Shown piece after piece: positions 1 to 51,890 of a DNA stretch of 51,890 nucleotides. Both the position numbers and the translations under genes were made by a program. A model generated the notes under the pieces. That model saw only the letters and a list, made by a program, of their open reading frames with translations, searched no databases and was not told where the DNA came from. Numbering within the stretch: position 1 is the stretch's first letter; every line of letters starts with the position of its first letter. The DNA is from a virus (taxonomy: Duplodnaviria > Caudoviricetes), in IMG/VR virus record IMGVR_UViG_3300010413_000050, positions 1-51,890 of that record; one strand, 5' to 3'.

Positions 1-144
1 AGTGGCTCGTGAAGTTCTTGATGAACCCCACACCATACAACCGGGAGAGCAACACGGCAGGGCTCGTGAGGTGCGATGCGAAGGAGCAGCGGCTTTTGGC
101 GAACCCGCAGGGCATCGCGGACAACTGGTCTTCGTACATCAAAG
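1..144. repeat. Terminal direct repeat, copy 1 (circular assembly overlap)
   Basis: Bases 1-144 are identical to 51747-51890 and lie inside one continuous reading frame, so the contig is circular. Confidence 0.97.
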
Positions 145-512
145 GCGCGCCTGCGCCCGGGACGTCGGAGATCGCGACCGCGCTCCGGTCGCTGTCCGTG
201 CCGGTAGTGGCGAAGGACGGGAGAGAGAAGATGCGCGTACAGCTTCGGTGGGGAGGGAGGCATACGAGGTACTCGGTGGTGAACTTCGAGGCGCTGCTCG
301 CCTGGAGTCGACGGCACAACATCGGCGACCCTGCGAGCATGTGCTTCGCGCTTGGTATCGAAGCGACCGAGGCACACCTACGAACGCGGGAGATCGTCGA
401 CGAGGACGTCGAGGAGACCCCGGACAACGTCGCCGAGCTTCGAAGGAAAGGGCAGGTGCCGACGGGCGTCCGCGAGGACGGCGGTCTGGACTATGGCGCC
501 AAGGAGGATTAA
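3..512 (+). CDS. C-terminal part of primase-helicase (continues from 49709 across the junction)
   Basis: Same frame as the ORF running off the right end (WLVKFLMNPTPYNRES); stop TAA at 510-512. Confidence 0.9.
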   Translation, partial: WLVKFLMNPTPYNRESNTAGLVRCDAKEQRLLANPQGIADNWSSYIKGAPAPGTSEIATALRSLSVPVVAKDGREKMRVQLRWGGRHTRYSVVNFEALLAWSRRHNIGDPASMCFALGIEATEAHLRTREIVDEDVEETPDNVAELRRKGQVPTGVREDGGLDYGAKED

Positions 513-513
513 G

Positions 514-1281
514 GTGAAAGTCAGCCCCACTCAGATCGTCAAAGCGCGCCGGTGCTGGCGGATGATTGGTTACGAGTACGTCGAGGGCTTCCGGCCGCCG
601 CCTTCGTCGAAGCAGGAGTTCGGCCTCGAGGTCCATCGCCAGCTCGAGCGCTGGCTTCGTGACGGCGTGCTGCCCGACGACACGCCCGAGGGAAGGACGG
701 CGAAGCAGGGCATCGTCGGGCGCTGGCTACCGCCTCCCGGCCCGGAGCTCCTCGTCGAGCACGAGTGGCAGATCGACCTCGGCGGCGACATCATGCTTGG
801 GGGGATAGCGGACTGCGTGCAGAAACCGAGCTCGAGAGGCGGCGTGCCGCTCGTGATCGACCACAAGAGCACGTCGAGCTTGCAGTGGGCGCTGACCCCC
901 GAGCAGCTCGAGCAGGACGTGCAGGCGATTTTATACTCGCTCTGGGCGGCGTTCGAATGGGACGCGCCGGCGGTCGACGCGCGGTGGATCTACTACTCGG
1001 CGAGCAATCCCAAGGGCGGGGGGGTGAGAAAGCCGACGGGCGCGAAGCCCGTGAGCGTGCGTTTTGATATGCGCCTTGTGCCGGTGATCGAGCGGGTGCA
1101 GGGGATACTCGGCGACGTCGAGGAGATCGTGAGGATAAGGCGCGCGGGGATACCGGGGAAGGCGCTGTCGCCGGACCCTGCCGCGTGCGAGATGTTCGGG
1201 GGGTGCTTCCACAAGGGGAGATGCGACGACCTGGGCGCCGAGGACCGGGTCTACGCAAAATTTGCCAAAAAATATACTTGA
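514..1281 (+). CDS. Cas4/RecB-like PD-(D/E)XK exonuclease
   Basis: GIADCV..VIDHKS..DVQAILY motifs; one N-terminal Cys plus CxxxxxCxxxxxC (Fe-S-type); GTG at 514 after GGAGG. Confidence 0.85.
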   Translation: MKVSPTQIVKARRCWRMIGYEYVEGFRPPPSSKQEFGLEVHRQLERWLRDGVLPDDTPEGRTAKQGIVGRWLPPPGPELLVEHEWQIDLGGDIMLGGIADCVQKPSSRGGVPLVIDHKSTSSLQWALTPEQLEQDVQAILYSLWAAFEWDAPAVDARWIYYSASNPKGGGVRKPTGAKPVSVRFDMRLVPVIERVQGILGDVEEIVRIRRAGIPGKALSPDPAACEMFGGCFHKGRCDDLGAEDRVYAKFAKKYT

Positions 1282-1306
1282 CGCATTTGCGACAAGCTGC
1301 TAGAAC
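1278..1306 (+). promoter_or_regulatory. sigma70-type promoter
   Basis: TTGACG-17 nt-TAGAAC with TG extension and A-rich upstream tract; GAGGAGG RBS and ATG 1329 follow. Confidence 0.6.
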
Positions 1307-1328
1307 CAAAAAAGAGGAGGACTGAACC

Positions 1329-2156
1329 ATGACCGACCAACCATCATTACTCGATCGCCTGAGACAGCTCAATAAAGGCGCGGCGGAGCCGTCGACCCAG
1401 GTCCCGGCCGAGGCACCGAAGAACGGCTTCAACGCCGAGGGAGTCGCTCAGCGAATGCGCGATTTGGGCCAGGGCGACGGCATCAATCCGCCCGAGGGCG
1501 CCGCTCCCGAGCAGGAGGGCGCGCAGGGCGCCCCGCAGGAGTCGCCGAAGCTCGGACCCATGCCCGCGCCCCCGGGCGAGCAGGAAGGCGCTCAGGGGCC
1601 GCCTGCGGCCTCGGAGGACGGCAAGACGCCGTGCCCGCACTGCGGGAAGGGCTACAAGCACCTTTCGAAGCACCGCTGCAAGCTGGCGCCGGGGTTGGAG
1701 GCCGCTTACGTCGAGCCGCCGGTCGAGGCCGAGCCGAGGAACGCCGAGCCGCCGCCTCCCGCGGTCGAGGTAATCATCACGCCATCGGAGCACGTCCTAG
1801 CACCGCCTCCCGCCGCCGAGATATGGAACGAGCCACGGGAGGCGCCTGCGGCGTCTGACGGCTACCTGCTCCTGATAGACGCCATCTACGAGGCGGCGGA
1901 CGACACGGACATCGTCTACCTCGGCGACATCGTGGCGCCGCTATGCGAGGCCGTGGCGCGCGAGAACCGCGTCGAGCAGTGGCAGCTCGTCGAGTACGCG
2001 CGCGGTCCGGGGTTCCTCGCACAGAAGCTGGAGAAGTGGATCGTCGAGGAGGGGATCGAGGGCGCGGTGTACCTTGACTCGATGACGGCCGAGGGGAAGG
2101 CGTGCAAGGAGGTGCTCAGGAGACACGCGCGGGCGGTCATTCAGGGGGTGCGGTGA
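1329..2156 (+). CDS. Hypothetical protein with Pro/Glu-rich linker and zinc-finger-like motif
   Basis: Strong RBS; CPHCGKGYKHLSKHRC motif; phage-like codon usage. Confidence 0.75.
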   Translation: MTDQPSLLDRLRQLNKGAAEPSTQVPAEAPKNGFNAEGVAQRMRDLGQGDGINPPEGAAPEQEGAQGAPQESPKLGPMPAPPGEQEGAQGPPAASEDGKTPCPHCGKGYKHLSKHRCKLAPGLEAAYVEPPVEAEPRNAEPPPPAVEVIITPSEHVLAPPPAAEIWNEPREAPAASDGYLLLIDAIYEAADDTDIVYLGDIVAPLCEAVARENRVEQWQLVEYARGPGFLAQKLEKWIVEEGIEGAVYLDSMTAEGKACKEVLRRHARAVIQGVR

Positions 2157-2899
2157 TGAAAGCGCCCAATGATGTGGCGCAAATCGTCGAGCGCTTGCTG
2201 TCCGTCTATCGCGTCGAAGTCGAGGCGATGGTGCCACCTCCCGAGCAGCCCGGCACCGAAGAAGTGAGCCGGGCATTCAACCGCTCGATCGCTGTTGAAC
2301 TTGCCAAGATACATGAGCGCATCGACAGCATGCTTCCCACGCTGTCGGTGACGGAGGTGGTCAAGAACTTCGCCGAGCACCATGAGCGCCTGGTGACTTT
2401 GGAGAAAAGCAAATCGAATACCATGACGGTCGCGCTCAACCGCGTCGAGGAGCTTCGCGAGCAGTGCGCGAAGGAGTGGTACGAGATCAAGAAGCGCTTT
2501 GACCAATACGACGGTATGTTCGAGGCGGAATATAAAGTCAGGGCGCGGGGGTTCGCGGAAATGCGGGAGCGCCTCGCCGAGCAGGACAAGCGTCTCGCCG
2601 AGCAGGACACGCACACAGCGAAAGTTCATCAACGGACCCATGGGATCGTCGATAGGCTCGATCTCTTGCATCAACGCCTCGACGAGCAGGACAAGCGCAT
2701 CGCGGCGTTCGTCAACTCCGACGCCGCGGACCCGGGGGGCTGTTCGGTAACCGAGAACGGTATTCACGTTCTGGAAATCATCATCAGCAAGACGACGGCG
2801 GAGCGCTGGCGCTGTGTTGCCTGTGGTGAAGTGTTCAACCGCGAGATGCTTCGCCATGCTTCCCTGGCCGACCTCAAGGCGTGGGGGGTGCTGCCATGA
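2156..2899 (+). CDS. Coiled-coil protein with C-terminal Zn-ribbon
   Basis: Start overlaps the upstream stop; heptad-like stretches; CVACG near the C-terminus. Confidence 0.7.
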   Translation: MKAPNDVAQIVERLLSVYRVEVEAMVPPPEQPGTEEVSRAFNRSIAVELAKIHERIDSMLPTLSVTEVVKNFAEHHERLVTLEKSKSNTMTVALNRVEELREQCAKEWYEIKKRFDQYDGMFEAEYKVRARGFAEMRERLAEQDKRLAEQDTHTAKVHQRTHGIVDRLDLLHQRLDEQDKRIAAFVNSDAADPGGCSVTENGIHVLEIIISKTTAERWRCVACGEVFNREMLRHASLADLKAWGVLP

Positions 2900-3201
2900 G
2901 CGACATCGCGGACAGCATAGCCAAGACGTTAAGAGAGGCGGGAGTGGTAGATCGCAAGCCGACGCTGGGGGAAATCACGGGAGCGATCGCCGTAGAGCTC
3001 GCCAGGATCGACGAGCGCCTGAAGAAGCTGGAGCTGCTTCGCGACATCATCAAGAGATGTGCCGTGCACTTTTTCGAAGTCGACGGGAAGACCGAGCGCG
3101 CGACCTGCAAGCACTGCGGGTTCACGGTCACGAAGCAGACCCTCGTCGAGTCCGGCTACCTCGATTACGTCGAGCAGGTGAAGAAAGGAGAAGGACCATG
3201 A
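2896..3201 (+). CDS. Hypothetical Zn-ribbon protein, partial paralog of the upstream gene
   Basis: ATGA overlap; IAVELARIDER matches IAVELAKIHER upstream; CKHCG. Confidence 0.7.
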   Translation: MSDIADSIAKTLREAGVVDRKPTLGEITGAIAVELARIDERLKKLELLRDIIKRCAVHFFEVDGKTERATCKHCGFTVTKQTLVESGYLDYVEQVKKGEGP

Positions 3202-3374
3202 CCAACGAAGAGCAGACCCTGTTGGAGCTCCTGAAAAGGATCAACGAGTTCGAGCGGCGGTGTCGGCGACTGAACGCACCGCCGGTCGTGTACAAGCGCC
3301 TCGGTCAGTTGCGAGACGAAGTCGCTCGATGGGGCACCGAGGAGATCGTGATCGACGAAGGGAGAGCGGGGTGA
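3198..3374 (+). CDS. Hypothetical protein (MTNEEQTLLELL...)
   Basis: AGGAG RBS and ATGA coupling. Confidence 0.65.
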   Translation: MTNEEQTLLELLKRINEFERRCRRLNAPPVVYKRLGQLRDEVARWGTEEIVIDEGRAG

Positions 3375-3745
3375 TGGAAGTACATATGCATAAGAAATGG
3401 CAATGGGGTGGACCTTCTATTACGATCGAGCGTGTGATTGATTTGCCCTTTGTTCCTCGAATTGGAGAGCACATCCATATTGAAATCGACGGGGGGGATT
3501 ACGACACAGGGATGCGGATTACAGAACTCATCCACGTTTTTGCCGACGATGTATATCACGTCAGTGCATGGGAAGTGATAGAAGTTGGAACGGGCATCGC
3601 CGGACCCTCGATGAAAAGAGAAATGGAATGGCTAGAAAAAAACACTGCCGAGATTGTGCGCGATGAACTGAATCTCGGATGGAAATTAGGGTCAAGCAGT
3701 TGGCGCGGCGTGCAAGAGCAACTAAAGCAAAATGAAAATTCCTGA
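3374..3745 (+). CDS. Hypothetical protein, lower GC
   Basis: Start overlaps the upstream stop; visibly more AT-rich codons. Confidence 0.65.
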   Translation: MEVHMHKKWQWGGPSITIERVIDLPFVPRIGEHIHIEIDGGDYDTGMRITELIHVFADDVYHVSAWEVIEVGTGIAGPSMKREMEWLEKNTAEIVRDELNLGWKLGSSSWRGVQEQLKQNENS

Positions 3746-3851
3746 CGACGAGCGGCGCGAGCGCGAGAGCGCCGTGGTCACATTCGTATGCGGCGTCCTG
3801 TGGCTCGCGTGTCTCATGGCCGCCGCGATCGTCTCGCGGTGTGGAGGATGA
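3732..3851 (+). CDS. Small membrane protein (39 aa)
   Basis: MKIPDDERRERESAVVTFVCGVLWLACLMAAAIVSRCGG; one hydrophobic helix; fills an operon gap; not in the ORF track. Confidence 0.5.
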   Translation: MKIPDDERRERESAVVTFVCGVLWLACLMAAAIVSRCGG

Positions 3852-3852
3852 G

Positions 3853-4125
3853 ATGAGCGGACTAGGACCTGTGGCATTCGCCGCGTTCCGCGAGATGCTG
3901 GAAGCGCTGGCGGAATGGCGGAAGCGGAAGAAGGAAGCGCGCGCAAAGCGAAAGCGCGAGAAGCTGATGGCGCGGATGAGGAAGCAGTTGGCGCGACGAG
4001 ACGCGCTGGAACTTGAACTGCGCGCGGCCGATAACGAACTGCGCAGGCGTGCGGGATGTGAGCGCCTGGCCGATAGGGTCGGCCCCGCGAAGCCTCTGGA
4101 CGATAACCCGTACGGGGAGGACTGA
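3853..4125 (+). CDS. Basic hypothetical protein
   Basis: GGAGG RBS before ATG 3853. Confidence 0.65.
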   Translation: MSGLGPVAFAAFREMLEALAEWRKRKKEARAKRKREKLMARMRKQLARRDALELELRAADNELRRRAGCERLADRVGPAKPLDDNPYGED

Positions 4126-4126
4126 G

Positions 4127-4381
4127 ATGGAAAACAAAATCGAAGCGACCACGGTCAAGGAGTTCCTGGCCGAGGTGAACGCGAAGACCGAGGAGCTACT
4201 GCTTCAGGCCCTGAAGCTATACGGCAAATCGGACAAGGGCACCGGGTTCGCGCGCGAGTACACGTTCCCAGAATACGCCGGAACGTTCCGCCGCGAGTTT
4301 TGGGTCGGAGACGAGTGCCTGCTCGGTGTGCACATCACGGTCGGCGACGGCAAGGTCACCGCGAGATGGGACGTACGATGA
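4127..4381 (+). CDS. Hypothetical protein
   Basis: GGAGG RBS; MENKIEATTV start. Confidence 0.7.
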   Translation: MENKIEATTVKEFLAEVNAKTEELLLQALKLYGKSDKGTGFAREYTFPEYAGTFRREFWVGDECLLGVHITVGDGKVTARWDVR

Positions 4382-4563
4382 AAACAAGAAAAACACCAGA
4401 GCCGAAGACCGACACCTGCCAGCGGTGCGGCGATGTTCATCCGGAATACAAGCTGAAGTACGGACGCGAGGCGCTCCCCAACGCGAAGAAGGGCGAACCC
4501 AATTCACGCTTGTGTCGAGTTTGCGATCGATGCCGCAAAGGATTTGTGAGGCTGTATAAATGA
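4378..4563 (+). CDS. Small Cys-rich zinc-finger protein
   Basis: CQRC...CRVCDRC; ATGA coupling at both ends. Confidence 0.65.
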   Translation: MKTRKTPEPKTDTCQRCGDVHPEYKLKYGREALPNAKKGEPNSRLCRVCDRCRKGFVRLYK

Positions 4564-5696
4564 CTAAGAATCGATTTCATCCGTTCGACCCCGAGCAGGT
4601 AGAGCTAACCGGCCCTGCCGTCGATAAGCTCGACGAACTGATAAAGAAGCTGCACGCGGTCCTCCATGCGGTATCGGAACTCAACCGCGACAATCGCGAG
4701 ATGTCTGACGCTGCCTGGCAACAGAGCCTTGTCGATGCCGTAGAAGAGTTCAACGCGCAGAACGGGACCTTCTTCGACGAGAACGAAGCTGTCACAGCAT
4801 GGCTACGAGGGCGATTGAAAGAGTGGGCGGAATATATAAAAACGCAAAGCACGGAAAGAGGTGTCGCCATGAGCGAGCGCTGGCTCTGTCCGAAGTGCGG
4901 ATTGCGTCTACCAAAGCCGCATGAATCTACGTTCGCAGTTTGTGACTGTGGAACTAAAATGATCGAGGAGACCGGCGACCTGCAAGGCCGACACATCGGC
5001 GAGTGGAACGCGCTCGCCGAGGAAAACGAGCGGCTCGAATTCGAAATGGCAGAGCTTCGGGCAAGGTTAGGAACAATACGTGCGTGTGCAACTCTCGAAG
5101 AAAGCGAGCAGCGCGAAGTTCACATTTTAAAAGATGCCTTACAGAAGTCCTGTGGTTGCGCACAGGTCGACGACAAAGAGGCAGTCGAGTGCACGGAACA
5201 CGCGGCGATGGGGGAAGAGAACGAGCGGCTAAAAAAGCAGGTGCGCGAGATGGGAGGTGAACCGGACAACTCCGAGCAGGGCGATGCGTTCGTGCGAAAA
5301 CTCATACTACAGAGTCACGAGTTGCTAGAGGAAAACGAGCGGCTAAAGAAAGAACTGCACCGCCATCAAGAACTGTTTGCCCACAAAAACGAAGCCGACG
5401 ACGGCACCGCGCTTCTCATTCACTCCCTACGAGAGCAGATAAACGATCTTGAAGCGAAGCTCGGCTATCCGCCGGTGACGGCACACTGGACGCGCGAGCC
5501 GCCGACGAAGCCGGGGTGGTATCATGTCGTTCGAAGCGCTGGAGGCTTCGGAATCGTGCACGTGACTCAAGCACTAGAGACCAAAGTCACAATTACCACC
5601 ACTGTTATTCAACGTGCTGGAGCTGGAGATATTGCTTGGTTCTGGTCCGAGACCGTGCGCCTGCCCGCCCCGCCGAAGGATGGAGACGATGACTAG
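4560..5696 (+). CDS. Modular hypothetical protein (Zn-ribbon plus coiled coils)
   Basis: 378 aa; CPKCG..CDCG; three EENERL repeats; internal RBS and ATG at 4869. Confidence 0.7.
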   Translation: MTKNRFHPFDPEQVELTGPAVDKLDELIKKLHAVLHAVSELNRDNREMSDAAWQQSLVDAVEEFNAQNGTFFDENEAVTAWLRGRLKEWAEYIKTQSTERGVAMSERWLCPKCGLRLPKPHESTFAVCDCGTKMIEETGDLQGRHIGEWNALAEENERLEFEMAELRARLGTIRACATLEESEQREVHILKDALQKSCGCAQVDDKEAVECTEHAAMGEENERLKKQVREMGGEPDNSEQGDAFVRKLILQSHELLEENERLKKELHRHQELFAHKNEADDGTALLIHSLREQINDLEAKLGYPPVTAHWTREPPTKPGWYHVVRSAGGFGIVHVTQALETKVTITTTVIQRAGAGDIAWFWSETVRLPAPPKDGDDD

Positions 5697-5895
5697 CGAA
5701 CAACTCTATTGGCATTGTGAGTGTGGGAATAACGAGCCAGCACAGCCAGAATACGAGCACTGGGATTCGGAACCATGTTGTCTGTGCGAGAACGGCGTGG
5801 CTCGCGTCGTGACGATTAAAGAGGCCGCAGCATGGGAGCGAGCGATTGCGCTGGGTCATTTGTGGAGGCCCGAGCCGCCGAAGGAGGAGCCATGA
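5689..5895 (+). CDS. Small Cys-rich hypothetical protein
   Basis: CECG...CCLC; GGAG RBS. Confidence 0.6.
   Translation: MTSEQLYWHCECGNNEPAQPEYEHWDSEPCCLCENGVARVVTIKEAAAWERAIALGHLWRPEPPKEEP
5868..5895 (+). repeat. Gene-junction repeat GCCCGAsCCGCCGAAGGAGGAGCCATGA, copy 1
   Basis: 27/28 identical to 8549-8576. Confidence 0.85.
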
Positions 5896-6200
5896 CCGTC
5901 GAAGGGATCAAGGCGATGCTATCTTCTTGCGAGCAGGTGCTCGCCGAGACGAAGAAGGAGCGCGATGGACTACGCGGCGATGTTCAGCGGCTCGTCGAGG
6001 AGAAGGAGCAGGCCCATCGCCTGAACGACAAGCTCGTCGACGAAGTGGCCCTGCTCCGGGAGCGAAACGACAAGCTCGAAAAACTGTTTCGCAAGAAGCA
6101 GCAGTCCTTCGACGTGTTCGAGCTGCTCAAGGAAAACAAACGGCTGAAGAAGCGCGTCGGCGAGATTAATCGACACTATCCTAAAGGAGAACGAAAATGA
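5892..6200 (+). CDS. Coiled-coil hypothetical protein
   Basis: AAGGAGGAG RBS; heptad pattern. Confidence 0.7.
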   Translation: MTVEGIKAMLSSCEQVLAETKKERDGLRGDVQRLVEEKEQAHRLNDKLVDEVALLRERNDKLEKLFRKKQQSFDVFELLKENKRLKKRVGEINRHYPKGERK

Positions 6201-6568
6201 GTAAGAAGAAAAGCGAAGACCTCGAAGAGTGCAATCCTCACGAGGAGAGCTGCAAGTGTGAGCTAACCGAGGAGGAGATCCGCGAGGCGTCGGACGCGCT
6301 CGCGCGGAAGTTCGTCGAGATCGAAAACGCCGAAGCCGAGAAGAAGGAGGTCGCGTCGCAGTTCAAGGCCGACATCGACCGCCTGAAGAACGCCGCGCGC
6401 GAGCTCGCCGCCAAGGTGCGGAACAAGTACGAGTACCGAAAGACGGACTGCGTCGACGTGTTCGACTTCTCGAAGAACGAGGTCCGTACCTACCGCGTCG
6501 ACACCGCCCAGGAACTTCGCAAGCGGACGATGACGGTGAAGGAAAAACAGCGAGAGCTCGACGTCTAG
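6197..6568 (+). CDS. Phage hypothetical protein
   Basis: AAGGAG RBS; charged helical 123-aa protein. Confidence 0.75.
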   Translation: MSKKKSEDLEECNPHEESCKCELTEEEIREASDALARKFVEIENAEAEKKEVASQFKADIDRLKNAARELAAKVRNKYEYRKTDCVDVFDFSKNEVRTYRVDTAQELRKRTMTVKEKQRELDV

Positions 6569-8268
6569 TGGCCTCTCTCCTTGAAACCTTGATGGAGCGC
6601 ACGGGGCAGACGAAGGTCCCGAGGTACGCCAAGGAGGCGTTCGGCTTCCGCGCCGTCGTCCAGCGCTCACAAGAGTTCCAGCGCATCGCCGCGCTTCCCC
6701 GGCGACAGTGGCAGACCGAGCCCTGGCTCTCGAACGTCGTCGAGATAATCAACGACGCCCTGCGCCTTCCGGCCGCCGAGCTCGGCCTGTGGCCGATCCA
6801 ATGCGCGGCGCTTCACGATGCCGTGGTCGAGGGCGGCGCGTTCCTGCCTATCGGCGTCGGCCAAGGCAAAGCGTTTATTTCCATCCTCGCGCCCGTGGCC
6901 ATGGACGCCGAGCGCCCGGTCCTGTTCGTCCCCGCCGACCTGCGCGACCAGACCCGCGAGCACGTCCTGCCGCTCATGCGCAAACACTTCCGGCTGCACC
7001 CGCGCCTGCGCGTGATCGGTTACTCGGAGCTGAGCCTCGCGAAGAATGCCGAGATGCTCGAAGACCTGAAGCCGGACCTCATCGTTCTCGACGAGGTGCA
7101 CTCGGTGAAGAACAAGGGCGCCGGTCGGACGCGCCGGCTCGTGCGCTACTTTCGCGAGCACCCGGAAACGAAGTGCGTCGCGATGTCGGGCACGGTATCG
7201 AACCGGTCGATCAAAGACTTCGCGCACATCGCCGAGTGGTGTCTCAAGACGCGGTCGCCCGTGCCGCGTGCCTGGCAGGAGCTGAGCGACTGGGCGGATG
7301 CTATCGACGAGGGGGTGGACGAGGACAAGCGCGTCGCGCCCGGTGCGCTCGAGGCGTTTTGTCACGAGAACGAGAACGTGAGGCAGGGCTTCCGGCGAAG
7401 GCTTGTCGAGACCCCCGGGGTCGTCGCCTCGGCCGAGCACGACCTCGGCGTGTCGCTGCGTGTGCGGCGGTATCTGATCGAGGTGCCGGCGGCCGTGCGC
7501 GAGGCGCTTTCGAAACTGCGAAACACTTGGGAGACGCCGAACGGCGACATCGTAACCGAGGCCGTGGACCTGTGGCGGCACGCGCGAGAGATCGCCTTGG
7601 GGTTCTGGTATCGATGGGAGCCGCCCGCACCTCGGGACTGGATGAACGCGCGGAGAGAATGGAAGGCGTACGTGCGCGAGAAGCTGAAGCACTCGAAGAC
7701 GCTCGATACCGAGTTACAGGTCTGGAACGATTGCGAGCGAATGCAGGAGGCCCCGGACGAGTGGCACGCATGGGTCAAGGTGCGCGATTCGTTCAAGCCG
7801 AATTCGATCGCCGAGTGGATCGATGATTTCGCCTTGCGGGCGTGCGCGGAGTGGATTCGCGACGGTGGGATCGTCTGGACGTCGCATCGCGCCTTCGGTG
7901 AGCGCCTCGCGAAGCCGAGGTTTTCTCAAGGTCTATACTCGTATTTCGGCGCGGGGACGTCGAAAGAGCTACTCGACTACAATCTGAGCCGCGTCGCGCT
8001 TTCGATCTCGTCACACGGACAGGGGAAAAATCTTGAGCGCTACTCTCGCAACCTGATCGTCGCGCCGCCGTCGAGCGGGAAGACTTGGGAGCAGGTGATC
8101 GGGCGCACGCATCGCGAGGGGCAGGAGGCCGACGAGGTGGAAGTCGACGTGTTTCTTCACGCGCCGGAGCTAGAGGATAGCTTCGCGCAGGCGCGCGCGG
8201 ATGCCGTGTATCTGGAGGACGCGCTCGGCAATCGACAGAAACTAAACTACGCGGACGTCGTAGTGTAG
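6568..8268 (+). CDS. Superfamily 2 (DExH) helicase
   Basis: Q motif LWPIQ; motif I GVGQGKA; motif II LDEVH; motif III MSGT; motif VI QVIGRTHREGQ. Confidence 0.9.
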   Translation: MASLLETLMERTGQTKVPRYAKEAFGFRAVVQRSQEFQRIAALPRRQWQTEPWLSNVVEIINDALRLPAAELGLWPIQCAALHDAVVEGGAFLPIGVGQGKAFISILAPVAMDAERPVLFVPADLRDQTREHVLPLMRKHFRLHPRLRVIGYSELSLAKNAEMLEDLKPDLIVLDEVHSVKNKGAGRTRRLVRYFREHPETKCVAMSGTVSNRSIKDFAHIAEWCLKTRSPVPRAWQELSDWADAIDEGVDEDKRVAPGALEAFCHENENVRQGFRRRLVETPGVVASAEHDLGVSLRVRRYLIEVPAAVREALSKLRNTWETPNGDIVTEAVDLWRHAREIALGFWYRWEPPAPRDWMNARREWKAYVREKLKHSKTLDTELQVWNDCERMQEAPDEWHAWVKVRDSFKPNSIAEWIDDFALRACAEWIRDGGIVWTSHRAFGERLAKPRFSQGLYSYFGAGTSKELLDYNLSRVALSISSHGQGKNLERYSRNLIVAPPSSGKTWEQVIGRTHREGQEADEVEVDVFLHAPELEDSFAQARADAVYLEDALGNRQKLNYADVVV

Positions 8269-8276
8269 GAGAATCC

Positions 8277-8576
8277 ATGGACAGCGTAACAACTACTCGG
8301 GAAACGTTTGACATTATCCATACCAGGGTAAAAGAGATCGAAGCCGAGCGCGACGCCCTAGCCGCCAAGGTCGCCGAGCTTGAAGCGGACAATGAACACC
8401 AGATGCAAGAGCTGTACAAGGCCGTCGAGGAAACAAACAGTTGGATCACTAAATATAATACGCAGCTTGAGCAGGTGCGGGTAGCTTTACGAAAAAAAGG
8501 GCAGTGGGATTACGATACGTTACTAGAAATCAAGGCCATCCTATCCAAGCCCGACCCGCCGAAGGAGGAGCCATGA
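8277..8576 (+). CDS. Coiled-coil hypothetical protein
   Basis: AGGAG RBS; lower GC. Confidence 0.65.
   Translation: MDSVTTTRETFDIIHTRVKEIEAERDALAAKVAELEADNEHQMQELYKAVEETNSWITKYNTQLEQVRVALRKKGQWDYDTLLEIKAILSKPDPPKEEP
8549..8576 (+). repeat. Gene-junction repeat, copy 2
   Basis: 27/28 identical to 5868-5895. Confidence 0.85.
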
Positions 8577-8887
8577 GCACACTTGATAATTGGCTAGCAA
8601 TAACAACGCATTACTTTGAGATTCCAGAGGGATATGAAATTGCAAATCCGCTAAGTGAAAAAGTTGAGCAGTTAGAGAAGAAACTACGAAAAATCACGAA
8701 TGATGCAGCCTATTACCGTCGTGTTCTGCGAGGCATTTTTGGAGCGCGGTTTAAGGGTGCCGCAAAAAAAGCATTCGACAAGCATTATATTCGTATGACC
8801 GATAACGACATCAACAAATTAGTGGACGAGGTGGAGGCAGTTTTCCCCAAGATCGAGGGCATCGGTGATTATGAGCCGCAGGACTGA
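8573..8887 (+). CDS. Hypothetical protein, AT-rich
   Basis: RBS inside the junction repeat; AT-rich codons. Confidence 0.7.
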   Translation: MSTLDNWLAITTHYFEIPEGYEIANPLSEKVEQLEKKLRKITNDAAYYRRVLRGIFGARFKGAAKKAFDKHYIRMTDNDINKLVDEVEAVFPKIEGIGDYEPQD

Positions 8888-8917
8888 CAAGCCCGCCCCA
8901 CCAAAGGAGGAGCCGCG

Positions 8918-9340
8918 TTGAACGACCTCGATCTCATGCGATTGTGGCTAACCTACGTGCCATCGATCTACGCGTGCCCGGTATGCCGCGAGGCGTCGCC
9001 GACCCGGAACACCGACGAGGGCGTGTACTGCTTTCCGCACTGGTCACGGCTACGCCCGTGCGACGAGTGCGGAAGACCTTCGACTTCGTGGATGAAGATC
9101 GACGGCGAGAAGAAACGGCTTTGCCGTCGCTGCATCATCGGCGACGACCTGCCGCCGCAAGTACACTACCGCACGGCCTCGTCGCTCGCCGCGGCGCGGG
9201 AAAAAGCGATTGGAAATTTTAGCCCGATTACCGGGCGACCGAGAAAAGAAAAAGCTTGTCAGAATTCCGACAGCGTGCTACCGTCGTCGGGCAAACAACG
9301 GAACCGCCTTCGGGCGCAAAACAAGGAGACAGGAAAATGA
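8918..9340 (+). CDS. Cys-rich (multi-Zn-finger) hypothetical protein
   Basis: GGAGGAG RBS, TTG start; CPVC, CFPH, CDEC, CRRC. Confidence 0.65.
   Translation: MNDLDLMRLWLTYVPSIYACPVCREASPTRNTDEGVYCFPHWSRLRPCDECGRPSTSWMKIDGEKKRLCRRCIIGDDLPPQVHYRTASSLAAAREKAIGNFSPITGRPRKEKACQNSDSVLPSSGKQRNRLRAQNKETGK
9256..9284 (+). promoter_or_regulatory. sigma70-type promoter
   Basis: TTGTCA-17 nt-TACCGT with TG extension and A-rich upstream tract, ahead of the SSB-like gene. Confidence 0.45.
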
Positions 9341-9927
9341 ATCTACCGAAAGGATGGCCAGGCGGCCAGCAGCAACCCGACCCGCAGGTCACTCAGCAGT
9401 CCCCGCCGTACGCGGCCGCGCCGCAGTCGCAACAGGACGAGGACTTCTACTCGCGCATTGCGAACGCCGAAGACCGTGACAGGAGAATCACGCGCTACCC
9501 GATACCGGGTGCGTATCCGGTGCTACTCGTCGACTTCGTGAAGATGATCCGCACTCGGAAGGACGAGGACTTCTTCGTCGCCGAGTTCGAGATTCTTCAG
9601 AGCAAGGTCGCCGAGCGCCCCGCCGGAACGCGCATGTCGTGGATGTGCAACCTCAAGCACGACTCGTCCCCGCGAAACATCAAGGAGTTCATCTGCGCAC
9701 TCATGGCGGTCGACAAGGACGCGGTCACGCCCGAGGCGGTGAAGTACGCCTGCGGGCCAGACAATCCCTGCCACGGTCGGCTCGTGCGATTGGAGGCGAG
9801 CGAGATCACGACGAAGGCCGGAAACCCGTTCACGGTCTGCGACTGGTACACGCTCGGGGACGAGGTGCAGGCGAAGGTCGTTGAGCTCCGCAAGGCCGCG
9901 GGGTTCGACGTCGACATACCGTTCTAG
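9337..9927 (+). CDS. Putative single-stranded DNA-binding protein
   Basis: Replication-cluster position; beta-rich core; acidic-aromatic tail DVDIPF like SSB C-termini. Confidence 0.6.
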   Translation: MNLPKGWPGGQQQPDPQVTQQSPPYAAAPQSQQDEDFYSRIANAEDRDRRITRYPIPGAYPVLLVDFVKMIRTRKDEDFFVAEFEILQSKVAERPAGTRMSWMCNLKHDSSPRNIKEFICALMAVDKDAVTPEAVKYACGPDNPCHGRLVRLEASEITTKAGNPFTVCDWYTLGDEVQAKVVELRKAAGFDVDIPF

Positions 9928-9929
9928 TC

Positions 9930-10205
9930 ATGGGAGATATGGCAGACTGGACGATGGTCGATCTTTGGGATGACCCGGATTTTCAAGACGCCGAACGGGA
10001 GCCCGTCGTGATAGATTTCGTCCGCGTCCTGCACGAAACCGAAGCGGCCTGGAAGCTACTGCTGACCGAAGCCGACGTGTTCGAACGGATTGCGGGAGAC
10101 TCGGACAATGGTGTCTGGTTTCCGAAATCGCAGTGCGTTCTCAAAGATGACGAGTGCCTGATTGTCGTGCCCGCGTGGCTCGCGATCGAGAAGGGTCTCG
10201 TCTAA
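9930..10205 (+). CDS. Small acidic phage protein
   Basis: VWFPKSQC...VPAWLAIEKGL; contiguous in the operon. Confidence 0.7.
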   Translation: MGDMADWTMVDLWDDPDFQDAEREPVVIDFVRVLHETEAAWKLLLTEADVFERIAGDSDNGVWFPKSQCVLKDDECLIVVPAWLAIEKGLV

Positions 10206-10265
10206 CCATTCAACCGAAAGGAGGCCGGGGAAAGCGAAACCCATCGGTTGCAAAAACAGGATCTC

Positions 10266-10298
10266 GGCGCGGGTCGGGCTCGATACCCGGCTCGCGCC
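10266..10298 (+). ncRNA. 13-bp hairpin with T-loop-like heptamer (minihelix-like)
   Basis: GGCGCGGGTCGGG-CTCGATA-CCCGGCTCGCGCC in an intergenic gap. Confidence 0.3.
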
Positions 10299-10300
10299 CC

Positions 10301-10386
10301 GGGCGCGGCGAAGCTAGCGTGCGTGATGCTGGCGGGCATGTACCAAGCCTTACTTACGACCGGGTTCGAATCCCGGACGCGCCCCA
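10301..10386 (+). ncRNA. tRNA-like RNA (non-canonical cloverleaf or pseudo-tRNA)
   Basis: Acceptor-like GGGCGCG/CGCGCCC, two internal stems, perfect T-arm CCGGG-TTCGAAT-CCCGG, ends ...CCA; no canonical D-arm, anticodon ambiguous. Confidence 0.45.
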
Positions 10387-10402
10387 AGGAAAAAAAAGAA
10401 AC

Positions 10403-10705
10403 ATGAAAAAAACGACAGGGAAGTCTCCTCCTGAAAAAATGGAGAACGAACGACTGAGAAGGCTAGTCTGGAAATGGTTCGAGTGGGAGGGCTTAACGGT
10501 AAAACAGGCTGAGGGGTTCTATAGCTATGCTAAAAAAATATGCAACGATTGCTACCGAACAGAGCGTCTTGCCGATCTTGAAGAGCGTCACATGAAGGTG
10601 CGTGAACATTGCGAGATAATGAAACGCGGTCACGAACACCAGAGACATAGCATCAACGTGCGGCACGCCGATGCGATTTTACATGTCCTTGACAGAAAAA
10701 AATGA
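10403..10705 (+). CDS. Hypothetical protein
   Basis: MKKTTGKS start; ATGA-coupled to the polymerase. Confidence 0.6.
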   Translation: MKKTTGKSPPEKMENERLRRLVWKWFEWEGLTVKQAEGFYSYAKKICNDCYRTERLADLEERHMKVREHCEIMKRGHEHQRHSINVRHADAILHVLDRKK

Positions 10706-12642
10706 AACCCGTTATCGCCATCGACACCGAGACGCACCGCTTCGGCCCAGGCCGCATGGCACCCCCGGTGGTCTGCCTCTCATGGGCGTTCGACAACAAG
10801 TCGGGCCTGCTCGTCGGTCGCGATAACATCCGCAGGTTTCTCGAAGACGTTCTCAAGCAATCCGCCGAGGGGGCGCTCGTCATCGTCGGTCACTACATGG
10901 CCTACGACATGGCCTGCCTCGGCGCGACGTTCCCCGATCTCCTGCCCGTCATCCTCTGGGCATACGACCGCGACGGCGTCGCCTGCACCGTCAACCGCGA
11001 AAAACTTTGCGACATCGCCGCCGGGTGCTTCCGCTTCGCTATCGACGCCGAAGGCAACCAAACGAAAAATGACTATGACCTCGCCGACCTCGTGCGCCTG
11101 CACTTCGGCGAGACGCTCGCGAAAGGCGAGGACACCTGGAGGCTTCGGTACGGCGAGCTCGATGGCGTGCCGCTCGACCAGTGGCCCGAGGACGCGAAGG
11201 AGTACGCGATCAAAGACGCGGTCGAATGCCTCCGACTATATAACGCACAAGAGGAAACCAAGCGACGCTTGAACTACTTCATACCGACCGAGTTCGACGA
11301 GGTGCGCGCGGACTTCGCGCTCAAGCTCATGTCGACCTGGGGCATCCGTACCGACCCGCCGCGCGTGCTGTCGTTCTGGAACGAGACCGCCGCGCGCATG
11401 GCCGAGCTTGCCGAGGGGCTCGTCGCCTGCGGGCTCGCGCGCGAGAAGAAGCCGAGCAAGCAGACCTCGCTATTCGAAGAGGAGCAACCCGACCGCCTTT
11501 CGCTTCCGGCCGTGAGCCAGATCATGGACGCGACTCGCCGTCTCGTGAAGGACACCTACCGAGGCGATCCGCCGTTGACGCCGAAAGGATCTATCTCGAC
11601 GGCGGCCGAGGTGCTCACACGCTGTCGATCGAAGGAGCTGCAAAAACTCGTCGAGTACAAGAGTTTAGAAAAGAACGCCTCGACGTTCCTGTCCAAATAT
11701 TTCGAGCCGGTCATCCATGCGAGGTTCAACGGCATCGGCGCGGCGTCCGATCGCACGTCCTGCGCGAAGCCGAACTTGCAGCAGCTCCCGCGCGCGCCGG
11801 GATTTCGAGAATGTTTCATCCCGCGCTCGGGTCGGGTGTTCTGCTCGACGGACTTCGACACGCAGGAGATGAGAACGCTCGCGCAGTCGTGTCTCGACAT
11901 CTGCGGGAAGTCGCGGCTTGCCGAGCGCTATCGGGAGAACGCGCAGTTCGACCCGCACCTCGAGTTCGCCGCGGCGCTTGCCGAGGTCTCGCGCGAGGAA
12001 GCGCTTCGGCTGAAGGAGGCGGGAGACAAACGGATAAAGGATTTTCGGCAGCAGTCGAAGTGCGCGAACTTCGGCCTGCCGGGAGGGCTCGGCGCCGAGG
12101 GGTTCGTCAGCTACTCGTGGTCGAGCTGGGGCGTGAAGATTTCTCAGTTCCGCGCGGAGGAGCTGAAGCGGGAATGGTTTCAGCAGTGGCCCGAGATGCA
12201 CTCGTACTTCGAGCATGTGCGGAACGTCATCGGCTGGAAGCGCGGATCGCTCGGCACGATACAGATTCCGCAGTCAGGGTTTCAGCGCGGCGGTGTCGGG
12301 TACACCGACGCCTGCAATAGTTATTTTCAGACCCTCGCGGCGCACTGCTCGAAGCGGGCGTTGTGGGAGGTGACGAAGCGTTGCTATGGCGTGTATCACT
12401 CGGCGCTCTACGGATCGCGGCCTGTGGTGTTTGTGCATGACGAGGTGATCACGGAGACGCCGGAGGAGATGGGCCACGAGGTGGCGGTCGAGATGCCGGT
12501 GATCATGATGGAGTCGATGAACAGGTACACGCCGCAGATTCCGAGCATGGCGTCGGCGGTACTGATGGCCCGATGGAGCAAGGGCGCCGAGCAGGTGCGC
12601 GATGAAAGAGGGAGAATGATACCGTGGAGAGAAACCATATGA
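10702..12642 (+). CDS. DNA polymerase family A with 3'-5' exonuclease domain
   Basis: Exo I IDTET, Exo II HYMAYD, Exo III YAIKDA; PNLQQLPR; motif A DFDTQEMR; motif B RQQSKCANFGLPGG; motif C VHDE. Confidence 0.95.
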   Translation: MKPVIAIDTETHRFGPGRMAPPVVCLSWAFDNKSGLLVGRDNIRRFLEDVLKQSAEGALVIVGHYMAYDMACLGATFPDLLPVILWAYDRDGVACTVNREKLCDIAAGCFRFAIDAEGNQTKNDYDLADLVRLHFGETLAKGEDTWRLRYGELDGVPLDQWPEDAKEYAIKDAVECLRLYNAQEETKRRLNYFIPTEFDEVRADFALKLMSTWGIRTDPPRVLSFWNETAARMAELAEGLVACGLAREKKPSKQTSLFEEEQPDRLSLPAVSQIMDATRRLVKDTYRGDPPLTPKGSISTAAEVLTRCRSKELQKLVEYKSLEKNASTFLSKYFEPVIHARFNGIGAASDRTSCAKPNLQQLPRAPGFRECFIPRSGRVFCSTDFDTQEMRTLAQSCLDICGKSRLAERYRENAQFDPHLEFAAALAEVSREEALRLKEAGDKRIKDFRQQSKCANFGLPGGLGAEGFVSYSWSSWGVKISQFRAEELKREWFQQWPEMHSYFEHVRNVIGWKRGSLGTIQIPQSGFQRGGVGYTDACNSYFQTLAAHCSKRALWEVTKRCYGVYHSALYGSRPVVFVHDEVITETPEEMGHEVAVEMPVIMMESMNRYTPQIPSMASAVLMARWSKGAEQVRDERGRMIPWRETI

Positions 12643-12899
12643 CCCTGAAAGAAGTGGCGGAGAGAATGGAAGGAACAGATGAGATTGTCACCGCCGTAGT
12701 GATTCCGATTCTTTTACAATCCAAAGAAGGACATCCTCGATTTGGTGAGGTCGTTTGCCCCTCGAACTTTGACGTAGAAGAAGTAGTGTCGCTGCTGCTT
12801 TCGTGCGCAGCTTGCCTAGTAGTCCGCGGGGGCGGTCCACCATTCGCAGCGGTTTCGGCGTTGTTCGGTCACCTCGAAAGGTTTGAAGAGGTGTATTAG
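12639..12899 (+). CDS. Hypothetical protein
   Basis: ATGA overlap with the polymerase stop; abuts the next gene. Confidence 0.55.
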   Translation: MTLKEVAERMEGTDEIVTAVVIPILLQSKEGHPRFGEVVCPSNFDVEEVVSLLLSCAACLVVRGGGPPFAAVSALFGHLERFEEVY

Positions 12900-13363
12900 T
12901 GCAAGGTGTCTTGATAGCCATCGACCCCGGGCGCGTGCTCGGCATCGCCGTGTTTCGAAACACGATCCTGCTCGACATCGGCGTCATGACGGCGCCGCGC
13001 ATCCGCGATCTTCACTACGGCCTATTTCAGTTTTTCAAGCGGCACGAGCCCGCGGCGGCGATTATCGAGGTGCCGCAGGTGTACCGACAGCGCAAGCAGA
13101 AGGGCGACCCGAACGACCTGATCGACGTCGCGGTAGTCGCCGGTGTCGCCGGTGCGGTCGCCGCGCCGTGGTGCGAGCCGCTATTCATCAAGCCGCACAT
13201 CTGGAAAGGGAGCAGGCCGAAGGACGTCGACAACGAGTACACGCTAAAATGCCTGAACGATATTGAGCGCGCGATCGTCGACCGCGCGGGGCTTGGCAAG
13301 ACGAAAGGCCATAACGCGATCGACGCCATCGGGATCGGGTTGTGGGCGCTGGAGAGGAGATAG
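12899..13363 (+). CDS. RuvC-like Holliday junction resolvase
   Basis: IAIDPG, IIEVP, HNAIDAIGIG acidic motifs of the RNase H fold. Confidence 0.85.
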   Translation: MQGVLIAIDPGRVLGIAVFRNTILLDIGVMTAPRIRDLHYGLFQFFKRHEPAAAIIEVPQVYRQRKQKGDPNDLIDVAVVAGVAGAVAAPWCEPLFIKPHIWKGSRPKDVDNEYTLKCLNDIERAIVDRAGLGKTKGHNAIDAIGIGLWALERR

Positions 13364-13570
13364 ATGTCACCATTACCCTATGTAGACCCCGCGCGCACGC
13401 GGCGACTCCTACGTCTGCTCAAGCGGCCAAGGACCGTGGCCGAGCTTGCCGTGCGACTGAACGTCTCGCGGCGCACGGTTGAGCGCTACCTGCGACGGCT
13501 CGAGGAGGGCGGCGCGCGGCTAGTCCGCGTCGGCACGTCCTGCCCGTCGCGCTACCAGGTGATCGAATGA
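13364..13570 (+). CDS. Winged-HTH DNA-binding protein (HTH_11-like)
   Basis: TVAELAVRLNVSRRTVERYLRRL. Confidence 0.85.
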   Translation: MSPLPYVDPARTRRLLRLLKRPRTVAELAVRLNVSRRTVERYLRRLEEGGARLVRVGTSCPSRYQVIE

Positions 13571-14058
13571 GAGCAATAACCATTTGGCCCGAATGGGTTT
13601 GGGCGATCGAGAACCTCGACAAGAACGTGGAGAACCGCACATGGTATCCGCGGTCTGAATTTGGTATATGGCCCAGCCGTCTCGCTCTACATGCGGGGAA
13701 GTACATCGGCGGCCGTCCGGGCCGATGCTCTGCCGACGAAGGCGTGAGCGGCGTGATACGCATGGCCGAGCGCGCGGGATGGAAAGTGGAGATCGTGCCC
13801 GGACATGCGGTGCGCTTCAAAAAAGATCAGAACGAGGTTTGGCTCGACAATTTTGCAGTTATTCGCGGGGCCGTCGTCGCGGTCGCTCGCATCGAGAAGG
13901 TAGATCGATGCTATCCAAAACCATGGGCCGCTCCCGGCCAATGGCAGTGGCACCTGACAGATATCACGCCTCTCGCCAAGCCGGTTCCGTGTAGAGGGCA
14001 TCAAAAAATTTGGAGCCTGCCGCCCGACGTAGAGGCGGCGGTGAGAGCACAGCTATGA
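13567..14058 (+). CDS. ASCH domain protein
   Basis: MRAITIWPEW..KNVENRTW..LALHAGK..PVPCRGHQKIW. Confidence 0.85.
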   Translation: MRAITIWPEWVWAIENLDKNVENRTWYPRSEFGIWPSRLALHAGKYIGGRPGRCSADEGVSGVIRMAERAGWKVEIVPGHAVRFKKDQNEVWLDNFAVIRGAVVAVARIEKVDRCYPKPWAAPGQWQWHLTDITPLAKPVPCRGHQKIWSLPPDVEAAVRAQL

Positions 14059-14318
14059 AGCTCGGCTACTTCAACCTATCGCAAAAGATCATCGACCGGA
14101 TGCTACGGTCGGAGGCGTTCGCCGCGGCCGTCGGTCGCGCGGTCCGCGAGCACGCGTTACGATTCGCGACCGCCGAGGCGGCCCTGAACCACGGGGTTCG
14201 ACTCGCGAGCCAGCACCTCGCCGAGGGCGTGGCGTTCTCCGTCGTCACCGAGCACGACAAAAACCGGATGCCGAGAACCGCGATCATGCTAATCGACGAG
14301 GGCGGCGGCTGCCTGTAG
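14055..14318 (+). CDS. Hypothetical protein
   Basis: ATGA coupling; 87 aa. Confidence 0.6.
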   Translation: MKLGYFNLSQKIIDRMLRSEAFAAAVGRAVREHALRFATAEAALNHGVRLASQHLAEGVAFSVVTEHDKNRMPRTAIMLIDEGGGCL

Positions 14319-14350
14319 TGGCATGCCGCTTGCAGCAGAAAAGGAGTGCG

Positions 14351-14626
14351 ATGAAAGACCCGCTCGACATACGAAACAACCGGCGGGGACTGGGCTGGAT
14401 TGCAGTATTCCTGGACCCCGACCCTGAGAGTTTCGACGGTCAGGCGTGCGCGCGCCTTCGAGAATCGATCCTCCGCGCGTCAGCCGCCGCTGAGCGCCCG
14501 TCAATCGCCGCCACGGCCCGAACCCTGGGTATCGGCCGCGACCGCCTGAGGCGCCTCCTGAGCGCCCTCAGGCTAACCCCCCAAGACCTGCGCAATTATT
14601 GCGCGGCTATGCAAAACACTTCATAG
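14351..14626 (+). CDS. Stand-alone Fis-type (HTH_8) DNA-binding protein
   Basis: AAGGAG RBS; SIAATARTLGIGRDRLRRLL resembles the C-terminal HTH of NtrC/Fis proteins; no AAA+ domain. Confidence 0.7.
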   Translation: MKDPLDIRNNRRGLGWIAVFLDPDPESFDGQACARLRESILRASAAAERPSIAATARTLGIGRDRLRRLLSALRLTPQDLRNYCAAMQNTS

Positions 14627-14770
14627 GACTAAAGGGGCGGAATGATTAGAGTTCTGGGAATCGCGCAATTATTGCGTAGTAAAATTGCGCAACTATTGCG
14701 TGGTCCGGTTTCGGGGCGAGGACATGCGGCGCGAAATCATTAGGCTTTTTGGGGCGCGCGATAGTCGCGC
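14590..14770. promoter_or_regulatory. Array of palindromic operator/enhancer sites GCGCAA-N3-TTGCGY
   Basis: Copies at 14590-14604 (perfect), 14663-14677 and 14687-14701; degenerate copy at 14756-14770. Confidence 0.8.
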
Positions 14771-14774
14771 GGTT

Positions 14775-14790
14775 TGGCACGGCGATTGCA
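14775..14790 (+). promoter_or_regulatory. sigma54 (RpoN) -24/-12 promoter
   Basis: TGGCACGGCGATTGCA matches TGGCACG-N4-TTGCW exactly; intergenic, upstream of RBS and ATG 14833. Confidence 0.8.
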
Positions 14791-14832
14791 CTCTCTAAAG
14801 GCATGAACGCGACACACAAAGGAGAGAGCACG

Positions 14833-15084
14833 ATGTCACAGAAAATTTTCTGCCCTATCGATTTCGAGTTTTCTTGGACCGACAACTGGTACGAGTGGGA
14901 CCGTGAGGCCGCGCACAAGGCCGCTTTGAAGGCGCGCAACGACCTCGCCAAGAGGATGAAGGACGCGGGACGTTTGGTACAGAAATTCTCGCTCAAGGAT
15001 CAACTCGTGCGAAGGGGCGGAATTGGATCGGGTCGCCCAGACGTCGAGTTCTTTTGCAACTGCTATGGCGTCAATTTCAGCTAA
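14833..15084 (+). CDS. Hypothetical protein, first gene after the sigma54 promoter
   Basis: AAAGGAGA RBS; MSQKIFCPIDF. Confidence 0.75.
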   Translation: MSQKIFCPIDFEFSWTDNWYEWDREAAHKAALKARNDLAKRMKDAGRLVQKFSLKDQLVRRGGIGSGRPDVEFFCNCYGVNFS

Positions 15085-15128
15085 CCCTGACCGGCTTCGC
15101 GGGGGTTCGACTCCCCCGCAGGGTTCCA
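15083..15128 (+). ncRNA. tRNA-like minihelix (acceptor stem + T-arm + CCA)
   Basis: AACCCT/AGGGTT stem, GCGGGGG-TTCGACT-CCCCCGC arm, then CCA; D and anticodon arms replaced by about 10 nt. Confidence 0.45.
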
Positions 15129-15144
15129 AGAGAGGAGAGAACTC

Positions 15145-15417
15145 GTGAAACCCTGGGAGATAGAGAACCGCGTTCGGCGCGCCTGCGAAGAGCACGGCCT
15201 CGACCCGCCGCCGCCGATACTCGGCGACGTGACCGAGTGGCTACTCGCCGCGTTCGAAACGGCGACACGCGATCTCGGGTTCAAGATCGAAGACGCCCAG
15301 ATTCAGCAGTCCCGCGCCGAGGACGAGACCTCGAATCTCGAATACGAGGTCCACGATCTCAAGACAGAAATCCGCGAACTGAAAAACCAGATCGTAAGAC
15401 TGAAGGAGAAGCCATGA
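15145..15417 (+). CDS. Hypothetical coiled-coil protein
   Basis: GAGGAG RBS, GTG start. Confidence 0.7.
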   Translation: MKPWEIENRVRRACEEHGLDPPPPILGDVTEWLLAAFETATRDLGFKIEDAQIQQSRAEDETSNLEYEVHDLKTEIRELKNQIVRLKEKP

Positions 15418-15851
15418 GCGAACGCATCGACAACATAGATGTTCTCGACTGGTCTGCGCATACTGCGAAAGAAAGAAAAATGATTCGTCGCCTGCTTGAC
15501 CGACGCAAGTACCTCCTGACGCAGTCTCAAAAATATGCGGACGGAAAACGGACCTACTATCGGGATGAAGTGATGGCTATCGAGTGGGCGCTTTTGATGG
15601 CCATCGAAAACAAGGACTTCGCCGCGCAGCTTGTGCGGGTGCGGGAGATAGCGGAAAGAAGCGATAAGTACGGTAAGCAGTCTCTTGCTATCAGAGAAAT
15701 CTTGGCCCTTTTGAATGGGCTCACTTGTTGTAAGGGAGAATACAATCACTGCCCTGAATGTGGTGGTCACAGGCGGCTAGATGAAGATACGTGGGTTTGT
15801 GATCATTGTCGCAACAACAAGCACCTGCCCGCCCTCGCCGAAGGAAGGTAG
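15414..15851 (+). CDS. Hypothetical protein with C-terminal Zn-ribbon
   Basis: AAGGAG RBS; CPECG..CDHC. Confidence 0.7.
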   Translation: MSERIDNIDVLDWSAHTAKERKMIRRLLDRRKYLLTQSQKYADGKRTYYRDEVMAIEWALLMAIENKDFAAQLVRVREIAERSDKYGKQSLAIREILALLNGLTCCKGEYNHCPECGGHRRLDEDTWVCDHCRNNKHLPALAEGR

Positions 15852-15854
15852 CGA

Positions 15855-16199
15855 ATGAGAATCTGGGACATACCGGTCGCCGACCTCTGCCGTGCGCACC
15901 TACTCGGCGAGCACCGCGAGCTCCACGCGATCTGGTCCATCTACCTCAACAACAAAACCGGCTACCGTAACCACCCCGAGGTGAAGCGCTGGCAATTCTG
16001 TCTTCAGAAACTAGACGACCGACACGAGGAACTGAAATCCGAAATGTCGAAACGCGGGTACTCCCATCAAAGCGAGCTGGCTCCGATCACCTACTGCGAT
16101 TTCACATGGTTCAAGAAGCTACCGGAGATCATCACCCCGATAGACGAACAACGCGCGCACCTGCTCGCCAAAGCCTGCGGGTGCTGCAAGGAGGACTGA
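15855..16199 (+). CDS. Pyrimidine dimer DNA glycosylase / T4 endonuclease V family
   Basis: MRIWD..LCRAHLLGEHRELH..GYRNHPEV..EMSKRGYSH. Confidence 0.85.
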   Translation: MRIWDIPVADLCRAHLLGEHRELHAIWSIYLNNKTGYRNHPEVKRWQFCLQKLDDRHEELKSEMSKRGYSHQSELAPITYCDFTWFKKLPEIITPIDEQRAHLLAKACGCCKED

Positions 16200-16200
16200 C

Positions 16201-16383
16201 ATGGCAAAGCGAAAGAAGAAAACCACACTCAGCGACAAGAAACGCAGCAAGCAGACAGCCCAATACAAAGAGGGCGGCGGAAGCTCGAAGTACGCGAAGA
16301 AGAAAGCGTACCTTCGTAGTCAGCGCGTGGACGGCGTTGAGCCATGGGGGTTCGATTTCCCCGAGCCGAAGCCGTGGAAGTAG
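16201..16383 (+). CDS. Small basic protein
   Basis: GGAGG RBS; Lys-rich. Confidence 0.7.
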   Translation: MAKRKKKTTLSDKKRSKQTAQYKEGGGSSKYAKKKAYLRSQRVDGVEPWGFDFPEPKPWK

Positions 16384-16396
16384 GAGGACTGACAAA

Positions 16397-17026
16397 ATGA
16401 ATATACCGAAAGACATCGACGTCCGCGCGGCGTCGGAGCCCGCGGTCACCGAAGCCGAGCAGGTCAACGATCTCTGCATCGGCTTCAACGTCACCAACAA
16501 CGACAGCCTCAAGGCCGCAGTGAAGTGGATCGCCGAGATCAAAACCCACGCCACGACCATCGAGGAAAAACGCCGGTCGTTCGTCGACCCAATCCGAGAA
16601 TCGATCGACCGCATCAACAACTTCTTCAAGCCCGCACTCGACCGCCTCTCAGACGCCGAGCGCACCCTGAAAAACAAGGTGAGTAGCTACACGATCGCCG
16701 CCGCCGTCGAGCGCGACCGACTGCTCGCCTCCATTGACCCGAACGCGGGCGTCGATGAGAAGTGCGGCATCCTCGCCAAAGCCGATACCTTCGCCCCTCC
16801 CAAGATCCCGGGCCTCGCCTTGCGCGAGTCCTGGCAAGGCAAGGTCACCGACCCCGCCGCCGTCGTGAAATGGGCGGTCGAGAGTGGCCGGCTCGAGCTC
16901 CTGAACGTCGACCCGAAGGCGCTCGTCGTGCTGGCCAGGGCCGCCGACCGCGACCCGGAGATCCCCGGCTTCAAAGCCTCCCGCGTTCGCTCGGTTGCAA
17001 TTACCCCTTCGAAGGTGCAGAATTGA
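16397..17026 (+). CDS. Helical phage protein (coiled coil)
   Basis: GGAGG RBS; IEEKRRSFVDPI..INNFFKP pattern. Confidence 0.7.
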   Translation: MNIPKDIDVRAASEPAVTEAEQVNDLCIGFNVTNNDSLKAAVKWIAEIKTHATTIEEKRRSFVDPIRESIDRINNFFKPALDRLSDAERTLKNKVSSYTIAAAVERDRLLASIDPNAGVDEKCGILAKADTFAPPKIPGLALRESWQGKVTDPAAVVKWAVESGRLELLNVDPKALVVLARAADRDPEIPGFKASRVRSVAITPSKVQN

Positions 17027-17050
17027 TCCGTCAGTTCTCCCTTTTTCCTT

Positions 17051-17133
17051 GGCCCCGGGCCGGAGCGTGGACACCGCGAGCATGCCCCCGCCCGTCACTT
17101 CCGACCATAGCACTTCGGTCCGGGGCCTTCTTT
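17051..17133 (+). terminator. Long-loop GC-rich stem followed by a T-rich tract (terminator or structured RNA)
   Basis: 14-bp stem 17051-17064/17114-17127 with G-U pairs, then TTCTTT. Confidence 0.4.
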
Positions 17134-17135
17134 AA

Positions 17136-17165
17136 TTGACGCACCTCGTTCGAAAAACGTATACT
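17136..17165 (+). promoter_or_regulatory. sigma70-type promoter for the transglycosylase
   Basis: TTGACG-18 nt-TATACT; GGAGGAGG RBS downstream. Confidence 0.65.
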
Positions 17166-17204
17166 TGAAAAATCCCAACACAGAACCAAGGAGGAGGTAC
17201 CGCT

Positions 17205-17849
17205 ATGCGGAATAAAAATTACAGACACTACCTTGAAGTGATCGTGCTCCTGACTGCGATCGTCTTCGCCGTGTGGTTGCTGTGGTACGTGAACACGGCA
17301 CACTCGGCCGAGCTGCCGCATCCGATCGAGCGCGCGATTCTCCACGTCGTCCACTACGGCATCCCCGCCCATGACGTCAAGCCGAGACCGAACCACCCGC
17401 TGACCAAAGACCCCGCGAGAATGGCCGAGCTCGTGTCGGCTATCGACGAAGCGAGCCGTGCCTACGACATCGACCGCCCTGGATTCTTCATGGTCTCCAT
17501 CGCCTTCAGAGAAAACTCGTTCTTGCCGGACGACGTCGGCGGACTCGGCGAGCGCGGCGTGTTTCAGATGATCCCCGCAGTCGCGGCGCGTGTGCATGAC
17601 GAGATCGATAACCGTTGTACGCTGGACACTGTCCGCGGCTCGGCGTTCTGCGCGGCCGCTTGGCTCAACCACTGGCGCCAAAAATGCGGGAGCCTGCGCG
17701 GGGCGTTCGTCGTCTACGCGACCGGACAGAAAGTCTGTAAACCGTACTCGGAAAAAACGCGATGGGTTGTTCGAGACAGATTTGGAATCGCGAAAAAACT
17801 CAGACGGGCCGTAGCTCCGTCCATGGCAGACCCGCGAGCTCGGCTTTGA
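17205..17849 (+). CDS. SLT-type lytic transglycosylase with N-terminal membrane anchor (SAR-endolysin-like)
   Basis: Hydrophobic N-terminal helix; IAFRENSF catalytic Glu; GERGVFQM motif. Confidence 0.8.
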   Translation: MRNKNYRHYLEVIVLLTAIVFAVWLLWYVNTAHSAELPHPIERAILHVVHYGIPAHDVKPRPNHPLTKDPARMAELVSAIDEASRAYDIDRPGFFMVSIAFRENSFLPDDVGGLGERGVFQMIPAVAARVHDEIDNRCTLDTVRGSAFCAAAWLNHWRQKCGSLRGAFVVYATGQKVCKPYSEKTRWVVRDRFGIAKKLRRAVAPSMADPRARL

Positions 17850-18531
17850 TCTGAAGCTCGCTCATGAACGGGAACCGGTAGCGCAGGTGTCCCTTCCTCG
17901 CCTTCCCCCTCAACTTCTTGACCCACGCCTTCCAGTACTCCGACCCCGGCGCCACGAGCCACGCGCCGCCGACCCCGCCCTTGTTCAAGTCCTCCACCAT
18001 CGAGCCAAGAAACCTCACCACGAAGGGCTGCATCGACGTATGGCCGGCGAACTTGTGCGCGTCGACCTGGCATCGCTTCACGCCCCACCGCACGAGCTCA
18101 TCGCGCAAGAGGTCGGCGAAGCCGCCGTCCGTGCCCGGGCCGACGTCCTTGTGGTTACGGTCTCGGACGTCGTTCTCGGCCGCGAGGCAGGCGTACAGGA
18201 CAACGCGCAGGTCTTGCGAGCAGCTCACCGCGAGCCGGCCGGCGAACTCGGGAATATCGTCACGGTTGAACCCGAACTGAATCCCGTCCGGCCAGCCGTG
18301 CCCGAACAGCGCGAGGCAGTCGAGCGGCTCGTTTCGGTTCGCCGCGTGGATGGCTTCGAGCGTCCTCCGCATCCGGACCGCCTTCGGCATCCCGACGAGC
18401 GGCATTCCGACCACGCGGTCCTTCGGGACGTCGTGCGTCCGGGCGAACGCCTTGGCCTCGGGCTCGAACGCCCCGGTCGCGTCCGACTTCCCGGGCGTGT
18501 TCTTCGCGCTGTACAGAACGAGCGTGTTCAT
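17800..18531 (-). CDS. Putative clan CD (caspase/CHAT/DUF4347-like) cysteine peptidase
   Basis: LALFGHG and VVLYAC give a His-Gly/Cys dyad after hydrophobic strands; start MNTLVLY is ATGA-coupled. Confidence 0.6.
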   Translation of the reverse strand: MNTLVLYSAKNTPGKSDATGAFEPEAKAFARTHDVPKDRVVGMPLVGMPKAVRMRRTLEAIHAANRNEPLDCLALFGHGWPDGIQFGFNRDDIPEFAGRLAVSCSQDLRVVLYACLAAENDVRDRNHKDVGPGTDGGFADLLRDELVRWGVKRCQVDAHKFAGHTSMQPFVVRFLGSMVEDLNKGGVGGAWLVAPGSEYWKAWVKKLRGKARKGHLRYRFPFMSELQIKAELAGLPWTELRPV

Positions 18532-18848
18532 TCGGCCTTCTCTTCGACCGGCGGGTCGAGCATCTCGCAAACGCGCATCACGAGCACCGTGTTCGCGTAC
18601 CCCTCGCCGACGAGCTCCTTCAGCTTGGCCGCCTGCTCCGCGTCGATCTCCACCTCGTCGTTTTCGAAGATGCGTTCGGCGAGCTTGCCCTGCTTGATCT
18701 TGTCCTTGGCCGACATCTTCTTTTGCGGGTTGACCTGCGCGAGCACCGTTATCAGCACGTCGCGCAAGGTCTGCGTCTTGCCGTCGTCGCCGGTGAAAGG
18801 CTTTCCTCCGAGAGCGTATAGCTCTTGCGTCACATCGAGTTTTATCAT
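18528..18848 (-). CDS. Small phage protein, possible fibre chaperone
   Basis: AAGGAG RBS before MIKLDV; follows a fibre gene. Confidence 0.7.
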   Translation of the reverse strand: MIKLDVTQELYALGGKPFTGDDGKTQTLRDVLITVLAQVNPQKKMSAKDKIKQGKLAERIFENDEVEIDAEQAAKLKELVGEGYANTVLVMRVCEMLDPPVEEKAE

Positions 18849-18902
18849 CGTCGTTCTCCTTTTGTGTTTGCGGAGTTTCCGCGAGAAGCGTCCCATCGAT
18901 AG

Positions 18903-18931
18903 AAGGTAGCTACTTGTCGCTATGCTGTCAA
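18903..18931 (-). promoter_or_regulatory. sigma70-type internal promoter
   Basis: TTGACA-17 nt-TACCTT on the minus strand in the intergenic gap. Confidence 0.65.
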
Positions 18932-18936
18932 GCGGA

Positions 18937-20370
18937 TTAGGCCTGGTCGAAGAGGCCGACGTCGACGAGCGCCTGCACGACGTCGGAGAGCGCGGCCCAA
19001 TTGTTATAGCTCGCTTTCGCGAGCTGCGCGACGGGCGTCTTGTTCCAAAAACCGAGCTTCTGCGTCGTCGCCGTTCCGATCTTCGTCCCTGTCGAAGCGC
19101 TCAACACTATGTCGGTGTCGATGATTCCGACAGGCGATTTCGTGTAAACGGAGTAGGCGAAGTTCGCATCGTCCATCTTGATGCCGTATCGCGTCGCGCT
19201 TCCGACCGCGTTCGTGTTCTTGATGTCGAGCCCGGTGATGGTCGCGCCGCTCGCGTCGTCCGTGTCGCCGGTCAGCTCGATGCGCTGGCCATAGATGTAA
19301 TCGGTTGCGACGAGGCCAACGGCCGGGCTCTTGATAATCGTTTCAAGTCCGGTCGTCCCCTCGGCCGAAAACGTGTTTCCGCTCGGGGTGACGTCGATTC
19401 GGACGAGTTGCGAGGAACCCTGCTTGGTTGACCAGAAAACCACCTGGTCTCCGGCGTCCTCGTGCGCGAGATAGTAGACGCGGAACTGACCGAAAGCACC
19501 ACCGGCCGAACCGTCGTCGACGAACTCCATGACGGGGCTGCCCGATGAGTCGATGATTCTGGCTTCCGGAGTAGCAAACCGAATCTCTCCCTTCGTCGCG
19601 TTCGAAGTCGAAATGAGAGTGAGGTTATTACTCGCGGCATTACCGCCGTAAAGCGTCTGTCCGCCGGCGCGTCCCGCTAGAAGCGCGTATTGAGAATGAT
19701 CGTCTCCAGTCAAACCGGCGAGCGCGGAGTGTGAGAGAATATCGGTACCTCCGCTCGCGTGCGTGCTCGCGTGCGCCGACGGGGTAAATGTCGACGGAAC
19801 GTCGGTCAAGTTGTTGTAGCTAACCGTTCCTCCACCGGCCGCGTCCGCGTGATTGTGCGTCGCGTTCACGAAGCTCGCGATCGTCGGAGTGGTCAGCGTC
19901 TTGTTAGAAAGAGTCTGTCCGTCGGTCGTGCCAACAATCGCGCTCGACACGCCATGCGCTGCGCTTGCACCGATGTGAGAGTCAATTTGCGCATGAGTGT
20001 TCGAGCCCGCGCCCGCGATGTTCTGATGGGAGAGCAGGTCACTTCCGCCGACTTCATGGCTCGAGGCGTGCGCGGCCGGCGTCGGCACGGCCCACGAGAG
20101 CTTCACGCCAGAGCCGCCGTCCGTCGCTACCAGAAGTGACTTGCCGATGTCTCCGAGGACTGCAGCCGGAGGCGTGAACGTCGCCCATGTCGGCGTCGTG
20201 TCGACCAGCCGCCACATCGATCCGTCGTCGGCCTGAAGCGCGAGCCGTCCTACGTGCCGAGCTTCGAGCGAGGTATCCGCTTTTCTCGTCGCCTGGTCGG
20301 CGTACTCCAGATCGTTCGGAATATGAATCGAGCCAACGGTTTCGAGGTCGTGATATTGATTCGTTGACAT
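18937..20370 (-). CDS. Tail fibre / fibre-like virion protein
   Basis: His-rich fibre motifs (HASSHEVGGSD, HASTHASGGTD, DDHSQY), QTLSNKTLTTP; start MSTNQY. Confidence 0.75.
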   Translation of the reverse strand: MSTNQYHDLETVGSIHIPNDLEYADQATRKADTSLEARHVGRLALQADDGSMWRLVDTTPTWATFTPPAAVLGDIGKSLLVATDGGSGVKLSWAVPTPAAHASSHEVGGSDLLSHQNIAGAGSNTHAQIDSHIGASAAHGVSSAIVGTTDGQTLSNKTLTTPTIASFVNATHNHADAAGGGTVSYNNLTDVPSTFTPSAHASTHASGGTDILSHSALAGLTGDDHSQYALLAGRAGGQTLYGGNAASNNLTLISTSNATKGEIRFATPEARIIDSSGSPVMEFVDDGSAGGAFGQFRVYYLAHEDAGDQVVFWSTKQGSSQLVRIDVTPSGNTFSAEGTTGLETIIKSPAVGLVATDYIYGQRIELTGDTDDASGATITGLDIKNTNAVGSATRYGIKMDDANFAYSVYTKSPVGIIDTDIVLSASTGTKIGTATTQKLGFWNKTPVAQLAKASYNNWAALSDVVQALVDVGLFDQA

Positions 20371-20371
20371 G

Positions 20372-20560
20372 CTATGCCCACTTTCTCGAAATGAGCCGGT
20401 CGCCGTCCTCGCGCTGGACGATCGGCGTGTCGGTGTTGCGCGAGACGAGGAACACGATTTGCGGTCTGTACTCCGGCACGCCCGCGTCAATAACCACTTC
20501 GTCCGTCGCCTCGGCTCCGTCGATTACTATCTCTTCATATGGTGAATATCGCTTTGCCAT
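20372..20560 (-). CDS. Small virion-associated hypothetical protein
   Basis: Tightly packed in the minus-strand operon. Confidence 0.65.
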   Translation of the reverse strand: MAKRYSPYEEIVIDGAEATDEVVIDAGVPEYRPQIVFLVSRNTDTPIVQREDGDRLISRKWA

Positions 20561-20561
20561 C

Positions 20562-20882
20562 TTAGGCTATCTCCCTACGCACATCGAGAATCATCCGAAA
20601 GCGTCGCGGAAGCGTCATCTTCTTTCCACCCGAATCCGTGAACTCGATCTCGGCATAATTGCGCCCTTGCCGCAGGTCGCCAGCCTGCCAGGTCACGCGC
20701 CCGACCTCGGGGTCTGAGCCATCCGGAACCACCGTCCGCGTGATGTCGGCGCCGTTGAATCTGTCGACGTGCATCTCGATCGTCGAGTAGTCGCCGAGGT
20801 CTAGTCCCAAGAAGCGTAGAGTCAAATCCGGAAGCGTGTCGTTTTCTACCAGGTCGACAATGATTTGTCTCGGAACCGGCAT
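20562..20882 (-). CDS. BppU N-terminal-like fibre adaptor
   Basis: NDTLPDL..GRVTWQAGDL..AEIEFT..TLP pattern. Confidence 0.6.
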   Translation of the reverse strand: MPVPRQIIVDLVENDTLPDLTLRFLGLDLGDYSTIEMHVDRFNGADITRTVVPDGSDPEVGRVTWQAGDLRQGRNYAEIEFTDSGGKKMTLPRRFRMILDVRREIA

Positions 20883-20885
20883 CTC

Positions 20886-21239
20886 TCACACCTCCTGCTC
20901 TACTGTGAAAACGCCTTCGAGATGGACGTACTCGTCGGTCCCGTTCTTCCGCCGAATCTCATAGACCCAAGCAACACAACAATCGTTTTGAATTCCGGTC
21001 CAGTCGCTAGGCGTGAGTGAGAACGTGGTGACGCCCTTGGTCGGCTCGGAGTGCTCCCCCGTCGAGTTCGTTTTTTGAATTTTCTGGGTTCCGCCTTTTT
21101 GGTCCTTGACTGTGAACACGACGTCCTGTCCGGTGATGTCTATCGCTCTGCCATATCCATCGGTCAGGTAAAAATCGAAGCTCGCATTCGCGCCATAAAC
21201 GACCGAGAGATTGACTACCGAAGGAGTACACTTGCACAT
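20886..21239 (-). CDS. BppU N-terminal-like fibre adaptor
   Basis: AIDITGQDVVFTVK..GVTTFSLTPSD..YEI..EGVFTV pattern. Confidence 0.6.
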   Translation of the reverse strand: MCKCTPSVVNLSVVYGANASFDFYLTDGYGRAIDITGQDVVFTVKDQKGGTQKIQKTNSTGEHSEPTKGVTTFSLTPSDWTGIQNDCCVAWVYEIRRKNGTDEYVHLEGVFTVEQEV

Positions 21240-21241
21240 GG

Positions 21242-22888
21242 TCAAATCCTTTCAACCACCGAGCCGCCGAGTCCGTCGGTATACACTCTTCCTCCGACGC
21301 CTTCTATCATAACATGCCCACCGAGTCCGTCGGTATACACTCTTCCTCCGACGCCTTCTATCATAACATGCCCACCGAGTCCGTCGGTATATACCCTTCC
21401 TCCGACGCCGCACAAGGTCCAATCATGCGCGATGTCCTCTGCCGTAGCGGTAGCCGTCGACGTGCCATCGGACAGTCCTGCGGCGACGTAGACGCAGACC
21501 CCAGCGCCCGCGACGATGGACGTTCCGTCGGACAGACCCGCTCCCTCGTGAACGGTGCCGCCGCCCTGGTCGACCTGCCCGGTTCCGGTTGCGGTCGAAT
21601 AGCCGTCAGATTGCCCTTCGCCGCCAAGCTCGAGCAGCGCCGAGCCGACGACCGCGGAAGTCCCGTCCGATTGACCTTCACCGACAACCGTGAGAATCGC
21701 CGAGCCGACGACCACGGACGTCCCGTCCGCCTGTCCTGCTCCGGTGTGCTCGACCGTCGAGCTGCCTGTCGCGGTCGAATCTCCGTCGGCCTGGCCTGCG
21801 CCGACATAGACGCACTGTGCGTCTCCGGTCGCGACCGAGGTTCCGTCCGATTGCCCGGCACCGGCGTACGTGCAAAGCCCGGCTCCAGTAGCCGTCGAGT
21901 CTCCATCGCTTTGCCCCTCGCCGAGCAGCTCGCTTCCGATTGTCCCGGTGCCCGTGGCCGTCGAAGTGCCGTCGGACTGCCCCGAACCGACGAAGACGCC
22001 GACACCGGCCGCCGTTGTATCCGAGGTACCGTCGCTCTGCCCGGCTCCAGGCAGGACGAGAGCACCGGCTCCGATGGCCGTCGAAGTGCCGTCGGATTGC
22101 CCTGCGCCAACGAACTCGCCGACCCCTGCTCCGGTCGCCGTCGAGCCGCCGTCGGATTGAGTCTCGCCGTTGAGATCCTTCGCTCCGGTAGCGGTCGCCG
22201 TCGAAGTACCGTCGCTCTGGACATCTCCCGCGAGGTCGAGACCACCGAGGCCTGAAGCGGCCGACGTGCCGTCGCTTTGTCCGGCACCGACGAAGACGCC
22301 GACCCCGGCCCCGGCCGCAGTCGAAGTGCCGTCGGACTGCCCTGCTCCGGCGAGCGTCGCAATCCCGGTCCCGGTAGCGGTCGACGTTCCGTCGCTCTGC
22401 GCCTCTCCGTTGTGGACGGTGCCGGAATCATAGGTGACATTCCATTCGAGCGCGCCGATCTCGACCGTCGACTTCTTGACGACGGTCCCGTAGATATACG
22501 CCTCGACGAGCGATCCGTCGGCGGTGCCGAGGCTCGAAGCGTTCCAGGTCGCCGAGATAATTTCGCCAGACGACGAGCTTATCGTTCCGCTCGCTATCTC
22601 GCCGAGGTCGCCGCCGTTCTCGTACAAGTGGATCGAGTACGAGGGATCGTCGCCTCCGGGCTGATTGTTGTGGCGAACCCACCACCGAAACTCCTGCAAG
22701 CCCGCACCGGTAGTCGGGTTTCCGGTCGGCGTCGGGAACGTCGTGCGAAGCATAACGTCGCTCTGCGCCGATGTCGCGGTAAGCCAGTTCGAATCCGGCG
22801 AATCGGGATCGTCCTGTATGTCCGAAACCGACCCCGACAAATTCGTCGACGCGGCGATCGCGTCGGGCGATTGTCGTTCGGTCGCCAC
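21242..22888 (-). CDS. Gly/Thr/Ser-rich repeat fibre protein
   Basis: N-terminal globular domain, 16 copies of a GxGQSDGTSTATG-type repeat (about 20-aa period), C-terminal 18-aa repeats. Confidence 0.8.
   Translation of the reverse strand: MATERQSPDAIAASTNLSGSVSDIQDDPDSPDSNWLTATSAQSDVMLRTTFPTPTGNPTTGAGLQEFRWWVRHNNQPGGDDPSYSIHLYENGGDLGEIASGTISSSSGEIISATWNASSLGTADGSLVEAYIYGTVVKKSTVEIGALEWNVTYDSGTVHNGEAQSDGTSTATGTGIATLAGAGQSDGTSTAAGAGVGVFVGAGQSDGTSAASGLGGLDLAGDVQSDGTSTATATGAKDLNGETQSDGGSTATGAGVGEFVGAGQSDGTSTAIGAGALVLPGAGQSDGTSDTTAAGVGVFVGSGQSDGTSTATGTGTIGSELLGEGQSDGDSTATGAGLCTYAGAGQSDGTSVATGDAQCVYVGAGQADGDSTATGSSTVEHTGAGQADGTSVVVGSAILTVVGEGQSDGTSAVVGSALLELGGEGQSDGYSTATGTGQVDQGGGTVHEGAGLSDGTSIVAGAGVCVYVAAGLSDGTSTATATAEDIAHDWTLCGVGGRVYTDGLGGHVMIEGVGGRVYTDGLGGHVMIEGVGGRVYTDGLGGSVVERI
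21267..21409. repeat. 54-bp tandem repeat, about 2.6 copies
   Basis: Units start at 21267, 21321 and 21375; first two identical; encodes GVGGRVYTDGLGGHVMIE. Confidence 0.9.
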
Positions 22889-22891
22889 TCA

Positions 22892-23290
22892 CTACGCCTC
22901 GGTCAGCGTGATGTTTCCGCTTGGAAATTTGAACGTATCGCCGTTGTTCACCGTCTTCGACGCCGTGAGGTCTCCCCAGTACAGGAAGTTGCCTCCGGTC
23001 ACCGCGTCGAGTATGGCGAACGCGACCACGGTTCCCCAATCCGCCGTAGCGGTAGGGAACGCGATCTCGGCGTTCGTCGACACCGACCCACCGGACGGCG
23101 ATGCCCACTTGCCGGAGCTGCTCTGTCGAGCGTACGAACCGCCACTCACTTCGACGCCTCCACCCGCGTCCGTCGGAGCGGTCGTGTAGAGCGCGACGTA
23201 AGGCGTCGGCGCCGTGCCGAGATCGTTCGTCTGCCCCGAGGCCCACTTCATAACCTCGGCCTCGTAGTAGTCTGATTTAGAACCGGCCAT
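22892..23290 (-). CDS. Small phage tail/fibre structural protein
   Basis: YVALYTTAP..EVSGGSYARQ..FPTATADWGTV..GGNFLYWG family pattern. Confidence 0.8.
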   Translation of the reverse strand: MAGSKSDYYEAEVMKWASGQTNDLGTAPTPYVALYTTAPTDAGGGVEVSGGSYARQSSSGKWASPSGGSVSTNAEIAFPTATADWGTVVAFAILDAVTGGNFLYWGDLTASKTVNNGDTFKFPSGNITLTEA

Positions 23291-23306
23291 TTTCTACACT
23301 CCTTTT

Positions 23307-23612
23307 TTAGTGAACGCCATTGCGCAACGAAAACTCTCGGAGCGCTTCGACGACTTGAGAAACCTGTTCGTGTTCCGCAGTGATTTGACTTTTGAAAAAA
23401 TCTCGATGCTCATCGAGTGACGCTCGAAAGTCTTCGCGCTCCTGTTTCAACGAATCGCGAAAATCGTCGCGCGTTTGCGTGAGCGCCTCTTTGAAATCTT
23501 TCGCCAACCTCGGAATCGTCCTTGTGAAGGTGTGGTACACGAGCCACACCACGACGCCGAAAGTTCCGAGACCGCCGACCAAATTGAGAATGATTTCTGT
23601 ATTACCCTCCAC
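23307..23612 (-). CDS. Putative holin (one TM helix plus coiled coil)
   Basis: GTG after GGAGG; IILNLVGGLGTFGVVVWLVY then charged heptads. Confidence 0.5.
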   Translation of the reverse strand: MEGNTEIILNLVGGLGTFGVVVWLVYHTFTRTIPRLAKDFKEALTQTRDDFRDSLKQEREDFRASLDEHRDFFKSQITAEHEQVSQVVEALREFSLRNGVH

Positions 23613-23949
23613 TACCTTCCTCCTTCCTGCTTGACTTTGCAACGCGCACCTTGGTCTTGTCCGCGGAGAATAGCAGATCGAAACCTCTCGATGGAACACC
23701 GAGACGGTCCTGAATCTCAAGAGCGATCCTTCCCATCTCCTGCTCAAGCGCTCGGATGTGCTGTTCCGCAAGGCGCTGCTTCAGCGCAAGATTCTCGATC
23801 CGCAGAGTCTCGACCTCTTCGAGTGAGTACTCTCCTTCGAACGAAGGCTCGGTCACTTCCTTTTCGGTCACCGACTCGCGTGCTTTGATCAAGCGCGCGA
23901 CGTTCTCCTCGGGAGTCGCTTCGGCTTTTTTCTCTGGCTCGCCCATCAT
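23602..23949 (-). CDS. Hypothetical coiled-coil protein
   Basis: Coupled to both neighbours. Confidence 0.65.
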   Translation of the reverse strand: MMGEPEKKAEATPEENVARLIKARESVTEKEVTEPSFEGEYSLEEVETLRIENLALKQRLAEQHIRALEQEMGRIALEIQDRLGVPSRGFDLLFSADKTKVRVAKSSRKEEGSGG

Positions 23950-24245
23950 TCCACCGTCCCTTCGAAATGCCCCGCGTCGATCAGATACTGAAAGAGCTTC
24001 GTACCAACGCCAGTCATCACCGTCGACATGAAGTCCTGATACCCCTGCCCCGAGAGAGTAATCGACAGCCGTGTCTTGTCGGGAATCGGAATGCTCGGCT
24101 GGAACCCGTTCTCGTCTTTGACGCCGAGCAGAACCTCCAGGTGTACTCGTTTTCGTTCGAGGTCGAACACCGCGCGGTTGATGTTGACATGGGTCAAGTC
24201 GTCCGCGACGTCGCCCATCTTGAAAGAGTTGGTCAAAAGAAGCAT
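23946..24245 (-). CDS. Hypothetical protein, possible tail fibre assembly factor
   Basis: GAGGAGG RBS; follows the baseplate fibre gene. Confidence 0.65.
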   Translation of the reverse strand: MLLLTNSFKMGDVADDLTHVNINRAVFDLERKRVHLEVLLGVKDENGFQPSIPIPDKTRLSITLSGQGYQDFMSTVMTGVGTKLFQYLIDAGHFEGTVE

Positions 24246-24258
24246 CGAGTCCTCCTCG

Positions 24259-25419
24259 TTACAGCGTCGCTTCGATGAGCGTCGCGGTCATTGTGCTCTC
24301 GTCTGCCACGGCGTCGATGGTCTCGCCAGCGGCACCGGTCATCGCCCACACCTCAATGTACTCGGACACCGGATCGAATTCCACGATGCAAGAGAGGTTC
24401 GCGGCGTGGGAGTAATCGGTATCGGTGTCGACCAGGAACTCACACCAATCCTCGAATCCGGAGCCGTCCTTCATAACTTTCGCCGATACGAGGTAGGCCG
24501 CAGGATAGCTCGAGTTGTTGAACTGCAAGCTGACGTTGATGAGATACTTTCCTGCGATTGTCGCCTTGAGCTGGCTTGAAGTGACCGACATATTTTTCGA
24601 GATGCTCGCAGTATCGGGCGTGATATTCGTCCACGAATTTGTAACTTGCGTCGTCGAGTTCAGTGCACCGAACCAGTAGGCATAATCGGGGTAAGTCGGC
24701 TTCCAGTTCGCCCCGTCATAGATGTACGCCCGGTCGTCCGTGGTGTTGTAATGGATGTCGCCTTCAAGTGCATACGTCGGCGTTGACGCTTCTCCGAGAA
24801 GACGAATGTCCGCACGGTCGCCGCCTCCGGAAAATTCTCCACCGACCGCATCGTTCCCGGTTCCGTCGCCCTGACCTCCGAACCCCCCCGCACCGATTCC
24901 GCCGTTTTGATTCCCGGAGATTGACGTGTGTCCGGTTCCGTAAGTCCCGTAACTTCCTGGGGAAGTCCCTTTGCCTCGAACACCGAGCGACGATCCTTCT
25001 CCGTAGATCCCGTTCACACCCCCGCCCGCGACACCCGCTTCGTCTCGTTCGGTAGTAGAGAACCAAGAAGTGAACCCGTTCCGCCTTGCGACGATACCCG
25101 GCTGCCCTGCCGTCCGCCCGTAGAAGTTGAGCGGTGCATCGATAGTATCGTCGTCCATGAAGACAAACGCGACGCTCCCGGTTCCGGGTACCTTGATCTC
25201 CAGAGAGTCTTCCGGGTTCGTGCTCGGCCCGTCGTCGAACCGCTCGTCTATCCACTTCAACCAGTCGCCAGTGATGCCTTGCAGCCAGTTCTCATACCCA
25301 TAAGGCGGAGCCTCTTCGAACGTCCAACCCGTGTCCTTCTTTCCGCTCGACGGCTCTGTTCGCGTACCGGTGTCTGCCCATCGCGGGATCTTCGTTGGTT
25401 TGGTGTATGTCGCCGCCAT
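24259..25419 (-). CDS. Baseplate-attached tail fibre with C-terminal C1q/TNF-like beta domain
   Basis: N-terminal KPTKIPRWA..GW..NWL anchor motif after the wedge genes; Gly-rich shaft; AGKYLINVSLQF. Confidence 0.75.
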   Translation of the reverse strand: MAATYTKPTKIPRWADTGTRTEPSSGKKDTGWTFEEAPPYGYENWLQGITGDWLKWIDERFDDGPSTNPEDSLEIKVPGTGSVAFVFMDDDTIDAPLNFYGRTAGQPGIVARRNGFTSWFSTTERDEAGVAGGGVNGIYGEGSSLGVRGKGTSPGSYGTYGTGHTSISGNQNGGIGAGGFGGQGDGTGNDAVGGEFSGGGDRADIRLLGEASTPTYALEGDIHYNTTDDRAYIYDGANWKPTYPDYAYWFGALNSTTQVTNSWTNITPDTASISKNMSVTSSQLKATIAGKYLINVSLQFNNSSYPAAYLVSAKVMKDGSGFEDWCEFLVDTDTDYSHAANLSCIVEFDPVSEYIEVWAMTGAAGETIDAVADESTMTATLIEATL

Positions 25420-25982
25420 TAGTACACGCCTCCGTATTTGCCCTCGTCAAAACCTTGTCCGGCGGTGTCGAACCTGAACCGCTCCGCCTCCGGAACGCCG
25501 TGATAGATAAGATGCGAAAGCACTCCTGCCGCAGTCGCCGCGTGAAGCTGGTCCCCAATTCGATGCGCTTCGTCCTCGTCTTCCACCGCGTCGACAAGCT
25601 CCACAGTCAACGCCGCAGGAAAATACTCGGTCAACACGACCGCACTCCCCTCGCCCAGCACTTCGAGCAAGTGAAGCAGGTCAATCGGTGTGCCTTCCGA
25701 TAGGTTTACCAAAATCCGACCTCGGATAGCGAGTCGATAGTCATCGTCGTTCCGACCAAGCCGTCCTTCACCGACAATCGCTCCGAGTGTATCGAGCTGA
25801 GCACCGATCGCCGTGTTCAAGTCGCGCTCTTGAAGCAACTCAAACAGCGCATCTTCGAGGTCCTGTACCTGGTCGACGAAGGCCCCAATCACCGCCGCGA
25901 TGTTAGGCTTCCCCTTGTACTGCTCGACGAGGTTCGCCACCGCCTGCGTCACATGCGCCGATACTTTCGCGAGTCCCATCAC
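25419..25982 (-). CDS. Baseplate wedge protein (DUF2612-like)
   Basis: TAIGAQLDTLGAIVG..DDDYRLAI..AAGV. Confidence 0.85.
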   Translation of the reverse strand: MMGLAKVSAHVTQAVANLVEQYKGKPNIAAVIGAFVDQVQDLEDALFELLQERDLNTAIGAQLDTLGAIVGEGRLGRNDDDYRLAIRGRILVNLSEGTPIDLLHLLEVLGEGSAVVLTEYFPAALTVELVDAVEDEDEAHRIGDQLHAATAAGVLSHLIYHGVPEAERFRFDTAGQGFDEGKYGGVY

Positions 25983-27469
25983 GCCACCGTCACATCGATG
26001 TCAAGAGAGCTGAACGTGGCCAGCTCCCGAGTTGCAATCGCAATGTTCACCGTTCCTGTCGGCGGGTCGGTGTCGTCGATCTTGAACACCGTCACGTCGA
26101 TAACCCCGGCGATATCGAGCGGAATCGCCTTGAAGACCAGGGCGATGACATCTTGACCCGAAAGCAGCGAGTCGCCGTAGGCCACAAGCGCCGCCTTGAT
26201 TTGTTCCGACCCATCGCTCGGGAACAAGTCCGAATCGGTATCGACCGTCAAGTCGATGTAGATTGGGATGGGCGTCGGCTTGCTCCACTTGATTGTGTGG
26301 TCGATGCCCTGCGTATCTGTGACCGTGTCCGACTCGGAGCCATAGGTCTCGATCCCCGCGGGCTTGTTCTCCCAAATCGTCTCGGCGACCTCCTGCTCCT
26401 GTGCAGCCGTCCAGCTCACGCGCTGAACCACGCACTCGAAAGAGTGCGGAGGAAGGCCGTCGCCGTCGGTGACGTCCGTCGTGTTCTCCAGCACCGTCAC
26501 CTGAAGCACGCCGTCGATTTCAAGAAGGTTAGCTCGAATCGCCTCTACCGTCGACGACCCCGCCGCTTGAAGCAGAGATTCGCGACGAGCGCGAAGCTCC
26601 TCGTCGGTTTCCAGGTTGGTCCCGACGACCGCGTCCGCCGTGTTGAACCCCTTCACCTCGGTCGTCGAAAAACCAAGCGCACCGTTCGCCGTGCCGCCAG
26701 TCACCTCGATAGCAGAACCCGTGCCCTCGGTATCTGACTTCAGCCGCACGTAACCGTTTTGATCGGAAGCCGTCAGCCCGGTGATGTCTGCGGCGATAAC
26801 CGTCGCGACCTCCGCCGCCGTGGCGTTGTTGATGTCGACAAAATCCCCGGTGTTGAACGTCGCGGTCTGCACCGCGCCCTGGTCGACCTTTATCGTCAGC
26901 GTCCATCCGTCGGTGAGGTTGTAGGTCTCCGCGTTGCCCGAAGTCAGTTGAGCCGCCGCGCTCCACCCGGATACCGGAGTTTGAATCGTGTCTATCGTTC
27001 CCGCGAGGCCGACGATCTCGCCGTTGTCCTCGGACTCGGCATCGACCGATAGCGTCGCATTGTAGCCGAGAGAATTGGTCAAAGCGGTCTTGGTGACGAA
27101 CCGCGCGCCCTCGCTGCCTACCGAGACCACCGAGCCCGCAGGCACGGTCACCCCTGAGTCGAGGAACATCTGGTCGAGGGTCACGGTGGACGGCGTCGCC
27201 GCCAAACGATAGACGCCCGTGAGCGCGCAGATGTTGTCGAGCGCGTCGCCACTTGCCGAGTCGGGCTGAAATGCACGATACACCGCTTCGGCGACATCCC
27301 AAAGCTCGCGGAGCTTGTCTCCGATGACTCCGGTGATCTGCCCGAAGACGTTGGTCGCGAGGAAGCTCAGTGTCGGAGAGATCGAATCGCGCAAAGCGGT
27401 CTCTATCTCCGACTTGATGACGGTGAGCGTCTTCTTTACGAAACCCGTTGTGTCCACGCCGTAGGTCAT
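25979..27469 (-). CDS. Baseplate J/gp47-like wedge protein with internal insertion
   Basis: SASGDALD, ETDEELRARR, LPPHSFECVV, KPAGIETYG. Confidence 0.9.
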   Translation of the reverse strand: MTYGVDTTGFVKKTLTVIKSEIETALRDSISPTLSFLATNVFGQITGVIGDKLRELWDVAEAVYRAFQPDSASGDALDNICALTGVYRLAATPSTVTLDQMFLDSGVTVPAGSVVSVGSEGARFVTKTALTNSLGYNATLSVDAESEDNGEIVGLAGTIDTIQTPVSGWSAAAQLTSGNAETYNLTDGWTLTIKVDQGAVQTATFNTGDFVDINNATAAEVATVIAADITGLTASDQNGYVRLKSDTEGTGSAIEVTGGTANGALGFSTTEVKGFNTADAVVGTNLETDEELRARRESLLQAAGSSTVEAIRANLLEIDGVLQVTVLENTTDVTDGDGLPPHSFECVVQRVSWTAAQEQEVAETIWENKPAGIETYGSESDTVTDTQGIDHTIKWSKPTPIPIYIDLTVDTDSDLFPSDGSEQIKAALVAYGDSLLSGQDVIALVFKAIPLDIAGVIDVTVFKIDDTDPPTGTVNIAIATRELATFSSLDIDVTVA

Positions 27470-27819
27470 AGGATGAACTCCTCGTTGTACTCTATCACGC
27501 CGTCGTCACAAGTACCACGAAATGAAACGGACAATAGCCGCGTGGTCCCGTCAAAATCGATATTCATGTCCTCGATCGAGAGCATCCCCGGGACCTTGAT
27601 GATTGCCTCGCGGTAGAGCTGCTCAAGCTCAGCGAGCCGCGGCTTCTGTCCGAGCACGCGGTCGAAATATGGAACCCCAACACGGGTGTCGAGGAACCAT
27701 TCGCCCTGAAACGTCTTCAGCGACGTGGTGACGTGCTGCGCCACGGCGTCAACGCCATCGACAAGCACGAGGTCGTCATTCTCTATCGCGAGGTCGCCGC
27801 CTGTCAGTTTCAAATCCAT
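27466..27819 (-). CDS. Baseplate wedge / sheath initiator
   Basis: LKTFQGEWFLDTRVGVPY motif. Confidence 0.85.
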   Translation of the reverse strand: MDLKLTGGDLAIENDDLVLVDGVDAVAQHVTTSLKTFQGEWFLDTRVGVPYFDRVLGQKPRLAELEQLYREAIIKVPGMLSIEDMNIDFDGTTRLLSVSFRGTCDDGVIEYNEEFIL

Positions 27820-28503
27820 CTAGTCCGCCTTCAAATTGGTCGACTGTATCGTCGCCGCTACCCACGGCACTGTCGGAGTCGTAGTCGGACTACCCGGCGC
27901 CGCTGAAGTGTGGACGTGGGTATTGAACGCCGTGACCAGAAGATTCGCCATGGCCACAAACCCGCCGACCGCCGCGATGGCGCCCTTCGTCACTATCTCC
28001 ACCGTCGAAGTCTTCGCACGCACCTGCGCCCCCTTCTCCTTTCCGAACACCGCCGCGCCCGAGAGAATCTCTTTCAACGCGCTGGGCACGGTCGCGAGAC
28101 CGGGTATCGCAATCGCATCGCTCAAGTCATGCTTGCGAAAGTCTTTCGGATTCGTGTCGACCTTTCCGGTCGTGAGGTTCCACTCGTCGATCGACCTCTC
28201 GCAAATGAGCAGAAGCACAGTGTCGCCGACGGCGAGCGGAAGGTGCATGAAAAAGCCACCGGCCCTTGGCCAAAGCACCGGGACTTCTGGAATCACCGGA
28301 AGCACGTCGACGCCCTCGCTACCATCGTCGTTGATGTACGGGAGCTGAACGGTCGGCTTCACGTCGGCGCGCTGAGTTCCGGCGTTGTACTTCACCACGA
28401 GGCCCGGAAGCGCGACGTGTGTGTCGGCGAGACCCTGATCGACTGCCGCCTTGAGAAGCTCGGCAATGGTCGGGCTTCGCGTTTGTCCTAAACGCCCCGT
28501 CAT
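27820..28503 (-). CDS. Baseplate central spike (Gp138-like)
   Basis: HVALPG..VPVLWPRAGG..GDTVLL..HDLSDA..HVH metal-binding tip. Confidence 0.85.
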   Translation of the reverse strand: MTGRLGQTRSPTIAELLKAAVDQGLADTHVALPGLVVKYNAGTQRADVKPTVQLPYINDDGSEGVDVLPVIPEVPVLWPRAGGFFMHLPLAVGDTVLLLICERSIDEWNLTTGKVDTNPKDFRKHDLSDAIAIPGLATVPSALKEILSGAAVFGKEKGAQVRAKTSTVEIVTKGAIAAVGGFVAMANLLVTAFNTHVHTSAAPGSPTTTPTVPWVAATIQSTNLKAD

Positions 28504-29360
28504 ATCGTCGCCGCCTTCCCCTCGAACTCGGTATACCAGTCCGTTCCCCAAGTGTCGCCGACATATTGCGTCCGCCCGACCTTGAACGTGCCGCTCTTGT
28601 CCGCCTGCTGCGACACGATCCACACCCGACGGCCTGGCCGAATCGCGCCCTGCAGCAAAGAGCGCGCCGTGATGCTTCCCTTCTCGCCCTTTTCCGGTGC
28701 GCCGATGAGTCCGGTGAACTCGTTCAACGTGACCAGCTCCTCAACCGTCGTCTCGTCTGGAGCGAGAACCTGAAGCTGTCCGTCTTGAATTGACCAAGTG
28801 TAACCGGCCGCCGTGACATACTTGTCGAGAATGTCGGCGATGCGCCCGTTCACAACGACCCCGGTCTTGAACGCCGTCAGCCCGCGACGAGGTGCAGCAA
28901 ACTTCACCGCGCTATTCCCAAGCCCGAGGCCAAGCCTCGCGGCGCATGCCTGCAGAAGAGAGAACAAAGTCGTACCTGGACCGAACGCCAAGCTCATTCG
29001 ACGCGATCCGAACTCAAACTGACCATCACGAGCTTCGAACACCGTAACCCAATCGGCACCCTCACGCCGACTGTCTGCCCACTCCAGAGAGCCAAAGAAC
29101 AAACGATCCTTTCGATTGAGATATCCCGCATCGATGGACACCGGCAGACCCTTGACCTGTATCGCTTTCCGCTTCTGCTTCGAGAGGTTGTAGATTTCAA
29201 TCGAGGCGGAGTTCGGAGTTCGATCTTCTGTTTTCTCGATAGAGAACCGAGTTCGTAGAACCGGAGTCGGCGTGCCGACCGGTTTCTCAAGCCGGGAAGG
29301 AATCACGATCGAACCGACCATCAGGCGGCAGTCTCGATCAAATAACGGGCGCACGGTCAT
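28500..29360 (-). CDS. Baseplate hub protein
   Basis: FSIEK..NSASIEIYNLS..AGY..WSIQDG..GLIGAP..GDTWGTDWYT. Confidence 0.85.
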   Translation of the reverse strand: MTVRPLFDRDCRLMVGSIVIPSRLEKPVGTPTPVLRTRFSIEKTEDRTPNSASIEIYNLSKQKRKAIQVKGLPVSIDAGYLNRKDRLFFGSLEWADSRREGADWVTVFEARDGQFEFGSRRMSLAFGPGTTLFSLLQACAARLGLGLGNSAVKFAAPRRGLTAFKTGVVVNGRIADILDKYVTAAGYTWSIQDGQLQVLAPDETTVEELVTLNEFTGLIGAPEKGEKGSITARSLLQGAIRPGRRVWIVSQQADKSGTFKVGRTQYVGDTWGTDWYTEFEGKAATI

Positions 29361-29701
29361 GACAGCGCCCCTATATCTGCCACCGGAGCGTAACCCATCA
29401 CAACGTCCTCGCCGAGCTCGTCGAGCCCGGGGTCCGATGGCACGTCGCGCGTATCGAGAAACAGGATCTCTCCGAGCGGCCGGTCCTCCGAACGGTCGAG
29501 ACGAATGGTCGGCCAGTTGATAACGACCTTTAGGCCGGACCGAATGCGGTTGCCTGCCGTGTCGAACAAATTCATATACCAAAAGCCCTCGCGGGAGTTG
29601 AACTGAAACGAGCACTGAAAGTCCGTGCCGTCGAGTTCGACAACGAAATAGAACGCTCCCAAGGTTCCCGCGTCGGTTATGGGTATGATTTCGGTCGTCA
29701 T
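29357..29701 (-). CDS. Baseplate plug-like protein
   Basis: ELDG..FNSREGFWYMNL..G.KVV; position in the module. Confidence 0.75.
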   Translation of the reverse strand: MTTEIIPITDAGTLGAFYFVVELDGTDFQCSFQFNSREGFWYMNLFDTAGNRIRSGLKVVINWPTIRLDRSEDRPLGEILFLDTRDVPSDPGLDELGEDVVMGYAPVADIGALS

Positions 29702-30337
29702 CTACGCACCAAATAAACTCCCGGCTAGACTGGAGAGGAGAGAACCGGTCTTCGCGTCCTGCGCACTGCTCGCCGCGTCCTTGCTTTTCTTGCCTGCGTT
29801 CTGCGCCTTCTGCTGCGCCTTGTCCACCGGAACCGGAACGTCTTGGCTCAACGACAACGCGAACTGAACCTCGCGCATCGAAATGGTGCAGTCGAGGACG
29901 TTGCCCGTCGCCGCCTCCCGCCGAACAGCGATTGTCTCAATGGCCATGTTGGTATAGGTACGAAGCGATGTCTTCACCTGACAAAGCGCTTTGTTGCGCT
30001 GAATACTTCGAAGCGCCTCGTATGCTGCCGTGACTCTATCCGAGCTCGGCGTCTTGGCTCCGACAACGGGGCTGTTCGCCGGAGCTAACGCTTGCAGGCT
30101 CGCCGCAAAAATGATCGGGGTGTTCGTCACTATCTCGCTAATCTCGATGGCGTCCGGAAGCTGGCGGATATGGTCAGTGATACCGATGCCGGTCTCGACG
30201 GGATGACTCACGACCTCGGCCGAGTCGGTGTGCGTCTCGCCCACGCTCGCATCAAACCGCACACCAAGCGGAACGGCAGGAGGAAGAGTAGTTATCTCGA
30301 CCTGCTGCTTTCGAAATATGAGATCCGTCAAGCCCAT
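29702..30337 (-). CDS. Dit-like tail tube initiator
   Basis: FDASVGETH..HPVETG..ITDHI..TSLRTYTNM. Confidence 0.8.
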   Translation of the reverse strand: MGLTDLIFRKQQVEITTLPPAVPLGVRFDASVGETHTDSAEVVSHPVETGIGITDHIRQLPDAIEISEIVTNTPIIFAASLQALAPANSPVVGAKTPSSDRVTAAYEALRSIQRNKALCQVKTSLRTYTNMAIETIAVRREAATGNVLDCTISMREVQFALSLSQDVPVPVDKAQQKAQNAGKKSKDAASSAQDAKTGSLLSSLAGSLFGA

Positions 30338-30341
30338 TGAG

Positions 30342-32087
30342 CTACCCTATCGGAATCGGCGACTTGTTTGTGAATGCGCCCATCGCGTCTCGGTTCACTT
30401 TGTCCATCTGCTTCTTCACTTGGCGTCCAACCTCGGCCGCGAGCTGCCCTTCGTTCATGCCCGGCCCGGCGTTCACGCTCACATCGATATTCGTGCTCTG
30501 TGTTACTGAAGGAGAACCGCCAGGCCCGACAGTCACGACGCCGCCCTGTGCCTGCGCAGCTTGCGCCGCTCCGACCAGGGCGCCGATGTTGGGCATCTGT
30601 AAAATCTTTCCTCCTGCCGTTGGCAGCTTTTCGGTCAGCCCAAATACGCGATTGATCGCGTTCTCCACAGGTGTAATGAAGTTGTCGACTATCCAGTTTT
30701 TGATACCCGTCAACTTCTCGACAAATTGCTCCTTCCATTTTTCCATGCCGGCAGCCACTAAGATCGTAAACGTCTCCCATCCTGTCGACCACCATTCCTT
30801 CATCTTAGCAACGGCATCCTGAACTACGTACGCGACTTCAAACCATAGCTTTTCCCATACAGGGAGAGTATCTTCCCCGGCCGCCTCTAGGTCGGACAAG
30901 AATAAAGCGAGCCCTTCGCGAGCCGCTTGGATGTACCCGGTGATATCTATTCCGGTCATGTCCTCCAAAGCGCTTATGAAATTACCAATCACGCTGGGAG
31001 CGCCATCGAGATAGGCCATCAGGTCCTCTACGATTAGCAATACCAAACCGATTAGAATGGCCCATTTTCCCCAAGCGCCCGCTCGAAGAAGTTTGATAAT
31101 CCCATATAGAGCAACACCGACAGCGGCCCAATTTTTGATGAAAGAAGGAAGTCTGAAAACCAAACTCGCAATAACTCCAATCAGCTTGCCGAAGAACCCG
31201 ACTATTCTCGAAATGAAAATCCCGGCCTTCTCGAAGCTCGATCGGACTCCGAGCATCCCCTTCACCATTTTCTCCAATGAAGGAAGAATTCTCAATCCGA
31301 TGGTCGTCATGATATCGCGGAACATTGCGCCAAGCGCCTTGGTCGCATTGGCCCATCCGCCGGCCGTCTTCGCCGCGTCGCCCTGCGCGGCGGAAGTGGC
31401 TTCCATAATATATCCGTATCGAAGCGCCGTCTTCTCGGCGTTCGTCATCTTCTGAATGCTTTTCGTTATTCCCTGAGAGTGGGCGTACTGCTTCAGCGTG
31501 GCTTCGTTTAGAACGACACCGAATCGCTTCAGAGGCTCGGCCTCGCCAGTGATTCCAGAGCGCAGCGCCATGAGCACGTCGGGTTCGGCCGCGTTGAAAA
31601 AACTACCGAGGTCGACGACGAGCTGTCCAAGGCCCATCGACATCTTCGCCGATGCCTCGGCGTTACCGTCCATCATGGGCGTGAGCACCGCTCCGAGCGT
31701 CGCAGCATTTTCGCGCATCGCGAACTCGGACCGCCCGGCTTCTTTCGCGAACGAAGCCGCCCAATCTTTCACCGCCGATTGGTTCTCCTTGAAAGCAGCG
31801 TCTAAGACGTTTAGAGTTTCGTTCGCATCGCTCGCGAAAGAAACCATGTCTTTAATTCCTTCGATTACTTTGAACGCGGCGAAGAAGCCTATCATCGAAG
31901 TCGCTAGATTTTTCCAACTTTTAGCGACCTCGCCAAAAATATTTTTGAGAACTGACACGCGCTGACCAGTCCTTTGCACGCCGGCCTCTACGGCACCGGT
32001 CAGCTTGGTCATGTTCCCTTCGGCTTTTTTGAAGCTTCCAGAGTCGGGCTTGATGCCCAATAATGCGACTAGCTCACGAACGACCAT
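30342..32087 (-). CDS. Tape measure protein (581 aa)
   Basis: MVVRELVALLG start; GEAEPLKRFGV motif; hydrophobic central helices; follows the chaperones. Confidence 0.9.
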   Translation of the reverse strand: MVVRELVALLGIKPDSGSFKKAEGNMTKLTGAVEAGVQRTGQRVSVLKNIFGEVAKSWKNLATSMIGFFAAFKVIEGIKDMVSFASDANETLNVLDAAFKENQSAVKDWAASFAKEAGRSEFAMRENAATLGAVLTPMMDGNAEASAKMSMGLGQLVVDLGSFFNAAEPDVLMALRSGITGEAEPLKRFGVVLNEATLKQYAHSQGITKSIQKMTNAEKTALRYGYIMEATSAAQGDAAKTAGGWANATKALGAMFRDIMTTIGLRILPSLEKMVKGMLGVRSSFEKAGIFISRIVGFFGKLIGVIASLVFRLPSFIKNWAAVGVALYGIIKLLRAGAWGKWAILIGLVLLIVEDLMAYLDGAPSVIGNFISALEDMTGIDITGYIQAAREGLALFLSDLEAAGEDTLPVWEKLWFEVAYVVQDAVAKMKEWWSTGWETFTILVAAGMEKWKEQFVEKLTGIKNWIVDNFITPVENAINRVFGLTEKLPTAGGKILQMPNIGALVGAAQAAQAQGGVVTVGPGGSPSVTQSTNIDVSVNAGPGMNEGQLAAEVGRQVKKQMDKVNRDAMGAFTNKSPIPIG

Positions 32088-32319
32088 GCGACTCCATCGC
32101 CTTTCTCTCCGCCTCTTCTCTCAAATCGAGCGCGGCGTTCGCGTCGAAGACGTCGTTCAAATCATAGTAGGTCCCTATCTCTCGCAACGTCGCGACGCGC
32201 TCGACGACGAGCCGCCACACAAGCCAGTCTATGTGCTCGGGGACAGGGACTCCAGTCCCGTCACTGCTCCGGCGCCTCGCTCTAGAATCCCTGTCAGCAA
32301 GGCGCCCACCGATTTTCCC
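32074..32319 (-). CDS. Tail assembly chaperone, -1 frameshift extension (gpT-like)
   Basis: Frame entered by -1 slip at G GGA AAA; ATLREIGTYYDLNDVFDANAALD. Confidence 0.7.
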   Translation of the reverse strand, partial: GKIGGRLADRDSRARRRSSDGTGVPVPEHIDWLVWRLVVERVATLREIGTYYDLNDVFDANAALDLREEAERKAMESHGRS

Positions 32320-32714
32320 CACTGCACCTTCATTCCCCACGCGAGCCACTGGTACATCTCCTCGAGCCTGCCGAGGAAGTGCGCGTCGAACTGCCCTCGA
32401 TCGAGCTTGCCGGAGCCCTCGACGATAGTGACTTCCTTAAGCGCTCGAATCACGTCGTCGAGCACCTTCTCGTCGAGCTCCCCGAACAGAGCCGCCGCGG
32501 CCTTGGTGAAGAACTCCGTCGGCACCTCCTGCTCGAGCGCGTCCTTCCCTCCGGTCTTGGCCGCCGAGAAGAACGTATCAAACACCGGGCCGAGAGCCGG
32601 CCCGACCATCTTGATGACCCGAAGAAAAAGCTTGTGACTCTGCATCGGCGGGAGCATGTGCATCGTGTACTCGTGCTCTCCGATCGTCGTCTTGTGCGGC
32701 TCAACCTGTGACAC
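32229..32714 (-). CDS. Tail assembly chaperone (gpG-like)
   Basis: Between tube and tape measure; FDAHFLGRL motif. Confidence 0.8.
   Translation of the reverse strand: MSQVEPHKTTIGEHEYTMHMLPPMQSHKLFLRVIKMVGPALGPVFDTFFSAAKTGGKDALEQEVPTEFFTKAAAALFGELDEKVLDDVIRALKEVTIVEGSGKLDRGQFDAHFLGRLEEMYQWLAWGMKVQWGKSVGALLTGILERGAGAVTGLESLSPST
32313..32319 (-). promoter_or_regulatory. Programmed -1 frameshift slippery heptamer GGGAAAA
   Basis: In-frame X XXY YYZ; the -1 frame stays open to 32074. Confidence 0.75.
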
Positions 32715-33157
32715 TAGCTACCTCCGATGAACGGAATCGCGTGGTTCGTTCTGAAGACCCACTCTCTGTTCGCGTCGGGCGCACGGTTGAACCCGGTCGC
32801 CGGTGGCTTCTGAATCCACGCCTTCTCCGCCGTCTGCAACGTCCGGCCGTTGTTGTCCTTCAGGAGCATCGGCTGAACCCCATCGCCGTTCGGCGAGAGA
32901 ATGTCGAGGGCGTGAATCGCCGAAAGCAGGTCGTTCGTCACGCTCGTCTGCATCAACAGCGCCGTGATCGTCGCGGAGTTGTTGTTCGACTTCCCGCGCG
33001 CGGCCTCGCCATCGACGCCCATGACGAGGCTGAAGAAGTCCTCGTCGTACTCCCAGTTGATGAACGTACCTTCCGCGAAGCCTCCGAGAATGATCGGACC
33101 GAAGGTCAGAATCACTTCGTCGGGAGCGTACGGGAAAAGCCTGTTGTTTACGGTCAT
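32714..33157 (-). CDS. Tail tube protein (DUF3277-like)
   Basis: Y.PDEV..GFAEGTFI..GVDGE..LMQTS..AWIQKPP..REWVF. Confidence 0.85.
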   Translation of the reverse strand: MTVNNRLFPYAPDEVILTFGPIILGGFAEGTFINWEYDEDFFSLVMGVDGEAARGKSNNNSATITALLMQTSVTNDLLSAIHALDILSPNGDGVQPMLLKDNNGRTLQTAEKAWIQKPPATGFNRAPDANREWVFRTNHAIPFIGGS

Positions 33158-33168
33158 GACTTACCTCC

Positions 33169-34656
33169 TTAGACCGACACTACGCCGGAGACTGCGACCG
33201 TATGGATGGCTCCCGCGAGCGTCGCCGTGAACTCGACGTCGGGCAGGAGGCGATTCGCCTTGTCCGCCGCGGGCACGTCCGCGACCTTCGGCACCGTCAC
33301 CGTAGGCTCGGGGTCGGCCGCGTAAAGGTCGTTCCCTACGCCCTCCATGAGCACCGCTTTCACGGTGCCCTGAATTACCGACGCGCCCTTGTCTGTGTAC
33401 GGGATCTTCTTGGCGTTCGCGAGTACCGAGAAAATGTTCTCCTGCATCCGGACCTTCGTCCAGTCGATGCCCCGGACCACGTCGATCCACTCGTTATCGG
33501 ACACCTTCCCGTCTTGCGTGATCGAGATGCCGGCGAGTCGGTTGTAGAAGTTGCACTTCTTCGCGCGCAGGTAACCTATCTGCGTCTCGCTCAGCTCGGA
33601 GTACGTGACGCCCGCGAGCGTCTTGTACTTCCAAGTGATCGAGCCCGGGTCCTGCGGCAGTCCGTACCCGGCCCACGCGGCGCCCGCATACTGGTCTTGT
33701 CTCGGGTGCCACATGAGAGCCGTTCGCCCGTAGCTCGCCGCGTTCAGCGCCGAGGCCAAGTCGCTGCTCCCGCTCTCGATGATGTCGACGTCCGGCGAGG
33801 TTGGGAAATAGATCTTCGTCTGCGCTTCGGCCCATGCCGACGCGGCCTGAATCACCGCCTTGCCTTGGTTCGTGGTGACCAAGCCGTACCAGTCGTCATT
33901 CTCGATTTGAATCGCGGCTAGATCCTCGGCGATGCCGCTCGGCGAACCGTTCGGCGTGATGTCGTTCAGACCGAGGTAGTTGAAGAACTCCGCGTAGAGC
34001 CTGAACTGGTCGGCAATGGCGTCCGACTCGACATCGACATAGGAGGTTCCGTCCGTCGCCGTGACGTTCTGGTCCGCGCCGACGTAGTCCCACGTACAGG
34101 TGTTGTCAACGATCCCTGTACCAGTGCCCGTCGGACCGCCCGAACCCGCCGAGGTGCCAGCCGTCGTGCATATATACACCTTCACCGGACCGCTGTCGTT
34201 CGTGACGTAGCCGCCTACGGCGTAGCTCGTCGACGCCTGCCAAGCGGCTGGCTCGAGCGCGGCCGTCAGACCCGCCGTGATCTCGGCGACGGTCGGCGTG
34301 TCGTCGGTCGTGTAGTACCTCGCCTGTCCGTTGAGGTACGTCTTGTAGACCGTCGACGCCAACGGCGAAGCGTGTGGCGTGATCCGTATCTTCTGCTTTT
34401 GCGTGTTCGCGCACCTGCCGACGTAGACTCGCGTCGGGCTGGGGTCTTGCGCGAAGCACGCCGCGGCCGCGAGGTAGACGAGGTCCGTTGTTAAGAACCC
34501 GTCGGCGACCATCGCCGCGAGCGAAGCGTACTGTCTCACGCGCTCGGGAAAAACTGTCGTGTACCCTGCAACCAACGGATACCCGAACCCCGCGCGCGTG
34601 GGGGTCTTCGTTCCGGTCGTGATTTCGATGGTTGCGACGTCATCCAAAACGGACAT
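33169..34656 (-). CDS. Tail sheath protein (DUF3383-like) with CBM-like insertion
   Basis: PGSITWKYKTLAGV, WIDVVRGIDW, KIPYTDKG, LAGAIH. Confidence 0.9.
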   Translation of the reverse strand: MSVLDDVATIEITTGTKTPTRAGFGYPLVAGYTTVFPERVRQYASLAAMVADGFLTTDLVYLAAAACFAQDPSPTRVYVGRCANTQKQKIRITPHASPLASTVYKTYLNGQARYYTTDDTPTVAEITAGLTAALEPAAWQASTSYAVGGYVTNDSGPVKVYICTTAGTSAGSGGPTGTGTGIVDNTCTWDYVGADQNVTATDGTSYVDVESDAIADQFRLYAEFFNYLGLNDITPNGSPSGIAEDLAAIQIENDDWYGLVTTNQGKAVIQAASAWAEAQTKIYFPTSPDVDIIESGSSDLASALNAASYGRTALMWHPRQDQYAGAAWAGYGLPQDPGSITWKYKTLAGVTYSELSETQIGYLRAKKCNFYNRLAGISITQDGKVSDNEWIDVVRGIDWTKVRMQENIFSVLANAKKIPYTDKGASVIQGTVKAVLMEGVGNDLYAADPEPTVTVPKVADVPAADKANRLLPDVEFTATLAGAIHTVAVSGVVSV

Positions 34657-34669
34657 TTCGAAACCTCCT

Positions 34670-35245
34670 TTATGACAGGTCGCCGATTATCTCGTCGACT
34701 CCAAGCGCGGTCGACTCGACCGCGACCTTCTTGATGTATCCGACGAACTCGCTCACGTTCATCACGCAATTGAATTCGACATCCATCCCGGCGCGCGATA
34801 CGAACCGCTCGTTCGTAAGCGCGGAAATATCAGTAACCGGGTTCGACCTAATTACTGATATTTCCGCCGCCTTGAACAACGCCTGTTGCGACGGCAAAAA
34901 AAGCGCCACTCGGGCTTTGTTCAAATACGACCTCGCGTTGCCCTCTGGCTTGTTCAGGTCCTCGCCCTCGACATACGCCTGACAAGAAACCGTCATCAAG
35001 CACGGTGCGCAAACGGTCTGTTCAACTTCGTACCCGGACCCACGGCCGAGCTGCGTATCGTCGCGAAGCTCGAACGCCTCGGGAATCGGATTGGGTCCAG
35101 ATGTGATGAGCAACGACCCGAATGGATAAGACGGCTGTGGAACGCTCTGCCTTCGCCAAATCGTCTCGAGTCCTGTCGCGTCGGCGAACCACTGATGGAT
35201 CGCGTTCTCGATCGTCTCCATGTCTATCGGCGACTCGATACTCAT
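34670..35245 (-). CDS. Neck / tail terminator protein
   Basis: Directly before the sheath; PQPSYPF..RAGMDVEF. Confidence 0.75.
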   Translation of the reverse strand: MSIESPIDMETIENAIHQWFADATGLETIWRRQSVPQPSYPFGSLLITSGPNPIPEAFELRDDTQLGRGSGYEVEQTVCAPCLMTVSCQAYVEGEDLNKPEGNARSYLNKARVALFLPSQQALFKAAEISVIRSNPVTDISALTNERFVSRAGMDVEFNCVMNVSEFVGYIKKVAVESTALGVDEIIGDLS

Positions 35246-35628
35246 TGCCCTACCTTCACGGCCAGCACTTTGTAGTAGTTGCCAACCTCGCCCCAATTCG
35301 TAACCGAGTGGACCTCGTAGTCGACGTCCTCCCAAACTACGACGTCGGGTTGCTGCGACTCGCTCACGCTCGCGGTGAGAAGCTCTGTCTGCGTATAGAG
35401 CCTGATGTTCTCCCGCGTCCTTCGGTCCTCGTCGACGTCCTCCAGGTCCTTCGGCGTCGCGGGCTGAACGGAAGCCGAGATGGCGAGGTCGACGGACTGA
35501 CGAGTCTGCCAGCGCCCGTGGTCGTCATAGGCTCCGGACAGCGGGCGCCGAACGACGATCGCCGAGACCATCCCGTCAGGGGGTAAACAGGCGAACGCTC
35601 GCCCGAGGCATTTTTCCAACAGCGTCAC
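35242..35628 (-). CDS. Head closure / head-tail joining protein
   Basis: ASVQP..DL..R..IRLYT..PDVVVW..YEV..YYK. Confidence 0.75.
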   Translation of the reverse strand: MTLLEKCLGRAFACLPPDGMVSAIVVRRPLSGAYDDHGRWQTRQSVDLAISASVQPATPKDLEDVDEDRRTRENIRLYTQTELLTASVSESQQPDVVVWEDVDYEVHSVTNWGEVGNYYKVLAVKVGQ

Positions 35629-36140
35629 CGCTCAACCCCCGACAGGTCGACGACCTGCACGCTGAACGAATTCCAGAACTGACCCGTAACCATCAGAGGC
35701 GTGTCGCCGTAGTCCGCTCGAGGTTTACCTGTGCTGGCCTCTCCTTCCCACGTGCTATCCGCGATTCCAGGTTCCAGACCGGCTTTTATTTTTCGAAGAA
35801 TGTCGGAACGATACTTCTCTCCGAGGAGCAGGGTCTCTCCGTCGACCTCCGCCTCACCGCCCAAAATACGCTTGGCGCTCTTGGCCGCGATTCGCTCGTA
35901 CTTCTGAATGTTCTCGTCGAAGGCCGACCGCATCGGCGAGCGCTCCGGTATCTTTCCATCGATCGTTCCGTACTCATGGACCGCCGCATTCGTCGCATTC
36001 GTCCATCCGCCCTCGTAAGTCGCCTCCGCCTCGGCACCCTGGACACCGACCTTCGCAGTTCGTCCCGATCGGGTTCGTAGCAGCGCGCGCTTGATCTTCG
36101 CCCAACCACGATCGATTATTTTAACTCGCCCGCCTGGCAT
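35625..36140 (-). CDS. Neck / virion morphogenesis protein
   Basis: KVGV..AAVHEYGT..IPERSPMR..PLMVTGQF. Confidence 0.8.
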   Translation of the reverse strand: MPGGRVKIIDRGWAKIKRALLRTRSGRTAKVGVQGAEAEATYEGGWTNATNAAVHEYGTIDGKIPERSPMRSAFDENIQKYERIAAKSAKRILGGEAEVDGETLLLGEKYRSDILRKIKAGLEPGIADSTWEGEASTGKPRADYGDTPLMVTGQFWNSFSVQVVDLSGVER

Positions 36141-36321
36141 CTCGAATCGCCTGCTCCTTCTTGACTTGTTCTTTCGCGGCCTCCCGCAACACCTGCCCAA
36201 ACTCCTCCTCGGTCGCCTCGCCCCGCACCGCCTTCTTGACTATCTCGATGCCGAGCGTTGCTTTGACCTCCGCGCAGTTCGTGACGAGCAACGTCTCTAT
36301 CCATTCCGGCAGATGAATCAT
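36121..36321 (-). CDS. Small hypothetical protein
   Basis: GAGGGAG RBS; fills the gap after the head-fibre gene. Confidence 0.5.
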   Translation of the reverse strand: MIHLPEWIETLLVTNCAEVKATLGIEIVKKAVRGEATEEEFGQVLREAAKEQVKKEQAIRDARRAS

Positions 36322-36324
36322 GCT

Positions 36325-38061
36325 TTACTCCCTCGTCACGTAGGAACCGGCGGTGTCGTTCCAAGATACTCCCGCTCCAGGCCACGTCGCGTGAGTCGTT
36401 CCGCCAAACGGGAACTTGATTGCACCTGCCGGCGCAAGAATGTCGGTGTTGCCGTCCTTCAGAATGAAGTGGCCGTCTCGGCCGACCTCCAACGAGTAGT
36501 TGCCCGCGCCGAGACCAGAGGCGTTACCCTTCAATGAGTAAGAATAAATAGTCGCCGGACCCTCGACCTTCATCGCAGGTGTGTTAGCCGCCTGCGCGCC
36601 CCGCTCTACCCAGGCATAGTACAAAATCATGTACCCGTCTTCAGTGTTCAGGCCACCGCCGTTGTAGCCCTGCTGTTCGACGTAGAGAGTGTCGAGGTAG
36701 GCGTAGTCGGCTCGAGCCACAATGCATTCTCCGCACATACAGTGCGTGATGTCCGTCGCCTTTCCCAGCGTGAATATCTGATCCCTTGTGGTGATGAGCT
36801 TCAGGTTCGAATCCCACGATTGGACCGACCGATTTCCGAGCGTGTCGGTCTCGACATAGGTCGCTAGGCTGTAGGAACCTTCGAGCCCGGATTGATCCAA
36901 AAGACCGGTCGGCCCCGCTAAATTCCAATAGGATGTGGATATCTCCACGGTGCCGGAGCCGAACGCGGTGTCGACGAAGGAACAGAACGGCGTACGAATG
37001 TCGATGTTCTCCAACACATACGCACTTCGACTGGCGTACGAACTCGTGAACTTGATTCCCGCGATTACAAATTGTGCACCGTATCCTAGACCAAGTCCGA
37101 GAAACGGCTTGGACGACCATTCACCACGGATGTGCATCCGCTTGTTCGTCGAGATCGTTACTGCCTGCTCGACAATCGAGAACGTGTTCCCGACCTGCCA
37201 CGGCGAGCCACCGTCGATGCCTACCCGAATCTCGTCCGTGTCGTTGTAGAAAATGGCAGACATCTCGTTCGCTCTCGGCCCGTTGGCGAACAGCGCGAAC
37301 TTTCCTCGATAGGCGTCGGGCGTCCAGCCCGGCGAGCCGCTCGCCTGAATGTCGTTACCAAAATACATCCACGACCACGCCTGCTGAGTCAGCGGCGTCA
37401 CTGCCGCGATCGTGTGCGGACCCGACAGAGTCGTCGGCGTGAGACCGCTTGCGTCGACCACGATTGTTCCACCGTCAAACCGATGAGCGATGAGGTCCGG
37501 CCAATCGGTATAGGTGCCCGCAGTCGGTCGAATCGTGACGACGTGCTTCACCACATAGGGAACCACGCTAAACGCCTTTGTGAACGTCGCGAACGGTGCC
37601 GACGCCGAACCGTCTCCGGTCGTGTCGCTCCCGCTCGTGCCGTCGACATAGATGTCCATATCCGCAAATGTCTCGCTCATCGAGACCGGCGAGATACCGA
37701 AGCCCTGCGGCTTCAGCTTCACCGGCACTCGCCCTCCGACGGTGCCGCTCTCAATCGCGCGCCCGACTACGAAAGCCGAACCGTCGGCCGGAACCGCGCG
37801 CCCGCTCGAATCGGTCATCACGAGTTCGCCCGCGGAGACGGTGTCGCCGAGCTCGACCTTCGTACTTCCCGAGACGCTCACGACGGCCGGCTGCCCCGTG
37901 TTCGCTTTGTTCTCCAAGACACCGTCGACTACCTCGCCCGCGACGGTACATTTCGAGACCGCGTTCTCCGCCGTAACCTTGACAAATCGAAATTGATGCG
38001 CGGTGAGGTCTTCGGCCGCTACCGCTCCGGGGAGGTTTCTCAAAATGCCTTGATAAGACAT
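36325..38061 (-). CDS. Capsid decoration domain fused to a beta-helix-like fibre (head fibre)
   Basis: First about 118 aa are paralogous to 39856-40239; then IYVDGTSGSDTTGDGSASAPFAT, typical of beta-helix proteins. Confidence 0.75.
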   Translation of the reverse strand: MSYQGILRNLPGAVAAEDLTAHQFRFVKVTAENAVSKCTVAGEVVDGVLENKANTGQPAVVSVSGSTKVELGDTVSAGELVMTDSSGRAVPADGSAFVVGRAIESGTVGGRVPVKLKPQGFGISPVSMSETFADMDIYVDGTSGSDTTGDGSASAPFATFTKAFSVVPYVVKHVVTIRPTAGTYTDWPDLIAHRFDGGTIVVDASGLTPTTLSGPHTIAAVTPLTQQAWSWMYFGNDIQASGSPGWTPDAYRGKFALFANGPRANEMSAIFYNDTDEIRVGIDGGSPWQVGNTFSIVEQAVTISTNKRMHIRGEWSSKPFLGLGLGYGAQFVIAGIKFTSSYASRSAYVLENIDIRTPFCSFVDTAFGSGTVEISTSYWNLAGPTGLLDQSGLEGSYSLATYVETDTLGNRSVQSWDSNLKLITTRDQIFTLGKATDITHCMCGECIVARADYAYLDTLYVEQQGYNGGGLNTEDGYMILYYAWVERGAQAANTPAMKVEGPATIYSYSLKGNASGLGAGNYSLEVGRDGHFILKDGNTDILAPAGAIKFPFGGTTHATWPGAGVSWNDTAGSYVTRE

Positions 38062-38073
38062 CGCGCTCTCCTG

Positions 38074-38547
38074 CTACCAAATCCAGTTCGGGTCGTCGGC
38101 GTCGCTCTCGTTCGTCACTCCGTCGGACGGGCCGCCCGGGATGTCGTTCATCGCCCGGCTGAAAGCCGGCTGCACGGCATCGGCGTCCTCGGAAAGCGTC
38201 TGCTTCTCCGAGATGCTCAGACCTCCGAACTTCGGAAGCACAATCGCCGTGCCCTTCGTGATGCCGTTCGGGTCGAGGTCTTTGGCTCGCGCCGCGTACT
38301 CCTTCGAGACGGCCGCCGCGTTCGATGTTTGCACGTCTCCGACGCGCACGCTCACCGCGCAAGATGCGTACTTCGCAGCTAACGCCCGGCAAACGAGCGC
38401 GGCCGCATACTTCACCTTCGGATACTCAGTCAACGCCCATGCGATTTCCTCGTCGGAGGTCTGCTGATCGTTCGTATCAGTATCCCCGACGAGGTATCGC
38501 ACGGCGTCTTTGTCACTGGCCGAAGGGTCTGTGTAAGACCACGTCAC
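38074..38547 (-). CDS. Head-tail adaptor
   Basis: MTWSY..DAVRYLVGDTD..SDEEI..AAA..LAAKY. Confidence 0.8.
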   Translation of the reverse strand: MTWSYTDPSASDKDAVRYLVGDTDTNDQQTSDEEIAWALTEYPKVKYAAALVCRALAAKYASCAVSVRVGDVQTSNAAAVSKEYAARAKDLDPNGITKGTAIVLPKFGGLSISEKQTLSEDADAVQPAFSRAMNDIPGGPSDGVTNESDADDPNWIW

Positions 38548-38877
38548 CTACTTCGGCTTCTTCCTCTTCGGCGCCTTGCGCTTCGGCGCTTGGCGTTTCT
38601 TCTTTTCCTTCGGCCCCTCGGCGGGAGATTCCTCGACCGGCTCCTCGGGTTTCGTCTCGACGGGCTCCGGAAGCGGAGCGGGCTCGACGACGGGCTTGGC
38701 CACGGCGCGGATATTCTCCACTACGGGCTTTGGCTCGTCGTCGACCCACTTCACGTATTTCTCGGAGTCGCGCCAGATCGGAGACCACTCGGCCGCCTCG
38801 GGCACGGGGTCGCCGGCGTTCACGTAAATGTGAACGCTACCCCGCCGAATGAGCTGCCGGCGTGTCGCTACCCACAT
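38548..38877 (-). CDS. Small post-capsid protein with Pro/Glu and Lys-rich tail
   Basis: ATG 3 nt after the capsid stop; MWVATRRQL; low-complexity C-terminus. Confidence 0.7.
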   Translation of the reverse strand: MWVATRRQLIRRGSVHIYVNAGDPVPEAAEWSPIWRDSEKYVKWVDDEPKPVVENIRAVAKPVVEPAPLPEPVETKPEEPVEESPAEGPKEKKKRQAPKRKAPKRKKPK

Positions 38878-38879
38878 GA

Positions 38880-39842
38880 CTAGGACATCACGTTGTTGAA
38901 GAACACGCCGAGGTCGGACGCCACGAGCTTCATGTCGTAGGCGATCGAACCCTCGATCCTGTCCGACTCGTTCTCCTCCATCCGGAACCGCTTGATCCGG
39001 GTGCCCTCGGCCGTCCCGCCGAGGTAGCCGTTCCACGAGAAACAGTACCCGGCGCTCGGTGCCATCAGGCTCGGGCGAGGAGCGGCGTAGTACAGCGCCA
39101 CGTCCTTCGAGTAGATCCAGGACATGACCGCCGTCGCTCCCTCGTTCGCCGTGTCCTCGACCGCCGAGGCCACGACCACGCGGTCGAGCTCGAGAGCGCT
39201 CGCCAACAGGTCGAGCGTGACGATGCCCTTCTGCGTGTACTTGATCCGATCGAGCAGCTCCGTGTGGTCCTGCAGAACGCTCCACACGTCGCGGGAGAGC
39301 GCGAGCACGTTCGGCCGATACCCGGTCTTCTTGTGCATCGCGTCCATCTCGGCCCGAATGTCGGCGAACGGCGTCGAACTCGCCGCGTCCCACAACGGGG
39401 ACACGGTGATGTCGGAGCCCGTCGAGCTGCCGGTCCAGATGCCGGTGGTGAAGAAGTTCGCGGCCCAGTCCTTCTCGCGCTTCAGCGCGAGCCCACGGGT
39501 CACGAACTCCGTCGCCTCGGAATCGAGGTTCAAGGGCGCATCGGCATTGCTGCGGATCTGGTCGTCCACGTCCTTGTGCAGCGCTTGCACCTTGGCAAAG
39601 TACGAGTCCGTGGAGATCTCGTATCCGCTTCCGGCCGACTCCGTGCCGGGCGCGCGATACTGCGCGTCGGTCCGGAACCACTGCTGCTTCGGGTACGTGA
39701 AGTATTGATCGCTCTGCTTCTGGACGGGGATGTTCGGAAACACCTTCGTCGCGATGAAGTCCTCCTGCCGCTGCAGGTAGGCGATCGAGATGTTGGTCAA
39801 CGGTCTGTTGACATGGACGTCACTTGCTGTCGGCTGTGGCAT
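38880..39842 (-). CDS. Major capsid protein
   Basis: HVNRPLTNISIAY..FIATKVFP.IPVQKQSD..; 320 aa; position; GGAGGTG RBS. Confidence 0.92.
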   Translation of the reverse strand: MPQPTASDVHVNRPLTNISIAYLQRQEDFIATKVFPNIPVQKQSDQYFTYPKQQWFRTDAQYRAPGTESAGSGYEISTDSYFAKVQALHKDVDDQIRSNADAPLNLDSEATEFVTRGLALKREKDWAANFFTTGIWTGSSTGSDITVSPLWDAASSTPFADIRAEMDAMHKKTGYRPNVLALSRDVWSVLQDHTELLDRIKYTQKGIVTLDLLASALELDRVVVASAVEDTANEGATAVMSWIYSKDVALYYAAPRPSLMAPSAGYCFSWNGYLGGTAEGTRIKRFRMEENESDRIEGSIAYDMKLVASDLGVFFNNVMS

Positions 39843-39855
39843 ATCTCACCTCCTC

Positions 39856-40239
39856 CTAGGTGTTCAGATAGCCGGTCGGCGCGAGTAACATCGTGCCGAT
39901 CTCGCCATCCGCCCCGCCGGACAGAGCTTGTCCGCGAGCGAAGTTTCCGGGTGAAGCGGCTGCCACGGCGACGTCCGCCTTGCCGGCGGTCGTGCTCATG
40001 AGCAGGTCGTCGGGCGTGATGGTCGCGCCGAACTGGATCTTCGTCACGCCTTCGTACGCCACCTCAGCGATCTGCCCCGCCTCGGGTTTGTTCTGGAGAA
40101 CGCCGACGACGTTGCCGCCAGCGGTCGTGTTCGCTGCCGCCTTGCCGTTGCTGTCCACGACGATGAACGTGAACTGCTTCGCAGAGAGGTCCGCAGCGGC
40201 GACGAGCGAGATGCATTTCAAGTCATGTTCGAATGCCAT
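39856..40239 (-). CDS. Capsid cement/decoration protein (DUF2190-like)
   Basis: AAADLSAKQFTFI..GVLQNKP..G.TK; directly upstream of the capsid gene. Confidence 0.85.
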   Translation of the reverse strand: MAFEHDLKCISLVAAADLSAKQFTFIVVDSNGKAAANTTAGGNVVGVLQNKPEAGQIAEVAYEGVTKIQFGATITPDDLLMSTTAGKADVAVAAASPGNFARGQALSGGADGEIGTMLLAPTGYLNT

Positions 40240-40248
40240 GTCTCCCTC

Positions 40249-41172
40249 CTATCCCTGCGCCGGGTGCTCGGCGAGGTACTGGTTGTACAGCTCCTTGCCG
40301 CGCGGTGACCCGAGGACCTTCGCGATGGCCTGCTCCTCGGTGAAGTTGATGTCGGTAGACTTCTCGACGAGACCCTTCGCGAGCTTCTCGATCTGACCCC
40401 AGGAGCTCGACTCGGCGCTCTCGCCGAACTTCGCGCCCGCCTCGGCGAAGACCGCCGATTTCTGCAGCGCCTCGGAGGTCGCCTTCATCTGCGCCCACTG
40501 CTTCTCGGCGAGCTTCGCGTCGACCTTCTCCAGCTTGAGGATGAGGTCAGCCTGCTCCTCGGCACTTTGGCCGGGGCAGTAGGAGAGTTCGTCCTTCGCC
40601 TTCGCCACGAGCTCTTGCCGCCTGCGCTCCTCGCGCTCGGTGTCGAGGCTCTTGCGGATCTCCTCGTTCTGCTTCGTGAGCGCGGAGATCTGCTCCTCGT
40701 GCGCCTTGCGGATATCGGCGAGCTGCTTCTCGACTTCGGTCGCCTCGGGCTTCTCCTCGCCCTCCGCCTTCTTGGCCTGCGCCTTCTCCTTCGGCATCGG
40801 GTAGCCCTCCTCCTCCTTCGGTTTCTCTTCGGCCTTCGCCTTCGGTGCGGGGTAGCCCACCAGACCGGCGAGCTTGTCCATCACGTCCTTCGGCAAGACG
40901 TCCTTGTGCGAAGCGAGCAAACGAAGCGCGCCCTTGACCGCCGCGACGGCCTTGTCGTCGAGCTTCGCTTTCGCGATCCACTCGTCGAGCTGCGCCTCTT
41001 CGTCGAGCTCCATCTCCAGGACGGCCTTCAAGACCTCTTCGTAATCCTGCATGATTTGCTCCTTTTCACGTTTGAAAACCGGGAACCGCTTCTTCTTGTT
41101 GGCGCCCCGGTCGACTAAGCTCACCTCGTCGGCGAGCAGATCGGACAGTTCTGTCAACGGCTTGTCGGTCAT
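40249..41172 (-). CDS. Capsid scaffolding protein
   Basis: N-terminal EVSLVDRGAN motif; charged coiled coil; between protease and capsid genes. Confidence 0.8.
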   Translation of the reverse strand: MTDKPLTELSDLLADEVSLVDRGANKKKRFPVFKREKEQIMQDYEEVLKAVLEMELDEEAQLDEWIAKAKLDDKAVAAVKGALRLLASHKDVLPKDVMDKLAGLVGYPAPKAKAEEKPKEEEGYPMPKEKAQAKKAEGEEKPEATEVEKQLADIRKAHEEQISALTKQNEEIRKSLDTEREERRRQELVAKAKDELSYCPGQSAEEQADLILKLEKVDAKLAEKQWAQMKATSEALQKSAVFAEAGAKFGESAESSSWGQIEKLAKGLVEKSTDINFTEEQAIAKVLGSPRGKELYNQYLAEHPAQG

Positions 41173-44100
41173 GTGGTCGGCCTTTCTATGAGATCAATGA
41201 ACGTGACTGAAGGCATCTCCTTTCGAGACATCGGACGTCGAAGACCGAGCCCGCCAGGAGAAAAGCAATTGAGCTTTCCTGCTTTGAATTGCTTCCAAAG
41301 ATCTTCGTCCAACTTCACTCCCATCGGCCAACTGCCAGAATGAATGATGTCGTCACCAAACTTCCGGCGATACACGCGGTGTGGTTCACCGCGCATAGCC
41401 TTGCGGTAGTCTTCGTGCGAGGGGTAAGGCTCTACCCAACTCTCGACCACCGTTGCGTTGGCTTTCTTCTGATGCTGGAGACCTACGACGCGAGACCGTT
41501 CAAGGTATCGGTGCGCGGTCTTCTCAATCTCTTTCGGTGGGTTCCAATCGTCGTGGGCGTCTTCTTCGGGGCCGTTCGTCCCGTATGGGTCGAGGACAAC
41601 TCCGTAAACGATGCGTTTGACTTCGTCCGCCTTGGCGATGGACACCGACTTCGAGACGACCTTGCCGCTCCGCACATCGATGATCTGCGGGCGGTCTCCA
41701 GGCTTCGACCAATAAAGCCAGCGTTGCCGTTTTCTCTTCAGCTCGCTTATGACATCAGCGAGGTCGCGGCTCTCGGCCCACGGCGTCTGGTCTTCCGGCT
41801 TATCAATCAGCCACCGACGCCGCCCGCCGATAGGGGCGAACAGGATTAAGTATCTACCCTTCAAGTGTTTGCCGTCAAGAAAAATTTCTACCGCGTGCTG
41901 CCGCGCCATGCCCATCTCGTACTTGCCGCCGTCCAGCTTGAAGAACTTCGAAGACTTCTCCGCGGTCGCGCCGACCTCCCCCGGGCCAGTGACCAACGGC
42001 TTCCGCGCGCCGGCGTCGAGCCACTCTCTCGGCTGCGCGAGCTTCGGCGATAGCTCGATGTTGTCGCCCTTCTTCCAGCCGATCAGCTTGTCGCCCATCT
42101 CCCGGCCGCGGTTGTCCTCAGTCTTCCCGAGAAACACCGTGAAGCCCCATAGCTCGTCGCCGTTCCCGCTCAACCGCAGGTCGCCGTGTAGCGAGTGGTC
42201 GGTCTTGAGAAGCGCCTCCTCGCCGAGCTTCGTCTCCTCCTCGTCGAGCCCGCGCCAGTGATGTTGATAGGTGAACTCGCCCCTTCCCGTCTTCGGCAAG
42301 GCATCGTTCCAGTTCTTGTCCCAATGCCCGAACGCCGCCGCGGCGCGCGTGCCGCCCTCGGCCATCGGCCGGAGCAACGGCTTCGGCAACTGCTTCGCGA
42401 CCGCCGACTTCCGCAGGCGCTCGCGAATGCGCTGCAACTTCCGCTTCACCTCGCCCGAGTCACCGAACCGCCGGACAGCCGACGGGTGCGGCAGGACGAA
42501 GTCGGCGTTCCGATAGTTGGACACCGCCGCCTCGGCCGTCCGCCCGAGCGCCACGATGATCTCGGGCGCTTTACTATCGAGCTGGTCTTTGAGCCAGTCC
42601 CTCCACTCCTTCACCTCGTCGACCGTCGGCTCGCGCGTCCTGCCCTGCTCGTCCTCGAGCAGCGCCGGCACGGCGTTCGTCAGAAGCACCTCGCTCCGCT
42701 TGAGACCAAGCGGCTTGAGGTACACGTCGTTGAAGGTCTCGCCGCCCGGGCCGGTGAACGGCTCTCGCCGCGCGACCTCGATCCGCCCCGGGCTTGCGCC
42801 GACGAACGCTATCCTCGCGCCCTTCGGCCCGACCGTCGGCACCTCGGGCCTCAACGCCTTGATGACGTTCGCAGGCAGGTACTCCTTGACATTGCCCTTC
42901 TCGTCGACCTCCTTGACCCGTAGCACGAGCTCCTGCGCCGCACGCTTCACCACGTCGTCGACGGTGTCGAGCCCGCCCTCGGCATCGCCGAGCACGCGCG
43001 GCACCCAGGCCGTCAGCGCTACGCCCTGCGGCGCGATGATCTTGTTCACGGTCTCGGCCTCGATGCGCACGAGGTCGCCGGGCCGAAGCCGGCGCCCGGT
43101 CGAAAACGTCTCACCGACCGGCACGAGCTTCTCGGGCGTGAACGTCGCCGGCGTGTCCTTCCCCGGCTTCACGGCGTAGTTGTAGGTCCAGACCCCGCCC
43201 TTTGTCCGGTTCGCCTTCGTCACCTGCGCTGTGAACACCACGGCGTTGTGGAACTTGACCCAGTCGTCTCCGGTGACGTGGTCGAGCTTGTACGGCGAGA
43301 GCATCCTCTTCGCAACGATTCCCTCCGACCCCGGGAGCTTGCGGATCTTCTCGACCGCCTGCTCGATCTCCCCCGGCGTCTTCGCGAGCTGCCCCGGTGC
43401 GACGTTGATCCGCCGCTTCAGATCTGGCACGCCCATCGTCCCGGGTCCGACTTTCTTGAGGACCTCAATCCGAGATTGCAGCGGCTTGCCGTGCAGATCG
43501 CCACCCCACCATAAAACGTCGTAGACGTTCGCGACGAGGTCCGAGTCGTCGGCCTCGTCCTTGCTCGCGAGGTATCCGGCCGCCGCCTCCCTCGGGAGAT
43601 GCTTGCCGCGCTCCCAGCGCTCGAGCTCGGCGACGAGCACGGCGTTCCCGACGGGGAGTTTCTTTACCTCGGCGACGAGGCCGGGCAGGCGGTCGGTGTT
43701 GTCGTCGCCGTCCTCGCTCAAGATAGACACGTCGCTCCCGACCTTGTGGATCTGATGGTTCGCGCCGTCGTACTTTTTCTGAACCCAGGCCGGGAGCCAC
43801 TTCTCCTCGCGCTCGGTGTATAGCTTGACGAGCCCCTCGACGGTCTGCGGCTCCTCGGCGAACGCCGGCCGGGTCGGCTTCGGCTGATAGAAGAAGTGCC
43901 CGGGGACTAGCTCGTCGTTCTTCTTCGAGCGCTCCGCCTGCGCGCGTAGCTCCGCAGTCGCCGCCCGCGCCTGCTTTATCACCCGCTCGCGCTCCTCGTA
44001 CTCGGGAGGCGTACACTCGATCTTCTCGACGTGCGGCTCGCGCCTCCGCACCACCAAGTCAAACATCGGAATGTAGTCGGTGAAACTACCCTGCGGCGCG

Positions 44101-44768
44101 TCGATCAACTGCACCTGCGGCCCGCGCTTGTTCGGACTCAAGAACCGCCGCAACGCCACGCCCAACGACCGCCCGTCGATCCCGTAAGTCCCCGTCTCCG
44201 TGTCGTAGCTCGACCGGACCACAACGTCCACGTCGCCCGGCTTCTCGGCAACCGCCGCGCTCCCCGCGATGCTCACCCAGTCCCGACACAACAAGATCTC
44301 CTCGGGTATCTTCTCCAGCCGCTCGCCGATGAACTTCGGTAGCTCGCCCTTCTTCCCGCGCACGCTGTCCCGCCGCGCCTTCTTCAGCGACTCCAACTCC
44401 TCGACCGCGCGGACCAAGTCCGTTCGCTCGACCTTCCGCCCGCGTCGCTCGCGCTCGGTCTTCACCCACAACGCCGCGTTCACGAATTCCTCGACCGCCT
44501 GCCGTCGTCGCCTCGCGTTCGCGTACCACTGCTGAAGCCTCAACCAGATCGCGTCGAGCTCCTTGTCGTCGACCTCGCGCAACCTCGCGGGCTTGATCTC
44601 GGTAAGCGCCAGCTTCTCGAAAATACCCGGCTCGTCGACCCTCGCCTTCGCGCGCCCTCCCGCACTCGCCCTCGCGCTCTGCACAAGCATCGCATACGCC
44701 CATCCGGGTAAATGCTCCTTCGCCTGCTTCAGCGCCTCTTCGAGATACTCGCGTGTGTGTGCCATCAC
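41169..44768 (-). CDS. Polyprotein: nucleotidyltransferase-like + ATP-dependent ligase + UDG-family + LigD-type 3'-phosphoesterase + XkdF-type prohead protease
   Basis: IAGS..DVDVVV (aa 167-184); KYDG, YDVL, EGIVAK, WVK (aa 332-505); FVGASPG, PFTGPGG, TNAV, IVALG, HPS (aa 655-763); YQHH..HGDLRL..LKGRY..WL (aa 834-987); RIVYGVVL, DAHDD, LQH, VVESW, GSW, FSPGG (aa 1052-1173). Confidence 0.85.
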   Translation of the reverse strand: MMAHTREYLEEALKQAKEHLPGWAYAMLVQSARASAGGRAKARVDEPGIFEKLALTEIKPARLREVDDKELDAIWLRLQQWYANARRRRQAVEEFVNAALWVKTERERRGRKVERTDLVRAVEELESLKKARRDSVRGKKGELPKFIGERLEKIPEEILLCRDWVSIAGSAAVAEKPGDVDVVVRSSYDTETGTYGIDGRSLGVALRRFLSPNKRGPQVQLIDAPQGSFTDYIPMFDLVVRRREPHVEKIECTPPEYEERERVIKQARAATAELRAQAERSKKNDELVPGHFFYQPKPTRPAFAEEPQTVEGLVKLYTEREEKWLPAWVQKKYDGANHQIHKVGSDVSILSEDGDDNTDRLPGLVAEVKKLPVGNAVLVAELERWERGKHLPREAAAGYLASKDEADDSDLVANVYDVLWWGGDLHGKPLQSRIEVLKKVGPGTMGVPDLKRRINVAPGQLAKTPGEIEQAVEKIRKLPGSEGIVAKRMLSPYKLDHVTGDDWVKFHNAVVFTAQVTKANRTKGGVWTYNYAVKPGKDTPATFTPEKLVPVGETFSTGRRLRPGDLVRIEAETVNKIIAPQGVALTAWVPRVLGDAEGGLDTVDDVVKRAAQELVLRVKEVDEKGNVKEYLPANVIKALRPEVPTVGPKGARIAFVGASPGRIEVARREPFTGPGGETFNDVYLKPLGLKRSEVLLTNAVPALLEDEQGRTREPTVDEVKEWRDWLKDQLDSKAPEIIVALGRTAEAAVSNYRNADFVLPHPSAVRRFGDSGEVKRKLQRIRERLRKSAVAKQLPKPLLRPMAEGGTRAAAAFGHWDKNWNDALPKTGRGEFTYQHHWRGLDEEETKLGEEALLKTDHSLHGDLRLSGNGDELWGFTVFLGKTEDNRGREMGDKLIGWKKGDNIELSPKLAQPREWLDAGARKPLVTGPGEVGATAEKSSKFFKLDGGKYEMGMARQHAVEIFLDGKHLKGRYLILFAPIGGRRRWLIDKPEDQTPWAESRDLADVISELKRKRQRWLYWSKPGDRPQIIDVRSGKVVSKSVSIAKADEVKRIVYGVVLDPYGTNGPEEDAHDDWNPPKEIEKTAHRYLERSRVVGLQHQKKANATVVESWVEPYPSHEDYRKAMRGEPHRVYRRKFGDDIIHSGSWPMGVKLDEDLWKQFKAGKLNCFSPGGLGLRRPMSRKEMPSVTFIDLIERPTT

Positions 44769-45820
44769 TCAACCCTCTCTAAAGTCTCCGTGCAGCGGCA
44801 GCCCGGATGTGCTTCTTCGCCCGGCATCTCTACTGCTCCGATGTACATGCTCTCATAAGGCTCGTTCAGCTTCGCCGTCTTGCCGTCCAACTCCAAACAG
44901 ATTTCACATGGAGCCTCGGGGTTCCCCGACGGCCCGGCGCTCAACCAGCGCCGCTGTACTTCGGGCAACGCGCCCGACTCCTGCGCAACGCGCCAGGCAT
45001 CGTTCCGTCCCTGCGCCTGCGCGGTTATCGTCTCGGTCCTCGCGATCATCTGCGCGCGCTTCCCGAGCAGCTCGTCGCGATACCTCGCGCCCTTCTCCTG
45101 TACCTCGGTCTCGCTGAACCCCGCCGTCCTCAACGCCTCCTTGCGGTTGACCACGGCCTTGTTCCATCGTTTCGTCAGCCCGACGTTCTCCTTGATCTCG
45201 TCGAACACCTCCTCGGCCCGCAGGCCGCGCTCGAACGAGTCCGCGAGGATGTCCGTCACCACCTCGCGCTGACTTTTCGAAATCTCGCGGATCAAATGCG
45301 TCGACCGCTCCTCCATCCACTTCACGCTGTACGGGTTCACCGGAACCATCATTCCCCGCGCGGCCGCGGCGACGTCCTCCCGCGCCTTCACTACCTCGGT
45401 CTTCTCGGGCACCGGCTCGGGGTCGACGGAAAACCAAACCTTCGTCTTGAACTTCTTGTTCATGCGCTCGGCCGCGTCGCGCCCGGCCTCGGTCATCACC
45501 GTCGAGTACGCCCGCAGAATCTTCTCGCGAAAGCTCTCCCAGATCGGCGACTCCTCGTCCTGCGCCGTGGGTACCGCCTCGAGCACCTGTACCGGCGACC
45601 CCGTGCGGACCGCGCGCTTCAAGTCTCGCTCGACCTTCGCCGTGTCGAACATTTCCCGAAGCGCCGCGAGGAACGCACGCGCGAACGCGCCCTCGTGCTT
45701 CGCCGCTATCTTGTAGGCGTCACGCCCCTCGGGCGTTCCCGGGTCAGGCTTGTACCACTTCTGTCTTCGGCGCTTGAAGATGCGGACGTACTTGTATTGC
45801 TCGATGAAAGCCACGCTCAC
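44765..45820 (-). CDS. MuF/SPP1 gp7-like minor head protein
   Basis: RAQMIARTE..RRW..CEICLELDGK..HPGCRC; GTGA overlap with the portal stop. Confidence 0.88.
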   Translation of the reverse strand: MSVAFIEQYKYVRIFKRRRQKWYKPDPGTPEGRDAYKIAAKHEGAFARAFLAALREMFDTAKVERDLKRAVRTGSPVQVLEAVPTAQDEESPIWESFREKILRAYSTVMTEAGRDAAERMNKKFKTKVWFSVDPEPVPEKTEVVKAREDVAAAARGMMVPVNPYSVKWMEERSTHLIREISKSQREVVTDILADSFERGLRAEEVFDEIKENVGLTKRWNKAVVNRKEALRTAGFSETEVQEKGARYRDELLGKRAQMIARTETITAQAQGRNDAWRVAQESGALPEVQRRWLSAGPSGNPEAPCEICLELDGKTAKLNEPYESMYIGAVEMPGEEAHPGCRCTETLERVE

Positions 45821-47259
45821 GCGCTCCGCGGCAGGACGTTCCCGCAGCTCGGACACTTCTTCGGGCTGCCGCCGTACGCCTCGCCACACATCGGACAGTA
45901 CCTCACCGGCGGCCCCTTGCTCGGCACCCCTCCAGGAATCACCTTCGACGTGCGCGCCTTCTGCGTCGGCTCGTCGCTCCCCTCCTCCTTCTCGGGCATC
46001 GGCAACCCCGCTATCTCGAACACCTTGCGCTGCAACGCCTCGCGGTTCTCCGGCAACAAGTCCGTCACCGCAAGCGCCTGCAAGAACGCTCCGAGGTCGG
46101 CCAGCGGTAAGCTCTCGATGTCGCCGTGCACTAACGTCGGCCAAAGCTCGCGCTTGACGCCGTTCGCCTCCATCAACCGCCCGATACCGTACCGCGTGAA
46201 CGTCGACGCGATGCTCCCGAGGTACGCGCCGATCGCTACGCCGAACAGCTCCGTCTGACTCGACGCCAACGCCCACGACCCGACGCTCCCCGTGCCGAGC
46301 TGAAGAAATTGCGCGAGCACGCTCTGAAGAATCGAGTTCTTGTAGTAGGTCTTCACCTTGTCGGTGTCGAACTGCCGCGAACCTCCGGACGTCAATAGCT
46401 TGAACTTGTACCCGGTCGGCTTGTTCTCCTCGTCGACCTCCGGGGGAACGATCGCATACTCACGCTCGTCTCGTCGCACCTGCGCCATCAACGTCTGCAA
46501 CGCAACGACCTGCGCCTTGTCCTCGGCGCTCGCGTCCGGGGAGAGCATCCGTATCGGCACCTCCATCACCGGAAACCCTGCGAGGTCGCGCTCGATACCT
46601 ATCGCCTCGATCTCCGAAATGCGCTTGAGATAAAACCAATCAATCACCGCGTTCCGATACAGGCTCCGGCCCTGCGGGTTGCCCTTCGTCGTCGTCGTCC
46701 GGAACAGCAACGACTTCTCGATCGGCACGAACGCCGACTTCGCGCTGCTCGGGTGCTGCTGATGCATCCCCCTCAACCCGCCGTCCTCGTCGAACTCCCA
46801 ACGATCGAGCGTGTCCTGCGCGCGCAGCGCGAGCTTGCGCCAGCCGATCTTCCCGTCGTCGAACGCCGAGCGCTGCGCCGCGTCCCGCGCGTCCGGTCCA
46901 CGCCTCACCTTGTACACCTCCTCGAACAACGCCCAGCCGTACTTGAACATGCTCAGGACCTCGGTGATGAAATCCTCGAACGTGTGGCTCATGTCGGTGA
47001 TGCAGCCCTCGACGAACTCGGCCTGGTCCCGCGCCTCCTTGCTCGGCTCGCTCGGCTCAACGCGCCAGTCGACTTGTCGCACTAGCGCTTCGAAAAGATA
47101 CTGAATCGCGCCGATGGTCGACGAGTTGTCGCTCATCTCGCGATAGATCTTCTGGCCGAAGTCGCCGCGCAGCTTGAGGTGGAACTCCTCGTCGATGATT
47201 CCCCCGAACTGCTTCAGACCACTGAACCCGAGCGTCTTGAAATCAACCTTCTTCGGCAT
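45817..47259 (-). CDS. Portal protein (DUF935-like) with C-terminal zinc ribbon
   Basis: YGWALFE, NPQGRSLYR, EAIGIERDLAGFP, GSWALA; ends CPMC..CPSC. Confidence 0.9.
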   Translation of the reverse strand: MPKKVDFKTLGFSGLKQFGGIIDEEFHLKLRGDFGQKIYREMSDNSSTIGAIQYLFEALVRQVDWRVEPSEPSKEARDQAEFVEGCITDMSHTFEDFITEVLSMFKYGWALFEEVYKVRRGPDARDAAQRSAFDDGKIGWRKLALRAQDTLDRWEFDEDGGLRGMHQQHPSSAKSAFVPIEKSLLFRTTTTKGNPQGRSLYRNAVIDWFYLKRISEIEAIGIERDLAGFPVMEVPIRMLSPDASAEDKAQVVALQTLMAQVRRDEREYAIVPPEVDEENKPTGYKFKLLTSGGSRQFDTDKVKTYYKNSILQSVLAQFLQLGTGSVGSWALASSQTELFGVAIGAYLGSIASTFTRYGIGRLMEANGVKRELWPTLVHGDIESLPLADLGAFLQALAVTDLLPENREALQRKVFEIAGLPMPEKEEGSDEPTQKARTSKVIPGGVPSKGPPVRYCPMCGEAYGGSPKKCPSCGNVLPRSA

Positions 47260-47275
47260 GTGCTGTCCCTTCTCG

Positions 47276-48682
47276 CTATGCGCTGGCCCGCGCGAAATCC
47301 GTCGGCCGCGTCCTCGTCCCCTCAAGCGGTATCACAATATTCGAAACCGAACGCCGCGACAACCGCGAAAGCGCCATCGTCATCGCGTCAACCTGGTCGT
47401 CGTTCTTCGCGTTCGGAAAGCTGATCGCCTCGTGCAAGAAATCTCGCATCCACGGCTTGCCCTCGGGTAGATACACGTTCCCCGCCTCGATGAGCCCGCT
47501 CACCGCGATGAGCCGCGCCTCCTTGCTGCCCCTCGGCGGGATGCCGACCACGCCGTCAAGCTCGCTCTTCAACGTCGCTATTACCGCCTCACCGTTCGCC
47601 GCCTTCTCGACGATCTTCTCGCGCGCCTTCGGGTGCTTCGCCGACATGCCGCGGATCGCGTCCAGCGTCCCGGGGAAGTCGACCTTCATCCGGAACTGGT
47701 CGACGAGGTAATAGTTCGGCCGCGTGTACCCCCACACCTGCCCGACGACGTAGGACGTGCCCACCGTGAACGTGAGGTCCCAGGACTGAATGACGCGCGA
47801 GAACGTCGGCGGCTCGCGGTACCACTTGAACCAGTCGCGCTTGAGCACGCCGCCCTCCGGCGGCGCGGGGTGCTGCTGATACAGACCGCTGAACAAGTAC
47901 GTGCCCATGCCCTCCCCGGGCGCCGAACGAATCCTCTCGAGCGCTTCACGGTCGAACCGCTCGGGGCATAGCGGCGCGCCAGGCTCGCGACCGAGCGGGT
48001 CGTCGTCCTCGGCCAGCGCCGGCAACGCGACGAGCTCCCAGTCGTCCGCGTGCTCGTTCACGAGATACCCGGTGAGGTCCTCCTCGTGCCAGCGCGTCAT
48101 TATGATCACGATGCTCCCGCCCGGCTCGAGCCGCGTGTACAGGTCCGCGTTGAACCGCTCGACAATCTTCCGACGGATGGTCGGCGAGCTCGCCTCCTCC
48201 CAGTCCTTATGTGGGTCGTCGATGATTATCAGGTCGCCGCCTCGGCCAGTGATCCCGCCCTGCGCGCCGGCGGTCTTCATCCCGCCGCCCTCTACCGTCT
48301 CCCAGTCGTCCTCGCGCGACTTGGCCCGGGACACCTTCGTCACGAGCAGCGGGTTGCGCTCGAACTCCTCGCGCACCTTCCGGCCCCACCCCGCGGCGAA
48401 GCTGTCCGCGTACGACGTGAGCAGCACGCGGCGCTCGGGAAACCACTCGAGGAACCACGTCGGAAGCCAGTGCGAGAACGACTCCGACTTGCCGTGTCGC
48501 GGCGGGGCGTTGATGATTATCCGCGCGCCGCCGTGGAGGATGCTCGGCTGTATCGCGCGGAGCAGCGCGTCGAGCCAGCGGTACGGCTTCCACGCGCCGC
48601 CTGACGCCTTCGCCGCGAACCGAGGCAAGACCATCCTCCAACTGTATCGAAGCGCGTCAGCGCGCGACAGGGCGGCGCTCAT
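47276..48682 (-). CDS. terL: Terminase large subunit
   Basis: Walker A APPRHGKS, Walker B IIIDDPHK, MTRWH; nuclease SWD..EK.ANG..DDQVDA. Confidence 0.96.
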   Translation of the reverse strand: MSAALSRADALRYSWRMVLPRFAAKASGGAWKPYRWLDALLRAIQPSILHGGARIIINAPPRHGKSESFSHWLPTWFLEWFPERRVLLTSYADSFAAGWGRKVREEFERNPLLVTKVSRAKSREDDWETVEGGGMKTAGAQGGITGRGGDLIIIDDPHKDWEEASSPTIRRKIVERFNADLYTRLEPGGSIVIIMTRWHEEDLTGYLVNEHADDWELVALPALAEDDDPLGREPGAPLCPERFDREALERIRSAPGEGMGTYLFSGLYQQHPAPPEGGVLKRDWFKWYREPPTFSRVIQSWDLTFTVGTSYVVGQVWGYTRPNYYLVDQFRMKVDFPGTLDAIRGMSAKHPKAREKIVEKAANGEAVIATLKSELDGVVGIPPRGSKEARLIAVSGLIEAGNVYLPEGKPWMRDFLHEAISFPNAKNDDQVDAMTMALSRLSRRSVSNIVIPLEGTRTRPTDFARASA

Positions 48683-49167
48683 GCCTCGACACCTTCGGCC
48701 GCCGTGGCGATGACGTCGGCCGCCTGAACCACGTTCTCATCGAGCAGGAGCGCGCGGAGCTGCTCGCGCTGCGCGGCGAACGACATCTCGACCTTCCCCT
48801 CGACGATGCGCCGCTCGACGAAATCACCGTTCATCTTCCCGAGCACCTCGAGCGCCCGCACACGGCTCGAGAACTTCGCCATCGGGTTCAAAGCAATATC
48901 GGTCAAAAGCTTTTCGCGTTCACGTCTCGTGAGCGCGTGGACGGTTGCCCGCTCGTCGCGAATGCGCAAAATCTCGGCGACGACCCACGGTTTTCGGAGA
49001 AGCTCGTTGCCGATGGCCTGGAACGATTTGGCTGTAGTGCCGTTGTAGCCAGCCATCCTCGCGGCCTTGGTGGCGTCGGCGTCGGCCTCGCCAAGGTACG
49101 CTTTTACAAAAGCCCGCTGCTTCTCGGAAAGGTCCTGTGAGGGGCCTCGTTTTTTTGGAGCGGCCAT
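48679..49167 (-). CDS. terS: Terminase small subunit
   Basis: LSEKQRAFVKAY..ATKAARMAGY..LLRKP..ALEVLGK; directly upstream of terL. Confidence 0.9.
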   Translation of the reverse strand: MAAPKKRGPSQDLSEKQRAFVKAYLGEADADATKAARMAGYNGTTAKSFQAIGNELLRKPWVVAEILRIRDERATVHALTRREREKLLTDIALNPMAKFSSRVRALEVLGKMNGDFVERRIVEGKVEMSFAAQREQLRALLLDENVVQAADVIATAAEGVEA

Positions 49168-49174
49168 AGGTAGA

Positions 49175-49203
49175 AGTCTAAGTGGAAAGAGCGGGATTTT
49201 CAA
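49175..49203 (-). promoter_or_regulatory. sigma70-type promoter for the structural arm, probably leaderless terS mRNA
   Basis: TTGAAA-17 nt-TAGACT, 7 nt before ATG 49167; no SD sequence. Confidence 0.6.
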
Positions 49204-49298
49204 GTATTTACGGAAAATGCCGGAGTTTGTAGAGTAAATAAGATAAGACAAGGCCGAACGGAGAAGGGAAAAACGGGGACTCGATCAGAATTTTATCC

Positions 49299-49522
49299 AA
49301 ACGTAACACCGTAACACCCGGGGTGTTACGTTTCGTGTTACGCCTCCGAGGCGCGCGGCAGGCGGCCGAGAACCGATTCGTAACGCTGTAACAGGATTTC
49401 TATATTACCTAATGCGTGGGCGGACGCGCACGCGGGCGCGCGTAGTAGTACGTCATGGACGTCCATGGCCCCTCCGCGCGAGCTATAATAAGAAAAGAAA
49501 ATAAGGGGCTGTTACTGTTACG
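49299..49522. repeat. GTAAC/GTTAC iteron cluster with palindrome (candidate origin or pac region)
   Basis: About 8 GTAAC/GTTAC units in both orientations; CGTAACACCC-G-GGGTGTTACG at 49310-49330; A-rich tract about 49485-49504. Confidence 0.65.
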
Positions 49523-49548
49523 GTCGGGAGCCGAAGCATTATTTTTTC

Positions 49549-49577
49549 TTGACCTCCGCCGCGGACGGTGGTATTGT
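49549..49577 (+). promoter_or_regulatory. sigma70-type promoter for the replication arm
   Basis: TTGACC-17 nt-TATTGT with TG extension and T-rich upstream tract. Confidence 0.7.
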
Positions 49578-49584
49578 CTCTGTT

Positions 49585-49684
49585 CATGACACGGAAGCTC
49601 AGTAATCATTAAGGTTTTCGGATTCCCGCGGCGGGGAGTTCAAGGGTCAATTTCGGCCTACCGTGTCATGCTCCCCGCCGCGGG
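49585..49684 (+). promoter_or_regulatory. Structured 5' leader (pseudoknot plus 8-codon uORF) of the primase gene
   Basis: 49585-94 pairs with 49661-70 (10 bp); 49625-38 pairs with 49671-84 (14 bp); uORF 49586-49612. Confidence 0.5.
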
Positions 49685-49708
49685 CGCCGGCCTGATCGGA
49701 GAACTGAC

Positions 49709-51890
49709 GTGCGGACCAGTCTCACTTTCACGTACTACAAAACGGCGTTCACAAACCAAGGACAATCGATATCGCGATCATGGGAAACATGGCGCGACGT
49801 TCTTTCGAAACATGAAATCAGAGGAAAACCGTCCGATCGCGCCGCCTCGAAAGACGTTCTCGACAAACAGAAAGACGGCCCGGCACTCGTTTTTGGCCAC
49901 ATCCCCCCACATCTCCCCCGATCGAAGCACAACACCCAATTCGCCGACGCACTCGTCCTCGACCTCGACGGGCTCGACGATCGCGCGCTCGAAAAAGTCC
50001 TAGAACGTCTTCGTCCCTTCGAGTTCGTCGTGTACTCCTCATATACTCACGGCGCCGACATCGCCCGCGGACTCTGGAAGCTCCGCGTCGTCGCGCCGCT
50101 TGCGGTCTCGGTGCCTCGGGCCGACTTCCCAAAGGTATGGTTCGCCTGGAACAACTTCACGTTTCGCTCGACCGATCCCGCGACCAAAGACGTCTCGAGG
50201 CTCTACTACCTCCCGGCGACCTTCGATCCCACCCTCGCCGTGACGTTCCACAACGAAGGGCGCTGGCTCGACCCTTGGAAAGACCTGCCCGTTCAGGCCG
50301 TAGCGGCTCAAGACAGCCCCGGCGAGAGCCCCGCGCTGATCCGCATCCGCAAGGGACTGCAACGCGCCGAGGGGGTGTTAGACAAGGACAAGCCCGCCTT
50401 CAAGGCCCTCGCCGACGGGCTCCCTTTTGCCGAGCCCGACAGCGAGAAACGCCACATCGACATGAGAACCATGACCTGGTGGCTTGCCGACCGCGACTCC
50501 TGCCTCTCCCGTGCCTCGATCAACGCCATCTTCGGCCCGTCGATCTCCACGATGCTCGAGCAGGCGTCCGACGCGCCGACGCTCGATCAGGTCTGGTCGG
50601 CATACGAGACCGCGGTCGAGAAGCTCGCCGACGAACGCGAGACCCGAGCTCGCGCCGTGCAGCGCAAGCACGCCGGCGACGCCTACTCCGCCGAGGAGCT
50701 CGAGCGCATCGCCGAGAAGCAGGGCTGGACGATGGAGAAGCTCTCGAGGTTGTGGGTGGTACAAAAAGACGGCGCCGCGTGGTTCCTCGATGAGAACGGA
50801 GAGTATCGAGGCCCGTTCGGCCGCGACGACCTTCTCATGGCGTGTCGTCGGTTTCTACCTCGTACCGAGGCGCGGCTTGTAGAAATCACCCGTGCGGGCG
50901 CCAAGCCTCGCGCCCCGGCGACGGTGATGGCGGAGGTCGGGACGCTCGCGAACAAAGTGGTCTGCGACCTGACCGCGCAGTACACCCGGTTCAACGCCGA
51001 CTCGGGGACGATGTTCGAGGCGACCGCGCCGGTCCGGACCGACCTCGAGCCCCGGTATCACGAGAAGGTCGACAAATGGCTGCAAGTGCTCGGAGGTAGA
51101 CACTACGAGAAGTTGAAGGCGTGGCTCGCGGTCCTGCCCGACTTGAACAGGATGCTTTGCGCGATCTACTTCGACGGCCCGAAAGGCGTGGGCAAGTCGA
51201 TGTTCGCCCGCGGAGCCTCGGCGCTGTGGTCAGAGACCGCGACCCCCGGCGACATTGAGCTCTTTCTCGGGTCGTTCAACGATACCGTGGCCATGTGCCC
51301 GTTGATATTCGCCGACGAGGACCTCCCAAAGCATGCGACGAGGGACGTCACAGCGAAGTTGAGGGAGGAGCTCGCGAAGACCTCGCGACAGCTCAAGAGA
51401 AAGTTCCGGCACCCGGCCGAGATGCGAGGGGCGATCCGGCTGACGCTCGCGGCGAACAACGAGCTTTTGATCGCCGTGCAAAAGGCGATGACGCCGAACG
51501 ACCTCGAGGCGTTCGCCGAGCGGTTTTTGTACATCCGGATTCCCGACGAGATGAAGGACTACTTCAAGGGCTGGGAGCGGCGCGAGGTCGAGCGGATGAT
51601 CGTGCGCGACATTGCCGAGCACGCGCTGCACCTCCACGCGACGATCGCGGTCGAGGATTCCGAGTCGCGGTTCGCCGTGAAGGGCGACGTCGACGACATC
51701 CATCAACTATTTCTGACGAGCGGGCAGATCAACGGTCTTGTTTGCGAGTGGCTCGTGAAGTTCTTGATGAACCCCACACCATACAACCGGGAGAGCAACA
51801 CGGCAGGGCTCGTGAGGTGCGATGCGAAGGAGCAGCGGCTTTTGGCGAACCCGCAGGGCATCGCGGACAACTGGTCTTCGTACATCAAAG
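49709..51890 (+). CDS. AEP-type primase(-polymerase) fused to SF3 helicase (about 849 aa including the wrap to 512)
   Basis: Read manually because the ORF track misses it (no stop before the window end). GTG after GGAGA; LVLDLD, YSSYTH, KLRVV, DVSRLYYLP; Walker A GPKGVGKS, Walker B IFADE, motif C LTLAANN. Confidence 0.9.
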   Translation, partial: MRTSLTFTYYKTAFTNQGQSISRSWETWRDVLSKHEIRGKPSDRAASKDVLDKQKDGPALVFGHIPPHLPRSKHNTQFADALVLDLDGLDDRALEKVLERLRPFEFVVYSSYTHGADIARGLWKLRVVAPLAVSVPRADFPKVWFAWNNFTFRSTDPATKDVSRLYYLPATFDPTLAVTFHNEGRWLDPWKDLPVQAVAAQDSPGESPALIRIRKGLQRAEGVLDKDKPAFKALADGLPFAEPDSEKRHIDMRTMTWWLADRDSCLSRASINAIFGPSISTMLEQASDAPTLDQVWSAYETAVEKLADERETRARAVQRKHAGDAYSAEELERIAEKQGWTMEKLSRLWVVQKDGAAWFLDENGEYRGPFGRDDLLMACRRFLPRTEARLVEITRAGAKPRAPATVMAEVGTLANKVVCDLTAQYTRFNADSGTMFEATAPVRTDLEPRYHEKVDKWLQVLGGRHYEKLKAWLAVLPDLNRMLCAIYFDGPKGVGKSMFARGASALWSETATPGDIELFLGSFNDTVAMCPLIFADEDLPKHATRDVTAKLREELAKTSRQLKRKFRHPAEMRGAIRLTLAANNELLIAVQKAMTPNDLEAFAERFLYIRIPDEMKDYFKGWERREVERMIVRDIAEHALHLHATIAVEDSESRFAVKGDVDDIHQLFLTSGQINGLVCEWLVKFLMNPTPYNRESNTAGLVRCDAKEQRLLANPQGIADNWSSYIK
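51747..51890. repeat. Terminal direct repeat, copy 2 (circular assembly overlap)
   Basis: Identical to 1-144. Confidence 0.97.

Follow-up and report, generated by a model that had tools for sequence, protein, structure and literature searches.

The window, by which we mean the whole 51,890-bp stretch of DNA that was analysed, is a complete virus genome with direct terminal repeats and belongs to an uncultured marine-sediment phage. Replication and accessory genes occupy the plus strand and include, besides a family-A DNA polymerase, those for a PD-(D/E)XK nuclease, a helicase, a RuvC-like resolvase, an HTH_11 protein, a pyrimidine-dimer glycosylase and an SLT lysozyme; the minus strand carries myovirus-type structural genes, with portal and terminase. 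No tyrosine integrase was found in the phage genome, and a search for tRNA genes as a host clue found none in the phage. Within the plus-strand block we examined two candidate sigma-54 promoters, P_A and P_B, a set of palindromes, P1 to P4, the gene of a 91-residue HTH protein and the operon that follows, laid out as listed here.

352-17849, plus strand: replication and accessory genes
10702-12642, plus strand: family-A DNA polymerase, in the replication and accessory block
14319-14334, plus strand: P_A, second candidate sigma-54 promoter, TGGCATGCCGCTTGCA (TGGCAT-N5-TTGCA, one mismatch), predicted start about 14345
14351-14626, plus strand: HTH-only protein of 91 residues, Fis/NtrC DNA-binding-domain type, with neither receiver nor AAA+ domain
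14590-14604: P1, NmpR-type site, perfect GCGCA-N5-TGCGC, GCGCAATTATTGCGC, within the 3' end of the HTH gene
14663-14677: P2, NmpR-type site, one mismatch (last base), GCA-N5-TGC core intact
14687-14701: P3, NmpR-type site, one mismatch (last base), core intact
14756-14770: P4, degenerate copy GCGCGATAGTCGCGC, ending 4 nt 5' of TGGCAC
14775-14790, plus strand: P_B, candidate sigma-54 promoter, perfect TGGCAC-N5-TTGCA, TGGCACGGCGATTGCA, predicted start about 14801
14791-14796, plus strand: CTCTCT, just 5' of the predicted P_B start, possible insulator
14833-17026, plus strand: downstream operon of five open reading frames
14833-15084, plus strand: operon open reading frame
15145-15417, plus strand: operon open reading frame
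15417-15851, plus strand: operon open reading frame, Cys-rich
15855-16199, plus strand: operon open reading frame, pyrimidine-dimer glycosylase
16397-17026, plus strand: operon open reading frame, phrog_10477
17113-17125: terminator-like hairpin, 3' of the operon open reading frames
17800-51888, minus strand: myovirus-type structural genes, portal and terminase

By blastn, positions 13500-15500 had no match among GenBank phages. The sole related phage found, L002, has a PolA 52% identical to that of the present phage; it is devoid of the entire module and in the corresponding position carries TTGACA-N17-TATATT, a sigma-70 promoter of textbook form. Among sequencing runs, the window DNA was complete in one marine-sediment run, probably its source, and partial in runs from other sediment and mangrove studies; none of the matched runs carrying it was an RNA run.

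Sigma-54 promoter motifs and palindromes

P_B is the sole zero-mismatch occurrence of TGGCAC-N5-TTGCW on either strand of the 51.9-kb phage. Base composition predicts 0.047 perfect matches per window, and one was present in 4 of 400 Markov-1 resamples. This is the consensus -24/-12 promoter that a preliminary description, made from the sequence, had placed at 14775-14790; the coordinates hold, and the consensus is perfect. P_B is intergenic, with its final base 43 nt 5' of the ATG at 14833 and in the same orientation, and the ribosome site serving that ATG, AAAGGAGAGAG, lies downstream of the predicted start. P_A, which is absent from the preliminary description, overlaps the 3' end of the upstream open reading frame and ends 17 nt 5' of the HTH-gene ATG. 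Its predicted start, near 14345, falls inside the ribosome site of the HTH gene, which would leave a leader of about 6 nt without a ribosome site. Both promoters have the GG and GC dinucleotides ten bases apart in TGGCAC-N5-TTGCW (mismatches to the full motif: P_B, 0; P_A, 1). Two or more matches with at most one mismatch occurred in 21 of 100 shuffles of the window.

The MFE and centroid folds of a read-through RNA both pair the hexamer CTCTCT (14791-14796) with AGAGAG in the ribosome site (14818-14828); in an RNA that starts at 14801 the pairing is not formed. Insulation of sigma-54 promoters is described in the accessible part of 10.1101/086108, and the hexamer may fit that concept as far as it is set out there. 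The total fold energy of the leader RNA was not better than that of shuffles, and the insulator reading is for this reason a weak point.

P2 and P3 are separated by 9 nt, or 24 bp from start to start, and the successive start-to-start spacings from P1 to P4 are 73, 24 and 69. P3, P2 and P1 lie 73, 97 and 170 nt, respectively, from the TGGCAC of P_B; with the start taken as 14801, the centres of P1 to P4 fall at -204, -131, -107 and -38. The preliminary description had reported palindromes at about -205, -130 and -107 with a degenerate copy abutting -24, and these were found. A palindrome search allowing at most one mismatch returned 8 in the window against a mean of 2.06, a count reached by 0 of 100 shuffles. 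The looser NmpR pattern, again with at most one mismatch, is not enriched across the whole window (9 against 5.8 expected). The sigma-54 motifs and palindromes cluster within 470 bp, all in one orientation. P4 could be a weak or repressive site. An 11/13 repeat noted earlier at 14637 and 14731 is indeed present, but not above chance (3 occurrences at up to two mismatches, 3.14 expected).

Natural variants were sought by comparing four runs at 80% likeness or more. The contig that we call X4 (record 18; another study; about 94% identical) differs at 39 letters over 14231-14835, of which 38 are listed; none of those 38 lies in P1, P2, P3 or P_B, and the one more could. Over 14580-14835 the listed differences are 18 substitutions and one inserted G. 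The four elements make up 61 of these 256 nt, and all 18 substitutions fall outside them (0.762^18 = 0.0075), with differences as close as 1-2 nt to P1 and P3 (14588, 14606 and 14686). Conservation in relatives, put forward at the outset as a check, is thereby seen in a variant from another study: the flanks vary, and no listed substitution touches P1-P3 or P_B. In P4, 14766 C>T turns the right half into TGCGC, nearer the consensus. P_A has the perfect consensus in X4: 14324 T>C turns TGGCAT into TGGCAC, and the three remaining listed changes (14326, 14327 and 14329) are confined to the N5 spacer. A further variant, X3, whose contigs have a depth below 5 and many differences beyond those listed, shares 14324 T>C (depth 2.7). 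Its record 12 has no P3 substitution among the differences listed, position 14686 differing there as in X4, and its record 13 has 0 differences over 14777-14830.

The palindrome in Myxococcota and the NmpR consensus

According to the accessible part of PMC11841059, the oxygen-sensing NmpRSTU relay of Myxococcus xanthus has NmpR as its NtrC-type activator, which acts at low oxygen. EMSA and lacZ fusions place NmpR at GCGCA-N5-TGCGC, mostly in pairs of sites, 5' of sigma-54 promoters (PMC11841059). The hypoxia-induced regulon described there includes a CBS gene heading the nmpR operon, the operon of nmpU (protoglobin kinase), a USP gene, a P-type ATPase gene with cbb3 oxidase genes, and pilR, with the mxan_4236/nmpR operon among the NmpR-dependent sigma-54 promoters. 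The phage form of the palindrome, GCGCAA-N3-TTGCGC, is a subset of this consensus as given in PMC11841059, from which P1, P2 and P3 deviate by 0, 1 and 1 positions with their GCA-N5-TGC cores intact. The site rule of that source is at least two copies of GCGCA-N5-TGCGC, each with at most two deviations and a perfect GCA-N5-TGC core, and the phage region agrees with all five genome-search rules in its accessible part (values 9, 73 and 43 bp). The 9 bp between P2 and P3 is not a spacing of the NmpR-bound promoters recorded there, which have 14-15 nt (5 of 7), 5 or 24; at other spacings, several of the predicted sites were unbound (PMC11841059).

A scan for pairs of palindromes 1-31 nt apart, with each prokaryote species represented by one genome, returned at least 127 stretches. 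Among the matches listed, most belong to cyanobacterial repeat families and six are single-copy Myxococcota matches. In two Alphaproteobacteria the palindrome sits in the spacers of sigma-70-like promoters (12 of 80 listed matches examined). Five Myxococcota genomes contained 39 perfect palindromes against 12 for the reversed control, and 6 of 15 Myxococcota loci had a GG/GC-anchored sigma-54 motif (at most two mismatches) within 100 bp. A strict pattern with TGGCAC...TTGC gave 0 matches in the five genomes and was relaxed for a larger count. Of 401 Myxococcota genomes, 54 contained the relaxed form, GCGCAANNNTTGCGC-N{20,70}-TGGC-N8-TGC, with 66 matches in all, against 3 matches of its reversed control; across 301 Verrucomicrobiota genomes the pattern and its control matched 3 times each, one of the three pattern matches being L204, the MAG that led to the choice of that phylum. 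In the 66 Myxococcota matches the gap from palindrome to promoter core was 28-32 nt in 16, 40-44 nt in 25, 69-70 nt in 5 and other in 20, so 41 lie at 28-32 or 40-44 nt, against 73, 97 and 170 nt for the phage sites. The 66 are not independent events, because many members of the 40-44 nt group represent one orthologous promoter shared by related genomes.

At one Myxococcota locus the palindrome and a sigma-54 motif lie upstream of a protoglobin histidine kinase gene; at another they are followed by a CBS gene and then by a gene for a REC-AAA+-HTH_8 activator, and Usp and P-type ATPase genes occur near further palindrome loci. Judged by gene content, these contexts reproduce the NmpR regulon as published in the accessible part of PMC11841059. 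Looking for the palindrome beside activator genes of the suspected host had been proposed beforehand: in Myxococcota it adjoins both activator genes and sigma-54 promoters, and it equals the NmpR site in that part of the source.

Other host clues come from the terminase and from base composition. The best Myxococcota match to the phage terminase had 41% identity, with 16 of 401 genomes at E<=1e-10, and the best Verrucomicrobiota match 33%, with 8 of 301 genomes. A search of the ESM Atlas with the terminase gave viral clusters only, without a host clue. At 60%, the G+C content of the phage is below the 62-75% of the Myxococcota loci. The Myxococcota-type host suggested at the outset finds support by comparison, namely in the pattern counts in two phyla and in the terminase, and is on this footing a putative assignment.

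The 91-residue HTH protein

The gene directly upstream had been described as encoding only a Fis-type HTH, a statement that stands by fold and profile and not by Pfam. No Pfam family matched the protein at E<=0.01 (best, HTH_28, E 0.025), and HTH_8 (PF02954) was not found even at E<=10, by hmmscan or in six frames. A search of 1.84 billion representative proteins yielded only three real homologues; a putative fourth, P0003, was rejected as a low-complexity repeat protein. A word-indexed protein search returned the query itself only. A candidate relative of the gene in viral contigs, the locus L001, proved to be a false match on checking, and searches with P0002 in viral and metagenome contigs gave word-level false matches, for example to pyruvate:ferredoxin oxidoreductase.

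The AlphaFold model of the protein, built on the four-sequence alignment A1, has a mean pLDDT of 76. In a structure ranking by a method other than Foldseek, ranks 1-5 were all Fis-type with Z scores of 5.8-6.1: NtrC4 (4fth), Pseudomonas aeruginosa Fis (6m10), NtrX (5m7n), NtrC1 (4l5e) and the DNA-binding domain (DBD) of another sigma-54 activator; TetR-type HTHs scored 5.5, within 1 of these. Foldseek against the PDB gave nothing at E<=0.001, with Fis in the top row at E of about 1, and a PDB profile search placed PrrA (1umq) second at E 0.17. In six frames of the 401 Myxococcota genomes, the A1 profile had weak matches in 45, among them the unpublished genome G200, on which no conclusion depends; the best ten of these matches are, by eye, C-termini of frames with a GNVREL-type sigma-54 activator motif. 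By hhalign, A1 matched 14 activator DBDs at 97.5% probability, ten of the 14 having been chosen by A1 itself, and four NmpR-like DBDs found independently through the palindromes at P = 1e-4 over 40 columns in the HTH register. Five viral records with palindrome arrays were searched for an A1-family HTH, and none was found.

In the X4 variant, the HTH reading frame has 13 synonymous and 6 non-synonymous changes (a stop codon read as Gln counted), where 27% synonymous would be expected at random. This excess argues for a genuine gene that is subject to purifying selection. With GRDRLRRLLSAL as its recognition helix, the phage protein departs from the NmpR-like proteins, which have SVRKIQYRLKEY there; shared specificity is therefore not implied, and what speaks for the idea that the protein may compete for the sites is its fold class. 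The DBD-only protein could act in feedback by competing for these sites, could be architectural, or could be a regulator of something unrelated.

Proposed activation by a host regulator

Sigma-54 RNA polymerase is silent without an AAA+ activator, and NtrC-type enhancers can act from either side of a promoter. The preliminary description saw no AAA+ activator in the genome, and profile searches agree: in six frames of the complete record, the phage has 0 matches to PF00158 (Sigma54_activat), a search that was positive in 14 of 14 control genomes, and 0 to PF04552, the profile for sigma-54 itself. With no AAA+ activator on the phage, promoter opening would need an NtrC-type activator of the host, and since the sites are those of a host activator, a host NmpR-like protein would be an economical source of activation for both promoters. 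On balance we think it likely, from the sequence, that both phage promoters are activated by such a protein, the host being probably a member of the Myxococcota. From the same evidence we infer that the promoters probably depend on sigma-54 and the sites probably bind NmpR, and that the host and the signal sensed are probably those given here.

In the proposed mechanism, 14319-14832 would be an enhancer-dependent sigma-54 control region borrowed from an oxygen-limitation regulon of the host. Host sigma-54 RNA polymerase would wait in closed form at P_A, before the HTH gene, and at P_B, before the operon at 14833-17026. A host NtrC-type activator, for which the best candidate is the NmpR-like response regulator of a Myxococcota host, would bind P1-P3 and open both. 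The P1-P3 cluster is downstream of P_A and upstream of P_B, an arrangement open to enhancers that are usable from either side. In M. xanthus, NmpR is phosphorylated once the protoglobin kinase NmpU loses oxygen; under such host control, the operon genes, including the UV-damage glycosylase, would be expressed only upon the hypoxia signal of the host. That a host activator turns on the operon had been proposed before, and comparison with the accessible NmpR site data and with the variants, through site match and conservation, respectively, speaks for it. The same proposal called the arrangement a phage decision circuit. As no integrase was found, conditional expression of genes is a better reading than a switch between lysis and lysogeny.

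We also considered, as a doubtful extension, that the phage both reads and rewires host oxygen signalling. Phosphorylated NmpR would fire P_A and P_B in hypoxia, and the 91-residue protein would then occupy GCGCA-N5-TGCGC enhancers of phage and host alike. Occupancy of the phage sites would produce a self-limiting pulse and occupancy of the host sites would shut down the host hypoxia regulon. The protein would in that case be a free-standing copy of an activator DBD, acting as an anti-activator by DNA-site decoy and not by protein-protein contact.

Three other explanations bear on the same elements. The palindromes may instead be operators of the phage's own 91-residue protein, working as an autoregulator or repressor with no host activator and with the sigma-54 motifs silent or otherwise fired; we hold this to be rather unlikely, while noting that it is compatible with activation by the host if both proteins bind the sites. 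The HTH gene adjoins the sites, with P1 inside its 3' end, and the model predicts the dimeric Fis/NtrC-DBD fold type, which reads dyad sites. The 24-bp step from P2 to P3, which is not among the spacings in the accessible account of NmpR, is similar to the 22-24-bp arrays in which other phages carry this palindrome for proteins of their own. The sites nevertheless match the consensus of a known activator, tied to Myxococcota sigma-54 promoters by 66 matches to 3, and the recognition helix differs from that of NmpR. From what is established for this family, moreover, a DBD-only protein cannot open a sigma-54 promoter, yet both promoter motifs are kept or improved in the variants.

Those maintained motifs are left unexplained if the palindromes are origin iterons for a replication initiator, with sigma-54-like motifs that are fortuitous or that serve only in transcriptional activation of the origin, a possibility that we consider improbable. 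Tandem GCGCAA-N3-TTGCG arrays (22-24 bp) do lie inside lambda-O-like initiator genes in three viral contigs, in a Phage_rep_O or HTH_36 gene beside DnaB, and the phage cluster lies where the replication module ends, close to the cumulative GC skew maximum; that maximum, however, coincides with the switch in gene strand, no O-like initiator is encoded at or near the sites, and no AT-rich unwinding stretch was noted by eye. The irregular spacing (73, 24, 69), with its single 24-bp pair, also differs from a lambda-type array. Chance assembly of a sigma-54-like word and palindromes in a GC-rich phage could draw on the shuffles that yield at least two sigma-54 matches and on the near-expected, window-wide count of the loose NmpR pattern. 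It appears very improbable given the rarity of a perfect sigma-54 match, the palindrome count that no shuffle reached, the clustering in a single orientation and a variant in which neighbouring bases change and no listed X4 substitution falls in P1-P3 or P_B.

Phages have generally been described as using sigma-70-type host promoters, sigma factors of their own or polymerases of their own. A full-text literature search returned no paper with a phage promoter dependent on host sigma-54 together with a host enhancer-binding protein. The nearest reports, in their accessible parts, concern a putative phage sigma-54-like protein (PMC7693777) and a phage AAA+ protein without GAFTGA motif or HTH (10.64898/2026.10.06.757011). 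The class of NmpR/sigma-54 enhancer promoters is known; its occurrence on a phage without an activator is not described in the searchable literature. If activation by a host NmpR-like protein is correct, part of a phage programme would be tied to host oxygen limitation as sensed by a protoglobin kinase, through a site whose activator, NmpR, has, according to the accessible part of PMC11841059, already been purified and assayed. The NmpR regulon would then extend across Myxococcota, the sites would offer a sequence-based host predictor for Myxococcota sediment phages, and the region would amount to a compact, orthogonal, hypoxia-responsive promoter cassette.

The closest known counterparts are the NmpR promoters of M. 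xanthus, which have the dyad, its presence in at least two copies, the -24/-12 promoter and the orientation all as in the phage, the comparison being with the consensus in the accessible part of PMC11841059 and not with individual site sequences. The phage differs from them in having one site cluster between two promoters, AT-rich spacers and sites farther from the promoter, and in that the element is on a phage, a word that the same part of PMC11841059 mentions 0 times. The 91-residue protein has Fis and NtrC-family DBDs as its top five structural matches, from which its model is set apart by one more helix at the C-terminus and by an N-terminal part that differs. In the classical NtrC-glnAp2 system, tandem dyads lie about 100-140 bp upstream of a sigma-54 promoter and the activator acts at a distance, from either side. 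The phage region resembles this layout but for the activator gene, which is not on the same replicon: the regulator would come from another genome.

Variable cargo and 3' limit of the P_B operon

The sigma-54 promoter P_B, predicted at 14775-14790 (+), is followed by an operon whose genes, across 14806-15851, vary between natural variants. Comparison of the variant contigs showed that two contigs from sequencing run X3 (depth below 5) retain the promoter and leader and carry other sequence beyond 14806 or 14830, and that runs X4 and X5 have 438 other letters in place of 15417-15836. On this comparison, the P_B control region is less variable than the genes it is predicted to drive. The far end of the operon bears two elements:

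17113-17125, terminator-like hairpin
17136-17165, sigma-70-like promoter TTGACG-N18-TATACT, after the hairpin and ahead of the SLT gene

The latter is the sole sigma-70-like promoter within 12500-18500, and the succession of hairpin and promoter marks the 3' boundary of the P_B operon.

Upstream of the sigma-54 module, the phrog_3193 gene (13567-14058) varies by presence or absence. It is missing from one X3 contig, in which 13566 is fused directly to 14055, and the related phage L002 (PolA 52% identical) likewise lacks it.

A fused ORF in the head module

One further ORF lies immediately upstream of the capsid genes:

41169-44768 (-), single 1199-aa ORF with ATP-dependent DNA ligase, uracil-DNA glycosylase and XkdF-type S78 protease domains

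This three-domain fusion is unusual for a head-module gene.

The palindrome with sigma-54 elements in bacterial genomes

The palindrome of the window, GCGCAA-N3-TTGCG(C), accompanies sigma-54 elements at two bacterial loci, among others:

L204 (G410:C301:1214-4285), Verrucomicrobiota MAG, a pair of perfect palindromes of the same sequence, GCGCAAGAGTTGCGC, with 16 nt between them
L197 (G361:C7:280000-286000), one palindrome between a divergent gene pair

The L204 pair lies 42 nt ahead of TGGCACAGCAAATGCA and a small secreted-looking ORF, and is the sole convincing case of palindrome plus sigma-54 element among 301 Verrucomicrobiota genomes; gene transfer could account for it, as could an error in the binning of the contig. 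At L197, the first gene encodes a 446-aa sigma-54 activator with AAA+ and HTH_8 domains and no receiver, and the second a pyridine-nucleotide-disulfide oxidoreductase with TGGCACGGTCCCTGCT. From this layout, the same dyad may be used by a second type of activator.

The same dyad in other settings, and the related phage

Three IMG/VR contigs (L215, L216 and L217) carry two to four GCGCAA-N3-TTGCG dyads with a 22-24-bp period within Phage_rep_O or HTH_36 genes, with DnaB helicase genes adjoining the L215 and L217 arrays; all three arrays look like lambda-type origin iterons. Among the matches listed (L010-L089), several filamentous cyanobacteria (Oscillatoria, Spirulina, Nostocaceae and Oscillatoriales MAGs) hold many copies of the tandem dyad, frequently at contig ends, which look like a dispersed repeat family. 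The dyads of L024 (Phaeospirillum) and L027 (Marinicaulis) are flanked by -35-like and -10-like hexamers, such as TTGAAT-N16-TAAAAT, an arrangement that is, as judged from sequence, a repressor-operator layout; the L024 dyad, GCGCAATTATTGCGC, is identical to P1, the perfect NmpR-type palindrome of the window.

Unlike the window, with its sigma-54 module, L002 has TTGACA-N17-TATATT at the equivalent place (10688-10716), 3' of an HTH_11 gene.
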